Positions 1-46,112 of a stretch of 46,112 bases of DNA are shown here, one piece after another. Source of the DNA: Leptolyngbya sp. SIO4C1. Lineage in GTDB: Bacteria > Cyanobacteriota > Cyanobacteriia > Phormidesmidales > Phormidesmidaceae. The stretch is taken from NCBI GenBank assembly GCA_010671975.1, contig JAAHIA010000007.1:1-46112 (forward strand), in the 5' to 3' direction. The notes below the pieces were generated by a model that was given only the letters and a program-made list of their open reading frames with translations, did not search any database and was not told where the DNA came from. The number at the start of each line of letters is the position of its first letter. Positions within the stretch are counted from its first letter, which is position 1. The position numbers and the translations under genes are program-made.

Positions 1-403
1 TGAGGGTGATCTCCATCCCCTTCAGCTTAGTAAAGTCCGACAGGCCCATCACGCCTGGCTCATGGCGCAGCATAAACATCACTTCTGGCTCTGGGCCATG
101 CAGCGCTTTCCACTCCCGCACTCTTCGCTGTAATGTTCGCAACACCTGCGGGTACTGGCCCGGGTAGTGCTCTTGTAGGTACTCGAACAGCGTCGTTGGC
201 TTCAGTCGGGGCTCACGGCGCAGCATCGGCTCTAGCTCCTGCTCCCATACCTCGGCCAAGGGATCTCGACGCACAGCGGGTTCGATAACCCTGCCTCGAT
301 TGGTGCGGTGATGGCCGGCATCGATCCGTTGACCCGTGCGCTCTGATATTTCGGCAATCGTTGACGATGCCTGCTGAGTCAATCCCAGCTCTCTGGCGTT
401 CAT
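1..403 (-). CDS. Transposase N-terminal region (HTH plus linker). The frame stays open to the window start.
   Basis: Minus-strand translation from the ATG at 403 gives MNARELGLTQQASSTIAEISERTGQ...TLFEYLQEHYPGQYPQVLRTLQRRVREWKALHGPEPEVMFMLRHEPGVMGLSDFTKLKGMEITL. This pattern resembles the N-termini of IS21-like/rve-type transposases as I recall them. It is not in the ORF track because it runs off the edge. The region upstream (404..536) is in another frame. Confidence 0.5.
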   Translation of the reverse strand, partial: MNARELGLTQQASSTIAEISERTGQRIDAGHHRTNRGRVIEPAVRRDPLAEVWEQELEPMLRREPRLKPTTLFEYLQEHYPGQYPQVLRTLQRRVREWKALHGPEPEVMFMLRHEPGVMGLSDFTKLKGMEITL

Positions 404-703
404 ATAGGCTCGCTTTTGGTATAAGTGAATGGCTTGGGGCACAGGAATTAGCTCGCTTTTCTACTAGAGCTATCTGTGCCTTTTTCTTGGCCGGGTGATA
501 AACCACCTCAGCGGATCGCCGATTGACCTGTCTCATCCGGTTTGGACTTAACCCGACTACCGCTTTGGCGTCACCCGCCTACCTTCACTGTCGCGCAATA
601 GCGTTCTATGGGTTTGAGTGGTATCTGATTCTAGAACGCTGACTCCCATCTATGCCATCTGAAATTGCCTCATAGCAACCTTTTGACCTGCTCGACCCTC
701 TAG

Positions 704-720
704 TTTTGTCAGTCAATCAG
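704..720. repeat. Terminal inverted repeat of the junction-spanning IS (TTTTGTCAGTCAATCAG).
   Basis: Perfect 17/17 reverse-complement match to 45036..45052 (CTGATTGACTGACAAAA). Confidence 0.85.
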
Positions 721-729
721 GGCCAAAGG
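721..729. repeat. 9-bp target-site duplication GGCCAAAGG. The partner copy is 45027..45035.
   Basis: The same 9-mer in the same orientation abuts both IS termini. Confidence 0.8.
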
Positions 730-749
730 TTACCGTATCGTTTAACCAT
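721..749 (-). pseudogene. 5' end of the DGR reverse transcriptase gene (codons 1 to about 9), separated from the body by the IS.
   Basis: The minus strand reads ATG GTT AAA CGA TAC GGT AAC CTT TGG CC (MVKRYGNLW). Removing the IS and one duplication copy joins this in frame to [21 protein letters not shown]... at 45026 downward. The ATG lies 2 nt after the avd stop codon. Confidence 0.8.
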
Positions 750-751
750 AG

Positions 752-1108
752 TTAGGAATTGACGATTGCCTTTTGATGCTGCTGCCGCATCCAACCACCT
801 AGCTCCTGACCAATACTATCAATTAACTGACTGACATATTGGTATCGCCGTGCTGACATCAGCTCAAATTCAAATAACAGACGAGTTTGGTGACGTAGCA
901 GATCTAATCGGCCATTCAGGGCCTTCAACCTTGGCAGCTTGTCACTGCTGTATCGAGCAAGGATCAATCCTTCGAGCAAATCGTAAAGACCAGTGATAAC
1001 GCGATCGCCGAGCAGAAACTTATGCTCGCGGGGCAGCTTATTGAGAATAGGCACGTACCACTTCACCAAATCGTAGGTTTTTTGGACGATCGGCAACTCT
1101 CGCTTCAT
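752..1108 (-). CDS. avd: DGR accessory variability determinant (Avd), a four-helix-bundle protein.
   Basis: 118 aa. It shows the typical Avd / 23S-rRNA-IVS-protein pattern (MKRELPIVQKTYDLVKWYVPILNKLPREHKFLLGDRV...IDSIGQELGGWMRQ). It sits between a VR-bearing target gene and the RT start. Confidence 0.8.
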   Translation of the reverse strand: MKRELPIVQKTYDLVKWYVPILNKLPREHKFLLGDRVITGLYDLLEGLILARYSSDKLPRLKALNGRLDLLRHQTRLLFEFELMSARRYQYVSQLIDSIGQELGGWMRQQHQKAIVNS

Positions 1109-1156
1109 CTATCTCGCAGAAAAGAACTTTCGTACTATCGCCGATAGAGCGCCAAA

Positions 1157-1182
1157 GGGCAAGAGGGCAAAAGGGCAAAGGG
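1157..1182 (+). other. Conserved four-G-tract motif directly 3' of the target-1 stop codon.
   Basis: GGGCAAGAGGGCAAAAGGGCAAAGGG on the + strand. Near-identical copies lie at 9011..9036 and 42763..42788. It is absent next to the template repeat. Confidence 0.7.
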
Positions 1183-4100
1183 CTAGTCCCTCGCGAGCCC
1201 GCACACCACCCGAAAACCGGTGTCGTTGAACCTGAAGTCGGGCGCGTCCCCGAAGCGGAACGCCGACCGGCAGAACCCAGGATCGTCGTCCCAGGAACCG
1301 CCCCGCAGTACACGACTTTTTTTGCTCTTGTCAGAGGATATCCAGGCCGAACCATCTTCCGGGGCTCCTTCATAGGTATCATGCCAGTAATCTTCGCACC
1401 ATTCCCACACATTGCCGTGCATATCATATAGACCAAAGGCGTTAGCAGGGAAACGGCCAACCACAGTTGTCTTACCGCGATATTCCCCAATGGGACCCTC
1501 TCCAAAGGCAGACTGAGCACCATAGTTTGCTAAGTCTGCGGCAATGGTTTCACCAAAGTGGAACGGAGTTGTGGTGCCCGCACGGCAGGCATATTCCCAC
1601 TCAGCTTCGGTGGGGAGTCGATAGTCTTTGCCCGTCTTGGCGGAGAGACGTCGACAAAATTCTTGCGCATCCTCCCAACTCACTTGCTCAACAGGAAGAT
1701 GGTTTCCCTCAAAGTTTGATGGGTCAGGATCTAAATTTCGTTTCGACCCCAAATCTGACTGATTGGCCCCGTGCTCAATGGCCGTCCGAAAGTTCCTCTT
1801 TTTGACTGGTATACCTAAAGCATCAGACAGCACAGACCATAACTTAGTACCAGCATCTTTCAAAGAGCTGGCTTGATATGGCACTTCCGATGCCATGCTC
1901 TGGTATGTCTGCTGGTTCCAGGATCCTTCAAGAACAATCCTTTCAATATCTCGGAGTCCTTCCGCCCGAATCGAGCGGACAGCTAAATCAGCCGCTTGAA
2001 GGGCTTCCTCAAAGGTTTGTATGGCTTTCTGGCTGGCTGCTGTTGCGATTGCTCGCCACTGGGCCTGAGTAACGGGATAGCGACTCATATAAAACGGTTG
2101 CAGCGTCACTTCGTGCTGAGGACGCTCATCGTCAGTGCTCCCTGATTCTTCCTCCGGTGCTCCCATCATGAAGGTGCCGCCAGGGATAGCCACCATCTCC
2201 AAGTTCAGATTATCGTCTGTATCCGTATCCTCTCCGAGGGACTCGATATACCCCCAAGCCTCTGCTTGACGGCGACGGATTACCCATTCCTCTGATTCGC
2301 GATCGCGCTCTAAGGTGGCCGTCTCAAACTCAAAAGCGTGTTTGAGCAGAGTAATGATGGTCGGCGATTTAAAATCAAACGGCTGCAGCGGTGGAAAGTT
2401 GAGAAACTCGGCCACTTCGTAATCAACCGTGTGGAGCGGAAAGTTATCTTCGGTAGTCTGCTGGGGCTGTCGTCGTCGCTCCGCAGGCTGCACCACGGTG
2501 GCATATCGTTGGGCCAAGGCGGCATGAGGTCCTCCCAGGCGTTGCAAGACATCAAGGCCCACCGCAGCCAACGGTAAGGCTCCCTCGCCCAGGGCATCGC
2601 CAGTCGCTTCATAGGCTGCTAAAAAAGCCTCAAAACTCTTAAGCGTATTCCCTGCTCTGTCTCTGATCAGTTGAGAGAGCCGATCTAACACTTCCAGAGG
2701 GCGGGAGATCGGCACACTATCGAGTAGCAAGTATCGAACTCGCTGGGACTGATCACCGGGATCATCATCGCCAAAAAACTGGTAGCGGCATTGCCCTTCT
2801 TCCTCCTCGTCACACCGCTGAAGCAACCCGCTAAGGAGCACCTCAGCAACATGCTCTTGCCGCGCCTCTGGCACGAATTCATCCCGCAGCAGGTCAATAA
2901 CCGGCAGGCTCACTGGAGTTGCCGCCATGTATTCTGCTAACTGCTGTGCCATTTCAGAAGCCGCAGACCGAAACAAGGCTACCCGTTGTCGAGCGGTCCG
3001 AGATCGTACCGGAGCAGTTGATTTTGCTTGATATTCCTGCGCAATTTGACGCACCGATTTAAGCTCAAACACCCGACCGGGAGTCAGCGTTCCACCACTA
3101 CCTGCAATGACCCGTGCCCACCGATGCATCGCATGAGGTTCGAGCGTCACAACAGGAACGGTCAGCAGGCGTTGCTCACCATTTGGCGTCTGACCATTGG
3201 CGGGAGTTTCATCAGCTTCATCCCACTGATCCCAGACTTCCAGATTAGGCAGCCCTTCAACTTCCAGGCGAGAACTTGGTAAGCCTGAACCCGTCGTACC
3301 CAATCGGACAATATGACCATTGCTGAGAGCCGTCCGAGTCCATAATCGTTCGGGGAACAGTTGAACAATAGAAACCGGCTGTGCTTCCGCCCAGGCCCAA
3401 AGCGTTTCGTGAATGAGGCCTCGCCACCACAGAGCCGAGGTGCAATCTGTTAGCAGTAGGATCATTCTCCGACTACTGGGATCGAGTAGCTCGCGAGGGC
3501 TATGGGGTCGCTGATACTGACAGGCTTCAGGAGGCTCTCGCCAGCGGGGAAAGAGCATGAGATCTCTGGGGCTAGCTGTTTTTAGGTCAGGCACCGATAA
3601 TCGCCAGGTGCGAATAGTTCTAAAAGCACCTTGATACTCCACTAAGTGTTGCAATTCAGCGATCGCCCGCTCCCACACTACCGTTGTTTTGGAATCTTCT
3701 ACGACCAGTTCCAGATCTAGCCACCGCTCTGGCTGAGCCTGAACTACCGGCACCCAGAGCCGAGTTTCCGCAATTTGGGTAACGGTCGCTTCTTCATCTA
3801 GTTCCTGACGGATACGGGAAGGCACTTTGCGCATCAGGGGTCGGAGCGATCGCGCCAGATCCAGCCGAGTACGCAAGGCTGGCGCAGCCGGTACCGGAAA
3901 CGGGGTTCCCGGAGGTGGCTCCTCTTCCTCTTCTTCTGTCACTGAGGAAGGTTGTGATGGTTCGTCACGGCGATCGTCAATGTAGAGATTAGCGGTTGGC
4001 GTGTCACTGGCAGTAGCGGTACCCTCGTCTACTGTTTTAAGGGGCTTGGGCTCTGCCCCTGGGTGAGGTTCAGAAATCCCATCTGAACGCGCAGATCGAT

Positions 4101-4233
4101 CTAGCTCAATAAATTGAGCTAGCCAAAACATATCGGCCAAGTCAACCGCATCGAAGTCGAGGCCGAGCTGCTGCCTCAGCTTTTGCGCTGATTGTCCGAT
4201 AGTTGGTCTTCGCTGCTGCTCAGATGCTTCCAC
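1183..4233 (-). CDS. vWA-type protein of the MoxR/protease system with a C-terminal FGE (C-type-lectin fold) domain. DGR target 1.
   Basis: 1016 aa. The N-terminus (LRQQLGLDFDAVDLADMFWLAQ) resembles the SAV_2336-type N-terminal domain found with MoxR ATPases. A central vWA-like region follows. The C-terminus has FGE motifs (RPQHEVTLQPFYMSRYPVTQAQW, RLPTEAEWEYACRAG, GLYDMHGNVWEWCED, RVLRGGSW...[11 protein letters not shown]). The gene overlaps the upstream MoxR gene by 58 nt. Confidence 0.8.
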   Translation of the reverse strand: MEASEQQRRPTIGQSAQKLRQQLGLDFDAVDLADMFWLAQFIELDRSARSDGISEPHPGAEPKPLKTVDEGTATASDTPTANLYIDDRRDEPSQPSSVTEEEEEEPPPGTPFPVPAAPALRTRLDLARSLRPLMRKVPSRIRQELDEEATVTQIAETRLWVPVVQAQPERWLDLELVVEDSKTTVVWERAIAELQHLVEYQGAFRTIRTWRLSVPDLKTASPRDLMLFPRWREPPEACQYQRPHSPRELLDPSSRRMILLLTDCTSALWWRGLIHETLWAWAEAQPVSIVQLFPERLWTRTALSNGHIVRLGTTGSGLPSSRLEVEGLPNLEVWDQWDEADETPANGQTPNGEQRLLTVPVVTLEPHAMHRWARVIAGSGGTLTPGRVFELKSVRQIAQEYQAKSTAPVRSRTARQRVALFRSAASEMAQQLAEYMAATPVSLPVIDLLRDEFVPEARQEHVAEVLLSGLLQRCDEEEEGQCRYQFFGDDDPGDQSQRVRYLLLDSVPISRPLEVLDRLSQLIRDRAGNTLKSFEAFLAAYEATGDALGEGALPLAAVGLDVLQRLGGPHAALAQRYATVVQPAERRRQPQQTTEDNFPLHTVDYEVAEFLNFPPLQPFDFKSPTIITLLKHAFEFETATLERDRESEEWVIRRRQAEAWGYIESLGEDTDTDDNLNLEMVAIPGGTFMMGAPEEESGSTDDERPQHEVTLQPFYMSRYPVTQAQWRAIATAASQKAIQTFEEALQAADLAVRSIRAEGLRDIERIVLEGSWNQQTYQSMASEVPYQASSLKDAGTKLWSVLSDALGIPVKKRNFRTAIEHGANQSDLGSKRNLDPDPSNFEGNHLPVEQVSWEDAQEFCRRLSAKTGKDYRLPTEAEWEYACRAGTTTPFHFGETIAADLANYGAQSAFGEGPIGEYRGKTTVVGRFPANAFGLYDMHGNVWEWCEDYWHDTYEGAPEDGSAWISSDKSKKSRVLRGGSWDDDPGFCRSAFRFGDAPDFRFNDTGFRVVCGLARD
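1190..1309 (-). repeat. DGR variable repeat 1 (VR1).
   Basis: 120-bp alignment to the TR at 43832..43951. I count 17 differences by hand, all at + strand T (sense-strand A) of the TR. Confidence 0.9.
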
Positions 4234-5396
4234 AGGCGGTCAATCAAGTCTCCTGGCTCACTGACTTCGGTATTGATATTAGGCTTACGCTCGCGGGTAA
4301 TCAAATAGATCGCATTCAAAAGCTGATCAGTCGCCAGATTACCTTTGCTGAAGTTCTTGTCGCGTTTACCCACAAACCGTTTAACTAAATCATTGATCTG
4401 CTTCTCAGCCCCAGCAATTAAGGCTTCCCCATTCTCTTCCTGACGGAGGTGAGCCTTCACAATCTCGGTCAGCCGCGTTTCGTCTGGCTCCCGCATGGTT
4501 AAGCGAATACAGCGACGCAAAAACGGGGGTGGAAAATCGCGCTCACCGTTACTGGTCAGAATCATGAGCGGAAACTCGGTGCAAGCAATTCGGCCTTTCT
4601 CTATCTTGGTTTTGCCGTTGACCACAACTGGTTTGTCATCGGTTGCATGATCATTTACGTCTGACGCAATTACCACTGCATCATCGTCTGTCACTGATTG
4701 TTTGTTGAACGTAAATTCTGTATCGTCTTTGTAAGCCGTGCGGACTTCGACCTCAGCCCTAACGTCTTCAATCCGCACCAATTCAGGAATCTCAAACACC
4801 CCTTCCTCAAAGACGTAGAGCAAATCATTAGGCAGGTCAATATCGCTCTTATCGATTTCATCCACAATCAGGATGCGGGGTTTTTTAGAGGGCAGAAGAG
4901 CAGTACCCAAAGGCCCTAGACGAATGTATTTGCCCATGTTGTCAAAGCGGTTTTCGCCACTGCGTTCCTTTTCCGTAGAGTCTTGAAGGCGAGCGATCGC
5001 ATCGTAAAGATATAAACCGTCTTTCAGCGTCGTTCTGGTGGTAATGGGCCAGTACAGCACCTCACCCAGATCTGGCTCCCGGGCAATAGCATAGGCCAAC
5101 GACGTTTTGCCGGTGCCCGGTTTCCCCGTCACGAGCAACGGTCGCCGCAGATATAATGCCGCATTGACTAATTCGATCTCATTGGGCTCAGCCTGAAAGG
5201 TAGCCCCTCGCTCTTGCTTACGGCGATCCGCACGCCGCCAGGTCGGGGGAGCAGGAAGCGCCGCCAGGGGAGGCGTATCACCATTATCGGCAGGAGGCGC
5301 ACCAGTGCCCTTAAAGATGGGCTGGAAGATATCCCGCTGCTTCGCTGGCTCGTCACTCATCGTTTCGTCATTCCTCTCAGCATGCCTCTTGATCAA
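4176..5396 (-). CDS. MoxR-like AAA+ ATPase.
   Basis: 406 aa. Walker A is LLVTGKPGTGKTSLAYAIA and Walker B is ILIVDEIDK. It overlaps both neighbouring genes. Confidence 0.8.
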   Translation of the reverse strand: MIKRHAERNDETMSDEPAKQRDIFQPIFKGTGAPPADNGDTPPLAALPAPPTWRRADRRKQERGATFQAEPNEIELVNAALYLRRPLLVTGKPGTGKTSLAYAIAREPDLGEVLYWPITTRTTLKDGLYLYDAIARLQDSTEKERSGENRFDNMGKYIRLGPLGTALLPSKKPRILIVDEIDKSDIDLPNDLLYVFEEGVFEIPELVRIEDVRAEVEVRTAYKDDTEFTFNKQSVTDDDAVVIASDVNDHATDDKPVVVNGKTKIEKGRIACTEFPLMILTSNGERDFPPPFLRRCIRLTMREPDETRLTEIVKAHLRQEENGEALIAGAEKQINDLVKRFVGKRDKNFSKGNLATDQLLNAIYLITRERKPNINTEVSEPGDLIDRLWKHLSSSEDQLSDNQRKS

Positions 5397-7167
5397 ACGG
5401 CTCCCATGTGGGTGGGATGACTTTGAAATCTTCCCATACCAAGCTTAGATGGTAGCCCACATGAGTCTTGTCTTCACAATCGAGGGTTTCAGAACGCTCT
5501 TCAAAAACCCGTTTCGGCAAATCAATCACTGCACAGTCTAAGAGGTGCTCTAGATCCTGGCATTGAGCATCTTGCCGCGACCACAACGCCACCGGTAGGC
5601 CAACTTTTTTGGCTAAAAACTCAAACACATCTTCAACGCGATCGCTGGCAAGATTTTCCAAAATCGCCAGCTCAGCAGAGCGCAACTGCCTGAGTAAACG
5701 ACCTTTGTTGCTGCAATCTGAACGCACCAAAGCATCGCGAGCCGAAGTTTGGTGCTGCTGCTCTAGACTTTCCCACTTTTGCTGCCAACGGGTGTAGTGC
5801 TGCCTGCCAGTGGGAGATTGACTTAAATCTGTTCGCATCACCAATCTATACTGGTTCCCCAGAGTCAGGCCATCCTGAGTTTCACGCGCATCCAGATCGC
5901 AGCCTAAAAGACGTCGGGCAACGAAACAGTGCATCATTGGATTCTCTAAGGCTGATTCGGCCTCAAGCCACCTCTCCAGGAAAAGCGGCAACTCAACAAA
6001 AGGAACCACTTCATCTTTGAGCCGGGGCAGTGGTGGTTCCAGAGGGTCATAGAGATCGCGATCGCCAATCACCCACAGCCAAATTTTGACATTGGCCGTA
6101 TCTTGCTCATCGGGTTTAATCTGTACGATGAGATGCTCAGGGGCATAGGACGAGGGCAGTTGACGATCCTGACGCGCTTGATTAGCTCTGACATACAGCC
6201 GATCGAAATCAAACCGACGAAATCGCACCCAATTCTCTAATTCCTGTCGCAGGATCTTGGGTAAGCCATCCATTACAGCTAGAAACACCGCAAATTGTGT
6301 CAAGCGATCTACATCGCGCTCTGCTTGCTGCCAGCCCCGATTAGACAGCTGTGTGAGGTACTGCAAGCGCTCCAAGATAGGATCACTACTTGAGCGATTG
6401 CCGTCATCGCACAGCCAAAATGCCAGCTCAACCGCATTTCGCACCCGACTCTCAGCCTCGCTCAGCCCTTGCTCAATGAGGTCATATAGGCTGCGGGCAA
6501 ACAGGTCTTGCAGAATCGGACTGAGCTGATCTTCGGGAATAGCATAGGCTTTGCTCCTCTGCTCATCATTTTGCGGCACCCAAGCCGTGGCAATCATCCC
6601 CACTACACAGTTACGGACATGATTCCAAACCGGAGCACCGCTGAATCCCGACTCAATCGTGTCGTCCTGCGGGGCATCTTTTTTGTGAAACTGGAAACGC
6701 CCGCCTACGGCATTGGCTTTGGGCCTATAGGCATCGGAGCGATCGCCGCTCTCTTGAGCGAAGCCATAGACCGAATGCTCTTCATTCTTAATCTCTTCGC
6801 AAGAACAACGCAGGATAGGAATTGGCTTGGAACGATCTGGAGCAGGTGTGAGTAACTTTAAGGCAGCAACATCGCCTCTGTTTAAGTCATAGGGGAGCCA
6901 AGCCACCACCTGAGCTGGAATGTCATATTCATTGGGCAGAAAATCAAGGGTGACAGTTCCTTCAGGCGGTTGTTGATACTCCGCAAAGTCATCTTCATTG
7001 ACGCCCATTGCTTGCAGCACAACATGGGCGCAGGTCAATACATAACCAGGGGCAACCAAAAAACCTGTCCCCACTACGCTCTTCTGGCCCGTTTCCTGAT
7101 TTTGAAAAAAGATGCGGGCGATCGCGTGTTCGTAATCTTCGCGGCTAAGTTCTACTTGTGCTGCCAC
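5377..7167 (-). CDS. Trypsin-like serine protease with a long C-terminal helical domain (VMAP-C-like).
   Basis: 596 aa with a GTG start. The catalytic triad context is VLTCAHVV (His), GDVAALKL (Asp) and GFSGAPVWN (Ser). The roughly 380-aa C-terminal extension is typical of vWA-MoxR-associated proteins as I recall them. Confidence 0.75.
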   Translation of the reverse strand: MAAQVELSREDYEHAIARIFFQNQETGQKSVVGTGFLVAPGYVLTCAHVVLQAMGVNEDDFAEYQQPPEGTVTLDFLPNEYDIPAQVVAWLPYDLNRGDVAALKLLTPAPDRSKPIPILRCSCEEIKNEEHSVYGFAQESGDRSDAYRPKANAVGGRFQFHKKDAPQDDTIESGFSGAPVWNHVRNCVVGMIATAWVPQNDEQRSKAYAIPEDQLSPILQDLFARSLYDLIEQGLSEAESRVRNAVELAFWLCDDGNRSSSDPILERLQYLTQLSNRGWQQAERDVDRLTQFAVFLAVMDGLPKILRQELENWVRFRRFDFDRLYVRANQARQDRQLPSSYAPEHLIVQIKPDEQDTANVKIWLWVIGDRDLYDPLEPPLPRLKDEVVPFVELPLFLERWLEAESALENPMMHCFVARRLLGCDLDARETQDGLTLGNQYRLVMRTDLSQSPTGRQHYTRWQQKWESLEQQHQTSARDALVRSDCSNKGRLLRQLRSAELAILENLASDRVEDVFEFLAKKVGLPVALWSRQDAQCQDLEHLLDCAVIDLPKRVFEERSETLDCEDKTHVGYHLSLVWEDFKVIPPTWEPFDQEAC

Positions 7168-7225
7168 TTCAACGTAATCTCATAGGTTGCCTCACCACCC
7201 ACTTTTGTAACCACTGCACCCACTT
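7152..7225 (-). pseudogene. 3' part of a small trypsin-co-occurring (Trypco2 / CU044_2847-like) gene interrupted by IS256.
   Basis: The minus strand reads ...AVVTKVGGEATYEITLKWQHK*. It joins in frame to 8622..8880 once the IS and one copy of the 9-bp duplication are removed. Confidence 0.6.
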
Positions 7226-8621
7226 GAGCTATAACCAAAAGTGGTGTACGAGGGAGGCACAAAAAAAGGCGTATCCTTCTGGAAGAGAAAAAGACCAGAC
7301 AAAGGAATACACCATGACTCAAGATAATGTGATCGCATTCAAAACACCAGCATCCGACGAGACGTTCAGTGATGCCCTGAGCGACTTGGTGCGACAAGGC
7401 GCCCGGCAAATCATTGCTCAGGCGGTAGAAGCAGAGCTCAATGAGTTTCTAGCCCACTATCAAGGACTCAGCGACGAGCAGGGCCGCCGAGGGGTAGTGC
7501 GCAATGGCTATCTGCCCGAGCGGACAATAACGACTGGGGTTGGTGAGGTAACGGTACAAGTGCCCAAGGTGCGAGACCGCACCGGTAGCGGCATCAAGTT
7601 CAACTCAAAGCTTTTGCCGCCGTATCTCAAGCGAGCCAAAAGTGTGGAGGAAGTGCTGCCGTGGCTGTATCTCAAAGGCATCTCAGCGGGTGATTTTAGC
7701 GAAGCGCTCGCTTCACTGCTTGGACCTCAGGCCAAAGGGCTCTCGGCCTCAACGATAGGACGACTGAAGGCGAAGTGGCAGCAAGAGCATCAGCAGTGGC
7801 AAAAACGCTCGCTTTTGGACAAGCGCTATGTCTATGTCTGGGCAGACGGCATCTACTTCAACATCCGCGATGATGAACGGCAGTGCATACTGGTGCTCAT
7901 TGGGGTCACCGATAGCGGTCACAAAGAACTGCTGGGCATCGAAGCAGGCTACCGAGAGTCAGCGTTGAGCTGGCAGTCGTTGCTGTTGCGACTCAAAGAC
8001 CAAGGACTGGCGCATGATCCACAGTTAGCCATCGGAGACGGTGCTTTGGGCTTTTGGAAAGCCCTGTCGCAGGTGTTTCCCACAACCAAAGTGCAGCGCT
8101 GCTGGGTGCATAAGACGGCGAATGTGCTCAACAAACTGCCCAAGCGTCAGCAACCCAAAGCCAAGTCAGCCTTGTGGGAAATCTATCGAGCTGAGACCAA
8201 GAGCGAAGCTAATCAAGCCTTCAACCGCTTTGTTCAGACTTATCAAGCCAAGTATCCAGAAGCGGCTGATTGTTTGGCTAAGGACCGAGATGCCCTGCTG
8301 GCGTTTTACGACTTTCCGGCGCAGCATTGGAAGCATATTCGCTCGACCAATCCAATTGAATCGACCTTTGCCACAGTTCGATTGCGCACTGATAAGACCC
8401 GAGGCTGCGTCTCCCAAGCGACGATCCTATCGCTAGTGTTCAAGCTAGTTGAGAGTGCTCAGCAGCGCTGGTTGCGGATTCGGGGCTTTCAGCATCTAGC
8501 CGAGGTGATTGAAGGTGTCTCATTCAAAGATGGTATTCGAGCTGAGGAGACTGATACTGATTTAGACCCGTTGCAGAAGGTCGCCTGATGATGCTAGATA
8601 CACCACATTTGACAATAACTC
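7226..8621 (+). mobile_element. IS256-family insertion sequence.
   Basis: Imperfect terminal inverted repeats: GAGCTATAACCAAAAGTGGTGTA at 7226.. against the reverse complement of the right end, GAGTTATTGTCAAATGTGGTGTA. A 9-bp direct duplication CACCCACTT lies at 7217..7225 and 8622..8630. Confidence 0.8.
7314..8588 (+). CDS. IS256-family (mutator-type) transposase.
   Basis: The N-terminus MTQDNVIAFKTP...ARQIIAQAVEAELNEFL is typical of IS256 transposases. Other landmarks are WADGIYFNIR, IGDGALGFWKAL, QRCWVHKTANVLNKLPK and STNPIESTFATVRLR. The ORF-track start at 7158 is an upstream extension across the IS end. Confidence 0.85.
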   Translation: MTQDNVIAFKTPASDETFSDALSDLVRQGARQIIAQAVEAELNEFLAHYQGLSDEQGRRGVVRNGYLPERTITTGVGEVTVQVPKVRDRTGSGIKFNSKLLPPYLKRAKSVEEVLPWLYLKGISAGDFSEALASLLGPQAKGLSASTIGRLKAKWQQEHQQWQKRSLLDKRYVYVWADGIYFNIRDDERQCILVLIGVTDSGHKELLGIEAGYRESALSWQSLLLRLKDQGLAHDPQLAIGDGALGFWKALSQVFPTTKVQRCWVHKTANVLNKLPKRQQPKAKSALWEIYRAETKSEANQAFNRFVQTYQAKYPEAADCLAKDRDALLAFYDFPAQHWKHIRSTNPIESTFATVRLRTDKTRGCVSQATILSLVFKLVESAQQRWLRIRGFQHLAEVIEGVSFKDGIRAEETDTDLDPLQKVA

Positions 8622-8880
8622 CACCCACTTCGCCGCTGAGCTTGACACTAAATTTCACTTCCACCTCGTCAGCGGGCTGAGTCATGGCATCCACGCGATC
8701 ACGAATGCTCTCGACCATCGGTTTCAAGTTATCAAGGGCCTGGTCAAACGTTTGCTTCGCTTGAGCCGCAATTTCCCCTGGGCGCTTGGAAACAGGCTTC
8801 ACTGCATCCGACTGCACATCCTCAACCTCGATCAGCACCGACTGACCGTTGCCCACATCAAATTCAACAAGTCTTGTCAT
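8622..8880 (-). pseudogene. 5' part of the small trypsin-co-occurring gene interrupted by IS256.
   Basis: MTRLVEFDVGNGQSVLIEVEDV...EVEVKFSVKLSGEVG, then the IS end. The pattern matches small proteins found upstream of trypsin/MoxR/vWA operons (recall-level). Confidence 0.55.
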
Positions 8881-9010
8881 CACACCTTTCCCAGTCAACA
8901 CCCGAGATAAAAACCATATCAGCCCCGGTCATCACTACAAGCTTATTCGCTCCATTTCGGCATACATCCAAAGAAACATTAAGTACAAATGAACTATAAC
9001 AGTTACCAAA

Positions 9011-9036
9011 GGGCAAGAGGGCAAAAGGGCAAAGGG
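9011..9036 (+). other. Conserved four-G-tract motif directly 3' of the target-2 stop codon.
   Basis: GGGCAAGAGGGCAAAAGGGCAAAGGG, identical to 1157..1182. Confidence 0.7.
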
Positions 9037-9825
9037 CTAGTCTCTCGCGAGCCCGCACACCACCCGAAAACCGGAGTCGCTGACCCCGAGGCCGGGCGCG
9101 CCCCTGAGGCGGTCCGCCGACCGGCAGAACTCAGGATTGAGGTTCCAGGAACCGCCCCGCAGTACACGACTATTTTCGCTCTCATCAGAGGATATCCAGG
9201 CGGTGCCATCTTCCGGGGCTCCTGCGTAGGTCTTATGCCAGTGGTCTTCGCACCATTCCCATACGTTGCTGTGCATGTCATGAAGGCCCCAACGGTTGGC
9301 CGGATAATGTCCTACTTCCGACGTCTGGTTCATCGTGCCACGATAATTGGCCAGCTCTGCCGTCAGCCTGTCGCCAAAATGATAGGCCGTTTGCGTTCCC
9401 GCACGACAGGCATATTCCCACTGGGCCTCACTGGGTAAGCTATACGCTTTGCCAGTTTTGGCAGCGAGCCGCCGACAGAACTCTGTAGCGTCTTCCCAAC
9501 TCACCTGCTCTACCGGCAAGACATCTCCCTTAAAGCGAGAAGGGGCCGGATCAAGATCTTTGCCGATACGGTCATAGCCTGCAACGATACGCCACTGGAC
9601 CTGAGTCACTGGATAGCGCCCCATCAGAAACGATGGCACCGTGACTCGATGCTGAGGTTGCTCACTACTATGGCTATTAGGCTCATCTTTCAAAGTCCCC
9701 ATCCTAAATTCCCCGGCGGGGATGAGCATCAGCGTCAGAGAAACATCCTCACTCAGAGCTTCGGTGTAAGCCTTGTTCAGACACCGATAGCGATGCAGAG
9801 TCAGAGCCTTGGAAACCGTCGCCAT
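9037..9825 (-). CDS. Stand-alone FGE / C-type-lectin-fold protein. DGR target 2.
   Basis: 262 aa. Motifs include QPQHRVTVPSFLMGRYPVTQVQW, SLPSEAQWEYACRAG, GLHDMHSNVWEWCED and RVLRGGSW...[11 protein letters not shown]. It lies directly upstream of the protease operon on the same strand. Confidence 0.85.
   Translation of the reverse strand: MATVSKALTLHRYRCLNKAYTEALSEDVSLTLMLIPAGEFRMGTLKDEPNSHSSEQPQHRVTVPSFLMGRYPVTQVQWRIVAGYDRIGKDLDPAPSRFKGDVLPVEQVSWEDATEFCRRLAAKTGKAYSLPSEAQWEYACRAGTQTAYHFGDRLTAELANYRGTMNQTSEVGHYPANRWGLHDMHSNVWEWCEDHWHKTYAGAPEDGTAWISSDESENSRVLRGGSWNLNPEFCRSADRLRGAPGLGVSDSGFRVVCGLARD
9044..9163 (-). repeat. DGR variable repeat 2 (VR2).
   Basis: 120-bp alignment to the TR. I count 18 differences by hand, all at TR adenine positions. 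Confidence 0.9.
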
Positions 9826-10018
9826 ACGTATTCCTCTTACTGCATTAGCATTAGGTTTGTCATCAACCTCCAGCTCTGCTGGAGGCTTGAAAGAAGCCGC
9901 TCAAAGCGGCAACACAGGTGAGAGGCAAACATATCGATCTCTTTGAGCTTAAGGGATTTATATCCTGTGAGCCTTTTATATTCTGTAATTCCGCACCTTG
10001 TGGGACTGTCAAACTTCA

Positions 10019-10795
10019 CTAGTCTCCCAGCAGAGCTGGGGGTTTATGCCGATTAATAAATTCCAGCACTTTGGACACTGGCTGCCGCTCCACCTCCACC
10101 ATCCGCTTCACCGTAGGCACAATGGCAACCGGCAAATACACCGTCCCCCGACTATCCGGCTCATCCCAGCGATAGTAGTAGCTCACCGTCGGATGCACCC
10201 GCTTACGATTGCCCACCCGCTCCTCAATCCAACCAGACGCAAAGCCCTTCGGCACATGCCGCCTGCACTTCCCACCTCCCCCAGAACAAGACGATTGAAC
10301 CCGCACCGGCGCAGCCTCCACCACCGGCTCAACCCCCTGTTCTGGGGGAGACAGCAACTTGCCTTCAGTGGGGGCCTCTCCACTAAACGGCACTGTAAAG
10401 GGTGCTATACGCCCCGATAACAGCGATAACTGCAGTCCTTCGTCACTTGGGTCATCTATACGCTGCTGGCCGTGATATTCGGCAATAAGCCGCTTCTGAG
10501 TCGGTCGAAAGCGCGAGTCATAGCGCAGGTGGCAAAGGCTGCACAGCGCTTTCAGGTTGACGCGATCGCAATTTTGCGGGTCTTGGTCAAGGTGCGCCAC
10601 CGTCAGAACGTAGTGCCCCCGCTTACGCAGTAGATCAATTGGGTTCCAACCCATGCGGTCGCAAAACTGCTCCCAGCTCTCACCGGCGCGGCGACAGCGC
10701 CGCCCACAGGCTTGACAAGTCCAGTTCGCCTCAGTGCGAAGGCGTAACGAGATATCGTCCCAATCATCGGGATAGCGCGATCGCTTAGAAGGCAT
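10019..10795 (-). CDS. HNH endonuclease domain protein.
   Basis: The N-terminal CQACGRRC...LTVAHLDQDPQNC...NLKALCSLCHLRYD matches the HNH/zinc-finger pattern. Confidence 0.7.
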   Translation of the reverse strand: MPSKRSRYPDDWDDISLRLRTEANWTCQACGRRCRRAGESWEQFCDRMGWNPIDLLRKRGHYVLTVAHLDQDPQNCDRVNLKALCSLCHLRYDSRFRPTQKRLIAEYHGQQRIDDPSDEGLQLSLLSGRIAPFTVPFSGEAPTEGKLLSPPEQGVEPVVEAAPVRVQSSCSGGGGKCRRHVPKGFASGWIEERVGNRKRVHPTVSYYYRWDEPDSRGTVYLPVAIVPTVKRMVEVERQPVSKVLEFINRHKPPALLGD

Positions 10796-11825
10796 GATTC
10801 AAGCTCCCTATCCACGCACTTAGCTCATCCCAAGACCGCTGCCGCAGCTGCTCGAACGGAATCCACCGCTCATTTTTTAGACAGACTGTCAGCACGCCTT
10901 CTCGCATCTCGGAAGCAACCACTAAGCTACGCCTGCGGGCTTCATTAAACCAGGCCCCAAAGCCCGTTGGTGCAGTATGACCTTTCTCGGGCTGCCAGCT
11001 ATCTTCAATCGCTCGCTGTAGAAAGCGGGTCGGATGCTTCACAGTCGCTCGCTTTTCCTCTAGACAGGCGATCGCTGTGGGTAACCGCTCCGGCCAGAGA
11101 GCAATCACTCGCTGCAAGTTGCGATCGCGCAGGTTCACACCTATTTTCTCTGCTCGCTGTAAAATCGGCGGTGTATATTTCCCTTCGCGATTTTCCTGAG
11201 CTTCTAAGCTCTGATTTGAAACACTAGGCCGATCGTTTGAAAAATCTTCACTGTTAAGTAGCTCTGGGTCTTGAGCTTGTTTAAAACTACATACGTCTTT
11301 ACACACACTTTGTGGTGGTGAGTTGAAAAAAGGTTGTAGAAGATCTGTAGCGTCACAGAACGTTTGCTCAGCTTCGGTTTCAGGCTCGACCTGTCCCAAA
11401 TCTGAGACTGACTGTCCCGCCAGTGAGACACCTTGTCCCAGATTTGGGACAGGTATTCCCGCCAGTGAGACACCTGTCTCGCCAGCGGGACATACATTTG
11501 TACTATCCAAATCGGCCTCACTAGAACCATCTGGAATGCACAGCTCGACAGCACCAATGATATTTTCTTGGAGCTTGCCTTCAGCAATCAGGGCAGCTTT
11601 AGCCCGGTAGAAGGTGCTACGCGGAATTTCCCACTGGCGGCAAAATTCTGTAACGTTATCGATGCGCCACCACCAGCCCACGCGACGCTGGGCCAGTATT
11701 AGGTGATAGAGGTAGCCTTTCGGCGTATAGTCACCCTGCTTCCACAGCTCAAAAACTTCCAAAGGGGTAAGACGAAGATGGGGTTCTTTAACCCGGTCTT
11801 GAGATGCATGTGTCATAATTAACAA
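10785..11825 (-). CDS. Winged-helix/HTH protein, a possible plasmid or phage replication or regulatory protein.
   Basis: 346 aa. The N-terminus has an HTH-like segment (NVTEFCRQWEIPRSTFYRAKAALIAEGKL). An internal 42-bp (14-aa) tandem repeat encodes GVSLAG...LGQ at about 11415..11475. The function is not recognised. Confidence 0.35.
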   Translation of the reverse strand: MLIMTHASQDRVKEPHLRLTPLEVFELWKQGDYTPKGYLYHLILAQRRVGWWWRIDNVTEFCRQWEIPRSTFYRAKAALIAEGKLQENIIGAVELCIPDGSSEADLDSTNVCPAGETGVSLAGIPVPNLGQGVSLAGQSVSDLGQVEPETEAEQTFCDATDLLQPFFNSPPQSVCKDVCSFKQAQDPELLNSEDFSNDRPSVSNQSLEAQENREGKYTPPILQRAEKIGVNLRDRNLQRVIALWPERLPTAIACLEEKRATVKHPTRFLQRAIEDSWQPEKGHTAPTGFGAWFNEARRRSLVVASEMREGVLTVCLKNERWIPFEQLRQRSWDELSAWIGSLNHAF

Positions 11826-11844
11826 ACAAATGATTTATTTTCAA

Positions 11845-11877
11845 AAATTCCCCGAAGTTCCTACGCTTCGGGTTTTT
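11845..11877. terminator. Bidirectional intrinsic-terminator-like hairpin.
   Basis: Stem CCCGAAG (11851..11857) pairs with CTTCGGG (11866..11872). It is followed by TTTTT on the + strand and preceded by AAAAA. Confidence 0.55.
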
Positions 11878-11884
11878 CATGCGC

Positions 11885-11910
11885 ATACAGTTCTATGCAT
11901 AGAACTGTAT
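11885..11910. repeat. Perfect 26-bp palindrome ATACAGTTCTATGCATAGAACTGTAT.
   Basis: Self-complementary by inspection. It lies between the stop codon at 11913 and the terminator hairpin, so it may be an operator or part of the terminator. Confidence 0.6.
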
Positions 11911-11912
11911 TT

Positions 11913-12224
11913 CTACTGAGGCTCAGCGCCTCCGCGATGGCGATTTAGGAAAGCTTTTGCTTCTGCATCCGGGATGAAATAGAGGCGGGATACCTGATAA
12001 GCCTTCAGCTCAGGCGGGCGTCCATATCGGCCCGTGATGAAGTGCAGCACCCACTTGGGGGTTTTTCCTAGCTCACGCGCGAGTTCTTGAGGCGTCCAAT
12101 AGCCCGGTAGCTGCCTCTCATGAGGCAACCTTTTCGTCAGTGTTATGCCATCGGATAACGATATCGCCCCCCATTGCTTTGACAACTTCAGCGACATTGC
12201 TGTAGCGTCGGCCTTCAGGTTCAC
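11913..12224 (-). CDS. Small HTH protein (excisionase/AlpA-like). The start is uncertain.
   Basis: The C-terminal part (YWTPQELARELGKTPKWVLHFITGRYGRPPELKAYQVSRLYFIPDAEAKAFL) looks like a Xis/MerR-type HTH. The 5' end overlaps the ORF at 12118..12360, so the true start is probably further downstream. Confidence 0.4.
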   Translation of the reverse strand: MNLKADATAMSLKLSKQWGAISLSDGITLTKRLPHERQLPGYWTPQELARELGKTPKWVLHFITGRYGRPPELKAYQVSRLYFIPDAEAKAFLNRHRGGAEPQ

Positions 12225-12360
12225 TCAAGGTTTTAGCCACAATTGAGGAAACGTCTGTCACCTTTTTGGCTCCTCGGTTTTCAGCGATCCGCTTACTGAC
12301 CTCATATTTGGTAATCCCAAGCATGTCGAGGCGCTCTTGCAAAATATCTTTCATAGTCAT
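12118..12360 (-). CDS. Small XRE-like HTH regulator.
   Basis: 80 aa. MTMKDILQERLDMLGITKYEVSKRIAENRG resembles a Cro/CI-type HTH. Confidence 0.45.
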   Translation of the reverse strand: MTMKDILQERLDMLGITKYEVSKRIAENRGAKKVTDVSSIVAKTLSEPEGRRYSNVAEVVKAMGGDIVIRWHNTDEKVAS

Positions 12361-12562
12361 GCATCGCAGATTGAAGCCTATATACGCTATAAGCGTACAG
12401 CATGTAAGAGCGCACGATCCTTGTTTAAAGCATTGTTTCGATCTATTACTAAATGGCTAACTGAAGTGCGATCACAGCACATTTAGCAATACGGTTTAAA
12501 GTTGACTTCAGCTTTAAGTTCATGGTGCGGGGTTGGTTCCCCGCATACGGTACAGTCATCGC

Positions 12563-12958
12563 TCAGGCTACTAGGCCGAGTCCTGAATCTTCTGCGATCG
12601 CAATCCTAGCAATGCGCTCACGCGCTACCAGCTTGGCAACCGAGAAAGCAGACCGCAGTAGCTCTAAAGTAATGTCCTGCTTCAGGCGCTTCTCTCGCTG
12701 ATTATTAGCCAACGCTAACGCTGCTTGATAATCGTAATTCTGGCTGCGTAGCTGGTCACGCTTTGCCTTGCGCTGCTCACTGTTACGCAAATCGCGATCG
12801 TCGGCTACTGCGATATCGATTCGTAGCTCAATGGCTGCCTGCTGCTCAGCCAGCTCAGCTAGGCGCGCATCTATGCGGGCAATGACCGCTCGACAGCGAG
12901 CAATCTCTAGCGGGTAGTCCTCAAGCTTAAGATCTGGATTCTTGGGCGTATATATCAT
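12563..12958 (-). CDS. Hypothetical coiled-coil protein.
   Basis: A 131-aa ORF with heptad-like charged composition. No family recognised. Confidence 0.4.
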   Translation of the reverse strand: MIYTPKNPDLKLEDYPLEIARCRAVIARIDARLAELAEQQAAIELRIDIAVADDRDLRNSEQRKAKRDQLRSQNYDYQAALALANNQREKRLKQDITLELLRSAFSVAKLVARERIARIAIAEDSGLGLVA

Positions 12959-13023
12959 ATTTATGCTTTAACGCAAAGACATTTCGGGGACTATGTGCCC
13001 CCCTGATAATGAAATTGATTGGC

Positions 13024-13362
13024 CTACGGCAGATACTCAAAAACTCGTTTGATCAGCTGCGCAGTTTTCTCTTTCGCTGCGAGATACTCTTGCTCAATTT
13101 CTGCATCGACCTCAGACGAACGATGAAAATGATCTCGCTTGAGCAAAAAACGATCTATGGCGCTTGAAAGGTCAGCTAAATCAGCGGCGTAGTCATCTTC
13201 AATTTCTTCTTCAGTGGGCACCCAGTCACCCAAACACTGATCTAAAAACTTCTCTTGCTCCGGGGTATAGTGTGTTCCTGTTATGCTATTCATTGTGCAA
13301 TTTCCCAAAAGTTGTACGTGGCTCCCTGTTGACGCAGGGGGCTTTTTAATTGCCTCAGCCAC
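13024..13362 (-). CDS. Hypothetical acidic protein.
   Basis: A 112-aa ORF. No family recognised. Confidence 0.35.
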   Translation of the reverse strand: MAEAIKKPPASTGSHVQLLGNCTMNSITGTHYTPEQEKFLDQCLGDWVPTEEEIEDDYAADLADLSSAIDRFLLKRDHFHRSSEVDAEIEQEYLAAKEKTAQLIKRVFEYLP

Positions 13363-13408
13363 ACTTAAATTATATCATAAATGAGCTATAAATATAGCTT
13401 AAACACGC

Positions 13409-13414
13409 TATAAT
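13409..13414 (+). promoter_or_regulatory. Candidate -10 box (TATAAT) in a divergent intergenic region.
   Basis: A consensus hexamer in the AT-rich stretch 13363..13420, next to the palindrome AGCTATA-AA-TATAGCT. No clear -35 element. Confidence 0.25.
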
Positions 13415-13730
13415 ATAGAAAGCGCAGAGGGGAAACGGCAAGCGTTAGCGGCGAAGGTCTGTTACACAAATCGCAGACGCCAGACGGCACGTAGCCTAAG
13501 CAGGCAGCGACAGAACCCGGACAGAGAGCGGAAAACACTCTCACGAATGGCCCAGTAAGCCCAACCTAAAATGATTGGAAACCGACCGGAGTAAAGGTGA
13601 GAGCCAGCGCGCGAGGCAGCAACTGAGCAACGGCAGCAGACGAAAAAGCAAGAAAACTCACCTCAGCTAAAGGCCACAGCTGAGGGCGCTATCGGGCAGA
13701 GCAACGGACTTTATAAGGCACTCTGCCCCT

Positions 13731-14036
13731 TTGCCCACTCAAGATAAAACAATGAAGCAGCTAGAACTTAACCCCAAGCCCGACATATTAAACGCCTGTG
13801 CCTGGGCACGGCTACCCCATCGCGGCGCTGGTATCGTGCTAGCAGTACCAAAACCGCTACCGCTAGGGCTAGCTCCGTGGCTGCGATCGCAAGGCTGGCA
13901 ACTAGCAGGTTACGCAGAAGATCGAGGACAAGCAGCGGTCTGGCTCATCGGTGGTGTAGAAGCTGACCTACTCGGCTGGCTACCTCGGCCACGCAGCGAA
14001 GGCAGTCGCACAGCGGGGAATCTGCTGCCCTGGTAG
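13731..14036 (+). CDS. Hypothetical protein. Coding status uncertain.
   Basis: A 101-aa ORF (alternative ATG at 13752). Its 3' end runs into the roughly 560-bp repeat R1. No family recognised. Confidence 0.25.
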   Translation: MPTQDKTMKQLELNPKPDILNACAWARLPHRGAGIVLAVPKPLPLGLAPWLRSQGWQLAGYAEDRGQAAVWLIGGVEADLLGWLPRPRSEGSRTAGNLLPW

Positions 14037-14580
14037 GCTTGCCCTAGTCGGACAGCGGACGGGCGAAACCGCCCGAGCACCGCACGCCGCACGGCCACAT
14101 CGAACCACGGTAGGCAGGGTCACGCTGTCAAGGCCGTAGCGCAGCGGAGAGCGAAGCGTGCCTTGATCAGTGGGGCCGCCGTGGTAGCCTTTCTTGGCAG
14201 TGGCACGAAGGGCGCAGGGCGGCCAGCAAAAAAACGGGCAACCCCTTGATCGTGCGGGAAGGGTGGCTTAGTGGCTCATTAAAAAAGCGCCCAACCATAC
14301 AATGCGGAGCGCAGCGGAGCCAACATAAAAAGGGCAACCCTAGCTGATCAAGCCACTAAGCCACCCTGGACGCACAAACAATAAGCGCCCAACCACTCAA
14401 TCTTTCGCCCTTTGTCTTTCAGCATCGGGTAGTTCGCGCTTCGGGATCGAGAGCGTTTATGTGGGGTGCGATCGTGAAGCGGATATGATGCCAAACAAAC
14501 TAAACGGACACTCACATGTTGGCTGTAAGTGTGCTGTCTTGATTGTGTGGAGTGACGCGCCATTAGCATGACTGGAGCGA
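14019..14580 (+). repeat. Copy 1 (R1) of a roughly 560-bp non-coding direct repeat.
   Basis: Aligns with 22287..22845. I estimate identity above 90 percent over the first 450 bp or so, decaying after that. It has internal periodic motifs and a 16-nt inverted repeat (14262..14277 and 14351..14366, approximate). Confidence 0.8.
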
Positions 14581-15021
14581 ATGTTGGCAGCGGTACGGAC
14601 CTCAAATATAACGGAAGCTGGTCTGGCGGAACAACAGATATCTCGCCTTGGCTAAAGGCTTGCCTTAAGTATGCCAGAGAGGGCTAGCGGGAAATAATAA
14701 CGTTCCTGATCTCCGCTAGCCCTTTGTAAGCTTAAAACAGTCCAACCATGCTACAAGCATATAGCGCCTATTAGGGACAGTGGTGCACAACCACTACCCT
14801 TCCACCACTAGGCTCCATCCTTTTTACAGCGCATAACTTATTAAGGAAAGCTACACTGCACTCGTCCACCTACTTAATCAATGTAGCCAACGGGCTCATC
14901 AATCAAGCAAAAGAACACAGACATGCCTAGTTAAGTATTTTATGTGGATCCATTTAGGAAGAAGAACTCATGCCATACACTGAGCTGTTATCTTCAACAA
15001 GATAAGATAGGTTTTATTACG

Positions 15022-15801
15022 TCACCGGCCTTCATGCTGTAGAAACCCTGATGAACTAAGTGGGGAATCGCAGTATATCTCTATCAGCTGCCTAATGCCC
15101 GGCGGAGATGTCATCAGCCCTAGACTGGCGATTATAAGAACTCCAAAAAATTTGCTTCTACTGCGTCCATGAAATCTGAGCCAAGGACACTCCCTTTCTG
15201 TCGAAAATAGTGCAGAGATGGTAAGAATAAGTCCGGCAGGTAATAATGATAGTAATCTAGCGACTGTAACAGACACTCTCTGGATGACTTTAACTCGGTT
15301 CTCTTGCATTTCCTCATGAAGTTCTAAAAAGTCTCCAATAGCTTCATCTCTGATACTCTCAGGAACCAATGGCGAAATTACATTGCTGAAAATTGTCAAT
15401 AGTTTATCTTCCATAGGTTCCCTTTGCCCCTTATCAAGCTTGTTTTTGCAAGTATTACATACCTGTTGTGAAATTGATTCTTCTAAAGCCCTAGGTATCT
15501 GTCGATCTAAACACTCGATGGGTCTAGCTCCATTGAGTGATGGTTGCTGCTCAATAGTAACCTGAATGCCTTCATGCTCATCTAATGGCAATAAGAAACA
15601 GCTTTTTGGGTAAATATCGTGGTTCATAATCATGTGAGGAACATCTAAACAGTCAGATTTACGTACTTGGGAAGGTGAGCCATATTTCCTCTCGCCAACA
15701 TGTTCTGCTGTGTCATGGCCAGACGAAATTGATGGACAGTTTACTGCGCTTGAAAGATTGGGCTGACAAGGGCCAGCTGTCAAAAGAAATTTTTTGTCCA
15801 T
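15022..15801 (-). CDS. Hypothetical membrane-associated protein downstream of PadR.
   Basis: 259 aa with C-terminal hydrophobic segments (LLSLLPAGLILTISALF, FFGVLIIASLGLM). It lies in a low-GC island. Confidence 0.4.
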   Translation of the reverse strand: MDKKFLLTAGPCQPNLSSAVNCPSISSGHDTAEHVGERKYGSPSQVRKSDCLDVPHMIMNHDIYPKSCFLLPLDEHEGIQVTIEQQPSLNGARPIECLDRQIPRALEESISQQVCNTCKNKLDKGQREPMEDKLLTIFSNVISPLVPESIRDEAIGDFLELHEEMQENRVKVIQRVSVTVARLLSLLPAGLILTISALFSTERECPWLRFHGRSRSKFFGVLIIASLGLMTSPPGIRQLIEIYCDSPLSSSGFLQHEGR

Positions 15802-15927
15802 AAAATCCTCTGAGATGTAAGCGAACGGTCAATAAATGAAGCTAGTATTGATAGAGTTGTTTCTATCACTTGCTTGTAGTGATGATGCCTGCCTCTCAAT
15901 ACTACGAGAAGCAGGCAGCGACAAGCA

Positions 15928-16254
15928 TTAACAAGGTGAACAGCTATAGTCTAGTTGGTCACGCATAAGCTGAAGCTCCTTTAGCGCTGCTAATCCTGCA
16001 GCTGTGATCCTGTAGTACTTACGCATTCTTCCACGACGCGCTTTAGAAGGAAACTCGTTTTTTTGATAGGACTCGATGAATCCTGTGTCCTCCAACTGCT
16101 TGAGCAAAGGATACAGATTACCGGCTGTGAGGAAGCATTGAAAACTGCTGGCTTCAGCAATTTTCCGGGAAATTTCTGCGCCGTAGCATGGCTCATGCTT
16201 GACGCTTAGGAGAATCCATTCCGAAGATTTATTAATCTTCCAAAGAGGGTTCAT
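15928..16254 (-). CDS. PadR-family transcriptional regulator.
   Basis: CYGAEISRKI...GNLYPLLKQLEDTGFIESY...RKYYRITAAGLAAL matches the PadR winged-helix signature. The start is taken at MNPLWK, although the ORF track begins at 16293. Confidence 0.7.
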   Translation of the reverse strand: MNPLWKINKSSEWILLSVKHEPCYGAEISRKIAEASSFQCFLTAGNLYPLLKQLEDTGFIESYQKNEFPSKARRGRMRKYYRITAAGLAALKELQLMRDQLDYSCSPC

Positions 16255-16683
16255 TATATGATCACCAATAAACAGCAGAGAAAGCCTGGGCAAACAAGGC
16301 AGAGTCTGAGACCATATTCTGGCTTTAGATATCTGTCTCTTGCTATAAGATTTCTTATAAACGAATTTTGAAATTAGGCTATAAGTCTGTCTTCCACTAA
16401 TATAATTGGCACTCAGCTATTTAGCTGAAGTTTTGAGAGTTACAATCAACTTTCCAGTTCTGCTATTAAAAGATAAGTTGGCTAAGCATGCCGTAACTTC
16501 TACATTAGAGACAAAATTCAGCTATGGAAGCTACATTGGAAAGGTGTCCCGCTATTCTAATATGACACTTTTAGGGGTGAAATCTATCCTCATCCAAGGC
16601 ATTTTTATCAGTTTGCTTATATCTCACTTCTGATTGTTGCTTATTTTTAGGCTTGCTAGATTCGCTGTAACAAACAGAGGTGA

Positions 16684-17439
16684 ATGAATATGTCTGCCTT
16701 GAGCCAAAACATTTTTATGAAATTAGGAATCGTAAGCTCCCTAATTTTAAGTAGCAGCAATGCAGTAGCCGCAAATCAAATCCAAGTGTGGACACCTAAT
16801 TTTGGTTACGAAGCTGGAAGTTGGCGCGTCAGCCAGCACATTCGTACCTTAGCCGATGTGAACGGTGACGGGAAAGACGATATCGTTGGTTTCGGCAATT
16901 CTGGGACGTTTGTCTCCTTATCAACGGGGTCTGGGTTTACTTCTCCTCAGAAGTGGGTCAATGACTTTGGTCGTAATGAGGACGCTGGTTCTTGGAATTT
17001 AGACCAGCACATTCGTACCTTAGCCGATGTGAACGGTGACGGGAAAGACGATATCGTTGGTTTCGGCAATTCTGGGACGTTTGTCTCCTTATCAACGGGG
17101 TCTAGGTTTACTTCTCCTCAGAAGTGGGTCAATAACTTTGGTCGTAATGAGGACGCTGGTTCTTGGAATTTAGACCAGCACATTCGTACCTTAGCTGATG
17201 TGAACGGTGATGGGAAAGACGACATCGTTGGTTTCGGTAATGCCGGGACGTTTATCTCCCTATCGACAGGCACTGAGTTTGTTTCACCTCAGATGTGGAT
17301 CAATAACTTTGGTCGCAATGAGGACGCTGGTTCTTGGAATTTAGACCGGCACATTCGTACCTTAGCCGATGTGAACGGTGATGGGAAAGACGACATCGTT
17401 GGTTTCGGCAATGCCGGAGTTTTTGTTACCACCAGATAA
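16684..17439 (+). CDS. Secreted FG-GAP/VCBS-like repeat protein.
   Basis: A signal-peptide-like N-terminus is followed by four 57-aa repeats containing ADVNGDGKDDIVGFGN. Confidence 0.7.
   Translation: MNMSALSQNIFMKLGIVSSLILSSSNAVAANQIQVWTPNFGYEAGSWRVSQHIRTLADVNGDGKDDIVGFGNSGTFVSLSTGSGFTSPQKWVNDFGRNEDAGSWNLDQHIRTLADVNGDGKDDIVGFGNSGTFVSLSTGSRFTSPQKWVNNFGRNEDAGSWNLDQHIRTLADVNGDGKDDIVGFGNAGTFISLSTGTEFVSPQMWINNFGRNEDAGSWNLDRHIRTLADVNGDGKDDIVGFGNAGVFVTTR
16834..17439 (+). repeat. Tandem 171-bp coding repeats (about 3.5 units).
   Basis: Units start at 16834, 17005, 17176 and 17347 and are nearly identical at the nucleotide level. Confidence 0.85.
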
Positions 17440-17675
17440 TAGAACTGGATTTAGGAGGCTGGGACTCAATAGAGGGGGTTTTTGCATAACCCCCCGAAAA
17501 GGTATAGTCCAAACTGAGACAGATGAGTCTCAACCCTGGGCGTAAGCTCTCTCAAATTTAGCAGCCCGTGTTACAACCACTGCGCCCTAAGGCGCAGCAG
17601 CCATAACAAAAAGCCCCAGCGACTGCCAGAGCTTATTCGACCAGTATCTTTAGAGCTGAGCCCAGCTATTCACAA

Positions 17676-18110
17676 TTAAGGCTTAAAGCCCGAAATCGCT
17701 CCCAGATATTGCAAATTCTCCAGGCGCTTTCCCGCTGCCAACGGATTTTCCAAGCCCATCGCTTCAGCAAGCTGGCCTACAGACGTAACGCAATAGATTG
17801 CGCCCTCTTGGAGTGCAACAAGGATCTCGTAAAGTCGTTGCTCGCCGGGCGAAAGGTTCAGCGCGTATTCAGTATCGACAGTGATATACGAGCAGCCCTC
17901 TAGAACGCCCTCTTCAGTGTGGTTGAACACTAGCCTAGGTTGCCCTGCCTCTTTGAGTTCTTCCTGACTGAACTCTAAATCAGCGTAGCCAGAATCATGC
18001 TCTAGATACAGTTCGAGGTTTTCTAGATTGTTCTCAACTGAATACATGGCTTGATGCAGGAGTACTAACATACTCCTACACTTTACCAGCAATTTCACCA
18101 AAAGCGCCAA
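17676..18110 (-). CDS. Module A gene 3: hypothetical protein with a C-terminal winged-helix-like end.
   Basis: Paralogous to 25203..25604 (shared C-terminus ...LENLQYLGAISGFKP versus ...LEHLQSIGAISGFK). An alternative start is possible at 18047. Confidence 0.45.
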   Translation of the reverse strand: MALLVKLLVKCRSMLVLLHQAMYSVENNLENLELYLEHDSGYADLEFSQEELKEAGQPRLVFNHTEEGVLEGCSYITVDTEYALNLSPGEQRLYEILVALQEGAIYCVTSVGQLAEAMGLENPLAAGKRLENLQYLGAISGFKP

Positions 18111-18433
18111 GCTGACTGCTCTGAGTGTTCAGAGTCGCTATCATCTTCTTCCCGATCGAAGGTATCTTCTAGGTCTTCCTTTTCGTCAATTACCCTATCT
18201 GAGTGAAATCGATACTGGCTAGAATCTCGCTGGTCAACCTTCTCAGCAGCATTGTACATCCGCATAAGTTTTTCATCATCACCTCTTTCTACACCAGCAG
18301 CACGTAAAGATTTTTCAGTTTCTTTCACTCCTTTCGTAGGGATATCGGCTACCCAGTGATCGCCTTCGTCATTGCTGATTTCAACTAGACTCCGATCTTC
18401 CTCTTCGTCGTCTTTCTTGCCAAACGGCCACAT
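18095..18433 (-). CDS. Module A gene 2: highly acidic hypothetical protein.
   Basis: Paralogous to 25591..26064 (shared SL(V/I)EIS...IPT..VKE(T/I)EK.L..AG). Confidence 0.45.
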   Translation of the reverse strand: MWPFGKKDDEEEDRSLVEISNDEGDHWVADIPTKGVKETEKSLRAAGVERGDDEKLMRMYNAAEKVDQRDSSQYRFHSDRVIDEKEDLEDTFDREEDDSDSEHSEQSAWRFW

Positions 18434-18451
18434 TTTAGAAACTCCTTTAGA

Positions 18452-19024
18452 TTAAGTATCGCTGCCTATACGCCGCTGCCTTAAGGCATTTGTAGTTTGC
18501 AATTCAGCTTGTAACTCGGCCTGGTAGAGCATGACCGCTCGCTGTTGACCTCGCGCTACAGCCGCTTTCAAGTCTGCTTGCGATAGATTTTCCTCAGCGG
18601 CATTGACCTGATCGATTAGGCTTTCAAGGCTCTGGAGCTGCTGGGCAACGGCTAACTCAATATCCGTAGTTTGACTCTGACGTAGAGCCAGGACGCTGCC
18701 GACCTCTTCGGGCATCAACTCACCCTCAATGACGCCAGCACTAGACCACTCTTGTGAATAACGGGCTCTTGCATCGGTCACCCATGCGTCGCGATCGCAA
18801 GTCTCGACTTGAGCGAACTCGTCGAACAGAGAGCGAGCCAGGTCGGTGTAACCCTGCTTGGTTTTCAGCAGAGGCTCGGGGGCAACTTTCCTAAGCCAGC
18901 TAAACCAGCGATTTCGGATGGTGCTATCGCTAACGTTGTACGCCTGAGCGATAGCCTGTGCGGTATGGTGTCCGCCTGTGTGCGCCGATACGTTCGGTAG
19001 CACGTTCGGTTGTGTGCTATGCAT
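18452..19024 (-). CDS. Module A gene 1: HTH plus coiled-coil protein.
   Basis: 190 aa and paralogous to 26109..26690. The C-terminal 110 aa or so are nearly identical (EWS/AGAGVIEGELMPEEVG...QAELQAELQTTNALRQRR). The N-terminus has an HTH-like segment (TAQAIAQAYNVSDSTIRNRWFSWL). Confidence 0.5.
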   Translation of the reverse strand: MHSTQPNVLPNVSAHTGGHHTAQAIAQAYNVSDSTIRNRWFSWLRKVAPEPLLKTKQGYTDLARSLFDEFAQVETCDRDAWVTDARARYSQEWSSAGVIEGELMPEEVGSVLALRQSQTTDIELAVAQQLQSLESLIDQVNAAEENLSQADLKAAVARGQQRAVMLYQAELQAELQTTNALRQRRIGSDT

Positions 19025-19268
19025 AGATTGAATCCTTTGACGATAAGGGTTTTGCTGGTGTCCGGGAATGTACGTTTGATGTGCGGTGGTAGTACGATCA
19101 AATGTACGCCCGTATACTCGACACTACGATAGGACAGAACAATCGACACGTCAATATAAATCCTTATAAAACATAACTTTGTTTACTCTACACGACAGGA
19201 TACATATAAGCAGACACGACCGACTCGACAAGAAGGATTACACTATTAGGCGTCCTTGAGTTTGTGTC

Positions 19269-19817
19269 ATGACTGAGCTTGATGAAATTCCGGTATCTTC
19301 GCTAGCAGATCGCTATGGCGTTCATCGCTCCCAGGTCTACACACGCATGGAAGCGCTAAAGCGCAGGAATCCAGAATTGATTCCCCATAAACGCGGTAAA
19401 AAGGCGTACATCAGCCGCTACATGCTTGAGTGTCTAGATGGGATGGCAGCCTTAGTGCAGCAGGGTCAAACAACTGAGGAAGCGGCTGATCAGGTGTTAG
19501 CTAAGCTGCCTTCCAATCGAGCTAACAGTCGAGCCGACAGTCCAGTAGACACAAGACACATTGGCTCATCAGCACTAGCAATCACGCAGGCTGATGAAAC
19601 CAAAGATGCCGAGCCAGACTTTGATGAGTTACTAAAAATGCTGCGCGGCTTGCAGGAGCTGGCCGATAACGATTGGTGGCTCAGCACCAGTCAGCTGGCT
19701 AAGGTGATGGGGCTAAACAGTTTGCCCAGCGGCGACCAGTTCGAGCGCTACGGATTTCGCTTCATCAAGGCAGGTAAAAATGGCGCTGAGGTAGCCTGGA
19801 AGGTAGAAAAGCTGTAG
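19269..19817 (+). CDS. HTH-domain protein of unknown function.
   Basis: 182 aa. The N-terminus (VSSLADRYGVHRSQVYTRMEALK...RGKKAYI) resembles the N-terminus of the ORF at 41513..42073. Confidence 0.4.
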   Translation: MTELDEIPVSSLADRYGVHRSQVYTRMEALKRRNPELIPHKRGKKAYISRYMLECLDGMAALVQQGQTTEEAADQVLAKLPSNRANSRADSPVDTRHIGSSALAITQADETKDAEPDFDELLKMLRGLQELADNDWWLSTSQLAKVMGLNSLPSGDQFERYGFRFIKAGKNGAEVAWKVEKL

Positions 19818-19860
19818 CCGACTATCATAAAGTAACTGAAGGCTTGAAGAGGTCTAACAG

Positions 19861-20454
19861 ATGACCAGCCAGCTAACTAAATCATCAATCAGCTTTGAAG
19901 AATACTTGCTGCTCCCCTACGACGGCAGAAAGACCGAATTCGTTGATGGGCAAATCATTGCAATGACCGAACCCAGCACGCTGCATATCGTCATCATCGG
20001 TTGGCTGGCCGATCAACTCAAATTCCATATCAAGGAAGAAGCCCTCGAACTCGACGTTTGCAGCGGTCCTGGTGTGCAAATCCCACGGGTAGGTAGACGC
20101 GATAATTGCCGCGATCCTGATTTGATTGTTTGCGATCGCGCCCAGTGGCGAGGGATGCGCCATCTCACCAAGTCAATTTTTTTGAAAGGGAATCCGCCAG
20201 CGCTGGTCATCGAAGTAGTCAGCCCTGGCACGGTCAAGACAGACACCGTCTATAAACGGGCTGAATATGCCGATGCCAGGGTACCTGAATACTGGATAGT
20301 CAACCCGGTAGATGGCTATGTGTCAATCTGGGTGCTTAACGGACGCATATACGAGTGCACGGGCGAATATCGAGCGGATGAGCGAATCCAGTCAGCTCTG
20401 CTACCTAAGCTTGAGCTATCAGCCGGTGCCATCCTTGACCCGTGGGAAGCCTGA
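19861..20454 (+). CDS. Uma2-family (DUF820) putative endonuclease.
   Basis: ISFEEYLLLPYDGRKTEFVDGQII...PDLIVC...PALVIEVVSPGT...EYADARVPEYWIVNP matches the Uma2 pattern common in cyanobacteria. Confidence 0.75.
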   Translation: MTSQLTKSSISFEEYLLLPYDGRKTEFVDGQIIAMTEPSTLHIVIIGWLADQLKFHIKEEALELDVCSGPGVQIPRVGRRDNCRDPDLIVCDRAQWRGMRHLTKSIFLKGNPPALVIEVVSPGTVKTDTVYKRAEYADARVPEYWIVNPVDGYVSIWVLNGRIYECTGEYRADERIQSALLPKLELSAGAILDPWEA

Positions 20455-20470
20455 GCAGCGCTCAGACGCC

Positions 20471-20914
20471 TTAACCCTTGTCGTACAAATAGAGCCCTAA
20501 GCCAAACCTCGCTGCCGCCCGCCGAAACGCCATTGACTCAGCGTTGCTGCTCGGGTCGCCATAGGCTAGCTCAAGTACTTCGCCTTGATCATTCACCCGT
20601 TTTAGCTCCTCAGTGCCAGTGGCCTCGCGGTAAAGGTTGCCATTGGCAGTCGGAATCGTCAGCCGACCTACTAGAAACAAGCGATCGGCACTCATGCCCA
20701 TTCTGCAGACTTCCCACGTCCAGCCCGGCGCATATTTATCCAAAATCCGGTTGACCGTATGCCACGGGATATAAGGAATACGGCTGCCCTTCAGCTGTTT
20801 AGTTTCCAGCATTGACTGCGGCAGCGGTCGCGACAGCGCCGACTGAATTTGATTCAGCGTCCATTCTCCAGGCGCGCTAGGCGGCGATAGCTTCTCTGTG
20901 GTTTGCATGATCAT
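20471..20914 (-). CDS. Rad52/Sak-like single-strand annealing protein (putative).
   Basis: IPYIPWHTVNRILDKYAPGWTWEV...GRLTIP...REATGTE...GDPSSNAESMAFRRAAARFGLGLYLY resembles Rad52-family recombinases. Confidence 0.5.
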   Translation of the reverse strand: MIMQTTEKLSPPSAPGEWTLNQIQSALSRPLPQSMLETKQLKGSRIPYIPWHTVNRILDKYAPGWTWEVCRMGMSADRLFLVGRLTIPTANGNLYREATGTEELKRVNDQGEVLELAYGDPSSNAESMAFRRAAARFGLGLYLYDKG

Positions 20915-20952
20915 TCGAGGGGAGATGCCCTCCCCTGCCTCCTCAAGAACGA

Positions 20953-21321
20953 CTAAAACGGGATCTTTTCTTCGTACAGGCTGCAGCGCTCGGCATAGTC
21001 TTTCGGCAGCTGCTCTAGGTCAGCCGCTGCTCGGGCCTCACAGAAGTCGCCTAGCTGGGCTGTAGTGCCATTGGCCAGTGCAGCTGCTCGCTGAGGTCGC
21101 CAGTTGACGCACTGTTCGCAGGTCGGTGCATAGTCAATAACTGGTGAAGTATCAGGTAGGGCGGCTAGTTCGCGTGCGATCGCAGCTTTACCCCAGCGCT
21201 TCACCAGCTCAGCCAGCTCTAGCACAGCAAAGCCCCACTCCTCAGCCTGCTGGTCTTGCTGCTGCTCTCGGTCGGCCTGTTCTCTGAGATAGGCCAGCTC
21301 TACGGGTTCACAGACTCGCAT
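20953..21321 (-). CDS. Hypothetical protein.
   Basis: A 122-aa ORF. No family recognised. Confidence 0.35.
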   Translation of the reverse strand: MRVCEPVELAYLREQADREQQQDQQAEEWGFAVLELAELVKRWGKAAIARELAALPDTSPVIDYAPTCEQCVNWRPQRAAALANGTTAQLGDFCEARAAADLEQLPKDYAERCSLYEEKIPF

Positions 21322-21383
21322 GGTTAAAACTCCTTGGGTGAATGAAGGGAAGCAACGCCCTGCAAGGGCAGGGCAAAACAGCG

Positions 21384-21869
21384 CTAGGCCGCTACGGGCA
21401 ACGGCTGACGCTGATATTGCTCAAGCAGCTGTAACCGCTGGTTAGTGATAGCGAGATACTCACCCAAGGAACTGAACCCAAGCTGACCGAGAACCGCATA
21501 GCCATGCTTGCAACACCCCTTACCCAAAAACTCGACCTGGTTTTTATAGTCTTCGCAGGTGCAAGCGACAGCCTGATCTGACACCTCGACCACATAGGCG
21601 CTGCCCTTGTCGCTGTTATGCACGGTGTAGCGGCTAGCATTATCAAGCCAAGCCACCACCCGCAACGCCTGGGCAGCCTCACGCCGCCACTCGACAAAGT
21701 GACGCTTGAACCCAGCCTTGGGCATGAAGGTAGGGCGATAGCCAGGCACCCACACCCAGACCACTCGATGCCACTCACGCACCTGAATCTCGTTGAGGCG
21801 ACGATAGAGCAGCCCCCACATGCGTCGTAGGGCAGCAGCAGAGTAAATCAGATTAGAACGAGTTACCAT
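21384..21869 (-). CDS. SWIM zinc-finger protein.
   Basis: CTCEDYKNQVEFLGKGCCKHGYAVL fits the CxC...CxH SWIM signature. Confidence 0.6.
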   Translation of the reverse strand: MVTRSNLIYSAAALRRMWGLLYRRLNEIQVREWHRVVWVWVPGYRPTFMPKAGFKRHFVEWRREAAQALRVVAWLDNASRYTVHNSDKGSAYVVEVSDQAVACTCEDYKNQVEFLGKGCCKHGYAVLGQLGFSSLGEYLAITNQRLQLLEQYQRQPLPVAA

Positions 21870-22060
21870 GAGAAGACCTCTTAATGGGGTAAACGATGGG
21901 CAATCGCTGTGCTTGCAAGGCTTTGAGCGATTGCCTATAACTCTATTTTACCGCAGCACCCATGGATATCAATGGAAGCCACGCGACTTCATGGAAGCTT
22001 CATCCTTTGATATCAGCGGATATCGTGTGCTAGCTTGGCTGTGTTGATGGATGAGTAGCA

Positions 22061-22255
22061 ATGCAAAAGCGCAATGATAGAGGTCGTTTCGTAACCCGAG
22101 CGGACAGCCTCGGTAAGTCAATTGGTCTAAGAGTCAGCAAGCAACTAGAAACCGCGCTGCATGATTTTGCAGGACAAGATGGCGTACCTGTGGCTGTCTG
22201 GTGCCGCCAAGTTGTTGAGGCAGCTATCTTAGAGCGGCAAGAAGAAGCTGAGTGA
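22061..22255 (+). CDS. Small ribbon-helix-helix-like protein (putative).
   Basis: 64 aa. KSIGLRVSKQLETALHDFAGQDGVPVAVWCRQVVEAAI looks RHH-like. The gene ends just before repeat R2. Confidence 0.35.
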   Translation: MQKRNDRGRFVTRADSLGKSIGLRVSKQLETALHDFAGQDGVPVAVWCRQVVEAAILERQEEAE

Positions 22256-22286
22256 GCCGCAACAACATCCTTACCTCACAGCCAGA

Positions 22287-22845
22287 AATCTGCTGCCCTG
22301 GTAGGCTTGCCCTAGTCAGACAGCGGAAGGGCGAAACCGCCCGAGCACCGCACGCCGCACGGCCACATCGAACCACGGTAGGCAGGGTCACGCTGTCAAG
22401 GCCGCAGCGTAGCGGAAAGCGAAGCGTGCCTTGATCAGTGGGGCCGCCGTGGTAGCCTTTCTCGGCAGTGGCACGAAGGGCGCAGGGCGGCCAACAAAAA
22501 ACGGGCAACCCCTTGATCGTGCGGGAAGGATGGTTTAGTGGCTCACTAAAAAGCGCCCAACCACACAATGCGGAGCGCAGCGGAGCCAATGTAAAAGGGC
22601 AACCTCAGCTGATCAAGCCACTATGCCAGCCTGGACGCACAAACTAACAAACGCCCAACCACTCAATCTTTCACCCTTTGTCTTTCAGCATCGGGTAGTT
22701 CGCGCTTCGGGGGCGAGGGTGTTTCTGTGGAGTGCGATTGCTGAGCGTATGCAAAGCCAAATAAACAGGCAAAACTAGACCGTCTGTAAGTGTGCGACAC
22801 TAGCTCGTTTGTATGGAGTGACATAACACCAGCACGGCTGGAGCC
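22287..22845 (+). repeat. Copy 2 (R2) of the roughly 560-bp non-coding direct repeat.
   Basis: Aligns with 14019..14580. Confidence 0.8.
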
Positions 22846-22912
22846 AGCACAAGCAGCTTAGAGAAACAACCGCATATCTTCCAAGAGGCTCTAAATATAT
22901 TGTTCTCTCACT

Positions 22913-23116
22913 TCAGTCTTCTTTGACCCCTTTGACAAAAATAGTCAAGACCTTGAAAAAGAGACACAATGCCAGCATTGCAGAAACAAATCCGCCATAC
23001 TCTACCAACTTAACTATAATCGGTTCCGTTAAACCAAAAGGGAACTCTGAGATTTCAGATACCTGAGCAGCTGTATTACTAAAATTGCCTTTATTCATGG
23101 GCTTAGTCTCAATCAT
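22913..23116 (-). CDS. Small membrane protein.
   Basis: 67 aa with one hydrophobic helix (GGFVSAMLALCLFFKVLTIFV). It lies in a low-GC island. Confidence 0.3.
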   Translation of the reverse strand: MIETKPMNKGNFSNTAAQVSEISEFPFGLTEPIIVKLVEYGGFVSAMLALCLFFKVLTIFVKGVKED

Positions 23117-23285
23117 ATTGACAAAATTGTGTCACAATGTATTACAATTGGAAGTAAGGGAAACCGCCATCTAAATTAGATGAAACCGCCCCGAACAGAA
23201 GGATTTCGGTTATCCGAAAACAGAGAGCGTTATGATCAAAGCATGTTTGCTGTATCACAGCATGTCATACACATAGAAGAAGGTT

Positions 23286-23651
23286 ATGTCTAACAAGGCT
23301 TCTATAACTGCCAGAATTCCTGAAGAATTACTTGCTCAGGTTGAAGCACATGCTCAATCGACCGGTAAAACTAAAACGGACATTCTGACAGATGCTCTTT
23401 TAGAATATTTAGGTGGTGAAGGCTCTAACACAGAAGCAGTCGCTAATCTACAGCAGCAGTTGTACGAAGTACAGCGACTATTTTTGCTTCGAATAGGAAC
23501 GTTGGAAGGGCGCATTAGTTTTTTAGAGCAAATTAATCAGGTTCAACCTACTTCTAATGAAATTCCTCAAATATCACCCGAAAGTAGACGTATTACAACT
23601 CCCCGTCTTCTTCCTGCAAAGCAAGCTATTGCCGATAACCAAGTAGTTTAA
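23286..23651 (+). CDS. Ribbon-helix-helix (CopG/Arc-like) protein.
   Basis: The N-terminus ITARIPEELLAQVEAHAQSTGKTKTDILTDALLEYL is RHH-like. Confidence 0.5.
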   Translation: MSNKASITARIPEELLAQVEAHAQSTGKTKTDILTDALLEYLGGEGSNTEAVANLQQQLYEVQRLFLLRIGTLEGRISFLEQINQVQPTSNEIPQISPESRRITTPRLLPAKQAIADNQVV

Positions 23652-23914
23652 AGTGTTAGGATGCTGCGATCGCAACTATCCCATTCCAACTGTCACATAG
23701 CAAATCAGCTTCAGAGTCTCATTCTGCCGTTCTAGAAGCGGTCACCAGTAGCTGCTGACTGCTCAGCTATCCCCTTGACAGACTCCACAAAGCAGCAGAT
23801 TTAGAGCCAACGCAAGCACACCACTATACGTCTGGACCCGGTGCAAGGGTATCCGGTTGCCTAAGCTTATACAGGCTATCCAAGCCATGTATGACACTGT
23901 GGCTTGGGTAATTC

Positions 23915-24523
23915 TCAGAACTTAGATAGATTACGACGAATTGCATTTTTCACGATTCCAGAAACATAGACGGAAGCTTCTGAGGATTCTGACACCCTGA
24001 TGGGAGAATGCTCATCATTTTCTGATTCCAGAATGATTTCTCCATCGCCTTGCTTATAGCGTTTGACCATCGTCTCGTCATTGACAGCAACCACCACAAT
24101 CTGACCATTTATAGACTCTGGTGAATGCGAAGCAAGTTTCTCAACAATTAGCCAATCGCCAGGATATATTCCAATCCCGATCATCGAATCACCAGACACA
24201 GGTACGATAAACGTTCTGTCAGGTTCTTCAATGAGTGTCTGAAGAAGATCTACCTCCTCGTAATTAGTATTCAGAGAATCCCCCCCGACGCTGGATGTGC
24301 TGTGCTCTCCGGCAGATACTGGATAGTCATACTTCCTAATCTTTCGGAATTCAGCTGATTGTAGAGCATTAATAAGCTCTTGTCCTCTCACACCTTTTTC
24401 CCAGAGGTGTTCTAGTGTTGAAACTAAGTCATTTCCAATGGATTTAGGAACCCCGATTCTAGAGGCTTCCTCCCCCCACTTGAGTTTTTTACCCGCGTTT
24501 TCCCGGCGGCCTCCTCTCCCCAT
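23915..24523 (-). CDS. S24 peptidase family (LexA / phage-repressor-like) protein.
   Basis: VSGDSMIGIGIYPGDWLIVEK...VVVAVNDETMVKRYK contains the Ser and Lys dyad context of S24 peptidases. Confidence 0.7.
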   Translation of the reverse strand: MGRGGRRENAGKKLKWGEEASRIGVPKSIGNDLVSTLEHLWEKGVRGQELINALQSAEFRKIRKYDYPVSAGEHSTSSVGGDSLNTNYEEVDLLQTLIEEPDRTFIVPVSGDSMIGIGIYPGDWLIVEKLASHSPESINGQIVVVAVNDETMVKRYKQGDGEIILESENDEHSPIRVSESSEASVYVSGIVKNAIRRNLSKF

Positions 24524-25202
24524 TATTTACTTTTCCCCCATACTGCAAAGGGGTAGATCGCCTGAGGCTAGATGTCTGGAGCTTTCTTGATCAGGTAAGG
24601 AAGGAAGCGACCAGCAAGAAATTCCGAAAAGAAGAATAGCCCGGATTAAGTAATTCCAGGACTTTTCAGAAACTATGACACGAAAGCCAGCACAAGGGCC
24701 TTGCACTGTGTGGTCATTGTTATTGACATGCATAATGTTCGAATTAAAGTGAGCTATGCACTCAAGCTAATACAAATGAACTAATAAGCACTAGCTCTAT
24801 TTGAAAAACATCCAGATATCAAACTTGCATCAAAAATTGCTGAAATGCTTGTCAACCAATCAGAGCAGCTAAATAAATGCTTGTGTTTGAAAAAGGATCA
24901 AATATCAAACTTCTATTTAGAGAACCACCAAAATCTTTTCCTGTCTGTGATTTCATACCAGCTATCACACTGCAGCTACCTGATTGAACGTCTTCCAGAC
25001 TTCAATCAGGTCTTCACGAATTTTGTAGCGGTATATTTTGACCAGATGCCCAGTGAGTTCGCAGCGACCTGGGGCTAAAATCGCAGGCTATCAGTGCGTA
25101 TTCGCTCGTTTGGGAACTTCGGCCCATCTATGCGTTGCGATCTCAGCCCCAAAAAATAAGCCCCCTGAGCTTCAGGGGGCTATCTAAGATTTTTAGCTCC
25201 GC

Positions 25203-25604
25203 TTATTTAAAGCCTGATATTGCCCCAATGCTTTGGAGATGTTCTAAACGATTTAGCACACTAAAAGAGCATTCCAGCTTTAGCGCTTCCATCAGTTTGC
25301 TAATGGTCGTAACCGTGTAAACCGTGCTTTTCTGAATGTCGCGTAGCAACCTGTAAAGCTCCTGCTGCCCCGCTGACATCTCTAAGGAGTAATCAATATC
25401 AACCCACAGATAGCTCACGCCTTCAATATTTCCAGCTTCATTGCTGCCGCAGAGGATGATTTTTTCTAACCGGCACTTCTCCTCCAGTTCTCTGATTTCC
25501 TCATCTCTCAACGCCTCTTCATGCACGCTGTCCCATTCGCTGTCAATGTCGAAGTTCTCTAGGCAATTGATACGTGAGATTTCCATAGCTCTACTTTCCT
25601 TCAA
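25203..25604 (-). CDS. Module B gene 3 (paralog of 17676..18110).
   Basis: See module A. Same gene order and overlaps. Confidence 0.45.
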   Translation of the reverse strand: MKESRAMEISRINCLENFDIDSEWDSVHEEALRDEEIRELEEKCRLEKIILCGSNEAGNIEGVSYLWVDIDYSLEMSAGQQELYRLLRDIQKSTVYTVTTISKLMEALKLECSFSVLNRLEHLQSIGAISGFK

Positions 25605-26064
25605 TCATTCGTCTGACTTCTTCAGCGGCGGCTCTTTGAATGGCTCCTTCGTCCTTGTAAATATCATATCTCGGGCTGTCGTGGTCATCAGCCGCATCTT
25701 CATAATTGCGCCTTGTAGAATCCCTGTTCCAGTATTGTTCTGCTCCCTGCGCACTAGCCTCATTCCAGTCGTCCTGCTCATCGGCTTCACTAGCTTCATC
25801 CAACTCAAGCTCATCGATAATCCGATCAACCATATAGCGCAGCTCTTTAGGACTACGTGTGTTGATTTCTCGCTGCTGGGCAAGCAGACCTCTTACCTTG
25901 TCAATGTTTTCCTTCTTGATGCCTGCACGCTTCAGTTTTTTCTCAATTTCCTTAACCGCGCTCGTCGGAATCTCAATGACATCGTGGGTACTGCCAGCGT
26001 CTGAGATTTCAATCAGCGATTTATCCTCATCGTCTTTACCGAGGTTGAATAACCATCCGAACAT
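25591..26064 (-). CDS. Module B gene 2: acidic protein (paralog of 18095..18433).
   Basis: See module A. Confidence 0.45.
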   Translation of the reverse strand: MFGWLFNLGKDDEDKSLIEISDAGSTHDVIEIPTSAVKEIEKKLKRAGIKKENIDKVRGLLAQQREINTRSPKELRYMVDRIIDELELDEASEADEQDDWNEASAQGAEQYWNRDSTRRNYEDAADDHDSPRYDIYKDEGAIQRAAAEEVRRMIEGK

Positions 26065-26108
26065 TGCCTATTCTCCTAAGTCGCCCTCGTAAACTATCGC
26101 AACACCTA

Positions 26109-26690
26109 TCAAGGCTCTACCTCATTGCCTCCCATGCGTCTTTGTCTTAGGGCATTTGTAGTTTGCAGCTCAGCCTGTAACTCTGCTTGATAAAGCATCA
26201 CCGCTCGCTGCTGACCTCGGGCTACGGCAGCTTTCAGATCCGCTTGCGATAGATTTCCCTCAGCGGCATTAACCTGGTCGATTAAACCTTCAAGGCTCTG
26301 GAGCTGCTGAGCGACGGCTAGCTCGATATCTGTGGTTTGCGTTTGACGCAGCGCTAGGACATTACCGACTTCCTCGGGCATTAACTCACCTTCAATCACC
26401 CCGGCACCGGCCCACTCCTGAGAGTAGCGAGATTTAGCATCGAGCACCCACTGCTTGCGATCGCGTTTCTCAACTTGAGCAAATTCATCAAACAACGTGC
26501 GGGCCAGCTCGGAATAACCCCGCTCATCCTTCAGTAGACCGGCGGGGGCGACCTGATTGATCCAATCAAACCAGCGCGTTCGCACAGTTGACTCAGCTAC
26601 ATTGTGCGTCTGTGCGATCTGCTGTGCGGAGTAGTGCACGGCTACGTGCGCTCGGATGTCCGCTAAGGTGCGCGGATCTGTACTATTCAT
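26109..26690 (-). CDS. Module B gene 1: HTH plus coiled-coil protein (paralog of 18452..19024).
   Basis: 193 aa. See module A. Confidence 0.5.
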   Translation of the reverse strand: MNSTDPRTLADIRAHVAVHYSAQQIAQTHNVAESTVRTRWFDWINQVAPAGLLKDERGYSELARTLFDEFAQVEKRDRKQWVLDAKSRYSQEWAGAGVIEGELMPEEVGNVLALRQTQTTDIELAVAQQLQSLEGLIDQVNAAEGNLSQADLKAAVARGQQRAVMLYQAELQAELQTTNALRQRRMGGNEVEP

Positions 26691-26794
26691 AAGTTGAATC
26701 CTTGACTGATAAGGGTTTCAGCGTGTGAGCCCTATGCACGCCCGTTGTGCTCGAACCGTGCGAACAGATGTGCGGCTCACGCACAAATAGTACA

Positions 26795-27056
26795 CCATTA
26801 TCGATTAATCAATTACTCAGCTAACCGCTTAATCGATTAATCAGAATGTTATAATGCTTTCATAGCGATAGTTACAGCTCTCATTTTTATTTCTAAATTT
26901 TGATTAATCGGCAAATCGATTAATCGCTTAAGCAATTGAGTGAGCGCGCTTTGTATGGCTTGCCTGCTGTTAAATAGCTCTGCCAGAGCAGAGTCGCAGT
27001 CAATTCGCGACTACCTACCCATCTATTTCGATTAACTGCTTAATTGCTTAATCAGC
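26795..27056. promoter_or_regulatory. Cluster of CGATTAATC / TTAATCGATTAA palindromic motifs, a candidate partition site or operator.
   Basis: Copies at about 26802, 26834 and 26917, with degenerate copies at 26901 and 27027..27055. The cluster lies directly downstream of the par operon. Confidence 0.5.
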
Positions 27057-27320
27057 TATCCATTTTTCTAGAAGCTCAGTTATCAGGTCGCTGAAATCTC
27101 CGCTATGCCTGACCAGCTTAATCTTGACCTCCTCATTCAAAGCCTTCGGAATGTAGGCCCCGACCTGAATGTAATTAGGATCTGATCGCTTACCTGTCTT
27201 CTTACGTTTTTTCGAAGATGATGCAGTAGATTCTGCTGCCTTTTTCAGGTCTGGCTGCTGTTCGTACGACTCAGCCAGATTACTGAACATATCAGCCACA
27301 TCCTTTTTAACCTTAGCCAT
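27048..27320 (-). CDS. Small RHH centromere-binding protein (ParG-like, putative).
   Basis: 90 aa, overlapping the parA stop. The C-terminus YIPKALNEEVKIKLVRHSGDFSDLITELLEKWI is RHH-like. Confidence 0.5.
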   Translation of the reverse strand: MAKVKKDVADMFSNLAESYEQQPDLKKAAESTASSSKKRKKTGKRSDPNYIQVGAYIPKALNEEVKIKLVRHSGDFSDLITELLEKWIAD

Positions 27321-27909
27321 AGGTTTCTAGCTCCTTCCCAAGCGCTTGATATTCACCCCAGGCGATGCGGCCAAACCGATCGCCAGACTCATAGACCGGC
27401 ACTCCCTGTAGAGCCGCCTTCTCATAGGCAGTCAATCGCCTGATTTGCTGCTTGACCACTGTAACGTTTAAGCGCTTAAGCGTTGCTCTAGCGGCATCAG
27501 CAGTTGCCTTTTTTCGACTATCTACCATTGTCAGCAGCACTGCATAATCGCTTAACTGATTAAGCATTTTGACGGTTCCTAGCAGTGCTTCAAGGGCTAA
27601 GGCATCCGGCGTTGTCGGCAGCAGCAGTAAGTCACAGCCCGAGGCGAGTTCTTCGAGCTGGTTATGGTCTGGATGAGCTTCGGTATCAATAATGATGTGG
27701 TCTTTCCCGCGAGACGCTTTAGCGGCACCCATTAAGTCACAAACGGCAAACGGTAGGTTTCCTCGCTTGCTCCAGTTCAAGCTAGAGCGGTTGGGGTCGC
27801 CATCCACTAGCAGCGTATCCGGCGACGATTGGGCGAAGTAGCAGGCCAAATGTACGGCTGTAGTCGTCTTTCCCACGCCTCCCTTGAACCCCGCAATAGT
27901 AATGATCAT
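27313..27909 (-). CDS. parA: ParA-family partition ATPase (small type).
   Basis: The deviant Walker A is MIITIAGFKGGVGKTTTAVHLA. The 198-aa length is typical of small plasmid ParA proteins. Confidence 0.85.
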   Translation of the reverse strand: MIITIAGFKGGVGKTTTAVHLACYFAQSSPDTLLVDGDPNRSSLNWSKRGNLPFAVCDLMGAAKASRGKDHIIIDTEAHPDHNQLEELASGCDLLLLPTTPDALALEALLGTVKMLNQLSDYAVLLTMVDSRKKATADAARATLKRLNVTVVKQQIRRLTAYEKAALQGVPVYESGDRFGRIAWGEYQALGKELETYG

Positions 27910-27989
27910 CTGCTTATTCGGTTGACTGGTTAAGCGGATGATTATCGATATAACCTAACCGCCTTGACTCCATGAGCATACTTGAATCT

Positions 27990-28025
27990 TGGTCGATTAT
28001 CTGGTTAATCGCTTAATCGATTGGG
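27990..28025. promoter_or_regulatory. Second set of TTAATCG motifs upstream of parA.
   Basis: GGTCGATTATCTGGTTAATCGCTTAATCGATTGG has the same motif family as 26795..27056. Confidence 0.45.
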
Positions 28026-28253
28026 GTTGTGAACTTTTGCGATCGCGCACGCGCTGACTTGTCAGTTCGCATTTCCGATCTGCTCACCGAAAGCGGGCTC
28101 AGGCAATACTTAAGGAGCTTAGTCAGGGGTATAACTGACTGGCAGGCGTAAAAGGGTTTTCAGGAAGTTTTCGAGCTTCCCGGTATCTTCTCGATACTTC
28201 CTTGCTGTGAAGCTCATCAGCCGACTGCACTTACCACAAACGGAGATACCCCC

Positions 28254-28430
28254 ATGCAGCTCACCTATCGCGGCGCTCGCTACACCTCCCAGCCTCAATC
28301 CATTCAGACCGCAGCCAGCCAGGAAGAAGGCGTTTTCCTCGGCACTCGCTTCCAACTCTCAATTCCTCACGCGACTCCGGCTCACCGTTCACAGCAGCTC
28401 AAGTATCGCGGCGTGGTTTATACCGCCTAA
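28254..28430 (+). CDS. DUF4278-family small protein.
   Basis: My translation is MQLTYRGARYTSQ...LKYRGVVYTA (58 aa, below the ORF-track cutoff). The two YRG..Y motifs are characteristic of this cyanobacterial family. Confidence 0.65.
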   Translation: MQLTYRGARYTSQPQSIQTAASQEEGVFLGTRFQLSIPHATPAHRSQQLKYRGVVYTA

Positions 28431-28817
28431 GCAACGACATCTCCTCTCTCAACAGCACACACAGCAAAAACGTTACTTGCCCTCGGCTCAGGCTGAGGGC
28501 TTTTCTTATGCAACCGTACAGCCTGTGTCTCAGAACACGCCTCAGCAGTGATCTAGCCTGCCGCCAATCTAATTCACCACTTATAGGATGAAATCATTCG
28601 AACTTAATATATGAAACCCGAAGCCCTAGCCAGTTCTGGTTGGGGCTTCTTATTGTTTCGTCAGAGCAGATAGCTTGTGACACTCATCACTACTGTCACT
28701 CAGCTATTCTCAGAAACCCCTTAAGCAAGCTTCAGATAGCGGTCAGATGACTCTCAGGTGGCACCGGCATTCTTGTAATCAATGAAGCGAAACCACTGAT
28801 TTACAAGGAGCTACCTC

Positions 28818-29342
28818 ATGAAACGCCATTTCTTTACCGCCCTCGCACTGACCGTTGCTACTGTTGCGATCGCACCCACTACCAAGGCCGCTGAATTTGA
28901 ACCCAACATGACGCAGCAAAGCCGCTATGAAGTGCTTGATCGCGGTGGCTCGAAAGCTATCGAAGATATTCAAACAGCCCGCCTAGAGCATTTGGATAAC
29001 CAAACTAAAGCTGTTGAGGATATCCAGGCCGTTCGCCTCGAAGCCTTGGACAGCCGCAGCAAAGGTAACGTCCACACGCTGCGTCTTGAGCATTTGGACA
29101 ATCAATCCAAGGCCATCGAAGATATCCAAGCCGCTCGTTTGGAACACCTCGATAATCAGACCAAGGCGGTCGAGGACATTCAAGCGACTCGCCTAGAGCA
29201 TCTAAACAACCAGAGTAAAGCCGTTGAGAATATTCAATCAGCCCGGCTAGAACATTTAGACAACCAAACCAAGGCAGTCGAAGATATTCAAGCCACCCGA
29301 CTGGATGAGTTAGATAGCCGCAGCAAAGCCGCCGTTCAGTAA
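28818..29342 (+). CDS. Secreted protein built of 18-aa repeats.
   Basis: A signal peptide (MKRHFFTALALTVATVAIAPTTKA) is followed by about 8 repeats of RLEHLDNQ(T/S)KAVEDIQA(T/A). Confidence 0.6.
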   Translation: MKRHFFTALALTVATVAIAPTTKAAEFEPNMTQQSRYEVLDRGGSKAIEDIQTARLEHLDNQTKAVEDIQAVRLEALDSRSKGNVHTLRLEHLDNQSKAIEDIQAARLEHLDNQTKAVEDIQATRLEHLNNQSKAVENIQSARLEHLDNQTKAVEDIQATRLDELDSRSKAAVQ

Positions 29343-29381
29343 TCAGCGAAACATCCTTCCTCACTGAGGTGAGTCTTAAAT

Positions 29382-29416
29382 CCAATGCTGAGTCAGCACG
29401 ATTGACTCAGCATTGG
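29382..29416 (+). terminator. Hairpin downstream of the repeat-protein gene.
   Basis: A perfect 14-bp stem: CCAATGCTGAGTCA (29382..29395) pairs with TGACTCAGCATTGG (29403..29416), with a 7-nt loop. There is no clear U-tract. Confidence 0.5.
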
Positions 29417-29604
29417 GCTATCTAAAGTTTGGGGCAACGCTAAGCTTCTTGGTTCAGGCTTCATTCATCGGTGCCCTTTTCCCTACAATGCTTTTCTTTT
29501 GTCGCTGCTACAGACATTGGCTATAATCGAGCAGCAGAACTCCATGTGTGGCAAATGATCAGCGCTATTTTGCTCTGATCTCCTAAAACCAAAGGAGTTA
29601 ACAC

Positions 29605-29754
29605 ATGGTCAAAACCATACAACAGATAGCGCCCATACTCATGTTGCTATCCTTCCTTAGTGGAGGTATCGCTTACAAGAACGGGCAGACAGAGTTAGTG
29701 CTTTGGCTGTCTGGTCAACCACATGAGTCCCAACTTCCCGCATTAGATAAATAA
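29605..29754 (+). CDS. Small (49-aa) membrane protein candidate.
   Basis: AAAGGAG lies 7 nt upstream of the ATG. The translation is MVKTIQQIAPILMLLSFLSGGIAYKNGQTELVLWLSGQPHESQLPALDK. It is below the ORF-track cutoff. Confidence 0.35.
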   Translation: MVKTIQQIAPILMLLSFLSGGIAYKNGQTELVLWLSGQPHESQLPALDK

Positions 29755-29796
29755 GTCGGGAGGCCACACGTGGAGTGCTGCACTTAACGCCTCTTC

Positions 29797-30336
29797 CTAA
29801 AGCATTGAGATCGCATCCTCGATCTGCTCAGGCTTTACTTCCAAATATCGACGCAGTACATCTAAACTGCGATGGCCGGATATCTCCTGCACCACTCGCA
29901 AAGGCACACCGGCATCGCTAAGCCTAGTCAAAGCTGTGCGGCGAAAGCTATGAGTGCTGAAGCCAGTGAAGCCTAGCCGATCGCACGCTAGCCTAAGCGC
30001 CTTATCCGCAGCCTGACGAGTAATCGGTTGACCTTTGCGACCCGCGAAGAGGTAGCCAGCTACTGGCAAACTAGCCTCTCTCAAAACAGTCCTGAGCTTA
30101 GGATGCATAGCCACCTCACGGGTTTCTGCTTCGCCCTTGGTTGTGCGCTTACGAAAAACCACGACATCATTCACCAGGTCTTCTGCCCGCAGCTGACGAG
30201 CCTCACTGATGCGGCAGCCGGTGTATCGGCAGATAGAAAATAGCGCTCGCATGTTTGGAGCCAGCTCGGCCATGACTGCTTCGAGCTGATCAGCAGTCCA
30301 AATTTCAGCCTGACCGTTGCGATCGCTCTTAGGCAT
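29797..30336 (-). CDS. Short tyrosine recombinase (catalytic domain only).
   Basis: 179 aa. YTGCRISEARQL, HSFRRTALTRL and GHRSLDVLRRYLE supply the R...HxxR...Y signature. Confidence 0.8.
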   Translation of the reverse strand: MPKSDRNGQAEIWTADQLEAVMAELAPNMRALFSICRYTGCRISEARQLRAEDLVNDVVVFRKRTTKGEAETREVAMHPKLRTVLREASLPVAGYLFAGRKGQPITRQAADKALRLACDRLGFTGFSTHSFRRTALTRLSDAGVPLRVVQEISGHRSLDVLRRYLEVKPEQIEDAISML

Positions 30337-30609
30337 CTAGATAATCGTCTTTTTGTACTCTGTCCATGCAAGTTGCTCTTTTCGAGCGAAGAGCAACTTA
30401 AGAATAACCAATTTTCAAGGCATTGCTCAAATCAGCCAAAAATTGGGCTTTATTATTGAGAAATGAGCCTCATTATTGCAACTGTCACAATCGCTAGACC
30501 GCAGTGCAAATCGGTGCTAGCCCGGTTAACGAAATTAACCAACTTTGGGCATAACGAAAGAGCAAAGCCCTGAGCTGGCATCCGTTATCCTGATTAACCT
30601 GGTTTACAA

Positions 30610-30822
30610 ATGAAGCAACCCTTAGTGGCTGGTCGTGTTCCCGCCTCCTGGCTGAAGCAGCTGGAGCAGATTCAGCAGGAAACTGGCAAGAATCAGAGTG
30701 AACTCGTTCGTGAGGCTATCGGCCAATATCTGGGTAAAACTGATCCAGAATCCATAGCATCGATGGCGCGACGACTGAGGAAGCTAGAGCAGCAATACAA
30801 GAAATTGGCGCAGTTAGTGTAA
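30610..30822 (+). CDS. Ribbon-helix-helix (CopG-like) protein.
   Basis: 70 aa. VAGRVPASWLKQLEQIQQETGKNQSELVREAIGQYL. Confidence 0.5.
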   Translation: MKQPLVAGRVPASWLKQLEQIQQETGKNQSELVREAIGQYLGKTDPESIASMARRLRKLEQQYKKLAQLV

Positions 30823-30857
30823 GGGGTAGTGTAATTACTGAGGGCTCACTGTCGCTC

Positions 30858-31391
30858 TCAAACCGCAATCGGCGGTGCTTGCTCGGCTACCTGCAGCACC
30901 CCCTTAGCCATATCCTGCGCCGCTATCTTCGCTAGCGCTTGCCAGTCGTCTGCGGTAAATAAAGTTGAGAATAGGGCAACAACTTGCGATCGCAGTGCCC
31001 TTTCTGCCATTGGCAAATGCTGATCGTCCTCCGCCACTAGCGCATCCAGCCATGCCTCCTGCTCTAGCGTTAGCTGCTTTAGATGTCGCCGCACCACTCG
31101 TCGTGCTTCAGTGTAAACCGCCTCAAAACTCAGACCCAGCCCCCAAGACTCTAGCCACTGGCATAGCTCTGGCATCAAGATCGACTGTATCCGCATCTGC
31201 CGCCGCATGGTTCTAATGGCTTCTGGCGACACTGATTTCAGAGCCTCAACATAGGGCCGCATCCTCGGACCAGCTTCGATCCAGCCATCATCTTCAGGAT
31301 CATCGATTTCATTGAGCCACTCGTCACCAACACACAGGTCCATCAGGTTACCTGTCTTAGCCAATTGCTCAGCAAGCTTTTGATCATCCAT
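30858..31391 (-). CDS. Hypothetical protein, paralog of 34451..34984.
   Basis: Both are 177 aa and share LAEQLAKTGNL.DL, GLGLSFEAVYTEA and IAAQDMAKGVL. Confidence 0.45.
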   Translation of the reverse strand: MDDQKLAEQLAKTGNLMDLCVGDEWLNEIDDPEDDGWIEAGPRMRPYVEALKSVSPEAIRTMRRQMRIQSILMPELCQWLESWGLGLSFEAVYTEARRVVRRHLKQLTLEQEAWLDALVAEDDQHLPMAERALRSQVVALFSTLFTADDWQALAKIAAQDMAKGVLQVAEQAPPIAV

Positions 31392-31418
31392 CGGCCAATG
31401 CCCTTATAAGTAAGTGAC

Positions 31419-32009
31419 TCACGGCTGAATAGCCCCGTACTCGAAGTATACCAAGCCATCTTTTTCTGGATCGGGACCGTAGTCGGGCATGTTCAGTCTA
31501 TGGTAGAACCTTTCAACAGCAGGTAACGAATGTAGCCCAATTCGACCACGATAGCCCAGTTCACCACTACGCTGACGGGCAAACAGCAACAGTAGACGAC
31601 CTATGCCTTTTATCCAAGGGGGTTGCTCTATATCAGCCCGATTCCACGGTGCTGAGGCAATCGCCTCGACATACACCAGCGGCCACCGCTGCGGCAGCTG
31701 CGAACGATGCCATTGGGTTTCGATAAAAATGAGCCCTTGGCTAAGACTATCCACATCTAGGGAGTAGGCTTCATAGCGCTCCTGCTGCTGAGACTGGTTC
31801 AGCTTGTAGTCCCATATCCATCCGGCATCAGGCTGATTGGCCACTCTGAGAATCGGCTTCCAAATGTCTTCGACATCCTCGAAGTGGCGCTGCTCCATCG
31901 GCACAATGAGCCCTTCTACGATCTGCCCACCACTGGTGATTAGCTGAATAGCTCTGACCATGACAACAAGCGAAGGCAAGACCCAGACAGAATCCAACTC
32001 AATCATCAT
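31419..32009 (-). CDS. GNAT-like acetyltransferase-fold protein (putative).
   Basis: VYVEAIASAPWNR...IKGIGRLLLLFARQRSGELGYRGRIGLHSLPAVERFY resembles the acetyl-CoA-binding core of GNAT proteins. Confidence 0.4.
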   Translation of the reverse strand: MMIELDSVWVLPSLVVMVRAIQLITSGGQIVEGLIVPMEQRHFEDVEDIWKPILRVANQPDAGWIWDYKLNQSQQQERYEAYSLDVDSLSQGLIFIETQWHRSQLPQRWPLVYVEAIASAPWNRADIEQPPWIKGIGRLLLLFARQRSGELGYRGRIGLHSLPAVERFYHRLNMPDYGPDPEKDGLVYFEYGAIQP

Positions 32010-32064
32010 AGGGCATTTGTATTACCGAAATGAGACAGAGGAGAATTAGATGGAGAGCCCCAAG

Positions 32065-32616
32065 TTATCTTGTCGCTGAGTCTGTAATCTGCTCTAATTC
32101 TTGTTGAGTTTGGGCTTGAGCGATCTGCCTTTCAGACGCTTTGGCTACGATCTCTTCAGTCCGTTGCCAGATCCTGAGCATCGTCACCGTATCGCTCTGA
32201 CCAGTTCGATAAGCAGACTCCATCACCGCCTGCTGAAGCTGCTGCGTTTCTAGCTGAGACGCCAACAGCGCCAGCTCTCTGTCTAAACGCTCATACGCCA
32301 GCACCAGCGCTACCACTTCACGGGCCAGCGCCTCGGCCACCGCCTCTCGCCGACGCACTAGGTCAGCTGCCTGAATTTCTAAATCTGCGATCGCAATCCT
32401 ATCGCGCTGCACATCGCCACCGCCCAGCACATTCTGCACCAGACGCAGCGGGTCTAGCGTAATGTAGTTCGTCCAGCGCCGCGCCTCGGCATAGTCGATG
32501 CGTTCCTGCATCAGCGCCAGACGCTGCTCAATCGCCTCAATCTCTGATGAATTCTGAATCGCCAGCTCGGTCAATGTCGTCAGGCATACCGTCGAGCTGT
32601 CTAGACATGGCAGCAT
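32065..32616 (-). CDS. Coiled-coil protein. The start is uncertain.
   Basis: The ORF-track version (to 32751) overlaps the upstream gene by 215 nt. An internal Met at 32616 is more plausible. No family recognised. Confidence 0.3.
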   Translation of the reverse strand: MLPCLDSSTVCLTTLTELAIQNSSEIEAIEQRLALMQERIDYAEARRWTNYITLDPLRLVQNVLGGGDVQRDRIAIADLEIQAADLVRRREAVAEALAREVVALVLAYERLDRELALLASQLETQQLQQAVMESAYRTGQSDTVTMLRIWQRTEEIVAKASERQIAQAQTQQELEQITDSATR

Positions 32617-33514
32617 CAGAGCCCTCACCGGCGCGGATAAGCAAAGTAACCTCAGCAGACAAAGTGCCATCAGCACTTTGCCCCAGCCATTTAACCCGCC
32701 GCACTCGACCCGCATAGGGCGCACGCACAACCGCCAACGTTGCCATTGCATTCTCTACCTCATCCAGCCTCAGCTGCGTCTGAGCTACCTGATATTCGCG
32801 ATCGCGCAGGCGCTGCTCATACTCTGCCCACTGCCGCTGATACGCTAGCGCCGCCTGGTTCGCTCGTTCGACTCGTTCTGCCACAGCTAGGGTGTGCTGA
32901 TAGTTGCGATAAGCCGTTTCACCTTGAGCGTTACCCAGGCGGCCAGTGGCGAGCTGGTAGTCACGGACGGTAGCAGTGTGGGCCTGCTGCAATTCGCTGA
33001 GCTGGGCCTGCTCATGCTCTAGGACGAGTGGGTCGAGATTGGGGAGCGATTTTAGATACTCAATTTCCTGCTGCTTTTGCTGTAGGGTGCGCTCGGCCTG
33101 CTCGACTGTGACTTTGGCCCGTTCGATAGCGGCCTCTTCTTCTAGATAGTTGGATGGTGGCAGCACTGCAATAGGCGGCACCTGCCCTGGCGACTGTGGG
33201 GGTGAGATATTGGCTGACTGCAATCGAGCCAGGGTGAGCTGTAGCTGTTGCTTCTGAGTTTCGAGGCGTTGACGTTCTCGGCCTCGGTCGGCAATCAGGT
33301 CACCGGCGGCGATGCGATCTCCTTCTTTGACTTTGAGGTCTTCGGGGTCGGCAACTGAGACACTGATAGTGAGGCGGCTGGGGGATTCTGCCGAAGAGGT
33401 TCCCTGCTGACGCTGTTCTAGAGGCGTAACAAAGCTAGGCTGCTGGGCGATTGCTACGCCACCCACAGCCACTAGCGCTAATCCGTAAAGAAGTAAAGCT
33501 CTGAGATGCATCAC
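32537..33514 (-). CDS. Secreted HlyD / membrane-fusion-like protein.
   Basis: A signal peptide, a lipoyl-like segment (KVKEGDRIAAGDLIADR), a long coiled coil, and VRAPYAGRVRRV near the C-terminus. Confidence 0.5.
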   Translation of the reverse strand: MMHLRALLLYGLALVAVGGVAIAQQPSFVTPLEQRQQGTSSAESPSRLTISVSVADPEDLKVKEGDRIAAGDLIADRGRERQRLETQKQQLQLTLARLQSANISPPQSPGQVPPIAVLPPSNYLEEEAAIERAKVTVEQAERTLQQKQQEIEYLKSLPNLDPLVLEHEQAQLSELQQAHTATVRDYQLATGRLGNAQGETAYRNYQHTLAVAERVERANQAALAYQRQWAEYEQRLRDREYQVAQTQLRLDEVENAMATLAVVRAPYAGRVRRVKWLGQSADGTLSAEVTLLIRAGEGSDAAMSRQLDGMPDDIDRAGDSEFIRD

Positions 33515-33590
33515 ATCTTTTCAGAAATCAAAGGAGCATCCCCATAATTCCCAAGACGTTTTGGTACCGCAGAACTAAGCTGCGAAACTT

Positions 33591-34088
33591 CTAATCACCG
33601 GGCTTTTTTAATAACAAAATTGATAACTCAAGCCCCGTTTTGGATAACCAGACTTGCTTGGATGTGCTCATGAATTCAGCATCATGTTCAAGCAATCCCC
33701 TAGAACGAAGATCTTTATAGGTTTCTCGAAGGCCAGGAACAATATTTTCTTTCTCCTGGCTCTGAGCTAATTGAATCAACACTCCTATCTGCCGAGTATT
33801 AAGTTGACTTAACAAGATACGTGCCCATGTAGGTAAATTGCCAATTTCATTGACTGGTAAGACTGTGCCATCTTTTAGAACAACTTCTAACTCACCGAAC
33901 TTTGCCTGTTTAGTATTACGAGCAGCTTCAAGCAAAAGAACATAGATCTGCCTTGTAAGCCCTACATATATCAGGCTAAGCGCAGCCAAAAAGGAGACGA
34001 TAGCAAGCATCTCCATCTCTCTCCATATTGCCACCCCCGAAATTGCCAGACAGATGACAATAGCGATATATCTTCGTAAATCCCTCAT
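33591..34088 (-). CDS. Hypothetical membrane protein.
   Basis: 165 aa with two N-terminal hydrophobic helices. It lies in a low-GC patch. Confidence 0.35.
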   Translation of the reverse strand: MRDLRRYIAIVICLAISGVAIWREMEMLAIVSFLAALSLIYVGLTRQIYVLLLEAARNTKQAKFGELEVVLKDGTVLPVNEIGNLPTWARILLSQLNTRQIGVLIQLAQSQEKENIVPGLRETYKDLRSRGLLEHDAEFMSTSKQVWLSKTGLELSILLLKKPGD

Positions 34089-34150
34089 CAGTTGATGTCC
34101 AGAGTTAGCAATGCATTCAACATCGCATCAATAGACACCGAACTCAAAAA

Positions 34151-34345
34151 TTACAGCACATTTTCATGAATCAGAGCTGTCACCACTTCCGTTACCCAAT
34201 GGTCAATGGGCAACGCGATCGCAACTTCCAGCTCACAATACTGCAACTCCACCGATTCACCCACTACCGTCACCGCTGGCAGTCGTCGGGGTAACGGCGT
34301 GGTCCTCACCTCCTCGGGGAAGTCCACAGTGATGGAACCTGACAC
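34151..34345 (-). pseudogene. Remnant of the C-terminal region of a YdjM-like protein paralog.
   Basis: SGSITVDFPEEV matches SGSITVDFPEEV near the C-terminus of the protein at 36553..37617. No corresponding N-terminal part is present. Confidence 0.5.
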
Positions 34346-34450
34346 ATAAATCTTAGCAGCCGGGTTTGCTATCCGCAGCGTCTGAGGCTGGGAACCACAT
34401 CCTCATCATTCAGCGTTATCGTCTGCGTTGTGCGAGTGATCGCCTTGCCG

Positions 34451-34984
34451 TTAGACAGCAGCAGAGGGCGCAGCTTTAACCTGCAGAAGGACACCTTTTG
34501 CCATATCCTGCGCAGCAATATTAGCTAGAGCCTGGTGGTCTTCAGGGGTGAGAAGGGCGGAAAGCATAGGGACGACCTGCGCTCTCACCTGGCGCTCGGC
34601 CACGGGTAGCCTTTGCTCGTCCTCCGCTAGGAGCGCGTTCATCCAGTCGGTCTGCTCTGGGGTAAGTTCCTTTATGTGCTGATAGACCCGCTGCTTAGCC
34701 TCAGTGTAGACAGCCTCAAAGCTGAGGCCCAAGTTCCAGGACTGAAGCCAAGTTTTCAGCTCAGGCCAGAGAATCGACAGCAGCCGCACGTACCACCGCT
34801 GGAGACGGTAGGCTTCGACGGGAACCTGGTCGAGCTGCTCGACGTAGGCTTTGAGGTCTAATCCTGCTTCGATAGAGCCATCCCAGTCATCGGCCTGGCC
34901 CCAAGGGTCAGCGTTGAGCAGGTCGAGAAGATTTCCTGTTTTGGCAAGTTGTTGGGCTAGGGCTTGCTCATCCATAGGGTTCAC
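34451..34984 (-). CDS. Hypothetical protein, paralog of 30858..31391.
   Basis: See 30858..31391. Confidence 0.45.
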   Translation of the reverse strand: MNPMDEQALAQQLAKTGNLLDLLNADPWGQADDWDGSIEAGLDLKAYVEQLDQVPVEAYRLQRWYVRLLSILWPELKTWLQSWNLGLSFEAVYTEAKQRVYQHIKELTPEQTDWMNALLAEDEQRLPVAERQVRAQVVPMLSALLTPEDHQALANIAAQDMAKGVLLQVKAAPSAAV

Positions 34985-35045
34985 CGAGCGCGTGAAGCTG
35001 AGTACTCGATTGAGGCAGAGGTAGGCAAATCTCTACGCACGCGAT

Positions 35046-35807
35046 CTATGCACTGGGTGGAAGCTGCTTGATCAATTCTGCTGCTGTTGGTAACAGAAAC
35101 TCACTCACATCAGCAGCTAATCCTAACCAGGAACCAAATTTCAGCATCAAGTTCAAGAACTTTTGAATAGGTGCAGGAGTTTCGCCATTGCTGTAGAGTC
35201 CATAGGTTTTAAGTACAGTAGCGCCAATGTTGGTCTCCACTACACGACGCAAGCCCTCACTGCCGTACACTGAGTAGTGATCGATTGCGTGGCAGATCTC
35301 CTCTAGGCGAACGCTCAGAAACGTTTTGATGTCGATATCTAAGTTACTGGCTCTTACCTCTTCAAGTAGAGACGAGGTAGCATCGAGTAATTCGGCGAGC
35401 TGGCTTTCTTCCAGCGTCATCAACTGGCCTTGAACATCAATAGCATTCGCCGTTATTTCCAGCATATCCATTATGGCAGGGTTATTCAACCCGTTACCTA
35501 GATTTGCCCATTTGCCTCCAAAGAAACCGTGAGACTGAATCTGATTGCTAATGTGATCTAGTGGACGTAGGTATGGCTCCTTTCGCACAGATTGCAAGCG
35601 CTCGATGGCCTCCCGCGAGCACTTCAGTAGAAAGAGAAACTCTTCGGCGTAGCTCAGCAATTCTGTTTTCTGGTTCACATGAACCCCGAAAACCTGAGAC
35701 CAGACAACGTTACATGATACGCTTTGCTTGTTATCCTGCTTGTCTGCCACATCAAAGGCTTTTGTCAGCAGACTGTGTAAGCGCCGAGCGGGATTATCGT
35801 ATGCCAT
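35046..35807 (-). CDS. Hypothetical protein.
   Basis: A 253-aa ORF. No family recognised. Confidence 0.4.
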   Translation of the reverse strand: MAYDNPARRLHSLLTKAFDVADKQDNKQSVSCNVVWSQVFGVHVNQKTELLSYAEEFLFLLKCSREAIERLQSVRKEPYLRPLDHISNQIQSHGFFGGKWANLGNGLNNPAIMDMLEITANAIDVQGQLMTLEESQLAELLDATSSLLEEVRASNLDIDIKTFLSVRLEEICHAIDHYSVYGSEGLRRVVETNIGATVLKTYGLYSNGETPAPIQKFLNLMLKFGSWLGLAADVSEFLLPTAAELIKQLPPSA

Positions 35808-35851
35808 AGGTGATTCAGGGTTAGAACAATCGTTCTAATCTATCGAAAACT

Positions 35852-36238
35852 TTAGAACCCGTCTACATCAGTCTGGGAAAAATCATCGCCTTTGAACAAC
35901 AGCGGCTGTCTAGTCACCTTTGCCAATGCATAAGAACAGCAATCGCCCATGTTCAACCGGGCGGGATGATGCCCTTTGCCGTAAGTGAAATAGGCGGTTT
36001 TAGCGGCCTCAGCCTGAGCTTGACTGAAGGGAATCACGGCGATCGCATGGGTCCGAATGAGCGCGTCTAGCTGCTCGCGCCCGGTAGCCCCGTACCGACT
36101 GCCAATCACGATAGCGCTTTCGAGATAGGACACAGCAGACATGAGTCGATAGCGGTCTGCTGCTATCAGCTCAGCAAACAGTTTCGCCTCGTCTTCCTTT
36201 TGCAGAATGGCAATCACCGCCGAGGTATCAATCACCAT
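35852..36238 (-). CDS. vapC: PIN-domain toxin (VapC-like).
   Basis: MVIDTSAVIAILQKEDEA..., with acidic residues spaced as in PIN domains. The start is taken at the internal Met, 4 nt after the upstream stop. Confidence 0.7.
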   Translation of the reverse strand: MVIDTSAVIAILQKEDEAKLFAELIAADRYRLMSAVSYLESAIVIGSRYGATGREQLDALIRTHAIAVIPFSQAQAEAAKTAYFTYGKGHHPARLNMGDCCSYALAKVTRQPLLFKGDDFSQTDVDGF

Positions 36239-36242
36239 CTGC

Positions 36243-36524
36243 TTACTCGGGCAGACCAATAGCGTTGTATCCCAAGATCTCGTCCGCGCTGCGGTCGTCA
36301 AGCACGGGCAGGCTGGAGCAGGCATCGCTGATGGCCATGATGCTAGCAGCGACGTCTGGCCCTACCGTAGAGGCTGTATATTGCTCCAGATCGAACTCTG
36401 CGGGGCTAGCTGGGTCAGCCGGGAAGGATACCGTGACAGTCACGTCCTGATCGGCAACCTGATCTAGACCTTCTATATGCAAGACCCCGTTGGGGCCAAC
36501 ATGCGTTTTGAAACTGAGATTCAT
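36243..36524 (-). CDS. Putative antitoxin of the PIN toxin.
   Basis: A 93-aa ORF immediately upstream of the PIN gene, with the C-terminus DEILGYNAIGLPE. Confidence 0.5.
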   Translation of the reverse strand: MNLSFKTHVGPNGVLHIEGLDQVADQDVTVTVSFPADPASPAEFDLEQYTASTVGPDVAASIMAISDACSSLPVLDDRSADEILGYNAIGLPE

Positions 36525-36552
36525 GAGCCCACTCTACAGCGCACCTCATTGA

Positions 36553-37617
36553 TTATCTCTTATGGAATGCTGCACCATCAGACCGTACAATCCGAGCGCT
36601 CAAGGTGCCGGTGGCATACTGGTCACGCAGCTGAAGCAAGGCCAGCTCTAGCGGGTGATACGCCATCGTCACAGTGCTGTCGCTCAACGCAGCTGTTTGC
36701 ATCTGACGACCGCTGACCGGGATAGTCACCTCTTCTGGAAAGTCCACAGTGATGGAACCGCTTAGATAAATATCAGCATCGGGATAAAGCGCCTGCAGCT
36801 GCTGCAAAGGAGCGATCGCATCTTGATCATCGAAGGTCAGCGTTTGCGTTTCTGTCTGCACCGGTGCACCGATCTCGGTCTTGAGCTGGTCAACCAAAAT
36901 CTGCTCACCTGTCTGATAGATGCCGTCACCATCGGTCACGATGAACTCGTCACCTGCGGCATCCAAGATCAAGTAGCGCCCATCTGCACGAGTGCGATCG
37001 CTCGCCCATACGCCTTGAATATTCGCATAGACCTGATTCGTTGCAGCTGCCTGATTGTAGGTTTGCAGAGCAGTATTACGCAGGCCCAGATTTTGACCGA
37101 CTGACTGAGTGATACCGCCGCTGCCCGCCAGCCAAATGCCACCCAGCAGCAGTGCGATCGCAGTCGCCAGCACCCAATATTCACCCGGCCCACCTGTGCG
37201 CAGTCGGCGGCGCGGGTTGCTTACCGACACGCACCAGGCAGGCTCAGGCCAAAACAGCTGCACCCCTTGCTTGGTAAAGCAGTCGCTGAATGAAGCCAGC
37301 GCGTGACCCAATGGCAGCGCCGCCGCCGTTTTGACAGCCCCCAGGGCAGCGCCCAGCGGTAGCACCACGGCCGCAATAGCCGCCGTCGCCAGCAGCGAGT
37401 GCGTGACGCTGCGATGGGGAAAGCGGTCCTCAAGCCAGCTCGATAAGGGAAAACAGACCTGACCGACGATGCTGGTCGTGGTATCGAGGTCGGGCAGCTG
37501 CGAGGCCAGCACCGCTAACGCGAGCGGCAGCGGGTCAGCCGTGCCCAGGATGAGGGAGACGCCTGCAGTTGCGATACAGGCGTGGGTAATGGCCATCATG
37601 ACGGAGAAACCAAGCAC
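36553..37617 (-). CDS. Membrane-bound metal-dependent hydrolase-like (YdjM/DUF457-like) protein with a C-terminal extension.
   Basis: The N-terminus is multi-pass and hydrophobic with conserved His/Asp (MAITHACIATAG..., LPDLD, HRSVTHS). Confidence 0.45.
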   Translation of the reverse strand: MLGFSVMMAITHACIATAGVSLILGTADPLPLALAVLASQLPDLDTTTSIVGQVCFPLSSWLEDRFPHRSVTHSLLATAAIAAVVLPLGAALGAVKTAAALPLGHALASFSDCFTKQGVQLFWPEPAWCVSVSNPRRRLRTGGPGEYWVLATAIALLLGGIWLAGSGGITQSVGQNLGLRNTALQTYNQAAATNQVYANIQGVWASDRTRADGRYLILDAAGDEFIVTDGDGIYQTGEQILVDQLKTEIGAPVQTETQTLTFDDQDAIAPLQQLQALYPDADIYLSGSITVDFPEEVTIPVSGRQMQTAALSDSTVTMAYHPLELALLQLRDQYATGTLSARIVRSDGAAFHKR

Positions 37618-37656
37618 TGAAGCTAGCGTTCCCCTGCAAACAGGAGCACAAGACCG

Positions 37657-38040
37657 TCAACCTAGCGCTGTCTTGGCTTCCTCAATCACTGCGATCAAGT
37701 CCGGCCTATCGCCCCCCGTCACCCCGTCTGGCAAATGCTTGTGATGCGGAAACCCTGGCAAGCCAGGAAAATGAGGCGTGCTGTCGTAGCGAAAGAGCAG
37801 CTGATTTTGGTCGTCTTGACAGTGATATCGATAGTCCAACCAAGTCAGCTCGTTCACTGCGATGACGATTGCCTCGTTAATTTCCAGCAAATGCCCACGC
37901 TCAAACCGAATCCGAATCCGCAGGTTGGCTCGCTCTGGCGTCAAGATTTCTTCGATATAGCGCTCGACGTAGGCCCCTTCGCAGCTAGCAACAGCCTGCT
38001 CCACCCGGCTCAGGTAGTTCGCCAGCAGCCTATGCCGCAC
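37657..38040 (-). CDS. TumE/DUF6516-like toxin-antitoxin component (putative).
   Basis: LLFRYDSTPHFPGLPGFPHHKH matches my recollection of the DUF6516 signature. Confidence 0.45.
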   Translation of the reverse strand: MRHRLLANYLSRVEQAVASCEGAYVERYIEEILTPERANLRIRIRFERGHLLEINEAIVIAVNELTWLDYRYHCQDDQNQLLFRYDSTPHFPGLPGFPHHKHLPDGVTGGDRPDLIAVIEEAKTALG

Positions 38041-38260
38041 GATACAGCTGTTCCTCCAGCGCCTTGCGAATCTCTAGATAGTGGCGATAGTCGTTAGCCC
38101 ATTCCACCAGGGCAACGTCGTCCGATAGCTGCCCCTGCTGGTACTGGTTAAAGAATTCCTCAGACTCCATGCCCTGACGAGACTCATAGAGGCTTAAGCG
38201 CTTGGCGACTGCGACCAGGGCATCAAGCGGTGACGTGTATTCAATCGTCTGTTTACGCAT
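38030..38260 (-). CDS. Small partner protein of the TumE-like gene.
   Basis: A 76-aa ORF overlapping the downstream gene by 11 nt. Confidence 0.4.
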   Translation of the reverse strand: MRKQTIEYTSPLDALVAVAKRLSLYESRQGMESEEFFNQYQQGQLSDDVALVEWANDYRHYLEIRKALEEQLYRAA

Positions 38261-38334
38261 AGAATCCTCTTAGCAATGCTCACGCTTAACTCAACCATAC
38301 CGGCTGATTAGGCCCTTAGGCTTTCTGATAATCC

Positions 38335-38601
38335 ATGATTGATGATGCTATTGCCTCAGCGCCAGCAGCCCTGCCCTCGGACCTGATATCTGCCAGCTAC
38401 GATGCAGAGACACAGCAGATAGTGGTGAGATTCAGAGATGGCAAAGCTGCTCGCGTCTCGATCTCAGAGTTTGAAGAGCTGGCCGAAGCGACCGCTGCCG
38501 ACTACGAGCTGCTTGACGGTACCCGTGCAGGCGTCACCTGCATTACCGACAATATTGACTTTGCTGTAGCAGCAGCCTGGTGGCGCGAACAGGCTGAGTA
38601 A
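38335..38601 (+). CDS. Small hypothetical protein (DUF2442-like?).
   Basis: An 88-aa ORF with only weak resemblance. Confidence 0.3.
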   Translation: MIDDAIASAPAALPSDLISASYDAETQQIVVRFRDGKAARVSISEFEELAEATAADYELLDGTRAGVTCITDNIDFAVAAAWWREQAE

Positions 38602-38660
38602 TGCTCATCTCGATATGATGCCGCCGAAGGTTGCGATCGCAGCATGGGGGATGGCCATCA

Positions 38661-39691
38661 TATAGCTATTTTAGAGCGGATGAGGTACACATAGGTAGTG
38701 TTTCGCATGCTCCTTGCACCAGCCGATGAAGCCCTACTCGCTGGACCTCAGACAGAAAATCGTTGACGCCTACGACCGAGGTGATATCTCCCAGCGTCAG
38801 CTGGCTCAGCAGTTCAACGTCGCCAAAAGCTTCGTTCAAAAACTGCTCAAGCAGCGCCGCGAAACTGGCTCGATTGCTCCTAAGCTTCGCACACAGCAAA
38901 CACCGCCAAAGCTGAACGCTGAGCACCGAGCGGTACTGGCAGAACTGGTTGAGAGCCAAAACGATGCCACGCTAGAGGAACTGCGAGCGCGTCTGCATGC
39001 TCGAACCGGTATCTTGGTGAGCGTCGCAACCGTTCACAACACCTTGAAACGCATGCGGTTAAGCGTCAAAAAAAACGCTACATCCGGATGCCAAAGCGAC
39101 TGACAGAGTTCAGCAGGCGCGAGTCGAGTTCTGGCAAATGGTTCGAAGCCTGTTGGCAAAAGACTTAGTCTTTATCGATGAATCGGGGGTGAACTTAGCG
39201 ATGATGCGTCTTCAGGCACGGTCTTTGAAGGGCACCAGGGCTCATGGCAGTAGACCCAACAAACGCGGGAAAAATGTATCGATTATTGGGGCGCTGAGTC
39301 TGAGGGGTGTGGTTGCAAGCTATGGCTTAATAGGCGCAACTGATGGACTGACCTTCGAAGCCTTCATCTCTCAGAAGTTAGTGCCCAAGCTATGGAAAGG
39401 CGCTTGCGTACTGATGGATAATTGCTCTGTGCATCTGGGTGAGACCGTGCGTGAGCTGATTGAAGCCGTGGGGGCTCGGCTGATCTATCTACCGCCATAC
39501 TCGCCTGATTTTTCACCCATCGAGAATTGCTGGTCCAAACTCAAGAGCATTCTAAGGACGATTGGAGCCAGAACTTACCCTGACTTGGCTATAGCTATCG
39601 AGAAGGCTTTTGCTCAAGTCTCGCTTGATGATATTCAGGCCTGGTTCACACACTGCTGTTACTGTGCCTCACCAGACTAAAAACCGCTATA
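38661..39691 (+). mobile_element. IS630-family insertion sequence.
   Basis: The terminal repeats are TATAGCTATTTTAG on the left and the reverse complement of the right end, TATAGCGGTTTTTAG. Both ends carry TA. The transposase lies inside. Confidence 0.7.
38726..39680 (+). CDS. IS630-family transposase in two frames joined at an A8 slippery run.
   Basis: Frame 1 is MKPYSLDLRQKIVDAY...RMRLSVKK. A -1 shift at A8 (39068..39075) continues as TLHPDAKATDRVQQARVEFW...VFIDESG...YLPPYSPDFSPIENCWSKLK (DDE). Confidence 0.75.
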
Positions 39692-40646
39692 CTGACATCT
39701 CTCCATCCCTGTTCGCGGCTGATGTAGATAGCTGGTTATCCGGATGGAGAGATGAGCCACTTCGATAAGGCACTAGCCCTGAAGGAACAACAGCAGAGGC
39801 AAGACCCAAATGAACTTCCTGATCATCGAAAAATATCTGGGCTCCATATGCTTTGAGGATTTTGTCCTTGGAAACACCTCCGAGAAAAAAGGCTGCATCA
39901 ACTCTTACTCCCCATGATCGAAGCGTTTTGATAACTCGCTCATGAGCTGGACTGTTACGTGCGGTGACAATCGCAATTCTAACTGGGGCATCTTCAGGCT
40001 CAAACCCTTGTTGCATAAGACTTAGAGTTTTCAGCAATTTAGCAAACGGACCTTCTTGAAGAGGCTTATCTGCGTTTCGTCGTTCATTCTCGTAGAAAGC
40101 TTCTAGACCTTTGTCTCTATAGATCGCTTCAGACTCTTCTGAAAAAACAACTGCGTCTGCATCAAATGCAATCCGCACCTTGCCTATCTCAACAGCACTA
40201 TCATCAGGAGGATTGTAAAGCATTGCAGCAGCAATACCTGTATCAATAGCAGCTTGTACATCTGCCTTGGACTTAGACAAAAAGAGATCGACACTAAACC
40301 CTTCTAGGTATGGAGCTAAGGACTCACCGCCAGCCAGAGCAGCTCTTGTGATGTCTAGACCGTAGTGCTCAATAGAGTTAAAGATACGAAGTCCTGTATC
40401 AGGACTATTTCTTGACATAACAATGACCTCGACTAGCCTTTCTTTCTTGTGCTCGTTGAGAGCAAGAAATCCCTTAACTAAAGGGAAGGCCGTTCCAGGT
40501 TTCAAAACGTCATTTTCATGTTCTAGTTGGTGCTGAATATACTCCTCCAGGCCTTTTTCTCTGAAAATCTGGTTTTCCTGCTCTAGATCGAAAAGCGCAC
40601 GAGAAGAGATACCAATAACAAGCAACCGTGATAAATCGTGAGGCAT
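39687..40646 (-). CDS. 5'-nucleotidase-family protein (cN-IA-like, putative).
   Basis: 319 aa. VIGISSRALFDLEQEN..., RIAFDADAVVFS and IVTARNSPAHERVIKTLRSWGV...FFDDQ resemble the pfam06189-type 5'-nucleotidase as I recall it. Confidence 0.5.
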   Translation of the reverse strand: MPHDLSRLLVIGISSRALFDLEQENQIFREKGLEEYIQHQLEHENDVLKPGTAFPLVKGFLALNEHKKERLVEVIVMSRNSPDTGLRIFNSIEHYGLDITRAALAGGESLAPYLEGFSVDLFLSKSKADVQAAIDTGIAAAMLYNPPDDSAVEIGKVRIAFDADAVVFSEESEAIYRDKGLEAFYENERRNADKPLQEGPFAKLLKTLSLMQQGFEPEDAPVRIAIVTARNSPAHERVIKTLRSWGVRVDAAFFLGGVSKDKILKAYGAQIFFDDQEVHLGLASAVVPSGLVPYRSGSSLHPDNQLSTSAANRDGEMSV

Positions 40647-40691
40647 GGTTTACTATCTGTCACTACACGCTAATTATGAAGGCTGCCCATT

Positions 40692-41546
40692 TCACTGCCC
40701 CAACCGCTTCCTGGCCCCTCGCACCTGCCCCAACTGCTTCAGCATCATCCCAGCCACCAGCGACACGCCACCAAAGATATACAGCGCCTGGTTGCCGGTC
40801 CCGAGCCCAACAAACCGCACCACCGCAAACGAAAACAGCGCCGCGATAATTACCGGCATGATCACCACGTACTGCGTATGCTGCGGATTGCTCTGCCGAT
40901 TGAGCCCCAGCCGCTCGTTACGAATCACCTTGCGGGCCAGCATCGGGTTGCGCCCGGCCAGCGGCTGCAGTGCCGCCAGCCGGGACTGATCGAGCAGCAG
41001 CCCCTGACGCTGCGCCTCAGACGCCATCACCTCACGAATCATCCTGTCGCTCGGCAGCGTCAGCTCGATTTCCAGCATGTCGAGGAAGATATCCCTGCCA
41101 GGGTTGACGGCGGCGAAGCACACCACCCGCACGCCAGACACCATCAGGTCTTCGAGCCAGTAGCGAATGCCGGTCGTTAGCCGCTTCGCCTCGGGCAGCA
41201 CCAGCAGCGTGCGATCGCCCACGTTATCGGCAATCTCATCCTTGAGCTGATCCATCGTTAGCGGCTTCTCGCCAATCGCCTCGCCGTCTTTGTCGTACTT
41301 GGTTTCGACGGTGGGGATATCTAGCTGCTCGGCCAGGACGGCGAAGAAACGTTTGCCGCTGCCTTTGTAGGTGGCCACTGCCACCGATAGCTCAGATTCG
41401 AACTGCTGCGCCACCTGCAGCGGCAGGTCACCGATCATGCCAGCCTCGCCCAGCACCAGCACCGGGCTACCCTGATCGACCGCCTGACAGATTAGCTCAA
41501 ACTCAGGAGACGCTATGCGGCGGACACCTGCTGGCGCTGGCGACAC
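40692..41546 (-). CDS. Degenerate P-loop-like protein with a C-terminal membrane anchor.
   Basis: VLVLGEAGMIGD sits where a Walker A would be but lacks the Lys. LLVLPEA is Walker-B-like. The C-terminal helices are YVVIMPVIIAALFSFAVV and ALYIFGGVSLVAGMM. Confidence 0.35.
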   Translation of the reverse strand: MSPAPAGVRRIASPEFELICQAVDQGSPVLVLGEAGMIGDLPLQVAQQFESELSVAVATYKGSGKRFFAVLAEQLDIPTVETKYDKDGEAIGEKPLTMDQLKDEIADNVGDRTLLVLPEAKRLTTGIRYWLEDLMVSGVRVVCFAAVNPGRDIFLDMLEIELTLPSDRMIREVMASEAQRQGLLLDQSRLAALQPLAGRNPMLARKVIRNERLGLNRQSNPQHTQYVVIMPVIIAALFSFAVVRFVGLGTGNQALYIFGGVSLVAGMMLKQLGQVRGARKRLGQ

Positions 41547-42073
41547 TGGCTCAGCAGGTCGGCCGCGAGGGTCTGAGCATTGAACTTTGGGGCGGTGGCC
41601 GCCCGCACCTGGTCAACTTTGCCCCTCGCCTCAGGATGCAGATCTTCGTAGTTCATCTGTGAGGCCATCGCCAGCACCAGCTGCTCGCCAGCCGTCAAAC
41701 GCTGCGCTGCAATCTCAGACGCCTCGCGATAAATGTTTTCTAGATCTAGCCCCTGTGTCGGGTCTGCTGCTGCTGGCAGCGGCTCAGCCGCCTCTAGCTC
41801 ACCGGCATCAGACTTGACCAAAGCCGACGGCTCGAAGTGGCTAACCTCGAATTCCTCAATTTTGCCCCCGGCCAAGACATGCTGCCGCAGCTGCCGCACA
41901 CAATTTGCCTGCTCTGGTTCGAGGTATGCCTTACCATTTGAATCCTTACTTGCCTTGATGCCCAACTGCTTTAGATAGGCATAGTAAGCGTCCTTTTTTA
42001 TACCTAGCTCCTCCTGCAGCTGCTCTGGCCGAATCTGGTGCTCGATAGCCGAATTCTGGTTGGTCATGCTCAA
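41513..42073 (-). CDS. HTH-domain protein.
   Basis: 186 aa. LQEELGIKKDAYYAYLKQLGI...NGKAYL resembles the N-terminus of the ORF at 19269..19817. It overlaps the downstream gene by 34 nt. Confidence 0.4.
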   Translation of the reverse strand: MSMTNQNSAIEHQIRPEQLQEELGIKKDAYYAYLKQLGIKASKDSNGKAYLEPEQANCVRQLRQHVLAGGKIEEFEVSHFEPSALVKSDAGELEAAEPLPAAADPTQGLDLENIYREASEIAAQRLTAGEQLVLAMASQMNYEDLHPEARGKVDQVRAATAPKFNAQTLAADLLSQCRQRQQVSAA

Positions 42074-42616
42074 AATTTTTTAAACCCTGTACCCATATAA
42101 TGAAAACGCCAGGTAAAAAAAGACACCGGGTTTCGCCCGAATTCTGGTGAAGCTTCTGTAAAGTCAGAATCTGCGATCGCTCATTTGGATAATGATTTTT
42201 TAACTTTGAGCTAACAGCAACCGACGCGAAAGGTGCCCAGCAGAATTGCATCGGCTCGGGTGGGGGTTAGTAGTAGCCAAAAGCCAAATACCCTCCCCAG
42301 CAGTGCTAGGAAGGGAAGTCGCGATCGCATTAGCTGGTGTTGACATCGGCGCAGGCCCGCAGCTGGCCACCAACCTGATTGCCCTGAACCGTCTCAGCGA
42401 AACCACCGGCAAACTGAGGCAGCAGGGCTAGCTATTATTTTTTATAAAGAGCAAAATAGCAAAAGGGTAGAGGGGAATAGCACTGACATAAGCCGAATCA
42501 AGCTGCCAGCCTAGCTTTGAGAACTGAGCGAGGCTGCTGCATTCTGGGAAAAGGCTTAGGTCTGAGGGTTTCGTGAGTAGCAGATACCGTTCTTGTTGCT
42601 CAACTTGGCTTAACCC

Positions 42617-42663
42617 AACGCTGCTTTATGCATACCCTTAAAGGGTATGCATAAAGCAGCGTT
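42617..42663. repeat. 47-bp near-perfect palindrome.
   Basis: AACGCTGCTTTATGCATACCCTT-A-AAGGGTATGCATAAAGCAGCGTT has 23-nt arms. It lies about 100 nt downstream of the target-3 stop. Confidence 0.8.
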
Positions 42664-42762
42664 CGTAGGCTATTGCGACAGCTATCGATTTGTTTGAACG
42701 ACACCAGTCAAATTTCACTACCGCCAATATAGTTTACTTGTACTATCAAACGATCCGCTAAA

Positions 42763-42788
42763 GGGATAGAGGGCAAAAGGGCAAAGGG
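42763..42788 (+). other. Conserved four-G-tract motif directly 3' of the target-3 stop codon.
   Basis: GGGATAGAGGGCAAAAGGGCAAAGGG. Confidence 0.7.
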
Positions 42789-43664
<876 letters not shown>

Positions 43665-43831
43665 ACATCAGCAGATAGGGGGGTGGGTTGAGCAATCGTT
43701 CAGCTGAGCTTACCAGGCTACTCAACCCTGTTTTCTATTTGGATGCTGTCACCAGCATCACCGGAGCTAAGCTGGACTCCCCTTCGCACGCCCGACAGAT
43801 TCCCATCTGCCAGCTCTGGCCCAGAAGAGTA

Positions 43832-43951
43832 CTCGCGAGCCCGCACACCACCCGAAAACCGGTGTTGTTGTTCCTGTTGTCGGGCGCGTTCCTGTTGCGG
43901 TTCGCCGACCGGCAGTTCTCAGGATTGTTGTTCCAGGAACCGCCCCGCAGT
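43832..43951 (-). repeat. DGR template repeat (TR).
   Basis: It lies 20 nt downstream of the RT stop. The sense strand encodes an Asn(AAC)-rich version of the VR peptide ([37 protein letters not shown]). There are 29 sense-strand adenines by my count. Confidence 0.9.
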
Positions 43952-43970
43952 CGGGTTGCCCGCCCCGTCT

Positions 43971-45035
43971 TCACTGTCTCGAAAACACGAGATCAGCAAA
44001 TAGCTTTTGGCGCAATCGCCAGGTGTCAGCATGGTCAAGATGGGCCAGCCAGCTTTGCATTGACCGATCCAACTCTTGAAACCCTATTTTACCGCTAGCA
44101 TAGTCAGCCTGCAGCTGTTTGAGTCGGCGTCTGGCTCGACGCAGGTTTTCGCTACGCACGCGGATACACACATCCTTTGAGCAGCCTTCACCTTTTGGCA
44201 GTATCCGAAATCCCAAAAAGTTAGCACCATGACGAGTCTCAAAGAGTTGGCTTTTGACAGGGTGGACCTTGAGCCGTAGCCCGACCAGGTAATCTTCCAG
44301 GGCAGTGCGGGCCTTAGCCAGAAATCCTTGATCGTCACTAAATAAGGCGAAGTCATCCACATATCGAACGTACTTTTTTACCTGGAGCTGCTCTTTCACA
44401 AAGTGATCGAAGCCGTTGAGGTAAACATTAGCAAAGAACTGACTGGTAAGATTGCCAATCGGCAACCCCCGTCGCCGTTCTAACATCGTCAGCAAATCGT
44501 CTCCTGGAAATAGCTCATGGACTGGAATCTGCTCATTGCTGTGGTCAATGATGCAGTCAATCAGCCAAAGCGTATCCGGGCATTTAATCTTGCGCCGCAC
44601 GATCGCTTTGAGAATGGTCAGGTCAATGCTAGGAAATATTTTTGGATATCGCACTGCAGCACATAGGGCGTGGTGCGCATAAATTGAATGAGCCGCTGTA
44701 GCGCCCGGTGGGTGCCATAACCAATACGATTGGCATAGGAGTCATCAATAAAGGTGCGCTCGAAAATGGGCTGAATGATATTGCAAAGGGCATGGTGGAC
44801 GACACGATCGCGATAGGGAGCCGCAGAAATCATCCGTAGTTTAGGATCGTAGATTTCAAAGGTGGTATAGCCTCCAGGCTTATACGTTTTATGAGTAAGC
44901 TCGGCCTGAAGAGCTAACAGCGCTGACTCCAGACTGTAGTTGAATCGCAAGACACTTGCCTGCATCCGTTTGCCCCGCTGGGCATTGCGAGCCGCCAGGA
45001 GCAGGTTCTCAAAGTGAATGACCTGAGGCCAAAGG
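43971..45035 (-). pseudogene. DGR reverse transcriptase body, with its 5' end removed by the IS and a 1-nt frameshift.
   Basis: [21 protein letters not shown]..., [41 protein letters not shown] (DGR-type motif) and [11 protein letters not shown]. The frame breaks at about 44632..44633 (QKYF then PSID needs one more C). Confidence 0.85.
45027..45035. repeat. 9-bp target-site duplication GGCCAAAGG (partner copy 721..729).
   Basis: See 721..729. Confidence 0.8.
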
Positions 45036-45052
45036 CTGATTGACTGACAAAA
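45036..45052. repeat. Terminal inverted repeat of the junction-spanning IS (CTGATTGACTGACAAAA).
   Basis: Reverse complement of 704..720. Confidence 0.85.
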
Positions 45053-45053
45053 G

Positions 45054-46112
45054 TTATTCAGGCGCGTATGAGTACGTTAGTACTCTGAACTCCAGACGAT
45101 AGGCTCGTTTCTCGTGTTGTTTGCGCGAGGCCATCGCCGGGTCAGGGTCACGATTGGTTGTGAAGCTAACCTTGCGGACAATGCGCCAGCCTTGCACAGC
45201 AGCAGCCTTGAGCCAGTCCCAGCCAATGCGAAAGTAGCTGCTACCGCGAAACCAGTGGGCATCGACCCAGCGACGCTGATGCTCAGCGACAACCTGAGTG
45301 CCCTGAGCGGTGACAAACAGGGTTGCCAGCGCCAGAATGAACCAGAGTCTAGACAGCGCACAGACCGAACGAATCTGCGACTTTTGCAGATTCCACCCGC
45401 TGGATTGGTCGTCTCGGAAATTCTGCTCAATGTCGAACCTCAAAGCGTACTCACAGAAGGTCTGCAGCGTGGTCGGCTGATCGCTGACAATCGCCCAGAA
45501 CTCGCCGTTGAGGTTGTTGCGCCCGAAGGCGATGTGGACCGGGCCGTAGCATTGCCCTTTGTGGATGCGAACGTTGTGAAAGCACAGCGCTTCCCCACGC
45601 TTGAAGTGAATGTCCTTGAGCTGTGACCATCCCTTGCCAGCACGCCATATCCAGGTGTTCTTCTTCAACCGGATACGATAGTGCCAGCCCCACTGCTGGC
45701 TGAGGGCTCGCATCAAGTCTGTGTGCACAAAGCCTCGGTCAGCCAAGAGCACTACCTTGAGACCCACTGGCAAGCACTCGGCGGCTTGGTGCAAGAGCGC
45801 TTCGTACTCAGCAAAAGCCACCGCCGCGCTGCTATGGTGCAGCACCCGCCAAGCCACTGGCAAGGCACGACCGCGATGGACCACCGCCACCCGTATCAGG
45901 CAGTACTCGTCCCAGAATAGTGAAGTATCCAAGCTCAAGAAGAGGCACTCGTCTTGCCATTCGCTGATGGCAGCCTGTATCAGCGGCTTGTATAGCTTGT
46001 GGACATTGATGCGAGCATTGTTGAGCCAGCGCTGTACCCGCCTTTGCTTGCTTTGAGCGTAGCGACCTCGACTGGGTAGATAGGGCACCCAGCGAGTGAG
46101 GTTCACTTCTCC
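45054..46112 (-). CDS. IS4-superfamily DDE transposase, catalytic part. The frame stays open to the window end.
   Basis: [30 protein letters not shown] and [16 protein letters not shown] give D, D and E/K landmarks of IS4-like (DDE_Tnp_1) enzymes. [16 protein letters not shown] resembles cyanobacterial IS4-family N-terminal regions. Confidence 0.75.

Follow-up and report, generated by a model that had tools for sequence, protein, structure and literature searches.

Gene content of the locus

The window, meaning the whole stretch of DNA analyzed, covers 46,112 nt of Leptolyngbya sp. SIO4C1 (GCA_010671975.1 JAAHIA010000007.1:1-46112). Its minus strand carries, in order, FGE target 2, Trypco1, a trypsin–VMAP-M1–VMAP-C protein, a MoxR-like AAA+ ATPase, a 1016-aa protein that ends in an FGE domain, bAvd, a reverse transcriptase (RT), a TR, and FGE target 3 (Table 1). 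Every element named in the original prediction lies where it was placed, or within a few bases. Both contig ends fall inside insertion sequence (IS) elements, pointing to a replicon that is circular and plasmid-like; its host is a Leptolyngbya-like filamentous cyanobacterium. Domains were called by Pfam and NCBIfam profile searches, and structure matches come from Foldseek with AF2 models. The domain searches matched VMAP-M1/VMAP-C, AAA_5, Trypsin_2, Trypco1, and FGE-sulfatase, but not the Pfam vWA models.

Table 1. Features of the locus, with positions counted from the first letter of the window
Feature	Position	Strand	Remarks
IS4-like element, left end	1..719	-	inverted repeat CTGATTGACTGACAAAA; holds start of nested IstA
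Nested IS21-like IstA gene	402..1	-	runs off contig
RT start, first 10 codons (MVKRYGNLWP)	720..749	-	aligns to L001 RT start; ends in target duplication copy 729-721
bAvd (DGR accessory variability determinant)	752..1108	-	Pfam bAvd E=1.7e-19, 70.7 bits vs cutoff 40
vWA component, 1016 aa	1183..4233	-	NCBIfam SAV_2336_NTERM residues 29-528, E=5e-119; Pfam FGE-sulfatase 679-1010, E=5e-63
VR1, in vWA component	1190-1309	-	17 mismatches vs TR
MoxR-like AAA+ ATPase, 394 aa from ATG 5360	4176..5360	-	Pfam AAA_5 E=7.6e-7
VMAP protein, 596 aa: trypsin-like serine protease, VMAP-M1, VMAP-C	5377..7167	-	Pfam
Trypco1 3' remnant	7152..7225	-	second target duplication copy, last 21 codons, stop
IS256/Mutator-family insertion sequence	7226..8621	+	Pfam Transposase_mut E=1e-75
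Trypco1 5' part, codons 1 to ~86	8622..8880	-	Pfam Trypco1 E=7e-18; NCBIfam CU044_2847_fam
FGE/CLec DGR target 2, free-standing, 262 aa	9037..9825	-	Pfam FGE-sulfatase E=3e-50
VR2, in FGE target 2	9044-9163	-	18 mismatches vs TR
FGE/CLec DGR target 3, free-standing, 291 aa	42789..43664	-	Pfam FGE-sulfatase E=3e-59
VR3, in FGE target 3	42796-42915	-	13 mismatches vs TR
TR	43832..43951	-	29 adenines in 120 bases, 11 AAC codons
RT remainder	43971..45035	-	RVT_1 matches in two ORFs (43971-44965)
IS4-like element, right part	45036..46112	-	DDE_Tnp_1 transposase, Pfam E=2e-9, truncated at contig end; matching terminal inverted repeat

The trypsin-like protease with a long C-terminal domain, as it had been described, proves to be a VMAP protein, with Pfam matches to Trypsin_2 (E=3e-12), VMAP-M1 (E=1.6e-6), and VMAP-C (E=1.2e-24; 88 bits, cutoff 27). 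Its protease triad, H48/D99/S176, is intact, and at least 90% of 26 homologues share it. The adjoining MoxR-like ATPase has intact Walker A (GKPGTGKT) and Walker B (DE179-180) motifs and no PDB sequence match. N-terminal WxhapG and PsWRxa motifs are reported to be specific to the MoxRs of VMAP systems (Kaur et al., PMC7159879). In the present copy, the W of WxhapG is replaced, and the segment “LPAPPTWRRA” lines up with LPxPPxWRxF, the consensus of 74 homologues.

The 1016-aa protein begins with a helical motif and an acidic disordered linker, followed by a vWA-like alpha/beta domain (~130-410), a helical extension (414-581), and a C-terminal FGE/CLec domain (~630-1016) that holds a helical HTH_VMAP-M9 insert. 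The AF2 model (pLDDT 76) places a long disordered segment, 586-628 (pLDDT<50), between the helical extension and the FGE domain. Foldseek matches the C-terminal domain to FGE, PvdO, and TvpA (2y3c, E=4e-12). The vWA-type character foreseen for this protein finds partial backing: the assignment is putative and rests on SAV_2336_NTERM, the predicted topology, and weak Foldseek matches. Residues 173-312 are predicted to follow a vWA-like order (b-a-b-b-a-a-b-a-b-a-b), in which E179/S181/T184 are nearly invariant (E179-x-S181 after beta1) and an invariant D263 stands in a T-D263 pair after beta4. In place of the canonical DxSxS, the first acidic MIDAS residue, a Glu/Asp, stands in an ExSxT context. 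The best Foldseek matches to the N-terminal module are NorD, the CMG2 vWA, and the MDN1 MIDAS domain, at E ~1e-2 and from a low-confidence model (pLDDT 54). The module has no match to PDB sequences and none to Pfam vWA models, for which 18 members were searched with a cutoff as loose as E<=5. Inspection of the N-termini revealed no obvious signal peptide in FGE target 2, FGE target 3, or the vWA protein.

The small trypsin-co-occurring gene that had been noted as interrupted is Trypco1; an IS256-family element with imperfect ~24-bp terminal inverted repeats and a 9-bp target duplication, AAGTGGGTG, interrupts it near codon 86. The Trypco1 domain ORF spans 8524-8901 (minus strand), and homologues back a start at 8880. 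Joining the 5' part to 7152-7216 gives a 107-aa ORF, as long as its counterparts in two related loci, L001 and L002 (the latter from Phormidium yuhuli AB48). L001 is colinear with the locus across the gap left by the element.

Gene overlaps of 16 to 58 nt had been taken as a sign of a single translationally coupled unit. The overlap of 58 nt between the MoxR and vWA genes is genuine, and L001 and L002 have it too. The 16-nt overlap between Trypco1 and the VMAP start exists only in the reconstructed gene as it was before the insertion; L002 has the same overlap. The 20-nt overlap of VMAP with MoxR probably does not exist, because 58 of the 74 MoxR homologues start at a Met matching ATG 5360. 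The MoxR identity of this gene stands, but its start is more likely at that ATG than at TTG 5396, the mechanical ORF start given in the original prediction (5396..4176). With the opposite-strand IS splitting it, the operon can no longer count as a single coupled unit.

A template shared by three targets and a broken reverse transcriptase

One TR serves three genes, in each of which the last ~40 codons of the FGE/C-type-lectin domain have been rewritten in an adenine-specific manner. Pooled over the three VRs, 48 of 48 mismatches fall at TR adenines, for which the chance expectation is ~(29/120)^48, roughly 1e-30. The C-terminus of the vWA-type protein is thus VR1, a target of the diversity-generating retroelement (DGR) as proposed, carried in an FGE (C-type-lectin) module with 17/17 mismatches at TR adenines. 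The two free-standing variable FGE proteins said to flank the operon are equally well founded, with FGE-sulfatase matches and 18/18 and 13/13 adenine mismatches. Divergence between the 3' ends of VR and TR starts directly after CTCGCGAG, and ~38 nt downstream of the VR are common to all three targets. The TR of L001 is identical to the one here at 120/120 positions. L001, L002, and a third related locus, L003, have their own adenine-specific TR/VR pairs with the same architecture, and L001 and L003 have a counterpart of FGE target 2 at the same position.

The genes expected after the vWA gene (avd, RT, and TR) are all present and in order, but the RT is disrupted. At about codon 10 it is interrupted by an IS4-like element that has 17-bp terminal inverted repeats and is flanked by a 9-bp target duplication, CCTTTGGCC. 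The RT remainder picks up at ~45026, across the element from the first 10 codons, and the right copy of the target duplication is at 45035-45027. The IstA fragment nested in the element shares 72% identity with multicopy elements of the ISAcma26 type located upstream of annotated IstB. The RT also has a 1-nt deletion near 44636 that shifts the reading frame and could be an assembly error; against the intact RT of L001, it shows 84% nucleotide identity and a single 1-nt gap. Judged from its sequence, the DGR in the present copy is a remnant with a dead diversifier, because the RT is both split by the nested IS4-like/IS21-like insertion and frameshifted; short of an RT acting in trans, the three VRs would then be frozen. 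The complete lack of non-adenine TR/VR differences suggests that inactivation was recent. That a DGR diversifies the C-terminal module is therefore right as to the target, given the adenine-specific VR1, but not as to the present tense.

Conservation of the gene neighborhood

The neighborhood was surveyed in 80 loci related by the N-terminal module, all of them cyanobacterial, with features scored in subsets of 62 or 51. Where genera are named, they are mostly filamentous or colonial forms. MoxR lies upstream of the N-terminal module in 60 of 62 loci, as does VMAP (60/62), and the VMAP, MoxR, vWA order is held here (7167..5377, 5360..4176, and 4233..1183). The same order as in the window is found in L001, L002, L003, Trichodesmium (L069), and others. 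Trypco1 occurs in 22 loci and trypsin in 23, reflecting co-occurrence of Trypco1 with trypsin-type VMAPs. An FGE domain is fused to the N-terminal module in 42 of 51 loci; other homologues carry GUN4, pentapeptide, AAA_35, DNA methylase, or DO-GTPase C-terminal domains. Such swapping has been described for the vWA component (Kaur et al., PMC7159879). RT or Avd lies within 10 kb in 13 of 51 loci and in none of the nine loci without FGE, and hence only beside FGE-fused versions. This is below the ~80% of cyanobacterial VMAP-ternary systems reported to be DGR-associated, with the vWA component fused to an FGS domain (Kaur et al. 2020, PMC7159879), a figure for which TRs at other places in the genome were counted as well.

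The trypsin / MoxR / vWA operon predicted to be of conflict type is borne out by Pfam and NCBIfam as a trypsin-VMAP / MoxR / vWA ternary system. Taken as a whole, the locus belongs, with good confidence, to the VMAP-ternary vWA-MoxR conflict systems of cyanobacteria and has a DGR embedded in it. The PADLOC collection contains no model for the VMAP-ternary system.

Possible mechanism and alternative explanations

How might such a system work? We infer a course of events that would start with the binding of an invader molecule to the variable lectin face of the vWA-FGE protein, and perhaps also to that of the two small FGE proteins. The MIDAS-like site of the vWA domain may hold a peptide of a partner, and the MoxR hexamer would spend ATP to remodel the vWA/VMAP complex. 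Remodeling could release or activate the trypsin-like protease of VMAP, with Trypco1 as a possible cofactor or regulator, and the outcome would be proteolysis, probably leading to abortive cell death that protects the filament. The variable lectin as sensor is a published hypothesis: Doré et al. (2024, PNAS; PMC10907252) reinterpreted the DGR target in this way, whereas Kaur et al. (2020, eLife; PMC7159879) gave the sensing role to VMAP. The DGR links in the vWA-MoxR literature that the original prediction mentioned are correct and were understated. A literature search found no experiment on any VMAP system.

The arrangement of Kaur et al., as given in PMC7159879 and summarized in PMC10907252, is the alternative that survives best, and we regard it as possible, at about one chance in four. 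Here, VMAP would be the sensor, and the hypervariable FGE domain would be a released binder or “effector” that neutralizes invader molecules rather than a trigger. The vWA component of relatives has interchangeable C-terminal “effector” domains, and the predicted disordered segment 586-628 could be a cleavage site, both of which favor this arrangement; however, the two free-standing FGE targets require no release, and no ligand-binding variability is evident in VMAP-M or VMAP-C here. To our knowledge, a non-enzymatic lectin fold that anticipatory mutagenesis diversifies behaves like a receptor in every characterized DGR (Mtd and TvpA), which also speaks against this arrangement.

It is rather improbable that the system lies outside immunity, as a tunable signaling, self/non-self, or kin-recognition device of filamentous cyanobacteria whose lectin recognizes an endogenous or environmental ligand and whose protease processes a regulatory substrate. 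Cyanobacterial DGR targets are reportedly presented as regulatory by Vallota-Eastman et al. 2020. The restriction of 80/80 related loci to cyanobacteria, with mostly filamentous or colonial genera among those named, fits such a role, and the ligand would probably be intracellular because the three FGE-bearing proteins have no obvious signal peptide. Several features are instead hallmarks of conflict systems: first, rapid domain swapping on the vWA component; second, a plasmid-like context with toxin-antitoxin-type genes; third, an association with effectors of the trypsin/caspase type; and fourth, the occurrence of paralogues in a single genome. Accidental adjacency of DGR and MoxR operon is effectively refuted by synteny and the adenine-specific VR1/TR differences: 38 of 51 surveyed loci lack RT or Avd within 10 kb, but VR1 sits within the vWA-component gene itself, RT/Avd keeps to FGE-fused versions, and the full order recurs in L001, L002, L003, and L069 and across the 80 loci.

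Relationship to known systems

The locus can be compared with four groups of known systems. First, NorQ/NorD, RavA/ViaA, and CbbQ/CbbO also pair a MoxR-class AAA+ ATPase with a vWA/MIDAS protein, NorD being the top (weak) Foldseek match; these pairs mature metabolic enzymes and come without VMAP, protease, variable lectin, or DGR. Second, TvpA of Treponema denticola and Mtd of Bordetella phage BPP-1 share the FGE-type C-type-lectin fold, a VR at the extreme C-terminus, and adenine-specific mutagenesis at AAC codons. TvpA is a surface lipoprotein and Mtd a phage tail-fibre protein, whereas the fold here is fused to a vWA/MoxR/protease machine that is probably cytoplasmic. Third, in DGR loci 4, 5, and 7 of Thiohalocapsa PB-PSB1 and relatives (PMC10907252), the target is likewise a vWA protein with a variable CLec domain beside MoxR, trypsin-VMAP, and Trypco1. 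One TR serves multiple targets there too, including a short CLec-only target, and the same logic, from sensor to MoxR to protease, has been proposed. Thiohalocapsa differs in that the host is a gammaproteobacterium and some targets have tandem CLec or extra NACHT/phosphodiesterase domains. Moreover, its DGRs are active, with measured VR heterogeneity, whereas the RT here is disrupted.

Fourth, and closest, are the systems of Kaur et al. (PMC7159879), from which there is no architectural difference. Shared features are the VMAP, MoxR, vWA order; a trypsin-type VMAP with neighboring Trypco1; VMAP-M1 and VMAP-C; the PsWR motif at the N-terminus of MoxR; a putative vWA component in which an acidic linker and a helical extension are combined with an FGS domain at the C-terminus, the target of the DGR next to it; and restriction to multicellular cyanobacteria. 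What sets the present copy apart is the IS elements in RT and Trypco1, the RT frameshift, the plasmid-like contig, the two flanking free-standing FGE targets, and the helical HTH_VMAP-M9 insert inside the FGE domain. The architecture has thus already been described for cyanobacteria, and the locus is a further example of a known system type.

Composition and diversification of the locus

The locus has the composition and gene order set out in the table, and its diversification is adenine-specific. Every minus-strand gene listed in the original prediction was recovered by ORF listing and HMM scans. The ORFs that flank the locus (10019-11825 and 40692-42251) show no conservation beside related loci and are excluded from the system. 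The stretch at 10019-11825, directly upstream of FGE2, holds two co-directional ORFs with no HMM match and no counterpart beside related loci; one is HNH-like in appearance (CxxC...HLDQD...CHLRYD), and the other carries a 42-nt tandem repeat at 11392-11475. Scanned against Rfam at gathering thresholds, the entire window gave no match.

Features of the locus and the elements inserted in it
Feature	Position	Strand	Basis
FGE2, free-standing FGE-sulfatase-fold protein	9825..9037	minus	ORF listing and HMM scan
Trypco1	start 8880, homologue-supported	minus	ORF listing and HMM scan
IS256/Mutator-family element, complete	7226-8621	plus, opposite the operon	~24-bp imperfect inverted repeats; 9-bp target duplication AAGTGGGTG
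VMAP protein, 596 aa (Trypsin_2, VMAP-M1, VMAP-C)	7167..5377	minus	HMM scan
AAA_5/MoxR-like ATPase	5396/5360..4176	minus	HMM scan
vWA component, 1016 aa	4233..1183	minus	SAV_2336_NTERM and FGE-sulfatase
bAvd	1108..752	minus	HMM scan
IS4-like element, with both contig ends inside it	1-720 and 45036-46112		
Reverse transcriptase (RT), two ORFs, opposite window end	44965..43971	minus	HMM scan
Template repeat (TR), 120 nt	43951..43832	minus	Repeat finder
FGE3, third FGE protein	43664..42789	minus	HMM scan

The DGR signature in the window is unambiguous. A repeat finder detected one TR and three variable repeats in register: VR1 in the vWA component, VR2 in FGE2 and VR3 in FGE3. They differ from the TR at 17, 18 and 13 positions, respectively, and 48/48 of these mismatches fall on TR adenines, which account for 29/120 bases of the repeat. 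The differences cluster at the 11 AAC codons of the TR, and each VR codes for the final ~40 residues of its FGE domain. Since the mismatches are confined to adenines and the VRs encode FGE C-termini, the claim that the DGR rewrote the C-terminal module of the 1016-aa protein is correct. The TR is 100% identical over its 120 nt to positions 11386-11505 of the related locus L001, where the neighboring genes have ~77–84% nucleotide identity to those in the window. This suggests that the TR either is very strongly constrained or was recently exchanged.

The vWA component and its partners

Does the 1016-aa protein contain a vWA domain? NCBIfam SAV_2336_NTERM covers residues 29-528 (E=5e-119), and the FGE-sulfatase model covers 679-1010 (E=5e-63). 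No vWA family was found in Pfam for the protein itself or, in a permissive scan (E<=5), for 18 homologues of its N-terminal module, so the vWA call cannot rest on Pfam. PDB sequence searches with a single N-terminal-module sequence, and with a profile of the module, returned nothing relevant. An AlphaFold (AF2) model of the full-length protein, built from a 68-sequence alignment, has a mean pLDDT of 76, with values of roughly 80-94 across most of residues 130-410. It includes a β-α-β-β-α-α-β-α-β-α-β unit at residues 173-312. The first strand is followed by a nearly invariant E179-x-S181-x-x-T184 and the fourth by an invariant T-D263, at the positions where Kaur et al. place the MIDAS acidic residues of vWA domains. 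Foldseek returned only FGE-fold matches for the full-length model among the best 50 matches listed. For a poor model of the N-terminal module alone (18-sequence alignment, pLDDT 54), the top matches were NorD, from the NorQ/NorD MoxR-vWA pair, the CMG2 vWA domain and the MDN1 MIDAS domain. These matches are weak though consistent (E ~1e-2; probabilities of 0.9-0.97 for the top four, lower for MDN1). Judging from sequence and predicted structure, the N-terminal module likely contains a divergent vWA domain. In relatives, the module is fused to GUN4, pentapeptide repeats, AAA_35, DNA methylase or DO-GTPase in place of FGE, and such swapping of fused domains has been described for the “vWA component” (Kaur et al., PMC7159879).

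Two further features of this protein vary among relatives. The FGE domain has a helical insert at residues ~723-830, modeled by AF2 with low confidence, that is annotated as PF26355 HTH_VMAP-M9 in precomputed Pfam data and is common to only some homologues. The acidic linker appears to be a hotspot of length variation: ~nine tandem 15-nt repeats (E-D-T-E-T) occupy 10277-10456 of L002, the locus of Phormidium yuhuli AB48, and a poly-Glu run stands there in the window.

The catalytic motifs of the protease and the ATPase are intact at the sequence level. Among 26 trypsin-type VMAP homologues, at least 90% keep the protease triad H48/D99/S176, and both Walker motifs, A (GKPGTGKT) and B (DE), are present in the ATPase. 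The ATPase also has an N-terminal LPxPPxWR motif, which is unique to the MoxRs of VMAP systems (Kaur et al., PMC7159879). A PDB sequence search with the ATPase returned nothing relevant. Translational coupling had been proposed from overlaps of 16 to 58 nt between adjacent genes. The MoxR/vWA overlap of 58 nt is also seen in L001 and L002. The 20-nt VMAP/MoxR overlap is probably not real, because the ATPase starts at a conserved Met, ATG 5360, and not at TTG 5396.

Conservation of the locus in relatives

The closest relative, L001, comes from a JGI metagenome (85% protein identity) and has the order FGE, Trypco1, VMAP, MoxR, vWA-FGE, Avd, RT, FGE. Its three VRs differ from its TR almost only at adenines. 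L002, on the P. yuhuli AB48 chromosome (59% identity), has the order Trypco1, trypsin-VMAP, MoxR, vWA-FGE, Avd, RT, FGE. L002 and L003, another related cyanobacterial locus, have their own TRs, with VR differences nearly all at adenines. As for the arrangement within L001, its avd (9870-10217) points the opposite way from the other cassette genes, and its MoxR gene is split into two ORFs (5625-6380 and 6421-6807). In the window and L002, avd is co-directional with the cassette. A survey covered 80 cyanobacterial genome loci encoding the N-terminal module. MoxR was found upstream of the module in 60/62 and VMAP likewise in 60/62. The FGE fusion is present in 42/51 loci, with RT or Avd in the flank in 13/51 and in 0/9 of those without FGE. 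Accidental adjacency had been named as a way for the original prediction to fail; judged by this recurrence of gene order, the linkage of DGR and MoxR operon is not accidental.

Insertions and the replicon

The locus is damaged at two genes. First, the IS256/Mutator-family element truncates Trypco1 at about codon 86. When the element is taken out, a 107-aa Trypco1 results, which ends 16 nt into the VMAP gene, an arrangement also found in L002. Second, RT is split. Its codons 1-10 (MVKRYGNLWP) lie at 749-720 and it resumes at ~45026, the halves being bordered by matching 17-bp inverted repeats CTGATTGACTGACAAAA and a 9-bp duplication CCTTTGGCC. The source of these repeats is the IS4-like element (DDE_Tnp_1) inserted in the RT gene, within which an IS21-like element is nested; the IstA fragment of the latter and ISAcma26-type copies share 72% identity. 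A further lesion in RT, a 1-nt deletion near 44636 (AAATA-TTTCC vs AAATACTTTCC in L001), shifts the frame just ahead of the conserved PSID motif; it may be either genuine or introduced by the assembly. RT inactivation is probably recent, since 0 TR/VR mismatches lie off adenine.

The split RT, flanked by matching inverted repeats and a target duplication, implies a circular, plasmid-like replicon, of which the assembly gave a 46-kb contig broken within a repeat. The idea of a seamless circular junction was rejected: the two contig ends belong to different IS elements, with no reading frame running from one to the other. The remaining genes, which include ParA, a tyrosine recombinase, a PIN-domain protein, Uma2 and a LexA-like S24 peptidase, look plasmid-like. 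A megablast search of PLSDB plasmids with 1183-7167 found no match.

Several other repeats occur in the window. A ~490-bp stretch is duplicated at 14009-14500 and 22277-22766, 8.27 kb apart, with 84-95% identity. It is apparently mostly non-coding, consists of ~50-nt A-rich-headed units (AAAAA-GGGCAACC...), and may represent an iteron, origin or mobile element. Degenerate 54-nt direct repeats at 28953-29328, within or overlapping the ORF at 28818-29342, lie about 1 kb away from ParA (27313-27909) and may serve in partition or replication. Three tandem 171-nt repeats (16810-17426; 85-93% identity) lie within an FG-GAP repeat protein gene (16684-17439, plus strand). Two ~190-aa ORFs with no Pfam match are paralogous, given their 81% nucleotide identity over 300 nt (18458-18757 and 26124-26423).

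Possible mechanism and functional implications

How might such a system work? A ligand would be bound by the variable lectin face, and a partner peptide would be held in the MIDAS-like site. MoxR would then remodel the complex, driven by ATP, and the trypsin-like protease would be activated with Trypco1 as a cofactor, the probable outcome being abortive cell death. The main rival is the model of Kaur et al., in which VMAP senses and the protease frees the FGE domain as a binder; the segment at 586-628, predicted to be disordered, precedes the FGE domain and would fit such release. A regulatory or kin-recognition role is a less likely alternative. It is quite unlikely that the two independent IS hits in RT and Trypco1 were selected for silencing an anticipatory receptor system that was costly or auto-reactive and carried on a mobile plasmid, and are not random decay; if they were, DGR-diversified VMAP systems would carry an autoimmunity risk, and Trypco1 would be needed for arming or restraining the protease. 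Smaller still is the possibility that free-standing FGE2 and FGE3 act as soluble co-receptors by docking onto the MIDAS site of the vWA component.

DGR-coupled vWA-MoxR-protease systems are the closest proposed bacterial analogue of an anticipatory receptor repertoire wired to a cell-death protease. The window itself adds little, being one damaged example. Of most use are the intact homologues found in culturable strains, in which sensor and effector roles could be told apart. The best candidate is P. yuhuli AB48, which is cultured and has a chromosomal locus (CP098611.1, about 764.9-773.7 kb) with adenine-specific TR/VR differences.

Comparison with known systems

No experimental study was found in the literature on VMAP systems, and PADLOC, which has no model for them, gave generic trypsin and AAA matches only. 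VMAP-ternary systems, with Trypco1/2 adjoining trypsin-type VMAPs, were defined by comparative analysis (Kaur, Burroughs, Iyer, Aravind, eLife 2020, PMC7159879). FGS domains, as named there, are almost exclusive to cyanobacterial systems, and DGRs accompany ~80% of the VMAP systems of cyanobacteria and gammaproteobacteria, the vWA component being fused to FGS (PMC7159879). Equivalent loci occur in Thiohalocapsa (Doré et al., PNAS 2024, PMC10907252). Because Doré et al. (PMC10907252) propose that the DGR-diversified vWA-CLec protein is a sensor that signals to MoxR and then to the VMAP protease, the interpretation in the original prediction matches a published hypothesis; the feature is real and was correctly read. 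The gene order of VMAP-ternary systems (PMC7159879) is exactly that in the window, and the locus is an IS-damaged example of an already described system type.

Follow-up and report, generated by a model that had tools for sequence, protein, structure and literature searches.

How a DGR tells a recipient VR from the donor TR, and how one element serves many remote targets, are questions still open even for BPP-1 (PMC12875486). The 46,112-nucleotide stretch of Leptolyngbya sp. SIO4C1 DNA analysed here (the window) carries a DGR. A first-pass annotation had described a four-G-tract motif past each of three VRs and none at the TR, and had proposed that a G-quadruplex or i-motif at this place is the target-recognition signal. 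Is the motif there, which of its properties is conserved among related cyanobacterial DGRs, and what might it do?

Three VRs, one TR and a disrupted reverse transcriptase

The locus has the features by which DGRs are recognised, namely adenine-specific TR/VR differences, a reverse transcriptase (RT) beside the TR together with Avd, and a VR at the C-terminus of a CLec-fold target. All of its components lie on the - strand. The target genes are T1 (1183..4233; 1016 aa, with a C-terminal FGE-sulfatase/CLec domain), T2 (9037..9825; 262 aa) and T3 (42789..43664; 291 aa); PF03781 is found in 3/3 targets, and all three share one 11-residue C-terminal ending. Their VRs, stop codon included, occupy 1183..1309 (VR1), 9037..9163 (VR2) and 42789..42915 (VR3), and the template repeat, whose sense strand has 29 adenines, occupies 43832..43951. 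Within the homology, VR1-3 depart from the TR at TR adenines only (17/17, 18/18 and 13/13 mismatches, respectively). Because every VR-TR mismatch falls at a TR adenine, we conclude that the three VRs were real targets.

The accessory gene avd (752..1108), encoding a bAvd-like protein (bAvd match, E = 1.7e-19), starts 48 nt past the first of the repeat arrays described below. The RT gene (43971..45038) is a pseudogene, frameshifted by a 1-nt deletion and lacking its first codons next to an IS transposase gene; its RVT_1 match is spread over two ORFs, and it is 95% identical to an intact 361-aa RT in the nearest relative. Among public sequencing runs for the organism, the best one has just 7% of words.

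When VR1-3 are aligned with the TR, the homology ends at GGGCTCGCGAG, after which the TR goes on as TACTCTTCTGG. TR homology in VR1 covers 1190-1309, and the VR-specific remainder at 1183-1189 reads GGGACTAG in the sense direction, stop included. The annotation had given the VR continuation correctly for VR1; that of VR2 is actually GAGACTAG. The place 3' of the TR is occupied by a structured spacer RNA (43700..43831, lower boundary approximate), which begins TACTCTTCTGGGCCAGAGCTGGCAGATGGGAATCTGTCGGGCGTGCGAAGGGGAGTCCAG. Its predicted fold has a z-score of -2.4, and its stems are conserved and covarying in 22 loci. An Rfam scan of the window gave no match, and the spacer RNA is in no Rfam family.

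A periodic CCCTTT array directly follows each target stop codon

Pattern searches of the window with GGGNNNNNGGGNNNNNGGGNNNNGGG returned exact + strand matches at 1157-1182, 9011-9036 and 42763-42788, where dinucleotide-preserving shuffles gave a chance expectation of 0.00. The motif, GGG-N5-GGG-N5-GGG-N4-GGG on the + strand, lies directly past the stop codon in 3/3 DGR target genes, all of them FGE-sulfatase/CLec genes on the - strand; no base separates the stop from the start of the copy. The first two copies are the same, and copy 3 has two adjacent bases changed in one loop (CA to AT). In presence, position and copy relationships, the motif is as first described.

The conserved block exceeds the motif by 5 nt, reaching 1152, 9006 and 42758, and homology between the window paralogues breaks off 5 nt past the array. 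Viewed on the sense strand, the motif becomes a run of CCCTTT(T)N units, about four in number and repeating every 8 nt, that begins at a conserved TAG. Array 1 (1152..1182, - strand), directly past the T1 stop, has the sense sequence CCCTTTG CCCTTTTG CCCTCTTG CCCTTTGG, its + strand being the four-G-tract motif. Array 2 (9006..9036, - strand), directly past the T2 stop, is identical to it across 31 nt, and array 3 (42758..42788, - strand), directly past the T3 stop, has ATCCCTTTAG as its fourth unit. The array is wholly non-coding, and no further copies were found elsewhere in the 46-kb window. Direct reading of the sequence also led us to reject H-DNA at the array, as mirror symmetry is absent.

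The array is specific to VR ends across a cyanobacterial DGR lineage

We then compared the window with 200 related loci; the survey drew on flanks of DGR loci, and its profile scan covered 1.34 Mb. The same array was present in related-target flanks from many cyanobacterial genera, with a 100-fold enrichment of CCCTTT in the 50 nt past the stop. Its profile matched 58 times in the 1.34 Mb, and all of these matches (58/58) lay directly past a VR-type gene end. In the 23 TR-bearing loci the array followed 48/49 VR copies, and the sole array-less copy was also the most decayed (10 non-adenine mismatches). No TR had it (0/22); all 22 TRs run into the conserved spacer. This supports the conclusion that the array is specific to VR ends and is not a scattered genomic repeat, which bears out the earlier description of the motif as a non-coding, VR-only element and, across the DGR-locus flanks and the window scanned, speaks against a general host repeat. 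STRR heptamers and HIP1 are short dispersed cyanobacterial repeats scattered genome-wide. The array resembles them in consisting of short tandem units of 7-8 nt in the non-coding DNA of filamentous cyanobacteria, and differs in having been found at VR ends only (58/58 profile matches).

The consensus of the array is TAG CCCTTTA CCCTTTTG CCCTTTTG CCCTTTG, with units of 7-8 nt, and relatives carry four to six or more units. Identity autocorrelation of the array has maxima at lags 8 and 15-16. The first unit is near-invariant (C96 C83 C100 T100 T86 T82), and the TAG ahead of it is retained even where the true stop lies three bases earlier. The pattern spans Nostocales to Leptolyngbya-like lineages, in which the adjacent non-coding DNA is unalignable. 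In a search for RT homologues, the best 120 source-named matches were all cyanobacterial, and no copy of the array was found in viral contigs.

Within a freshwater clade, ~13/99 VR-type ends are without the array. One array-less group there has a perfect VR scaffold, but shows paralogue swapping at the same locus, where gene bodies differ by 11-24% and downstream DNA by 0.3-3%. Because gene bodies diverge far more than downstream DNA, paralogue swapping could explain the pattern, which makes these ends ambiguous evidence against a role of the array in homing.

Could the array be a functionless passenger, kept through shared ancestry or through gene conversion between paralogues that reaches slightly beyond the VR? 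The 31-nt identity of copies 1 and 2 and the paralogue swapping seen at some loci are what this would predict. We nevertheless regard it as very improbable. With no array at the TR, the cDNA has no means of homogenising it; the pattern is kept from Nostocales to Leptolyngbya-like lineages beside non-coding DNA that cannot be aligned; and position-specific conservation with an 8-nt period is unexpected for neutral DNA.

Conservation lies in the repeat units and not in a G-quadruplex

We next considered the property on which the annotation had settled. The window's three copies fit the canonical definition of a G-quadruplex (G4) motif (four runs of at least 3 G, loops of 1-7 nt), and a G3+N1-7 x4 search of both strands across the 46 kb matched at the three target-gene sites only. 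Scoring with prediction tools was less clear-cut: the canonical pattern is there, but G4Hunter gave the copies borderline values (1.31-1.35), and the window has 37 regions scoring at least 1.2. ViennaRNA with G-quadruplex energies did not select a G4 in the sequence context.

The related flanks separated the fold from the sequence. A canonical four-tract motif occurs in 9/96 of them (19/96 with loops of up to 12 nt), and in 0/33 flanks from loci below 42% GC, despite the adenine-only VR mismatches there. Tracts are broken at VRs with a full adenine signature: at VR b of L170, the nearest relative, CTC replaces the third CCC (19/19 mismatches at TR adenines), and the L104 VR has CAC (17/17). 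In a G-quadruplex motif one would expect the tracts and not the loops to be conserved. What we found is that conservation of the supposed loops equals or exceeds that of the tracts, with pyrimidine kept. Family-wide, pyrimidines make up at least 93% at the 'loop' T positions, which do not vary at all in the closest set. Thus the array was recovered in the survey of related VR flanks but four G-tracts were rarely kept, and the 'strict conservation' claimed earlier, real within the window, belongs to the CCCTTT units. The G4 potential itself is best read as a by-product of GC content.

A G-quadruplex on the antisense strand, or an i-motif on the sense strand, could still be imagined as the equivalent of the BPP-1 cruciform, keeping the duplex open beside the VR for cDNA annealing. 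Such a role would accord with the window's copies being its sole canonical motifs, with their G4Hunter values, with the lack of a hairpin in the three window flanks, and with four C3 runs in most flanks of the closest, Nodosilinea-like, clade; a G4 on the displaced strand would also suit a quoted model. We consider it improbable given the rarity of the canonical motif, above all in AT-rich loci with adenine-only mismatched VRs, the broken tracts at L170 VR b and L104, a constraint on the 'loop' T positions beyond what the fold alone would need, and the ViennaRNA result. Nor did G4 potential show a negative association with hairpin presence, so that the G4 as a hairpin substitute was rejected.

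Downstream hairpins and a possible role in expression

No GC hairpin or cruciform was found within 150 nt of the three window stops, where fold z-scores were +0.4 to +0.9, and no intrinsic terminator (GC hairpin plus T run) was found in the three window flanks. Among array-bearing related flanks, a GC hairpin was present in 32/87 (37%), versus 4.4% of random windows, and its distance was fixed (median 55 nt), which placed it just past the array.

These hairpins, often with a T run after them, are among the grounds for asking whether the array serves expression, either as a 3'-UTR element of the target mRNA (in stability, 3'-end formation or protein binding) or as an upstream element of an avd-RT-TR promoter. 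In its promoter version, the element would have been copied together with the C-terminal module as remote targets arose. Several further observations point this way. The array is a G-poor, U/C-rich stretch of the 3' UTR; an exact match to the cyanobacterial LexA-box pattern (1123..1136, - strand) lies between array 1 and the avd start codon; DGR-internal targets have the avd start and a LexA-like box within ~50 nt; and a remnant of the avd-upstream box is present at VR3. A role at the level of expression keeps some weight because the array is transcribed as the target's 3' UTR and, in DGR-internal targets, sits a short way ahead of avd. As an explanation of the array we nonetheless judge it unlikely. 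The array stands at every VR irrespective of whether a target gene, avd or unrelated DNA lies downstream, and follows no other gene type in the 1.34 Mb. Scanning the three window flanks for promoter and terminator consensus sequences found none, and the hairpin accompanies only the 37% of repeat-bearing flanks given above. Exact units across distant cyanobacterial orders, followed by an abrupt loss of similarity, fit better with a DGR-linked constraint.

The array resembles an extended IMH

The array's position invites comparison with the IMH of Bordetella phage BPP-1, which joins 14 GC-rich bp to 21 bp specific to the VR and has a TR counterpart, IMH*. Like that element, the array follows the VR at its 3' end, right where adenine mutagenesis stops; a stretch rich in GC and common to VR and TR, here GGTGTGCGGGCTCGCGAG, precedes it, and the sequence that comes next differs between VR and TR, making it a candidate recipient mark. 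Two features expected of an IMH are found here, the array lying at the 3' boundary of mutagenesis after the shared GC-rich stretch, and the VR/TR difference being seen both here and at 22 related TRs. The annotation's placement of the motif at the expected site of a recipient signal (IMH plus flank) holds across the related cyanobacterial DGR lineage. Unlike the BPP-1 IMH, the array is made of periodic CCCTTT units over at least 30 nt and does not nearly repeat the TR flank with a few changed bases; it is also wholly outside the coding sequence, and is known here from sequence alone. The best explanation appears to be that the array replaces the VR-specific part of the BPP-1 IMH.

A second known element is a GC-rich hairpin or cruciform downstream of the VR, which boosts homing (Guo et al. 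2011, PMC3240598); its GC stem measures 7-10 bp, its loop is of the GRNA type, and 4-34 bp separate it from the VR. The array is likewise a VR-only flank element with no counterpart at the TR, but it is without inverted symmetry, and the three window flanks are hairpin-free. It is conserved as sequence, unlike the BPP-1 stem, in which structure is conserved and sequence is free. Only about one in three DGR VRs is followed by a GC hairpin, and for some IMHs to differ from IMH* they must 'extend downstream' (PMC5758913); the array agrees with these reports of extended IMHs.

We therefore lean towards reading the four-G-tract motif as the antisense view of a lineage-specific recipient-site element of the DGR, an extended IMH recognised by its sequence. 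The position of the array, its VR-specificity, its period, its conservation pattern and the lack of conserved G4 potential are direct observations; that the array acts in homing, and how, we infer from them. The array starts at the stop of every VR-bearing target gene in one large cyanobacterial DGR lineage. VR and TR are identical up to GGGCTCGCGAG, beyond which the VR has the array and the TR the structured spacer RNA. In the mechanism that we propose, the array would most likely identify the recipient copy to the homing machinery. The Avd-RT-RNA particle or a host factor may recognise its sequence or its strand composition, on single-stranded or opened DNA, and in many relatives it probably works jointly with the GC hairpin ~55 nt downstream.

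Docking of the RNA on the array through a purine segment of the spacer (GAAGGGGAGU here) was considered as well. Individual 7-bp matches between this segment and the array can be drawn, but pairings with a locus's own array did not differ from those with other arrays (p = 0.55, 21 loci), and because this own-versus-other test gave no specificity we dropped base-pairing between spacer and array as a mechanism.

A bolder form of the proposal, possible but in our view rather doubtful, is that the CCCTTT array is the recipient-site determinant of the whole lineage, working as a periodic signal read by sequence (e.g. one unit for each subunit of the pentameric Avd within the RT-Avd-RNA particle) and licensing any gene with a CLec ending. 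If so, genes near or remote could be targeted, and many dispersed targets would be controlled without a cruciform. Under this proposal a G-quadruplex could form as well in GC-richer lineages, the present one among them.

Implications for DGR targeting in cyanobacteria

In the literature searched, no paper tied DGRs to G-quadruplexes or to a pyrimidine repeat, and the array itself was undescribed. For experiments on a G4 at this locus, the comparative data make it unlikely that the fold matters. The array offers a simple marker for locating remote targets in cyanobacterial genomes, and, as a short, sharply bounded, VR-only sequence of a very large chromosomal DGR lineage, it provides a concrete and mutable candidate for the signal that would set recipient apart from donor.

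The DGR of the window and its state

The minus strand of the window carries one diversity-generating retroelement (DGR) with three target genes, T1 (1183..4233), T2 (9037..9825) and T3 (42789..43664), whose proteins each have a C-terminal FGE-sulfatase/CLec domain and share an 11-letter C-terminal end. On this strand also lie the template repeat (TR; 43832..43951), the bAvd gene (avd; 752..1108), a reverse transcriptase (RT; 43971-45038) split into two ORFs and, beside it, an IS (DDE) transposase gene (45054-46106). Within the homology, mismatches between variable repeats (VRs) and TR fall exclusively at TR adenines (17/17, 18/18 and 13/13 for VR1-3), and all three VRs were therefore genuine targets.

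The nearest relative, L170/L180, was recovered by a metagenome scan with the conserved VR end as query. Its intact RT (L170 7951-9036) is 95% identical to that of the window, which is a pseudogene: a 1-nt deletion in a T run yields the two ORFs, and the first codons are missing beside the DDE transposase gene. Because mismatches in all three VRs are still confined to adenines, this inactivation looks recent. Genes in L170 run T1-like gene, avd, RT, TR, T3-like gene; the window has avd towards one end of the 46,112-bp contig and RT, with the IS beside it, towards the other. An IS inserted between avd and RT is probably the point at which the contig breaks or closes into a circle.

Upstream of T1 (4176-7167, minus strand) are an AAA (MoxR-like) ATPase gene and a trypsin-like protease gene with VMAP domains, in an order also found in L170. 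They match the 'putative antigen sensor' conflict-system neighbourhood known around DGR targets of multicellular bacteria (PMC10907252). Two segments of ~500 nt (14009-14500 and 22277-22766; families D6, D8, D9, D11, D12) are 84-95% alike and hold an internal inverted repeat and A-rich/GGGCAACCC-like boxes, and a 171-nt unit occurs in three tandem copies (85-93% identity) at 16810-17426, within ORF 16684..17439.

A conserved block follows each target stop codon

Three exact plus-strand matches (1157-1182, 9011-9036 and 42763-42788; none expected in shuffles) confirm the first-pass annotation in placing a four-G-tract motif, GGG-N5-GGG-N5-GGG-N4-GGG, immediately after the stop codons of T1, T2 and T3, its first base directly following each. 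Neither strand of the window holds any other canonical G3N1-7 x4 motif; the three fit the four-tract pattern, but their G4Hunter scores (1.31-1.35) are borderline rather than strong. VR/TR identity ends at GGGCTCGCGAG, beyond which the VRs read G(G/A)GACTAG followed by the motif, as against TACTCTTCTGG in the TR; the VR continuation described earlier is right in general but not for VR2, which has GAGACTAG. Similarity among the paralogues ends 5 nt past the motif, giving a conserved block of 31 nt. Some 130 nt downstream of the T3 stop, a perfect 42-nt palindrome (GCTGCTTTATGCATACCCTT/AAGGGTATGCATAAAGCAGC; 42620-42661) is followed by no T run.

The block is a pyrimidine array, found at VR ends in the loci scanned

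Read in the sense direction, the motif is CCCTTTG CCCTTTTG CCCTCTTG CCCTTTGG, four pyrimidine units with one purine each. We inspected the DNA after the stop codons in 80 loci encoding T3 relatives, from genomes of many cyanobacterial genera, and most genes ending in ...GFRVVC...* have the same type of array directly after the stop, for instance TAG CCCTTTGCCCTTTTGCCCTTT in Leptolyngbya-like lineages and TAG CCCTTTATACTTTAGTCCTTTTGCCCTTTACACTT in Nostocales. CCCTTT is enriched 100-fold in the first 50 nt past the stop, whose composition is T 45%, C 32%, G 11% and A 12%. Autocorrelation of identity is highest at lag 8 (0.53) and lags 15-16 (0.48) and falls to 0.22 at lags 4 and 11. Across the family the consensus reads TAG CCCTTTA CCCTTTTG CCCTTTTG CCCTTTG, with an almost invariant first unit (C96 C83 C100 T100 T86 T82). 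The TAG persists even in genes that terminate one codon before it (TAA TAG..., TGA TAG..., TAG TAG...) and is therefore part of the element and more than a stop codon.

A profile of the array gave 58 matches (E <= 0.01) on both strands of 1.34 Mb comprising the window and related loci, all directly after a VR-type gene end; two of the 58 escaped the regular expression for such ends and were assigned by eye. Within this 1.34 Mb, the array is therefore not a general repeat unrelated to VRs. All 22 TRs identified by self-comparison of each locus run into a conserved structured spacer (...ACTCTTC-TG-GCCAGAACTGGCAGATGGGAATCTGTCGGGCGTGC-GAAGAGTCCAG...), none into an array, so that the earlier observation of a motif after every VR and absent from the TR extends to the whole lineage. 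Among 23 TR-bearing loci, 48 of 49 VR copies have the array; their mean number of mismatches is 15.2 at adenines and 2.2 at other positions. The single copy lacking the array is the most decayed (10 non-adenine mismatches). It is very improbable that the array has no function at all. In three freshwater-clade metagenome contigs (L135, L139, L158), a small hairpin-bearing insert within the array, flanked by duplicated ACCCTTTTTCT, looks like a miniature mobile element that landed there.

Comparison with known recipient signals

[quoted passage not shown] Of the DGR VRs covered by a survey, only 34% were followed by such a hairpin (PMC5758913). In the current model, the cDNA anneals to the target sense strand when this is single-stranded, and the stem-loop prolongs the open state (PMC12875486). 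Our literature search found no paper linking DGRs with G-quadruplexes or a pyrimidine repeat; a survey of cyanobacterial DGRs went no further than speculating that remote targets may be activated by cis features close to 3' termini (PMC7517822).

A GC hairpin is present in 32 of 87 repeat-carrying flanks (37%) versus 4.4% of random windows. Its position is fixed, a median of 55 nt downstream of the stop and just past the array. Of these two flank features, the array is thus the one kept more constantly in this lineage. The flanks of the window's three targets have no hairpin, and their arrays end in TTTGG, exactly where the hairpin arm of relatives starts (TTTGGCGCGNAGCGCC). In comparison to BPP-1, the array sits in place of the VR-specific segment of the IMH.

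A G-quadruplex is not the conserved property

The first-pass annotation proposed that a G4/i-motif-prone element after each VR serves as the target-recognition signal; the VR-only position stands, while the structural part fares poorly in related flanks. Four C3 runs with loops of <=7 nt, the canonical form, occur in only 9 of 96 (19/96 with loops up to 12 nt); the 33 flanks from loci with less than 42% GC include none. In Nostocales, VRs that have just one C3 run nevertheless show mismatches almost exclusively at adenines (for example, 13/13 in L058 and 16/17 in L062). The same holds where the third tract is broken. This tract is CTC in one VR flank of L170/L180, a relative whose spacer is almost identical to that of the window and in whose three VRs every mismatch is at an adenine (14/14, 19/19 and 20/20), and CAC in another relative, L104 (17/17).

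A fold would hold the tracts constant and leave the loops free to vary; the data show the reverse. In the ten closest flanks, the T residues of the supposed loops do not vary and changes fall at unit junctions. Across the family, supposed loop positions are at least 93% pyrimidine, while units 2-4 have just 40-73% C at their first two C positions. Moreover, four-tract motifs are not commoner in flanks missing the GC hairpin. The comparative data thus speak against a G-quadruplex as the relevant property, and a G4 or i-motif function is unlikely. Since most flanks of the closest GC-rich clade keep four C3 runs and those of the window are hairpin-less, the array may have an auxiliary structural role there.

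Neighbouring elements and a possible role in homing

An exact match to the published cyanobacterial LexA-box pattern RGTACNNNDGTWCB (1123-1136, minus strand; two matches in the window versus 0.21 expected) lies between array 1 and avd, 21 nt beyond the array and 15 nt short of the start codon of avd. The same box is found just upstream of avd in three relatives (L001, L166, L189), with only 20 matches in a total of 2.1 Mb, and near-matches occur in others, which hints that LexA may control the avd-RT-TR operon. That the array itself acts in expression, in a 3'-UTR or promoter-proximal role, is conceivable but rather improbable.

The structured spacer RNA after the TR (~43700-43831, minus strand) is strongly conserved with covarying stems in the window and 21 related loci; a AUGGGAAU loop in it is invariant, a GAAGAGUCCAG segment pairs with ACUCUUC of the TR flank, and no Rfam family matches this RNA. 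Docking of the spacer RNA's purine segment on the array was rejected, as no lineage-specific complementarity was found (p = 0.55).

Natural VR ends lacking the array in a freshwater clade gave a first impression that it is dispensable. At one chromosomal locus (L095, L102, L105, L141, L196), the 300 nt downstream differ by 0.3-3% and the target gene body by 11-24% with indels, a pattern that suggests swapping of target paralogues by recombination through the common VR; such swapping could explain the array-less ends instead.

Taken together, we lean towards the array being a recipient-site signal, which would place it in the known category of VR-flank recipient signals: the DGR particle or a host factor would read its sequence or strand composition, thereby marking the VR as recipient.

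Follow-up and report, generated by a model that had tools for sequence, protein, structure and literature searches.

A DGR with three adenine-substituted targets in a conflict system on a plasmid-like cyanobacterial record, probably stopped by insertion and frameshift in its reverse transcriptase gene

The window, i.e. the whole stretch of DNA analyzed here, is a complete NCBI record of 46,112 nt. Genes such as those for ParA and a tyrosine recombinase give it a plasmid-like content, and the HIP1 octamer GCGATCGC, a cyanobacterial signature, occurs 35 times, as compared to about 1 expected occurrence. A series of genes and elements, all located on the minus strand, has the ancestral order T2(VR2), Trypco1, trypsin-VMAP, MoxR, T1(VR1), avd, RT, TR with a structured RNA, and T3(VR3), where T1, T2 and T3 are target genes, each ending in a variable repeat (VR), TR is the template repeat and RT the reverse transcriptase gene. 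Unless otherwise stated, the coordinates reported below refer to features of the minus strand. Two IS elements interrupt this order; when they are disregarded, the three targets belong to a single co-oriented cluster of about 11 kb. A previous reading, made from the sequence alone (the sequence-only reading), had described three targets on one small replicon: their number is retained, while their scattered location disappears once the IS elements are removed.

Target T1 (1183..4233) encodes 1016 aa, with a SAV_2336-type N-terminal region and a C-terminal FGE-sulfatase/CLec domain; its N-terminal 500 aa match NF041121 SAV_2336_NTERM with 398 bits, and Pfam gives no vWA match. Targets T2 (9037..9825, 262 aa) and T3 (42789..43664, 291 aa) consist of the FGE-sulfatase/CLec domain only. 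PF03781 was found at the C-terminus of all three products, with E-values ranging from 3e-50 to 5e-63, and T3 also matches the structures of TvpA (2y3c, E 1.7e-20) and PvdO (5hha). Related clades typically combine a long CLec target with a short one (PMC10907252), and CLec targets have been proposed to act as antigen sensors (Dore et al. 2024, PMC10907252). The avd gene, already located at 752..1108 by the sequence-only reading, encodes a 118-aa product recognized by NF033474 DivGenRetAVD with 134 bits (cutoff 80) and by PF22296 bAvd with 70.7 bits (cutoff 40), and matches weakly the Bbp7/Avd structure 4dwl.

A MoxR-like AAA ATPase gene (4176..5396; PF07728 AAA_5) lies directly upstream of T1 and overlaps its start. 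It is preceded by a gene for a trypsin-like peptidase (5377..7167), where the domain search identified Trypsin_2, VMAP-M1 and VMAP-C. The Trypco1 adaptor gene is truncated by an IS256-family element, located on the plus strand at 7226..8621, which has inverted repeats at 7226-7248 and 8599-8621 and is flanked by a 9-bp target duplication, CACCCACTT, at 7217-7225 and 8622-8630. The insertion falls within the 3' end of Trypco1: the 5' part of the gene is found at 8622..8901, and its original last 20 codons or so at 7152..7225. Removal of the IS restores the canonical C-terminus and the 107-aa form found in relatives. A ternary conflict system of the MoxR/VMAP type, whose sensor is diversified by a diversity-generating retroelement (DGR), was described by Kaur et al. 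2020, at least in the terms in which that work is cited in PMC10907252. As predicted from the window, the MoxR and VMAP-effector components of such a system are present, and an intact Trypco1 adaptor is not.

The TR (43832..43951) is a non-coding segment of 120 nt, containing 29 adenines, and is separated by 19 nt from the stop codon of RT. It was compared by computer, on the minus strand and without gaps, with VR1 (1190..1309), VR2 (9044..9163) and VR3 (42796..42915), located at the 3' ends of T1, T2 and T3, respectively. The mismatches are 17, 18 and 13, the same counts previously obtained by hand, and, as previously claimed, all of them affect sense-strand adenines: each of the 48 coincides with an adenine of the TR, and the 91 non-A positions are unchanged in all three VRs. 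The substitutions are A->G in 21 cases, A->T in 22 and A->C in 5. A distribution over all four TR bases, which the sequence-only reading had named as the outcome contrary to it, was thus not observed. The ungapped match to three genes also stands, although not to their very last 120 bp, as had been stated, since the VRs end 4 nt short of the target stop codons.

Within the TR, 25 of the 29 adenines are variable in at least one VR, and 28 lie at codon positions 1 or 2, mostly within AAC codons (eleven, plus one AAT), in agreement with what had been noticed on inspection; the VR translations quoted at that time are also correct. No substitution of a TR adenine can generate a stop codon, and the theoretical repertoire is of about 5e15 peptides per VR. 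The edges of the TR/VR homology are sharp, with the start at 43951 and the end at 43832. A scan of both strands of the window, performed by ignoring the A positions, identified these four copies only, and no fourth VR. The lack of any non-A divergence between TR and VRs fits a continuing activity of the element equally well as a recent loss of it.

Repeats of this kind could also be ordinary paralogous sequences, produced by duplication and gene conversion, with an adenine bias either coincidental or compositional. The three targets are indeed paralogues, and their identity climbs from 40-70% to 85-93% toward the 3' end, so that some gene conversion is plausible. However, with adenines accounting for 29 of the 120 TR bases, random placement would confine all differences to this one base with a p-value of about 2.5e-30. 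Moreover, the invariant copy lies outside any target gene, adjoining Avd and the RT of a DGR, 72 TR-VR pairs of relatives show this pattern as well, and near-clonal contigs, described below, differ almost only at VR A-sites. An origin by duplication and conversion alone is therefore considered extremely improbable.

The RT gene is found in separate pieces. Codons 1-9 (MVKRYGNLW, plus 2 nt) are isolated at 721..749, where they begin 2 nt past the avd stop codon and align to residue 1 of bRT. The remainder, from codon 10 or so to codon 361, is located at 43971..45035, and is itself split into two ORFs (44618..44965 and 43971..44654). The interruption after codon 9 is due to an IS4-family element which spans both ends of the record. 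Its 3' part occupies positions 45036..46112, with an inverted repeat at 45036..45052 and a transposase at 45054..46106; its 5' part occupies positions 1..720, with an inverted repeat at 704..720 and, at about 402..1, a fragment resembling the N-terminus of IS21 IstA. The 17-bp inverted repeats are flanked by a 9-bp target-site duplication, CCTTTGGCC, at 721..729 and 45027..45035. By excising the element and one copy of the duplication, ATGGTTAAACGATACGGTAACCTTTGGCC, located 2 nt past the avd stop codon, is joined to TCAGGTCATTCACTTTGAG, a 361-aa RT is restored, and the resulting avd-RT junction matches the uninterrupted junction of relatives. Given the inverted repeats and the target duplication, and since relatives have this junction uninterrupted, the prediction of an IS insertion within the RT gene is regarded as certain.

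Since the two halves of the insertion are found at opposite ends of the record, these ends must be physically linked, and the record is a circle, or very nearly so. The sequence changes from IS21-like (the 5' 720 nt, with the istA fragment) to IS4-like precisely where the ends of the record join, which suggests that the circle may lack some nested IS sequence at 46112/1. The gene order avd-RT-TR, as proposed by the sequence-only reading, is obtained only when the two ends of the record are joined and the inserted IS is bridged.

In addition to the insertion, the RT frame is split by a 1-nt deletion near 44632..44638, between the RT motifs, where the window reads AAATA-TTTCC and five relatives read AAATAYTTYCC; the second ORF resumes at PSIDLTIL, in a frame different from that of the first. 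A programmed frameshift was considered and rejected, as all relatives have a single open frame at this site. The conserved N-terminal segment upstream is present, without a start codon, and adjoins the inverted repeat at 45036..45052. RT residues 1-9, conserved from bRT through all relatives, were lost to the IS together with the start codon. Judging from the assembled record, the RT gene is broken twice, by the IS4-family insertion and by the 1-nt deletion, and the intact RT expected of a DGR is not found. The sequence-only reading had considered the element complete, on the basis of the IGNLTSQ motif of the RT and of the Avd gene: both are present, but the RT is split by the IS and frameshifted.

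The identity of the RT was evaluated on the fragments as well as on the 361-aa sequence repaired in silico. The possibility that it is the RT of a group II intron, of a retron or of a defence system (DRT), simply located near the repeats, could draw on the NCBIfam search of the fragments, where group_II_RT_mat gave the top matches (67.8 and 55.2 bits) and Drt3a and retron St85 came next. These scores are well below the family cutoffs of 200-300 bits (67.8 against 300 for the best match), and therefore represent no family assignment rather than support for a group II origin; the NCBIfam matches included no family of DGR RTs. The repaired RT aligned, from residue 1, to the DGR bRT structure 8ub7 with 170 bits (E 6.6e-49), as opposed to 59 bits (E 4e-15) for the best group II RT structure; all group II and retron matches were at 4e-15 or weaker. 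The IGNLTSQ and YVDD motifs are both present, the former corresponding to the [I/L]GxxxSQ signature of motif 4. Furthermore, no group II intron or retron RNA was detected by Rfam, at gathering thresholds, in the whole window, and homologues of this RT consistently have avd and an A-biased TR as neighbours. The chance that this is a group II, retron or defence RT seems negligible; a placement in group II intron or retron clades, which the sequence-only reading had named as contrary to its proposal, was not what the comparison with 8ub7 returned. The proposal of a DGR, in which a single TR has three VRs mutated at adenines, is confirmed by the A-only footprint, the Avd, the bRT-like RT and the CLec targets.

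Relatives of the RT were searched by scanning one genome per species: 193 were found, and 80 loci, almost all of them cyanobacterial, were kept. The closest RTs are those of Leptothoe and Nodosilinea, with 84-85% aa identity. In a plasmid database, the RT/TR/T3 region gave weak matches to Nostoc only, and no identical Avd was recorded in the assembly index. A-biased TR-VR pairs, 72 in all, were identified in 50 of the 80 kept loci, with a median distance of 30 nt between the RT end and the TR start; typically, one VR-bearing gene precedes avd and another follows the TR. From the survey of these 50 loci, the RT-then-TR order and the presence of multiple targets turn out to be the norm for this RT clade. 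The location of the TR 3' of the RT had been correctly recognized by the sequence-only reading, but is the rule in this clade, rather than a special feature of the element.

Ten metagenome contigs, L081 to L090, were reached through the 90%-identity cluster of the VMAP protein of the window. They carry an IS-free version of the same cluster, consisting of T2 (262 aa), Trypco1 (107), trypsin-VMAP (597), AAA (372), T1 (1018), Avd (118), an intact RT (361), TR and T3 (290); the T1 orthologue carries HTH_VMAP-M9. Identity to the window is 84-88% at the nucleotide level, and the alignment breaks precisely at both IS sites, thus confirming both reconstructions obtained by IS excision. The order of the metagenome cluster also indicates that VR2 belongs to the first gene of one cluster, and not to a remote target.

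The metagenome contigs compared share 99.5-100% identity, and their few differences are concentrated within the VRs. L086 differs from L081 at 39 positions over 8,339 nt, 18 of which are A-sites of the T2 VR and 21 A-sites of the T1 VR; L087 differs from L081 at 21 positions over 7,790 nt, all of them A-sites of the T1 VR; L088 differs from L081 at 14 positions over 6,342 nt, 13 of which are A-sites of the T2 VR, and 1 is located elsewhere. Three alleles of T2 and two of T1 are found in L081 and L086-L088, and they were independently rewritten; a single allele was observed for T3. Contigs L081-L088 derive from the metagenomes JGI 3300005957, 3300025384, 3300005973 and 3300025348, and ENA ERZ27249346, ERZ27249351, ERZ27249354 and ERZ27249357. 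Since polymorphism in near-clonal contigs is almost entirely restricted to the A-sites of the VRs, the lineage diversifies in nature. The population polymorphism confined to A-sites (39 of 39, 21 of 21 and 13 of 14 differences), suggested as a check by the sequence-only reading, was thus found in the IS-free sister lineage. Scans of metagenomes with two patterns, the VR scaffold with N at the A-sites and the VR 3' end with its flank, gave 0 matches each.

The TRs of the window and of the sister lineage differ by C58T, C73T, C90T and G103A. At the non-adenine positions 58, 73 and 90, all three VRs of either lineage carry the base of their own TR, which indicates that transfer from template to VRs continued after the two lineages split.

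The 147 nt located 3' of the TR (43685..43831) are more conserved than the neighbouring coding DNA, and are predicted to form an Sp-like structured RNA with four covarying helices. The first hairpin (43813-43805/43800-43792) has a 9-bp stem and a GGGA loop of the GNRA type; the other helices, also supported by covariation, are 43830-43825/43781-43776, 43761-43754/43747-43741 and 43728-43718/43695-43685. In an alignment of 26 relatives, 97.3% of the cells are paired, whereas no more than 53.6% are when the partners are slid; compensatory changes are found in 23 of 38 pairs, and none of 500 shuffles attains these values. Moreover, a segment 5' of the TR (43958..43967) is predicted to pair with 43772..43762, forming a long-range duplex similar to cPRT-Stop, which covaries in an alignment of 50 sequences extended to the TR 5' flank. 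The window's own sequence is able to form all predicted helices. No Rfam family matched the RNA 3' of the TR, or any other part of the window, in the search of the whole window at gathering thresholds. An Avd-binding stem-loop and a cPRT Stop duplex have been reported in DGRs of Cyanobacteriota (Handa et al., bioRxiv 10.1101/2023.10.23.563531). By its predicted folding, the RNA flanking the TR corresponds to these two elements; it represents known biology, and is intact in the window. A direct pairing of the purine-rich Sp segment GAAGGGGAGUCC with the VR flank was evaluated by eye, and rejected as poor and inconsistent.

The 3' segment of the repeats, 31 nt long, A-poor and GC-rich, is identical in TR and VRs, without any IMH/IMH* mismatch; divergence begins past 43832, where the VRs share a conserved flank of their own. 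Directly after the stop codon of T1, a pyrimidine-rich array of octamers, CCCTTTGCCCTTTTGCCCTCTTGCCCTTTGG, is found at 1152..1182; corresponding arrays follow the stop codons of T2 (9006..9036) and T3 (42758..42788). The arrays contain 3-5 octamers, with a consensus of approximately GCCCTYTT and a period of 7-8 nt, and are identical or nearly so among the three targets, while the coding DNA has diverged to 40-70% identity. Arrays of this type follow the VRs throughout the RT clade, including Thiomargarita and Thiotrichaceae, and are absent from TR flanks. Between nt 11 and 50 past the end of homology, the pyrimidine fraction of VR flanks averages 0.80 (n=71), against a background of 0.49 +/- 0.09, where only 0.33% of the windows reach 0.8, and a mean of 0.37 for TR flanks. 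CCCTTT is found in 56 of the 71 flanks of VRs, while only 2% of the 60-mers of the background contain it, and the spacing of CCCT peaks at 7-8 nt and multiples. Within 862 kb, 33 arrays with at least 3 CCCTYT were identified: 24 of them are located within 60 nt 3' of a detected VR, and most of the others adjoin VRs missed by the VR filter.

In the absence of an IMH/IMH* mismatch, recognition must reach downstream of the repeat (Wu et al., PMC5758913). This point, together with the identity of the 31-nt 3' segment, makes the array a candidate recipient signal. The proposal that it marks recipients in this clade, with the function that IMH and cruciform have in the DGR of the Bordetella phage, is advanced tentatively and is rather less probable than not; a role in mRNA stability or termination is equally possible. 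No description of a pyrimidine-rich or CT-rich DGR element, or of its motif, was found in the literature searched. The array is a concrete and testable candidate for the discrimination between recipient and donor in this clade.

The steps of the mechanism are those of the established DGR pathway, and are attributed to this element on account of its footprint, of the population data and of the fact that all the parts are represented. The TR and its flanking RNA would be transcribed and bound by RT-Avd. Reverse transcription would be primed within the 3' RNA, with random nucleotides inserted opposite adenines. In each target, the cDNA would then take the place of the homologous 120 nt, rewriting about 16 codons of the surface by which the CLec domain binds its ligand. 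We assign a probability of about 80% to the overall interpretation, according to which the element is a DGR of a cyanobacterial RT lineage (clade 5E), belonging to a ternary conflict system (MoxR/VMAP/Trypco) carried by a circular, plasmid-like record, and its copy in the window is now stopped.

The sequence-only reading had described mutagenic retrohoming as acting on the three targets. The footprint supports retrohoming as such; the present tense is not retained, since the RT is split by the IS and frameshifted, and for the copy in the window the past tense is probably appropriate. Because the IS separates RT codons 1-9 from the rest and the 1-nt deletion shifts the frame, the three VRs of the window are probably frozen alleles, unless RT is supplied in trans. 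The inactivation would be recent, as no non-A difference is found at 3 x 91 sites, and Avd, TR, RNA elements and the three targets are all intact.

These same features would also fit a DGR which is still active, either because the frameshift is an assembly error and an N-truncated RT is expressed, or because a second DGR RT acts in trans. An RT lacking the 9 N-terminal residues might be produced with the use of an internal start codon, or by read-through out of the IS, and the frameshift could be a sequencing error; in addition, duplicate or closely related DGR cassettes are found in some cyanobacteria (PMC7517822, PMC10907252), and the host chromosome may encode a second RT. On the other hand, the IS, whose presence is certain, removed the start codon together with conserved residues, and the stretch from the IS end to the conserved FENLLLAAR segment contains no in-frame ATG, GTG or TTG. 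Furthermore, apart from the 1-nt deletion, the cluster (the other 11 kb or so) is free of frameshifts relative to the metagenome orthologues, as would fit the decay of an already disabled gene. Continuing activity is therefore held to be unlikely, though by far less remote than the two alternatives discussed above for the repeats and for the RT, and a stopped copy is the preferred interpretation.

Multi-target cyanobacterial DGRs of a similar kind, including plasmid-borne ones, have been described (PMC7517822, PMC10907252, PMC5758913). Vallota-Eastman et al. 2020 (PMC7517822) reported cyanobacterial DGRs carried by plasmids, targets that are multiple or remote, transposases in the vicinity and, in Anabaena sp. 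90, a degraded cassette. The closest known systems are the DGRs of clade 5E (Dore et al. 2024, PMC10907252; PMC7517822), by which CLec sensors of MoxR/VMAP conflict systems are diversified, and which share with the window the RT lineage, the FGE-sulfatase/CLec targets, several per cassette, with a long target after the MoxR ATPase and short CLec-only ones, the trypsin-VMAP effector and Trypco1; plasmid carriage and nearby transposases have also been reported for them. The window differs from these in having an RT which is interrupted by an IS and frameshifted, and a Trypco1 truncated by a second IS.

The DGR of Bordetella phage BPP-1 (mtd-avd-TR-brt) has in common with the window the adenine-specific transfer from TR to VR, the C-terminal CLec domain, Avd and RT, as well as a structured RNA that follows the TR and includes a capped stem-loop of 9 bp, and a duplex bracketing the TR. 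However, its order is avd-TR-RT, whereas that of the window is avd-RT-TR, with a 3' RNA not followed by the RT gene. BPP-1 has a single target, a phage tail fibre, against three targets in a cellular conflict system; it also features IMH/IMH* mismatches and a GC-rich hairpin, where the three targets of the window have an identical 3' segment and a pyrimidine-rich array. The TvpA DGR of Treponema denticola has, like the window, a target with an FGE-type CLec domain, and one TR serves several targets (PMC5758913); TvpA is a surface lipoprotein, whereas the targets of the window belong to a predicted NTPase-dependent conflict system, and both host phylum and RT clade differ.

As such, the DGR of the window adds little, multi-target and plasmid-borne cyanobacterial DGRs linked to MoxR/VMAP being already catalogued. 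In the literature searched, no description was found of a cassette whose RT is inactivated while its TR and three VRs are pristine. The window would offer a clean natural example of a DGR switched off by an IS within its RT, while TR, Avd, RNA and three targets remain pristine, a snapshot of the 'fixing' of chosen variants, a notion put forward in PMC7517822. Unusually clean field evidence of retrohoming is provided by the IS-free sister population, where contigs otherwise identical over 6-8 kb differ almost only at the VR adenine sites, T1 and T2 having been rewritten independently.

In the window, pyrimidine-rich octamer arrays are found on the minus strand at 1152-1182, 9006-9036 and 42758-42788. 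When the 3' flanks of the variable repeats (VRs) were compared across the relatives' loci of the reverse transcriptase (RT) clade (L001-L080), octamers approximating GCCCTYTT, with a period of 7-8 nt, were found to form a conserved array behind each gene that carries a VR, past its stop codon; the template repeat (TR) flanks of the same clade are without it. The pyrimidine fraction of the VR 3' flanks averages 0.80, against a background of 0.49, and 24 of the 33 arrays detected in 862 kb of scanned sequence start or end with a detected VR no more than 60 nt away on their 5' side. No description of such a VR-flank array was found in the searchable literature.

Two insertion sequences (ISs) interrupt the cluster formed by the retroelement and the VMAP conflict system. 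An IS256-family element (7226-8621, plus strand), flanked by a target duplication at 7217-7225 and 8622-8630, is inserted in the VMAP system's adaptor gene, Trypco1, at the 3' end; its excision in silico restores a 107-aa form of Trypco1, as found in the metagenome orthologues. The IS within the RT gene is composite, occupying 1-720 and 45036-46112, which meet at the record junction. Its 5' 720 nt contain an IS21 IstA-like N-terminal fragment (approximately 402..1), and the changeover from IS21-like to IS4-like sequence coincides exactly with the ends of the record, which suggests a nested IS, possibly incomplete in the assembly.

The whole window has 35 occurrences of the HIP1 palindrome GCGATCGC, versus about 1 expected, a mark of cyanobacterial DNA. 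A 30-nt motif rich in TTAATCGATT is present in three copies, at 26809-26929 and 27993-28022, on either side of parA (27313..27909, a ParA-type ATPase); these copies are candidates for a partition site or for iterons. The direct repeat formed by two non-coding stretches of about 490 nt (14009-14500 and 22277-22766, 84-95% identity, copies 8.27 kb apart) holds an internal 31-nt inverted repeat (14246-14276/14351-14381); it may be a MITE, or mark where a mobile or duplicated segment begins and ends. A 300-nt repeat of 81% identity (18458-18757 and 26124-26423) joins two ORFs of about 190 aa each, 18452..19024 and 26109..26690, which have no Pfam match and are paralogous genes. Tandem repeats comprise three 171-nt units of 85-93% identity (16810-17426, plus strand) within an FG-GAP repeat protein gene (16684..17439), 54-nt units (28953-29328, plus strand) within ORF 28818..29342, and a 42-nt pair at 11392-11475.

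Over the 3' halves of the target genes T1, T2 and T3 (about 300 nt before the stop codons), nucleotide identity between these paralogues climbs from 40-70% to 85-93% in the 180 nt that precede the VR. This zone exceeds the reach of the 120-nt TR, which suggests gene conversion or homing tracts that are occasionally longer.

The IS-free orthologous cluster is carried by near-clonal metagenome contigs (L081-L090), drawn from JGI (3300005957, 3300025384, 3300005973, 3300025348), ENA (ERZ27249346, ERZ27249351, ERZ27249354, ERZ27249357) and Logan (SRR6201972/3). Among them, two VR alleles were found for T1 and three for T2, differing solely at TR adenines, whereas the three contigs extending to T3 share a single allele; this may mean that rewriting rates differ between the targets.

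Follow-up and report, generated by a model that had tools for sequence, protein, structure and literature searches.

Cyanobacterial DGRs which diversify CLec sensors tied to MoxR ATPases, VMAP, Trypco adaptors and trypsin-like peptidases have been described, as have DGRs carried on cyanobacterial plasmids and DGR loci which are shaped by transposons or degraded (PMC7517822; PMC10907252). We have analysed a locus of this type in a window of 46,112 nucleotides which corresponds to a whole contig. The window is likely to represent an incomplete, plasmid-like circle of ~48 kb carrying a canonical DGR, in which the reverse transcriptase (RT) gene is split by an IS4-family element holding a nested IS21-family element and the assembly is broken at this point. 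The case is one of ordinary IS-mediated decay of a known DGR type.

The arrangement of the undisturbed locus is observed in six related metagenome contigs (L006-L011), where genes occur in the order FGE-sulfatase (262 aa), Trypco1, trypsin-VMAP (597 aa), AAA_5 ATPase, FGE-sulfatase target (1018 aa), bAvd (118 aa), RT (361 aa) and FGE-sulfatase (290 aa). In the window, an IS256-family element interrupts the Trypco1 gene and the DGR is represented by the following features:

752..1108, minus strand: avd accessory gene, 118 aa (Pfam bAvd, 1.7e-19), syntenic with bAvd of L006-L009
730..749, minus strand: RT start, comprising the ATG and codons 2-7 (MVKRYGN), located 2 nt past the avd stop
43971..45026, minus strand: remainder of the DGR RT, with a 1-nt deletion near 44644
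43832..43951, minus strand: TR, downstream of RT
1190..1309, minus strand: VR1, 17 mismatches to TR, 3' end of a 1016-aa FGE-sulfatase/CLec gene (1183-4233; Pfam FGE-sulfatase, 5e-63)
9044..9163, minus strand: VR2, 18 mismatches to TR, in a 262-aa FGE-sulfatase gene (9037-9825), a remote target
42796..42915, minus strand: VR3, 13 mismatches to TR, in a 291-aa FGE-sulfatase gene (42789-43664; Pfam FGE-sulfatase, 3e-59)

The TR/VR pair displays the adenine pattern, as all mismatches (48/48) occur at TR adenines, of which there are 29 positions, and 0 occur at other bases. Each VR forms the 3' end of an FGE-sulfatase/CLec gene; the VR2 target has the domain type of the other two targets and matches phrog_18508. 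The window contains the RT, the Avd and the TR/VR adenine pattern of a DGR but not an intact, expressible RT.

RT identity is apparent when the gene is repaired by taking the IS out and putting one base back. The resulting RT comprises 361 aa, carries the DGR-typical motifs IGNLTSQ and YVDD and matches intact 360-361-aa homologs over its full length, the best being the 361-aa P0241, to which it is 94% identical over 100% of the length. The homologs carry Pfam RVT_1 and are encoded adjacent to bAvd genes and FGE-sulfatase targets. The base which must be restored lies where the window reads AAATATTTCCTAGC and five relatives read AAATATTTTCCCACC, a difference which breaks the frame between DIQKYF and PSID. 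As the deletion is located in a T4C3 run, it could be a sequencing error. An earlier reading of this DNA, referred to here as the first-pass annotation, had overlooked both this deletion and the two-family origin of the sequence between the repeats described below. With the 1-nt deletion on top of the IS split, the DGR is unable to mutagenise and, since neither Avd nor any of the three target ORFs is shortened with respect to the relatives, the state observed is that of a disabled DGR with frozen VRs. It is unlikely that the RT knock-out, which leaves Avd, TR and the three diversified targets intact, represents a selected 'lock', freezing favourable VR alleles of a plasmid-borne antigen-sensor or conflict system, as opposed to neutral decay. 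If it did, IS insertion in DGR RTs would constitute a natural off-switch in IS-rich cyanobacteria.

The sequences which interrupt the RT gene occupy both ends of the window, bordered by a short direct repeat:

721..729, no strand: copy of the target-site duplication, GGCCAAAGG, next to the RT start, corresponding to RT codons 8-10
601..720, minus strand: IS4-family element, left 120 bp, comprising IRL (704-720) and the beginning of the leader
1..600, minus strand: IS21-family element, first 600 bp, nested in the IS4 leader, IRL TATTGCGCGACAGTGAAGGTAGGCGGGTGACGCC from 600, cut by the contig end
45036..46112, minus strand: IS4-family element, right part, IRR at 45036-45052, cut by the contig end
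45027..45035, no strand: copy of the target-site duplication, GGCCAAAGG, next to the RT body, present as a single copy in the L006 empty site

The outer boundaries of the insertion are defined by exact 17-bp inverted repeats, CTGATTGACTGACAAAA being present at 45036-45052 on the plus strand and at 704-720 on the minus strand with 17/17 nt identical. These inverted copies, which had been reported in the first-pass annotation, are the sole two matches in the window, also when up to 2 mismatches are tolerated (chance expectation, 0.02). Identity of the repeats ends at 17-18 bp. The 9-mer GGCCAAAGG, also reported in that annotation, indeed borders both inverted repeats externally, at 45027-45035 and 721-729. 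It is found 3 times in the window against an expectation of 0.36, the third copy, at 7730, being unrelated. In silico excision of 45036-46112 together with 1-729 restores the RT start MVKRYGNLWPQV, generating the joint ATGGTTAAACGATACGGTAACCTTTGGCCTCAGGTC (as halves, ATGGTTAAACGATACGGTAAC and CTTTGGCCTCAGGTC) which encodes an uninterrupted RT N-terminus of 30 residues. The restored RT ATG is positioned 2 nt past the stop of the bAvd gene, as had been proposed, a spacing identical to that between avd and RT in L006.

The RT gene is uninterrupted in all six related contigs (L006-L011), each of which encodes P0241 and provides the empty site. In DNA alignments, L006 5866-9746 corresponds to window 4598..723 and L006 9737-12018 corresponds to window 45038..42755, the two alignments sharing 10 nt of L006 which span the 9-bp duplicated target. 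The L006 locus is thus a classical empty site and independent proof of the insertion, and it places the two ends of the window next to each other in the ancestral arrangement. The data support a split of the RT after codon 7 by a transposable element which has 17-bp terminal inverted repeats and has duplicated 9 bp of target. The repeats, the duplication and the empty site likewise bear out the earlier proposal that an IS has cut the RT off from its start codon, the ~351 codons which remain being parted from the ATG and from avd upstream of it.

The larger part of the interrupting sequence belongs to an IS4-family element. Transposase codons 9-360 are read from 46112 to 45057, followed by the stop codon at 45054-45056. 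The protein is detected by Pfam DDE_Tnp_1 (2.1e-9; 37.8 bits against a cut-off of 23) and by NCBIfam transpos_IS4_2 (1e-41; profile positions 16-317 of 340), the 143 bits obtained for the latter falling slightly short of the 152-bit cut-off owing to truncation of the protein by the contig end. More than 1,100 transposase homologs were found, the closest being the 359-aa P0001 with 81% aa identity. Close homologs are mostly 359-360 aa long and begin MV(V)ALIQ(T/S)GEVNLTRW; the window protein begins GEVNLTRW, precisely at the contig end. Intact copies of the element are 1325-1329 bp in length and encode a 360-aa transposase (L003 7215-8539; L032-L034). These copies end in CTG[A/G]TTGACTGACAAAA, matching the termini in the window, and comparison of other IS4-family copies for their termini indicated the same terminal repeats in L001, L003 and L032-L034. 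An independent copy in L033 is flanked by a clean 9-bp duplication, GGGAAAAAG. No target duplication is visible around the L003 copy, probably because of rearrangement. Transposase type, shared terminal repeats and a fixed 9-bp duplication all place the element in the IS4 family.

With respect to the 1329-bp L033 reference copy, window 46112..45036 aligns to nt 252-1329. On the other side, window 647-600 aligns to nt 83-132 of the same reference (86%) and to L001 72-119 (92%), with IS4 homology of the left part ending at 600/601. IS4 nt 133-251 of the L033 reference, about 119 bp, are absent from the window. Exact-match scans returned 0 matches for a conserved IS4 leader 26-mer in the genome contig collection and 0 for an IS4 end 24-mer in the metagenome contig collection, yielding no further copy of this particular IS4 variant.

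The remaining 600 bp derive from an IS21-family element. IstA codons 1-134 are read from 403 to 2, with the ATG at 403 behind a leader of ~200 nt. NCBIfam transpos_IS21 (NF033546) detects this peptide at 4.9e-19 over profile positions 4-127 of 294, the 69 bits obtained being below the 160-bit cut-off because just 134 IstA residues are present. The IS21 part of the window exhibits 78.5% nt identity to nt 3-605 of a 2808-bp element of Leptolyngbya sp. PCC 7375. This element is present in that genome in at least 12 copies which are at least 99.9% identical. Its ends are TGTT...AACA, it is flanked by 6-7-bp duplications, and it encodes IstA (574 aa) and IstB (271 aa). Reference sequence past nt 605 (to 2808) is found nowhere in the window.

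Assignment to the IS21 family is based on IstA and on a shared, defined left terminus. The terminus was set with the copies in L002, L003 and PCC 7375, the DNA of the Acaryochloris and NIES-3755 homologs being too divergent. In 13 loci IS21 homology begins at window 598-600, with upstream flanks that vary by context, and the boundary at window 600 is also observed in L002 and in both L003 copies. Full-length IstA relatives are 574-581 aa long, with IstB located downstream in L004, L005 and the PCC 7375 element. Leptolyngbya NIES-3755 encodes a 581-aa IstA plus IstB, and on Acaryochloris plasmids the homolog adjoins a gene annotated as ISAcma26-family IstB. The L003 locus also contains both element types: an IS4 copy lies inside an IS21 istA gene, and a second IS21 copy lies inside the first, inserted 14 nt beyond the point corresponding to window position 1.

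The composition of the contig ends has consequences for how they are joined. In the first-pass annotation, one IS of ~1.8 kb had been taken to span the junction, with position 46112 followed by position 1. Joining the ends produces 1797 bp between the repeats, but this sequence contains no single transposase ORF. It consists of two truncated minus-strand transposase genes in different frames, one half matching IS21 and the other IS4. The contig ends are of two-family composition, and a single 1.8-kb IS across the junction is rejected on the basis of these two truncated transposases. The IS4 and IS21 homologies each reach the final base of their respective contig end, and IS4 nt 133-251 and IS21 nt 606-2808, the missing segments as measured against intact reference copies, are absent from a window which is the whole contig. 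This switch of IS family at the contig ends argues that position 46112 is most likely not followed by position 1. A comparison of the contig ends revealed no terminal overlap.

A complete closed circle, with 46112 joined directly to 1 and a single IS making up the 1797 bp from one inverted repeat to the other, is nevertheless distinctly unlikely. The same inverted repeats and target duplication would bracket both ends in such a circle, as they do here, but its halves would have to derive from different IS families in different reading frames. Intact references are 1325-1329 bp (IS4) and 2808 bp (IS21), with no intact IS of 1.8 kb among them, and for an arbitrary linearisation a family switch exactly at the contig ends would be a coincidence of roughly 1 in 46,000; the lack of terminal overlap also stands against closure. 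Such a circle is viable only in the form of a dead chimeric remnant, produced by deletion from nested IstA codon 134 to IS4 codon 8. Such a deletion joint is not forbidden by the sequence, and the IS-rich L003 locus is heavily rearranged and involves the same two element types.

On the simplest reading, the IS21 element is nested in the IS4 leader and the assembly broke within these repeats; homology reaching both ends is what a break of this kind would give. Most likely ~2.3 kb is absent between 46112 and 1, comprising ~2.2 kb of IS21 and ~119 bp of IS4, as estimated from the intact reference copies. In this nested-gap reading the complete insertion would be ~4.1 kb and the replicon ~48.4 kb. 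The right end of the contig falls ~119 bp short of the expected IS21 right terminus, which is not predicted by a simple break at the element boundary. Further rearrangement is therefore possible, for example through a deletion next to IS21 or through one more nested insertion. An exact-match scan of the metagenome contig collection for the IS4/IS21 junction returned 0 matches and thus gave no second copy from which to read across the gap. Heavy rearrangement appears to be common for the same two element types in the IS-rich L003 locus.

The position of the insertion also has a bearing on replicon topology. Both contig ends derive from one insertion event, which indicates a circularly permuted sequence and, most likely, a circle. 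Indeed, in the relatives target, avd, RT, TR and target form a single block which bridges the ends of the window, and RT halves and duplication copies at opposite contig ends fit a circle or, formally, a tandem repeat. We infer a circular topology, for which good support comes from the division of the RT between the ends, from the target duplication they have in common and from synteny. Of the earlier description of the contig as a complete circular replicon linearised in an IS, circularity thus stands by inference and completeness does not, as roughly 2.3 kb is most likely missing.

The backbone looks like that of a plasmid. The 198-aa ParA has its best tblastn matches on cyanobacterial plasmids of 16-86 kb, with 75% aa identity to that of a 44.5-kb Leptolyngbya sp. 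BL0902 plasmid, and iteron-like repeats are located close to the ParA gene. Other backbone genes encode a small tyrosine recombinase, an S24 repressor, Rad52, Uma2, PIN and TumE toxins and an HNH protein. No near-identical plasmid was found in PLSDB, and GC skew gave no usable origin or terminus signal. The best explanation for the host is a filamentous (Leptolyngbya-like) cyanobacterium. A phage origin was considered and rejected, as no phage structural or terminase genes were matched in PHROGs and the matches obtained were only FGE-sulfatase look-alikes, an ATPase and the HNH protein.

That the window is instead a non-circular segment, whether chromosomal, a tandem duplication unit or an assembly chimera bounded by copies of the same insertion, is very unlikely. 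No replication initiator (Rep) was recognised among the ORFs scanned, the DGR island of the relatives resides on short contigs, and synteny with the relatives stops outside an island of ~10 kb, all of which would fit such a segment. Against this, the RT halves and both copies of one 9-bp duplication fit a single insertion event and together rebuild a block which is contiguous in six related contigs, and, barring a tandem repeat, a linear chromosome with one insertion cannot yield the RT 5' part at the start and the 3' part at the end. The plasmid-like character of the backbone genes also argues against a non-circular segment.

Insertion of IS4-type elements with a 9-bp duplication and the nesting of IS elements are textbook behaviour. 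For the nearly complete circle with a nested insertion, the sequence of events was probably as follows. An IS4-family element of ~1.33 kb entered RT codons 8-10 by DDE cut-and-paste transposition, duplicating 9 bp (GGCCAAAGG) and parting the RT start codon and upstream signals from the remaining gene. An IS21-family element, whose intact relatives are 2.8 kb and encode IstA and IstB, would then have interrupted the IS4 leader at nt 120/121, the order of the two insertions being the presumed one. The assembler would have been unable to cross the nested repeats, with the result that the contig would start 600 bp inside IS21 and end at IS4 transposase codon 9. The gap would hold IstA from codon 135 (...NG.PFEHLIYHYRLAYSGW...), IstB and the IS21 right end (...CATCTAACA-like). 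Beyond these would lie (A)GAACGC, repeated over 6-7 bp, and then the IS4 leader (~119 bp) and ATGGTNGCNCTNATHCARAC, up to 46112. The IS4 share of the gap would consist of the ~119-bp leader plus the first 8 transposase codons. The 1-nt RT deletion would add a second lesion, with the three VRs left frozen in intact ORFs.

The main value of these observations concerns annotation and assembly, and current understanding of DGRs and insertion sequences is unchanged. The contig is best handled as a circular replicon of ~48 kb, complete except for a nested-IS gap of ~2.3 kb, and not as a closed circle of 46,112 bp, and its DGR is best annotated as disabled, with three frozen VRs. With the empty site preserved in relatives, the locus offers a clean example of IS elements dismantling a DGR-linked MoxR/VMAP sensor locus, and for two cyanobacterial IS types it defines the termini as well as the target duplications. 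The IS ends, the target duplication, the empty site, the origin of the contig ends from two IS families and the restriction of VR changes to TR adenines are direct observations.

Compared with cyanobacterial IS4-family elements of the transpos_IS4_2 type, the window element is alike in its ~360-aa DDE_Tnp_1 transposase, its 9-bp duplication, an intact size of ~1.33 kb and 17-18-bp terminal inverted repeats, CTG[A/G]TTGACTGACAAAAG, and its relatives occur in Adonisia, Moorena, Synechocystis pSYSM and Acaryochloris plasmids. The window copy differs in that its leader is interrupted by another IS and nt ~133-251 are not in the assembly. The IS21 part resembles the ISAcma26-type element of PCC 7375 at the left terminus (32/34 nt alike) and ISAcma26-type relatives, which include those on Acaryochloris marina plasmids, in its ~200-nt leader and in an IstA N-terminus which is 72-86% identical. 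It differs in having the terminus TATT where PCC 7375 has TGTT, and in that the window holds nt 1-600 only, before IstB and the right terminus.

The DGR itself is similar to the MoxR-VMAP-linked DGRs of cyanobacteria (Vallota-Eastman et al. 2020, PMC7517822; Dore et al. 2024, PMC10907252) in possessing Avd, RT, TR and adenine-specific C-terminal FGE-sulfatase VRs, and in being neighboured by a Trypco1 adaptor, a trypsin-VMAP protein and an AAA_5 (MoxR-like) ATPase. It differs from these systems in that the RT is frameshifted and split by a nested IS pair and Trypco1 is split by an IS256-family element. Thus, in comparison with its closest known counterparts, the cassette is a decaying copy of a locus which is intact in related populations.

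The Trypco1 adaptor gene homolog in the window is broken by an IS256-family element, which is bordered on both sides by a 9-bp duplication.

7226-8621: IS256-family element, 1396 bp (Transposase_mut, 1.3e-75)
7217-7225 and 8622-8630: 9-bp duplication AAGTGGGTG bordering this element

The adaptor gene is intact at 3053-3376 in L006, a related metagenome contig with an uninterrupted DGR locus. Interruption of the Trypco1 homolog by the IS256-family element thus inactivates a further component of the DGR-linked conflict locus, the second to be lost. The DGR reverse transcriptase gene itself has lost 1 nt from a T/C run at window position ~44644 on the minus strand, the site reading AAATATTTCCTAGC in the window versus AAATATTTTCCCACC in five relatives, and the deletion shifts the reading frame at DIQKYF|PSID. 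This deletion represents either a genuine second lesion in the gene or a homopolymer sequencing error.

Insertion sequences are unusually abundant on the replicon. An IS630-family element, split in two ORFs, is the fourth IS type observed. Other repeats and a plasmid-type ParA gene, with repeats on both sides, are also present.

38714-39680: IS630-family element, HTH_Tnp_IS630 ORF (129 aa) and DDE_3 ORF (180 aa)
14009-14500 and 22277-22766: direct repeat pair, ~490 bp, 84-95% identical
16810-17426: 171-nt repeat in three tandem copies (85-93% identical), within the gene for a 251-aa FG-GAP repeat protein
27313-27909: ParA gene, plasmid-type
26809-26929 and 27993-28022: iteron-like or centromere-like repeats of the TCGATTAATCGCTTAATCGATT type

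The replicon's partition region, or its origin, is probably located at the ParA gene and its flanking repeats. The ~490-bp direct repeats are composed of A-rich modules, are spaced 8.27 kb apart and contain a 31-nt hairpin (arms 14246-14276 and 14351-14381); they could be the borders of a mobile or recombining 8-kb segment. A 300-nt stretch is common to 18458-18757 and 26124-26423 with 81% identity, and the 190-aa and 193-aa ORFs in which it lies are probably a pair of paralogs carried by one replicon.

In L032 and L034, contigs carrying intact IS4-family copies, an additional IS4 right terminal repeat is observed at ~1971-1988, ~286 bp 3' of the complete 1329-bp element and separated from it by a 99-aa ORF. 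This repeat could represent either a solo end or a MITE-like remnant. In another cyanobacterial MAG, the IS4 and IS21 types of the window are nested in each other (L003, 5841-8539), the IS21 istA gene containing an IS4 copy at 7215-8539 and a second IS21 copy being inserted in the first at approximately IstA codon 139. This insertion point, which may be a self-targeting hotspot, lies just 14 nt past the site homologous to window position 1, and such a hotspot could be the reason that the contig ends at this position.
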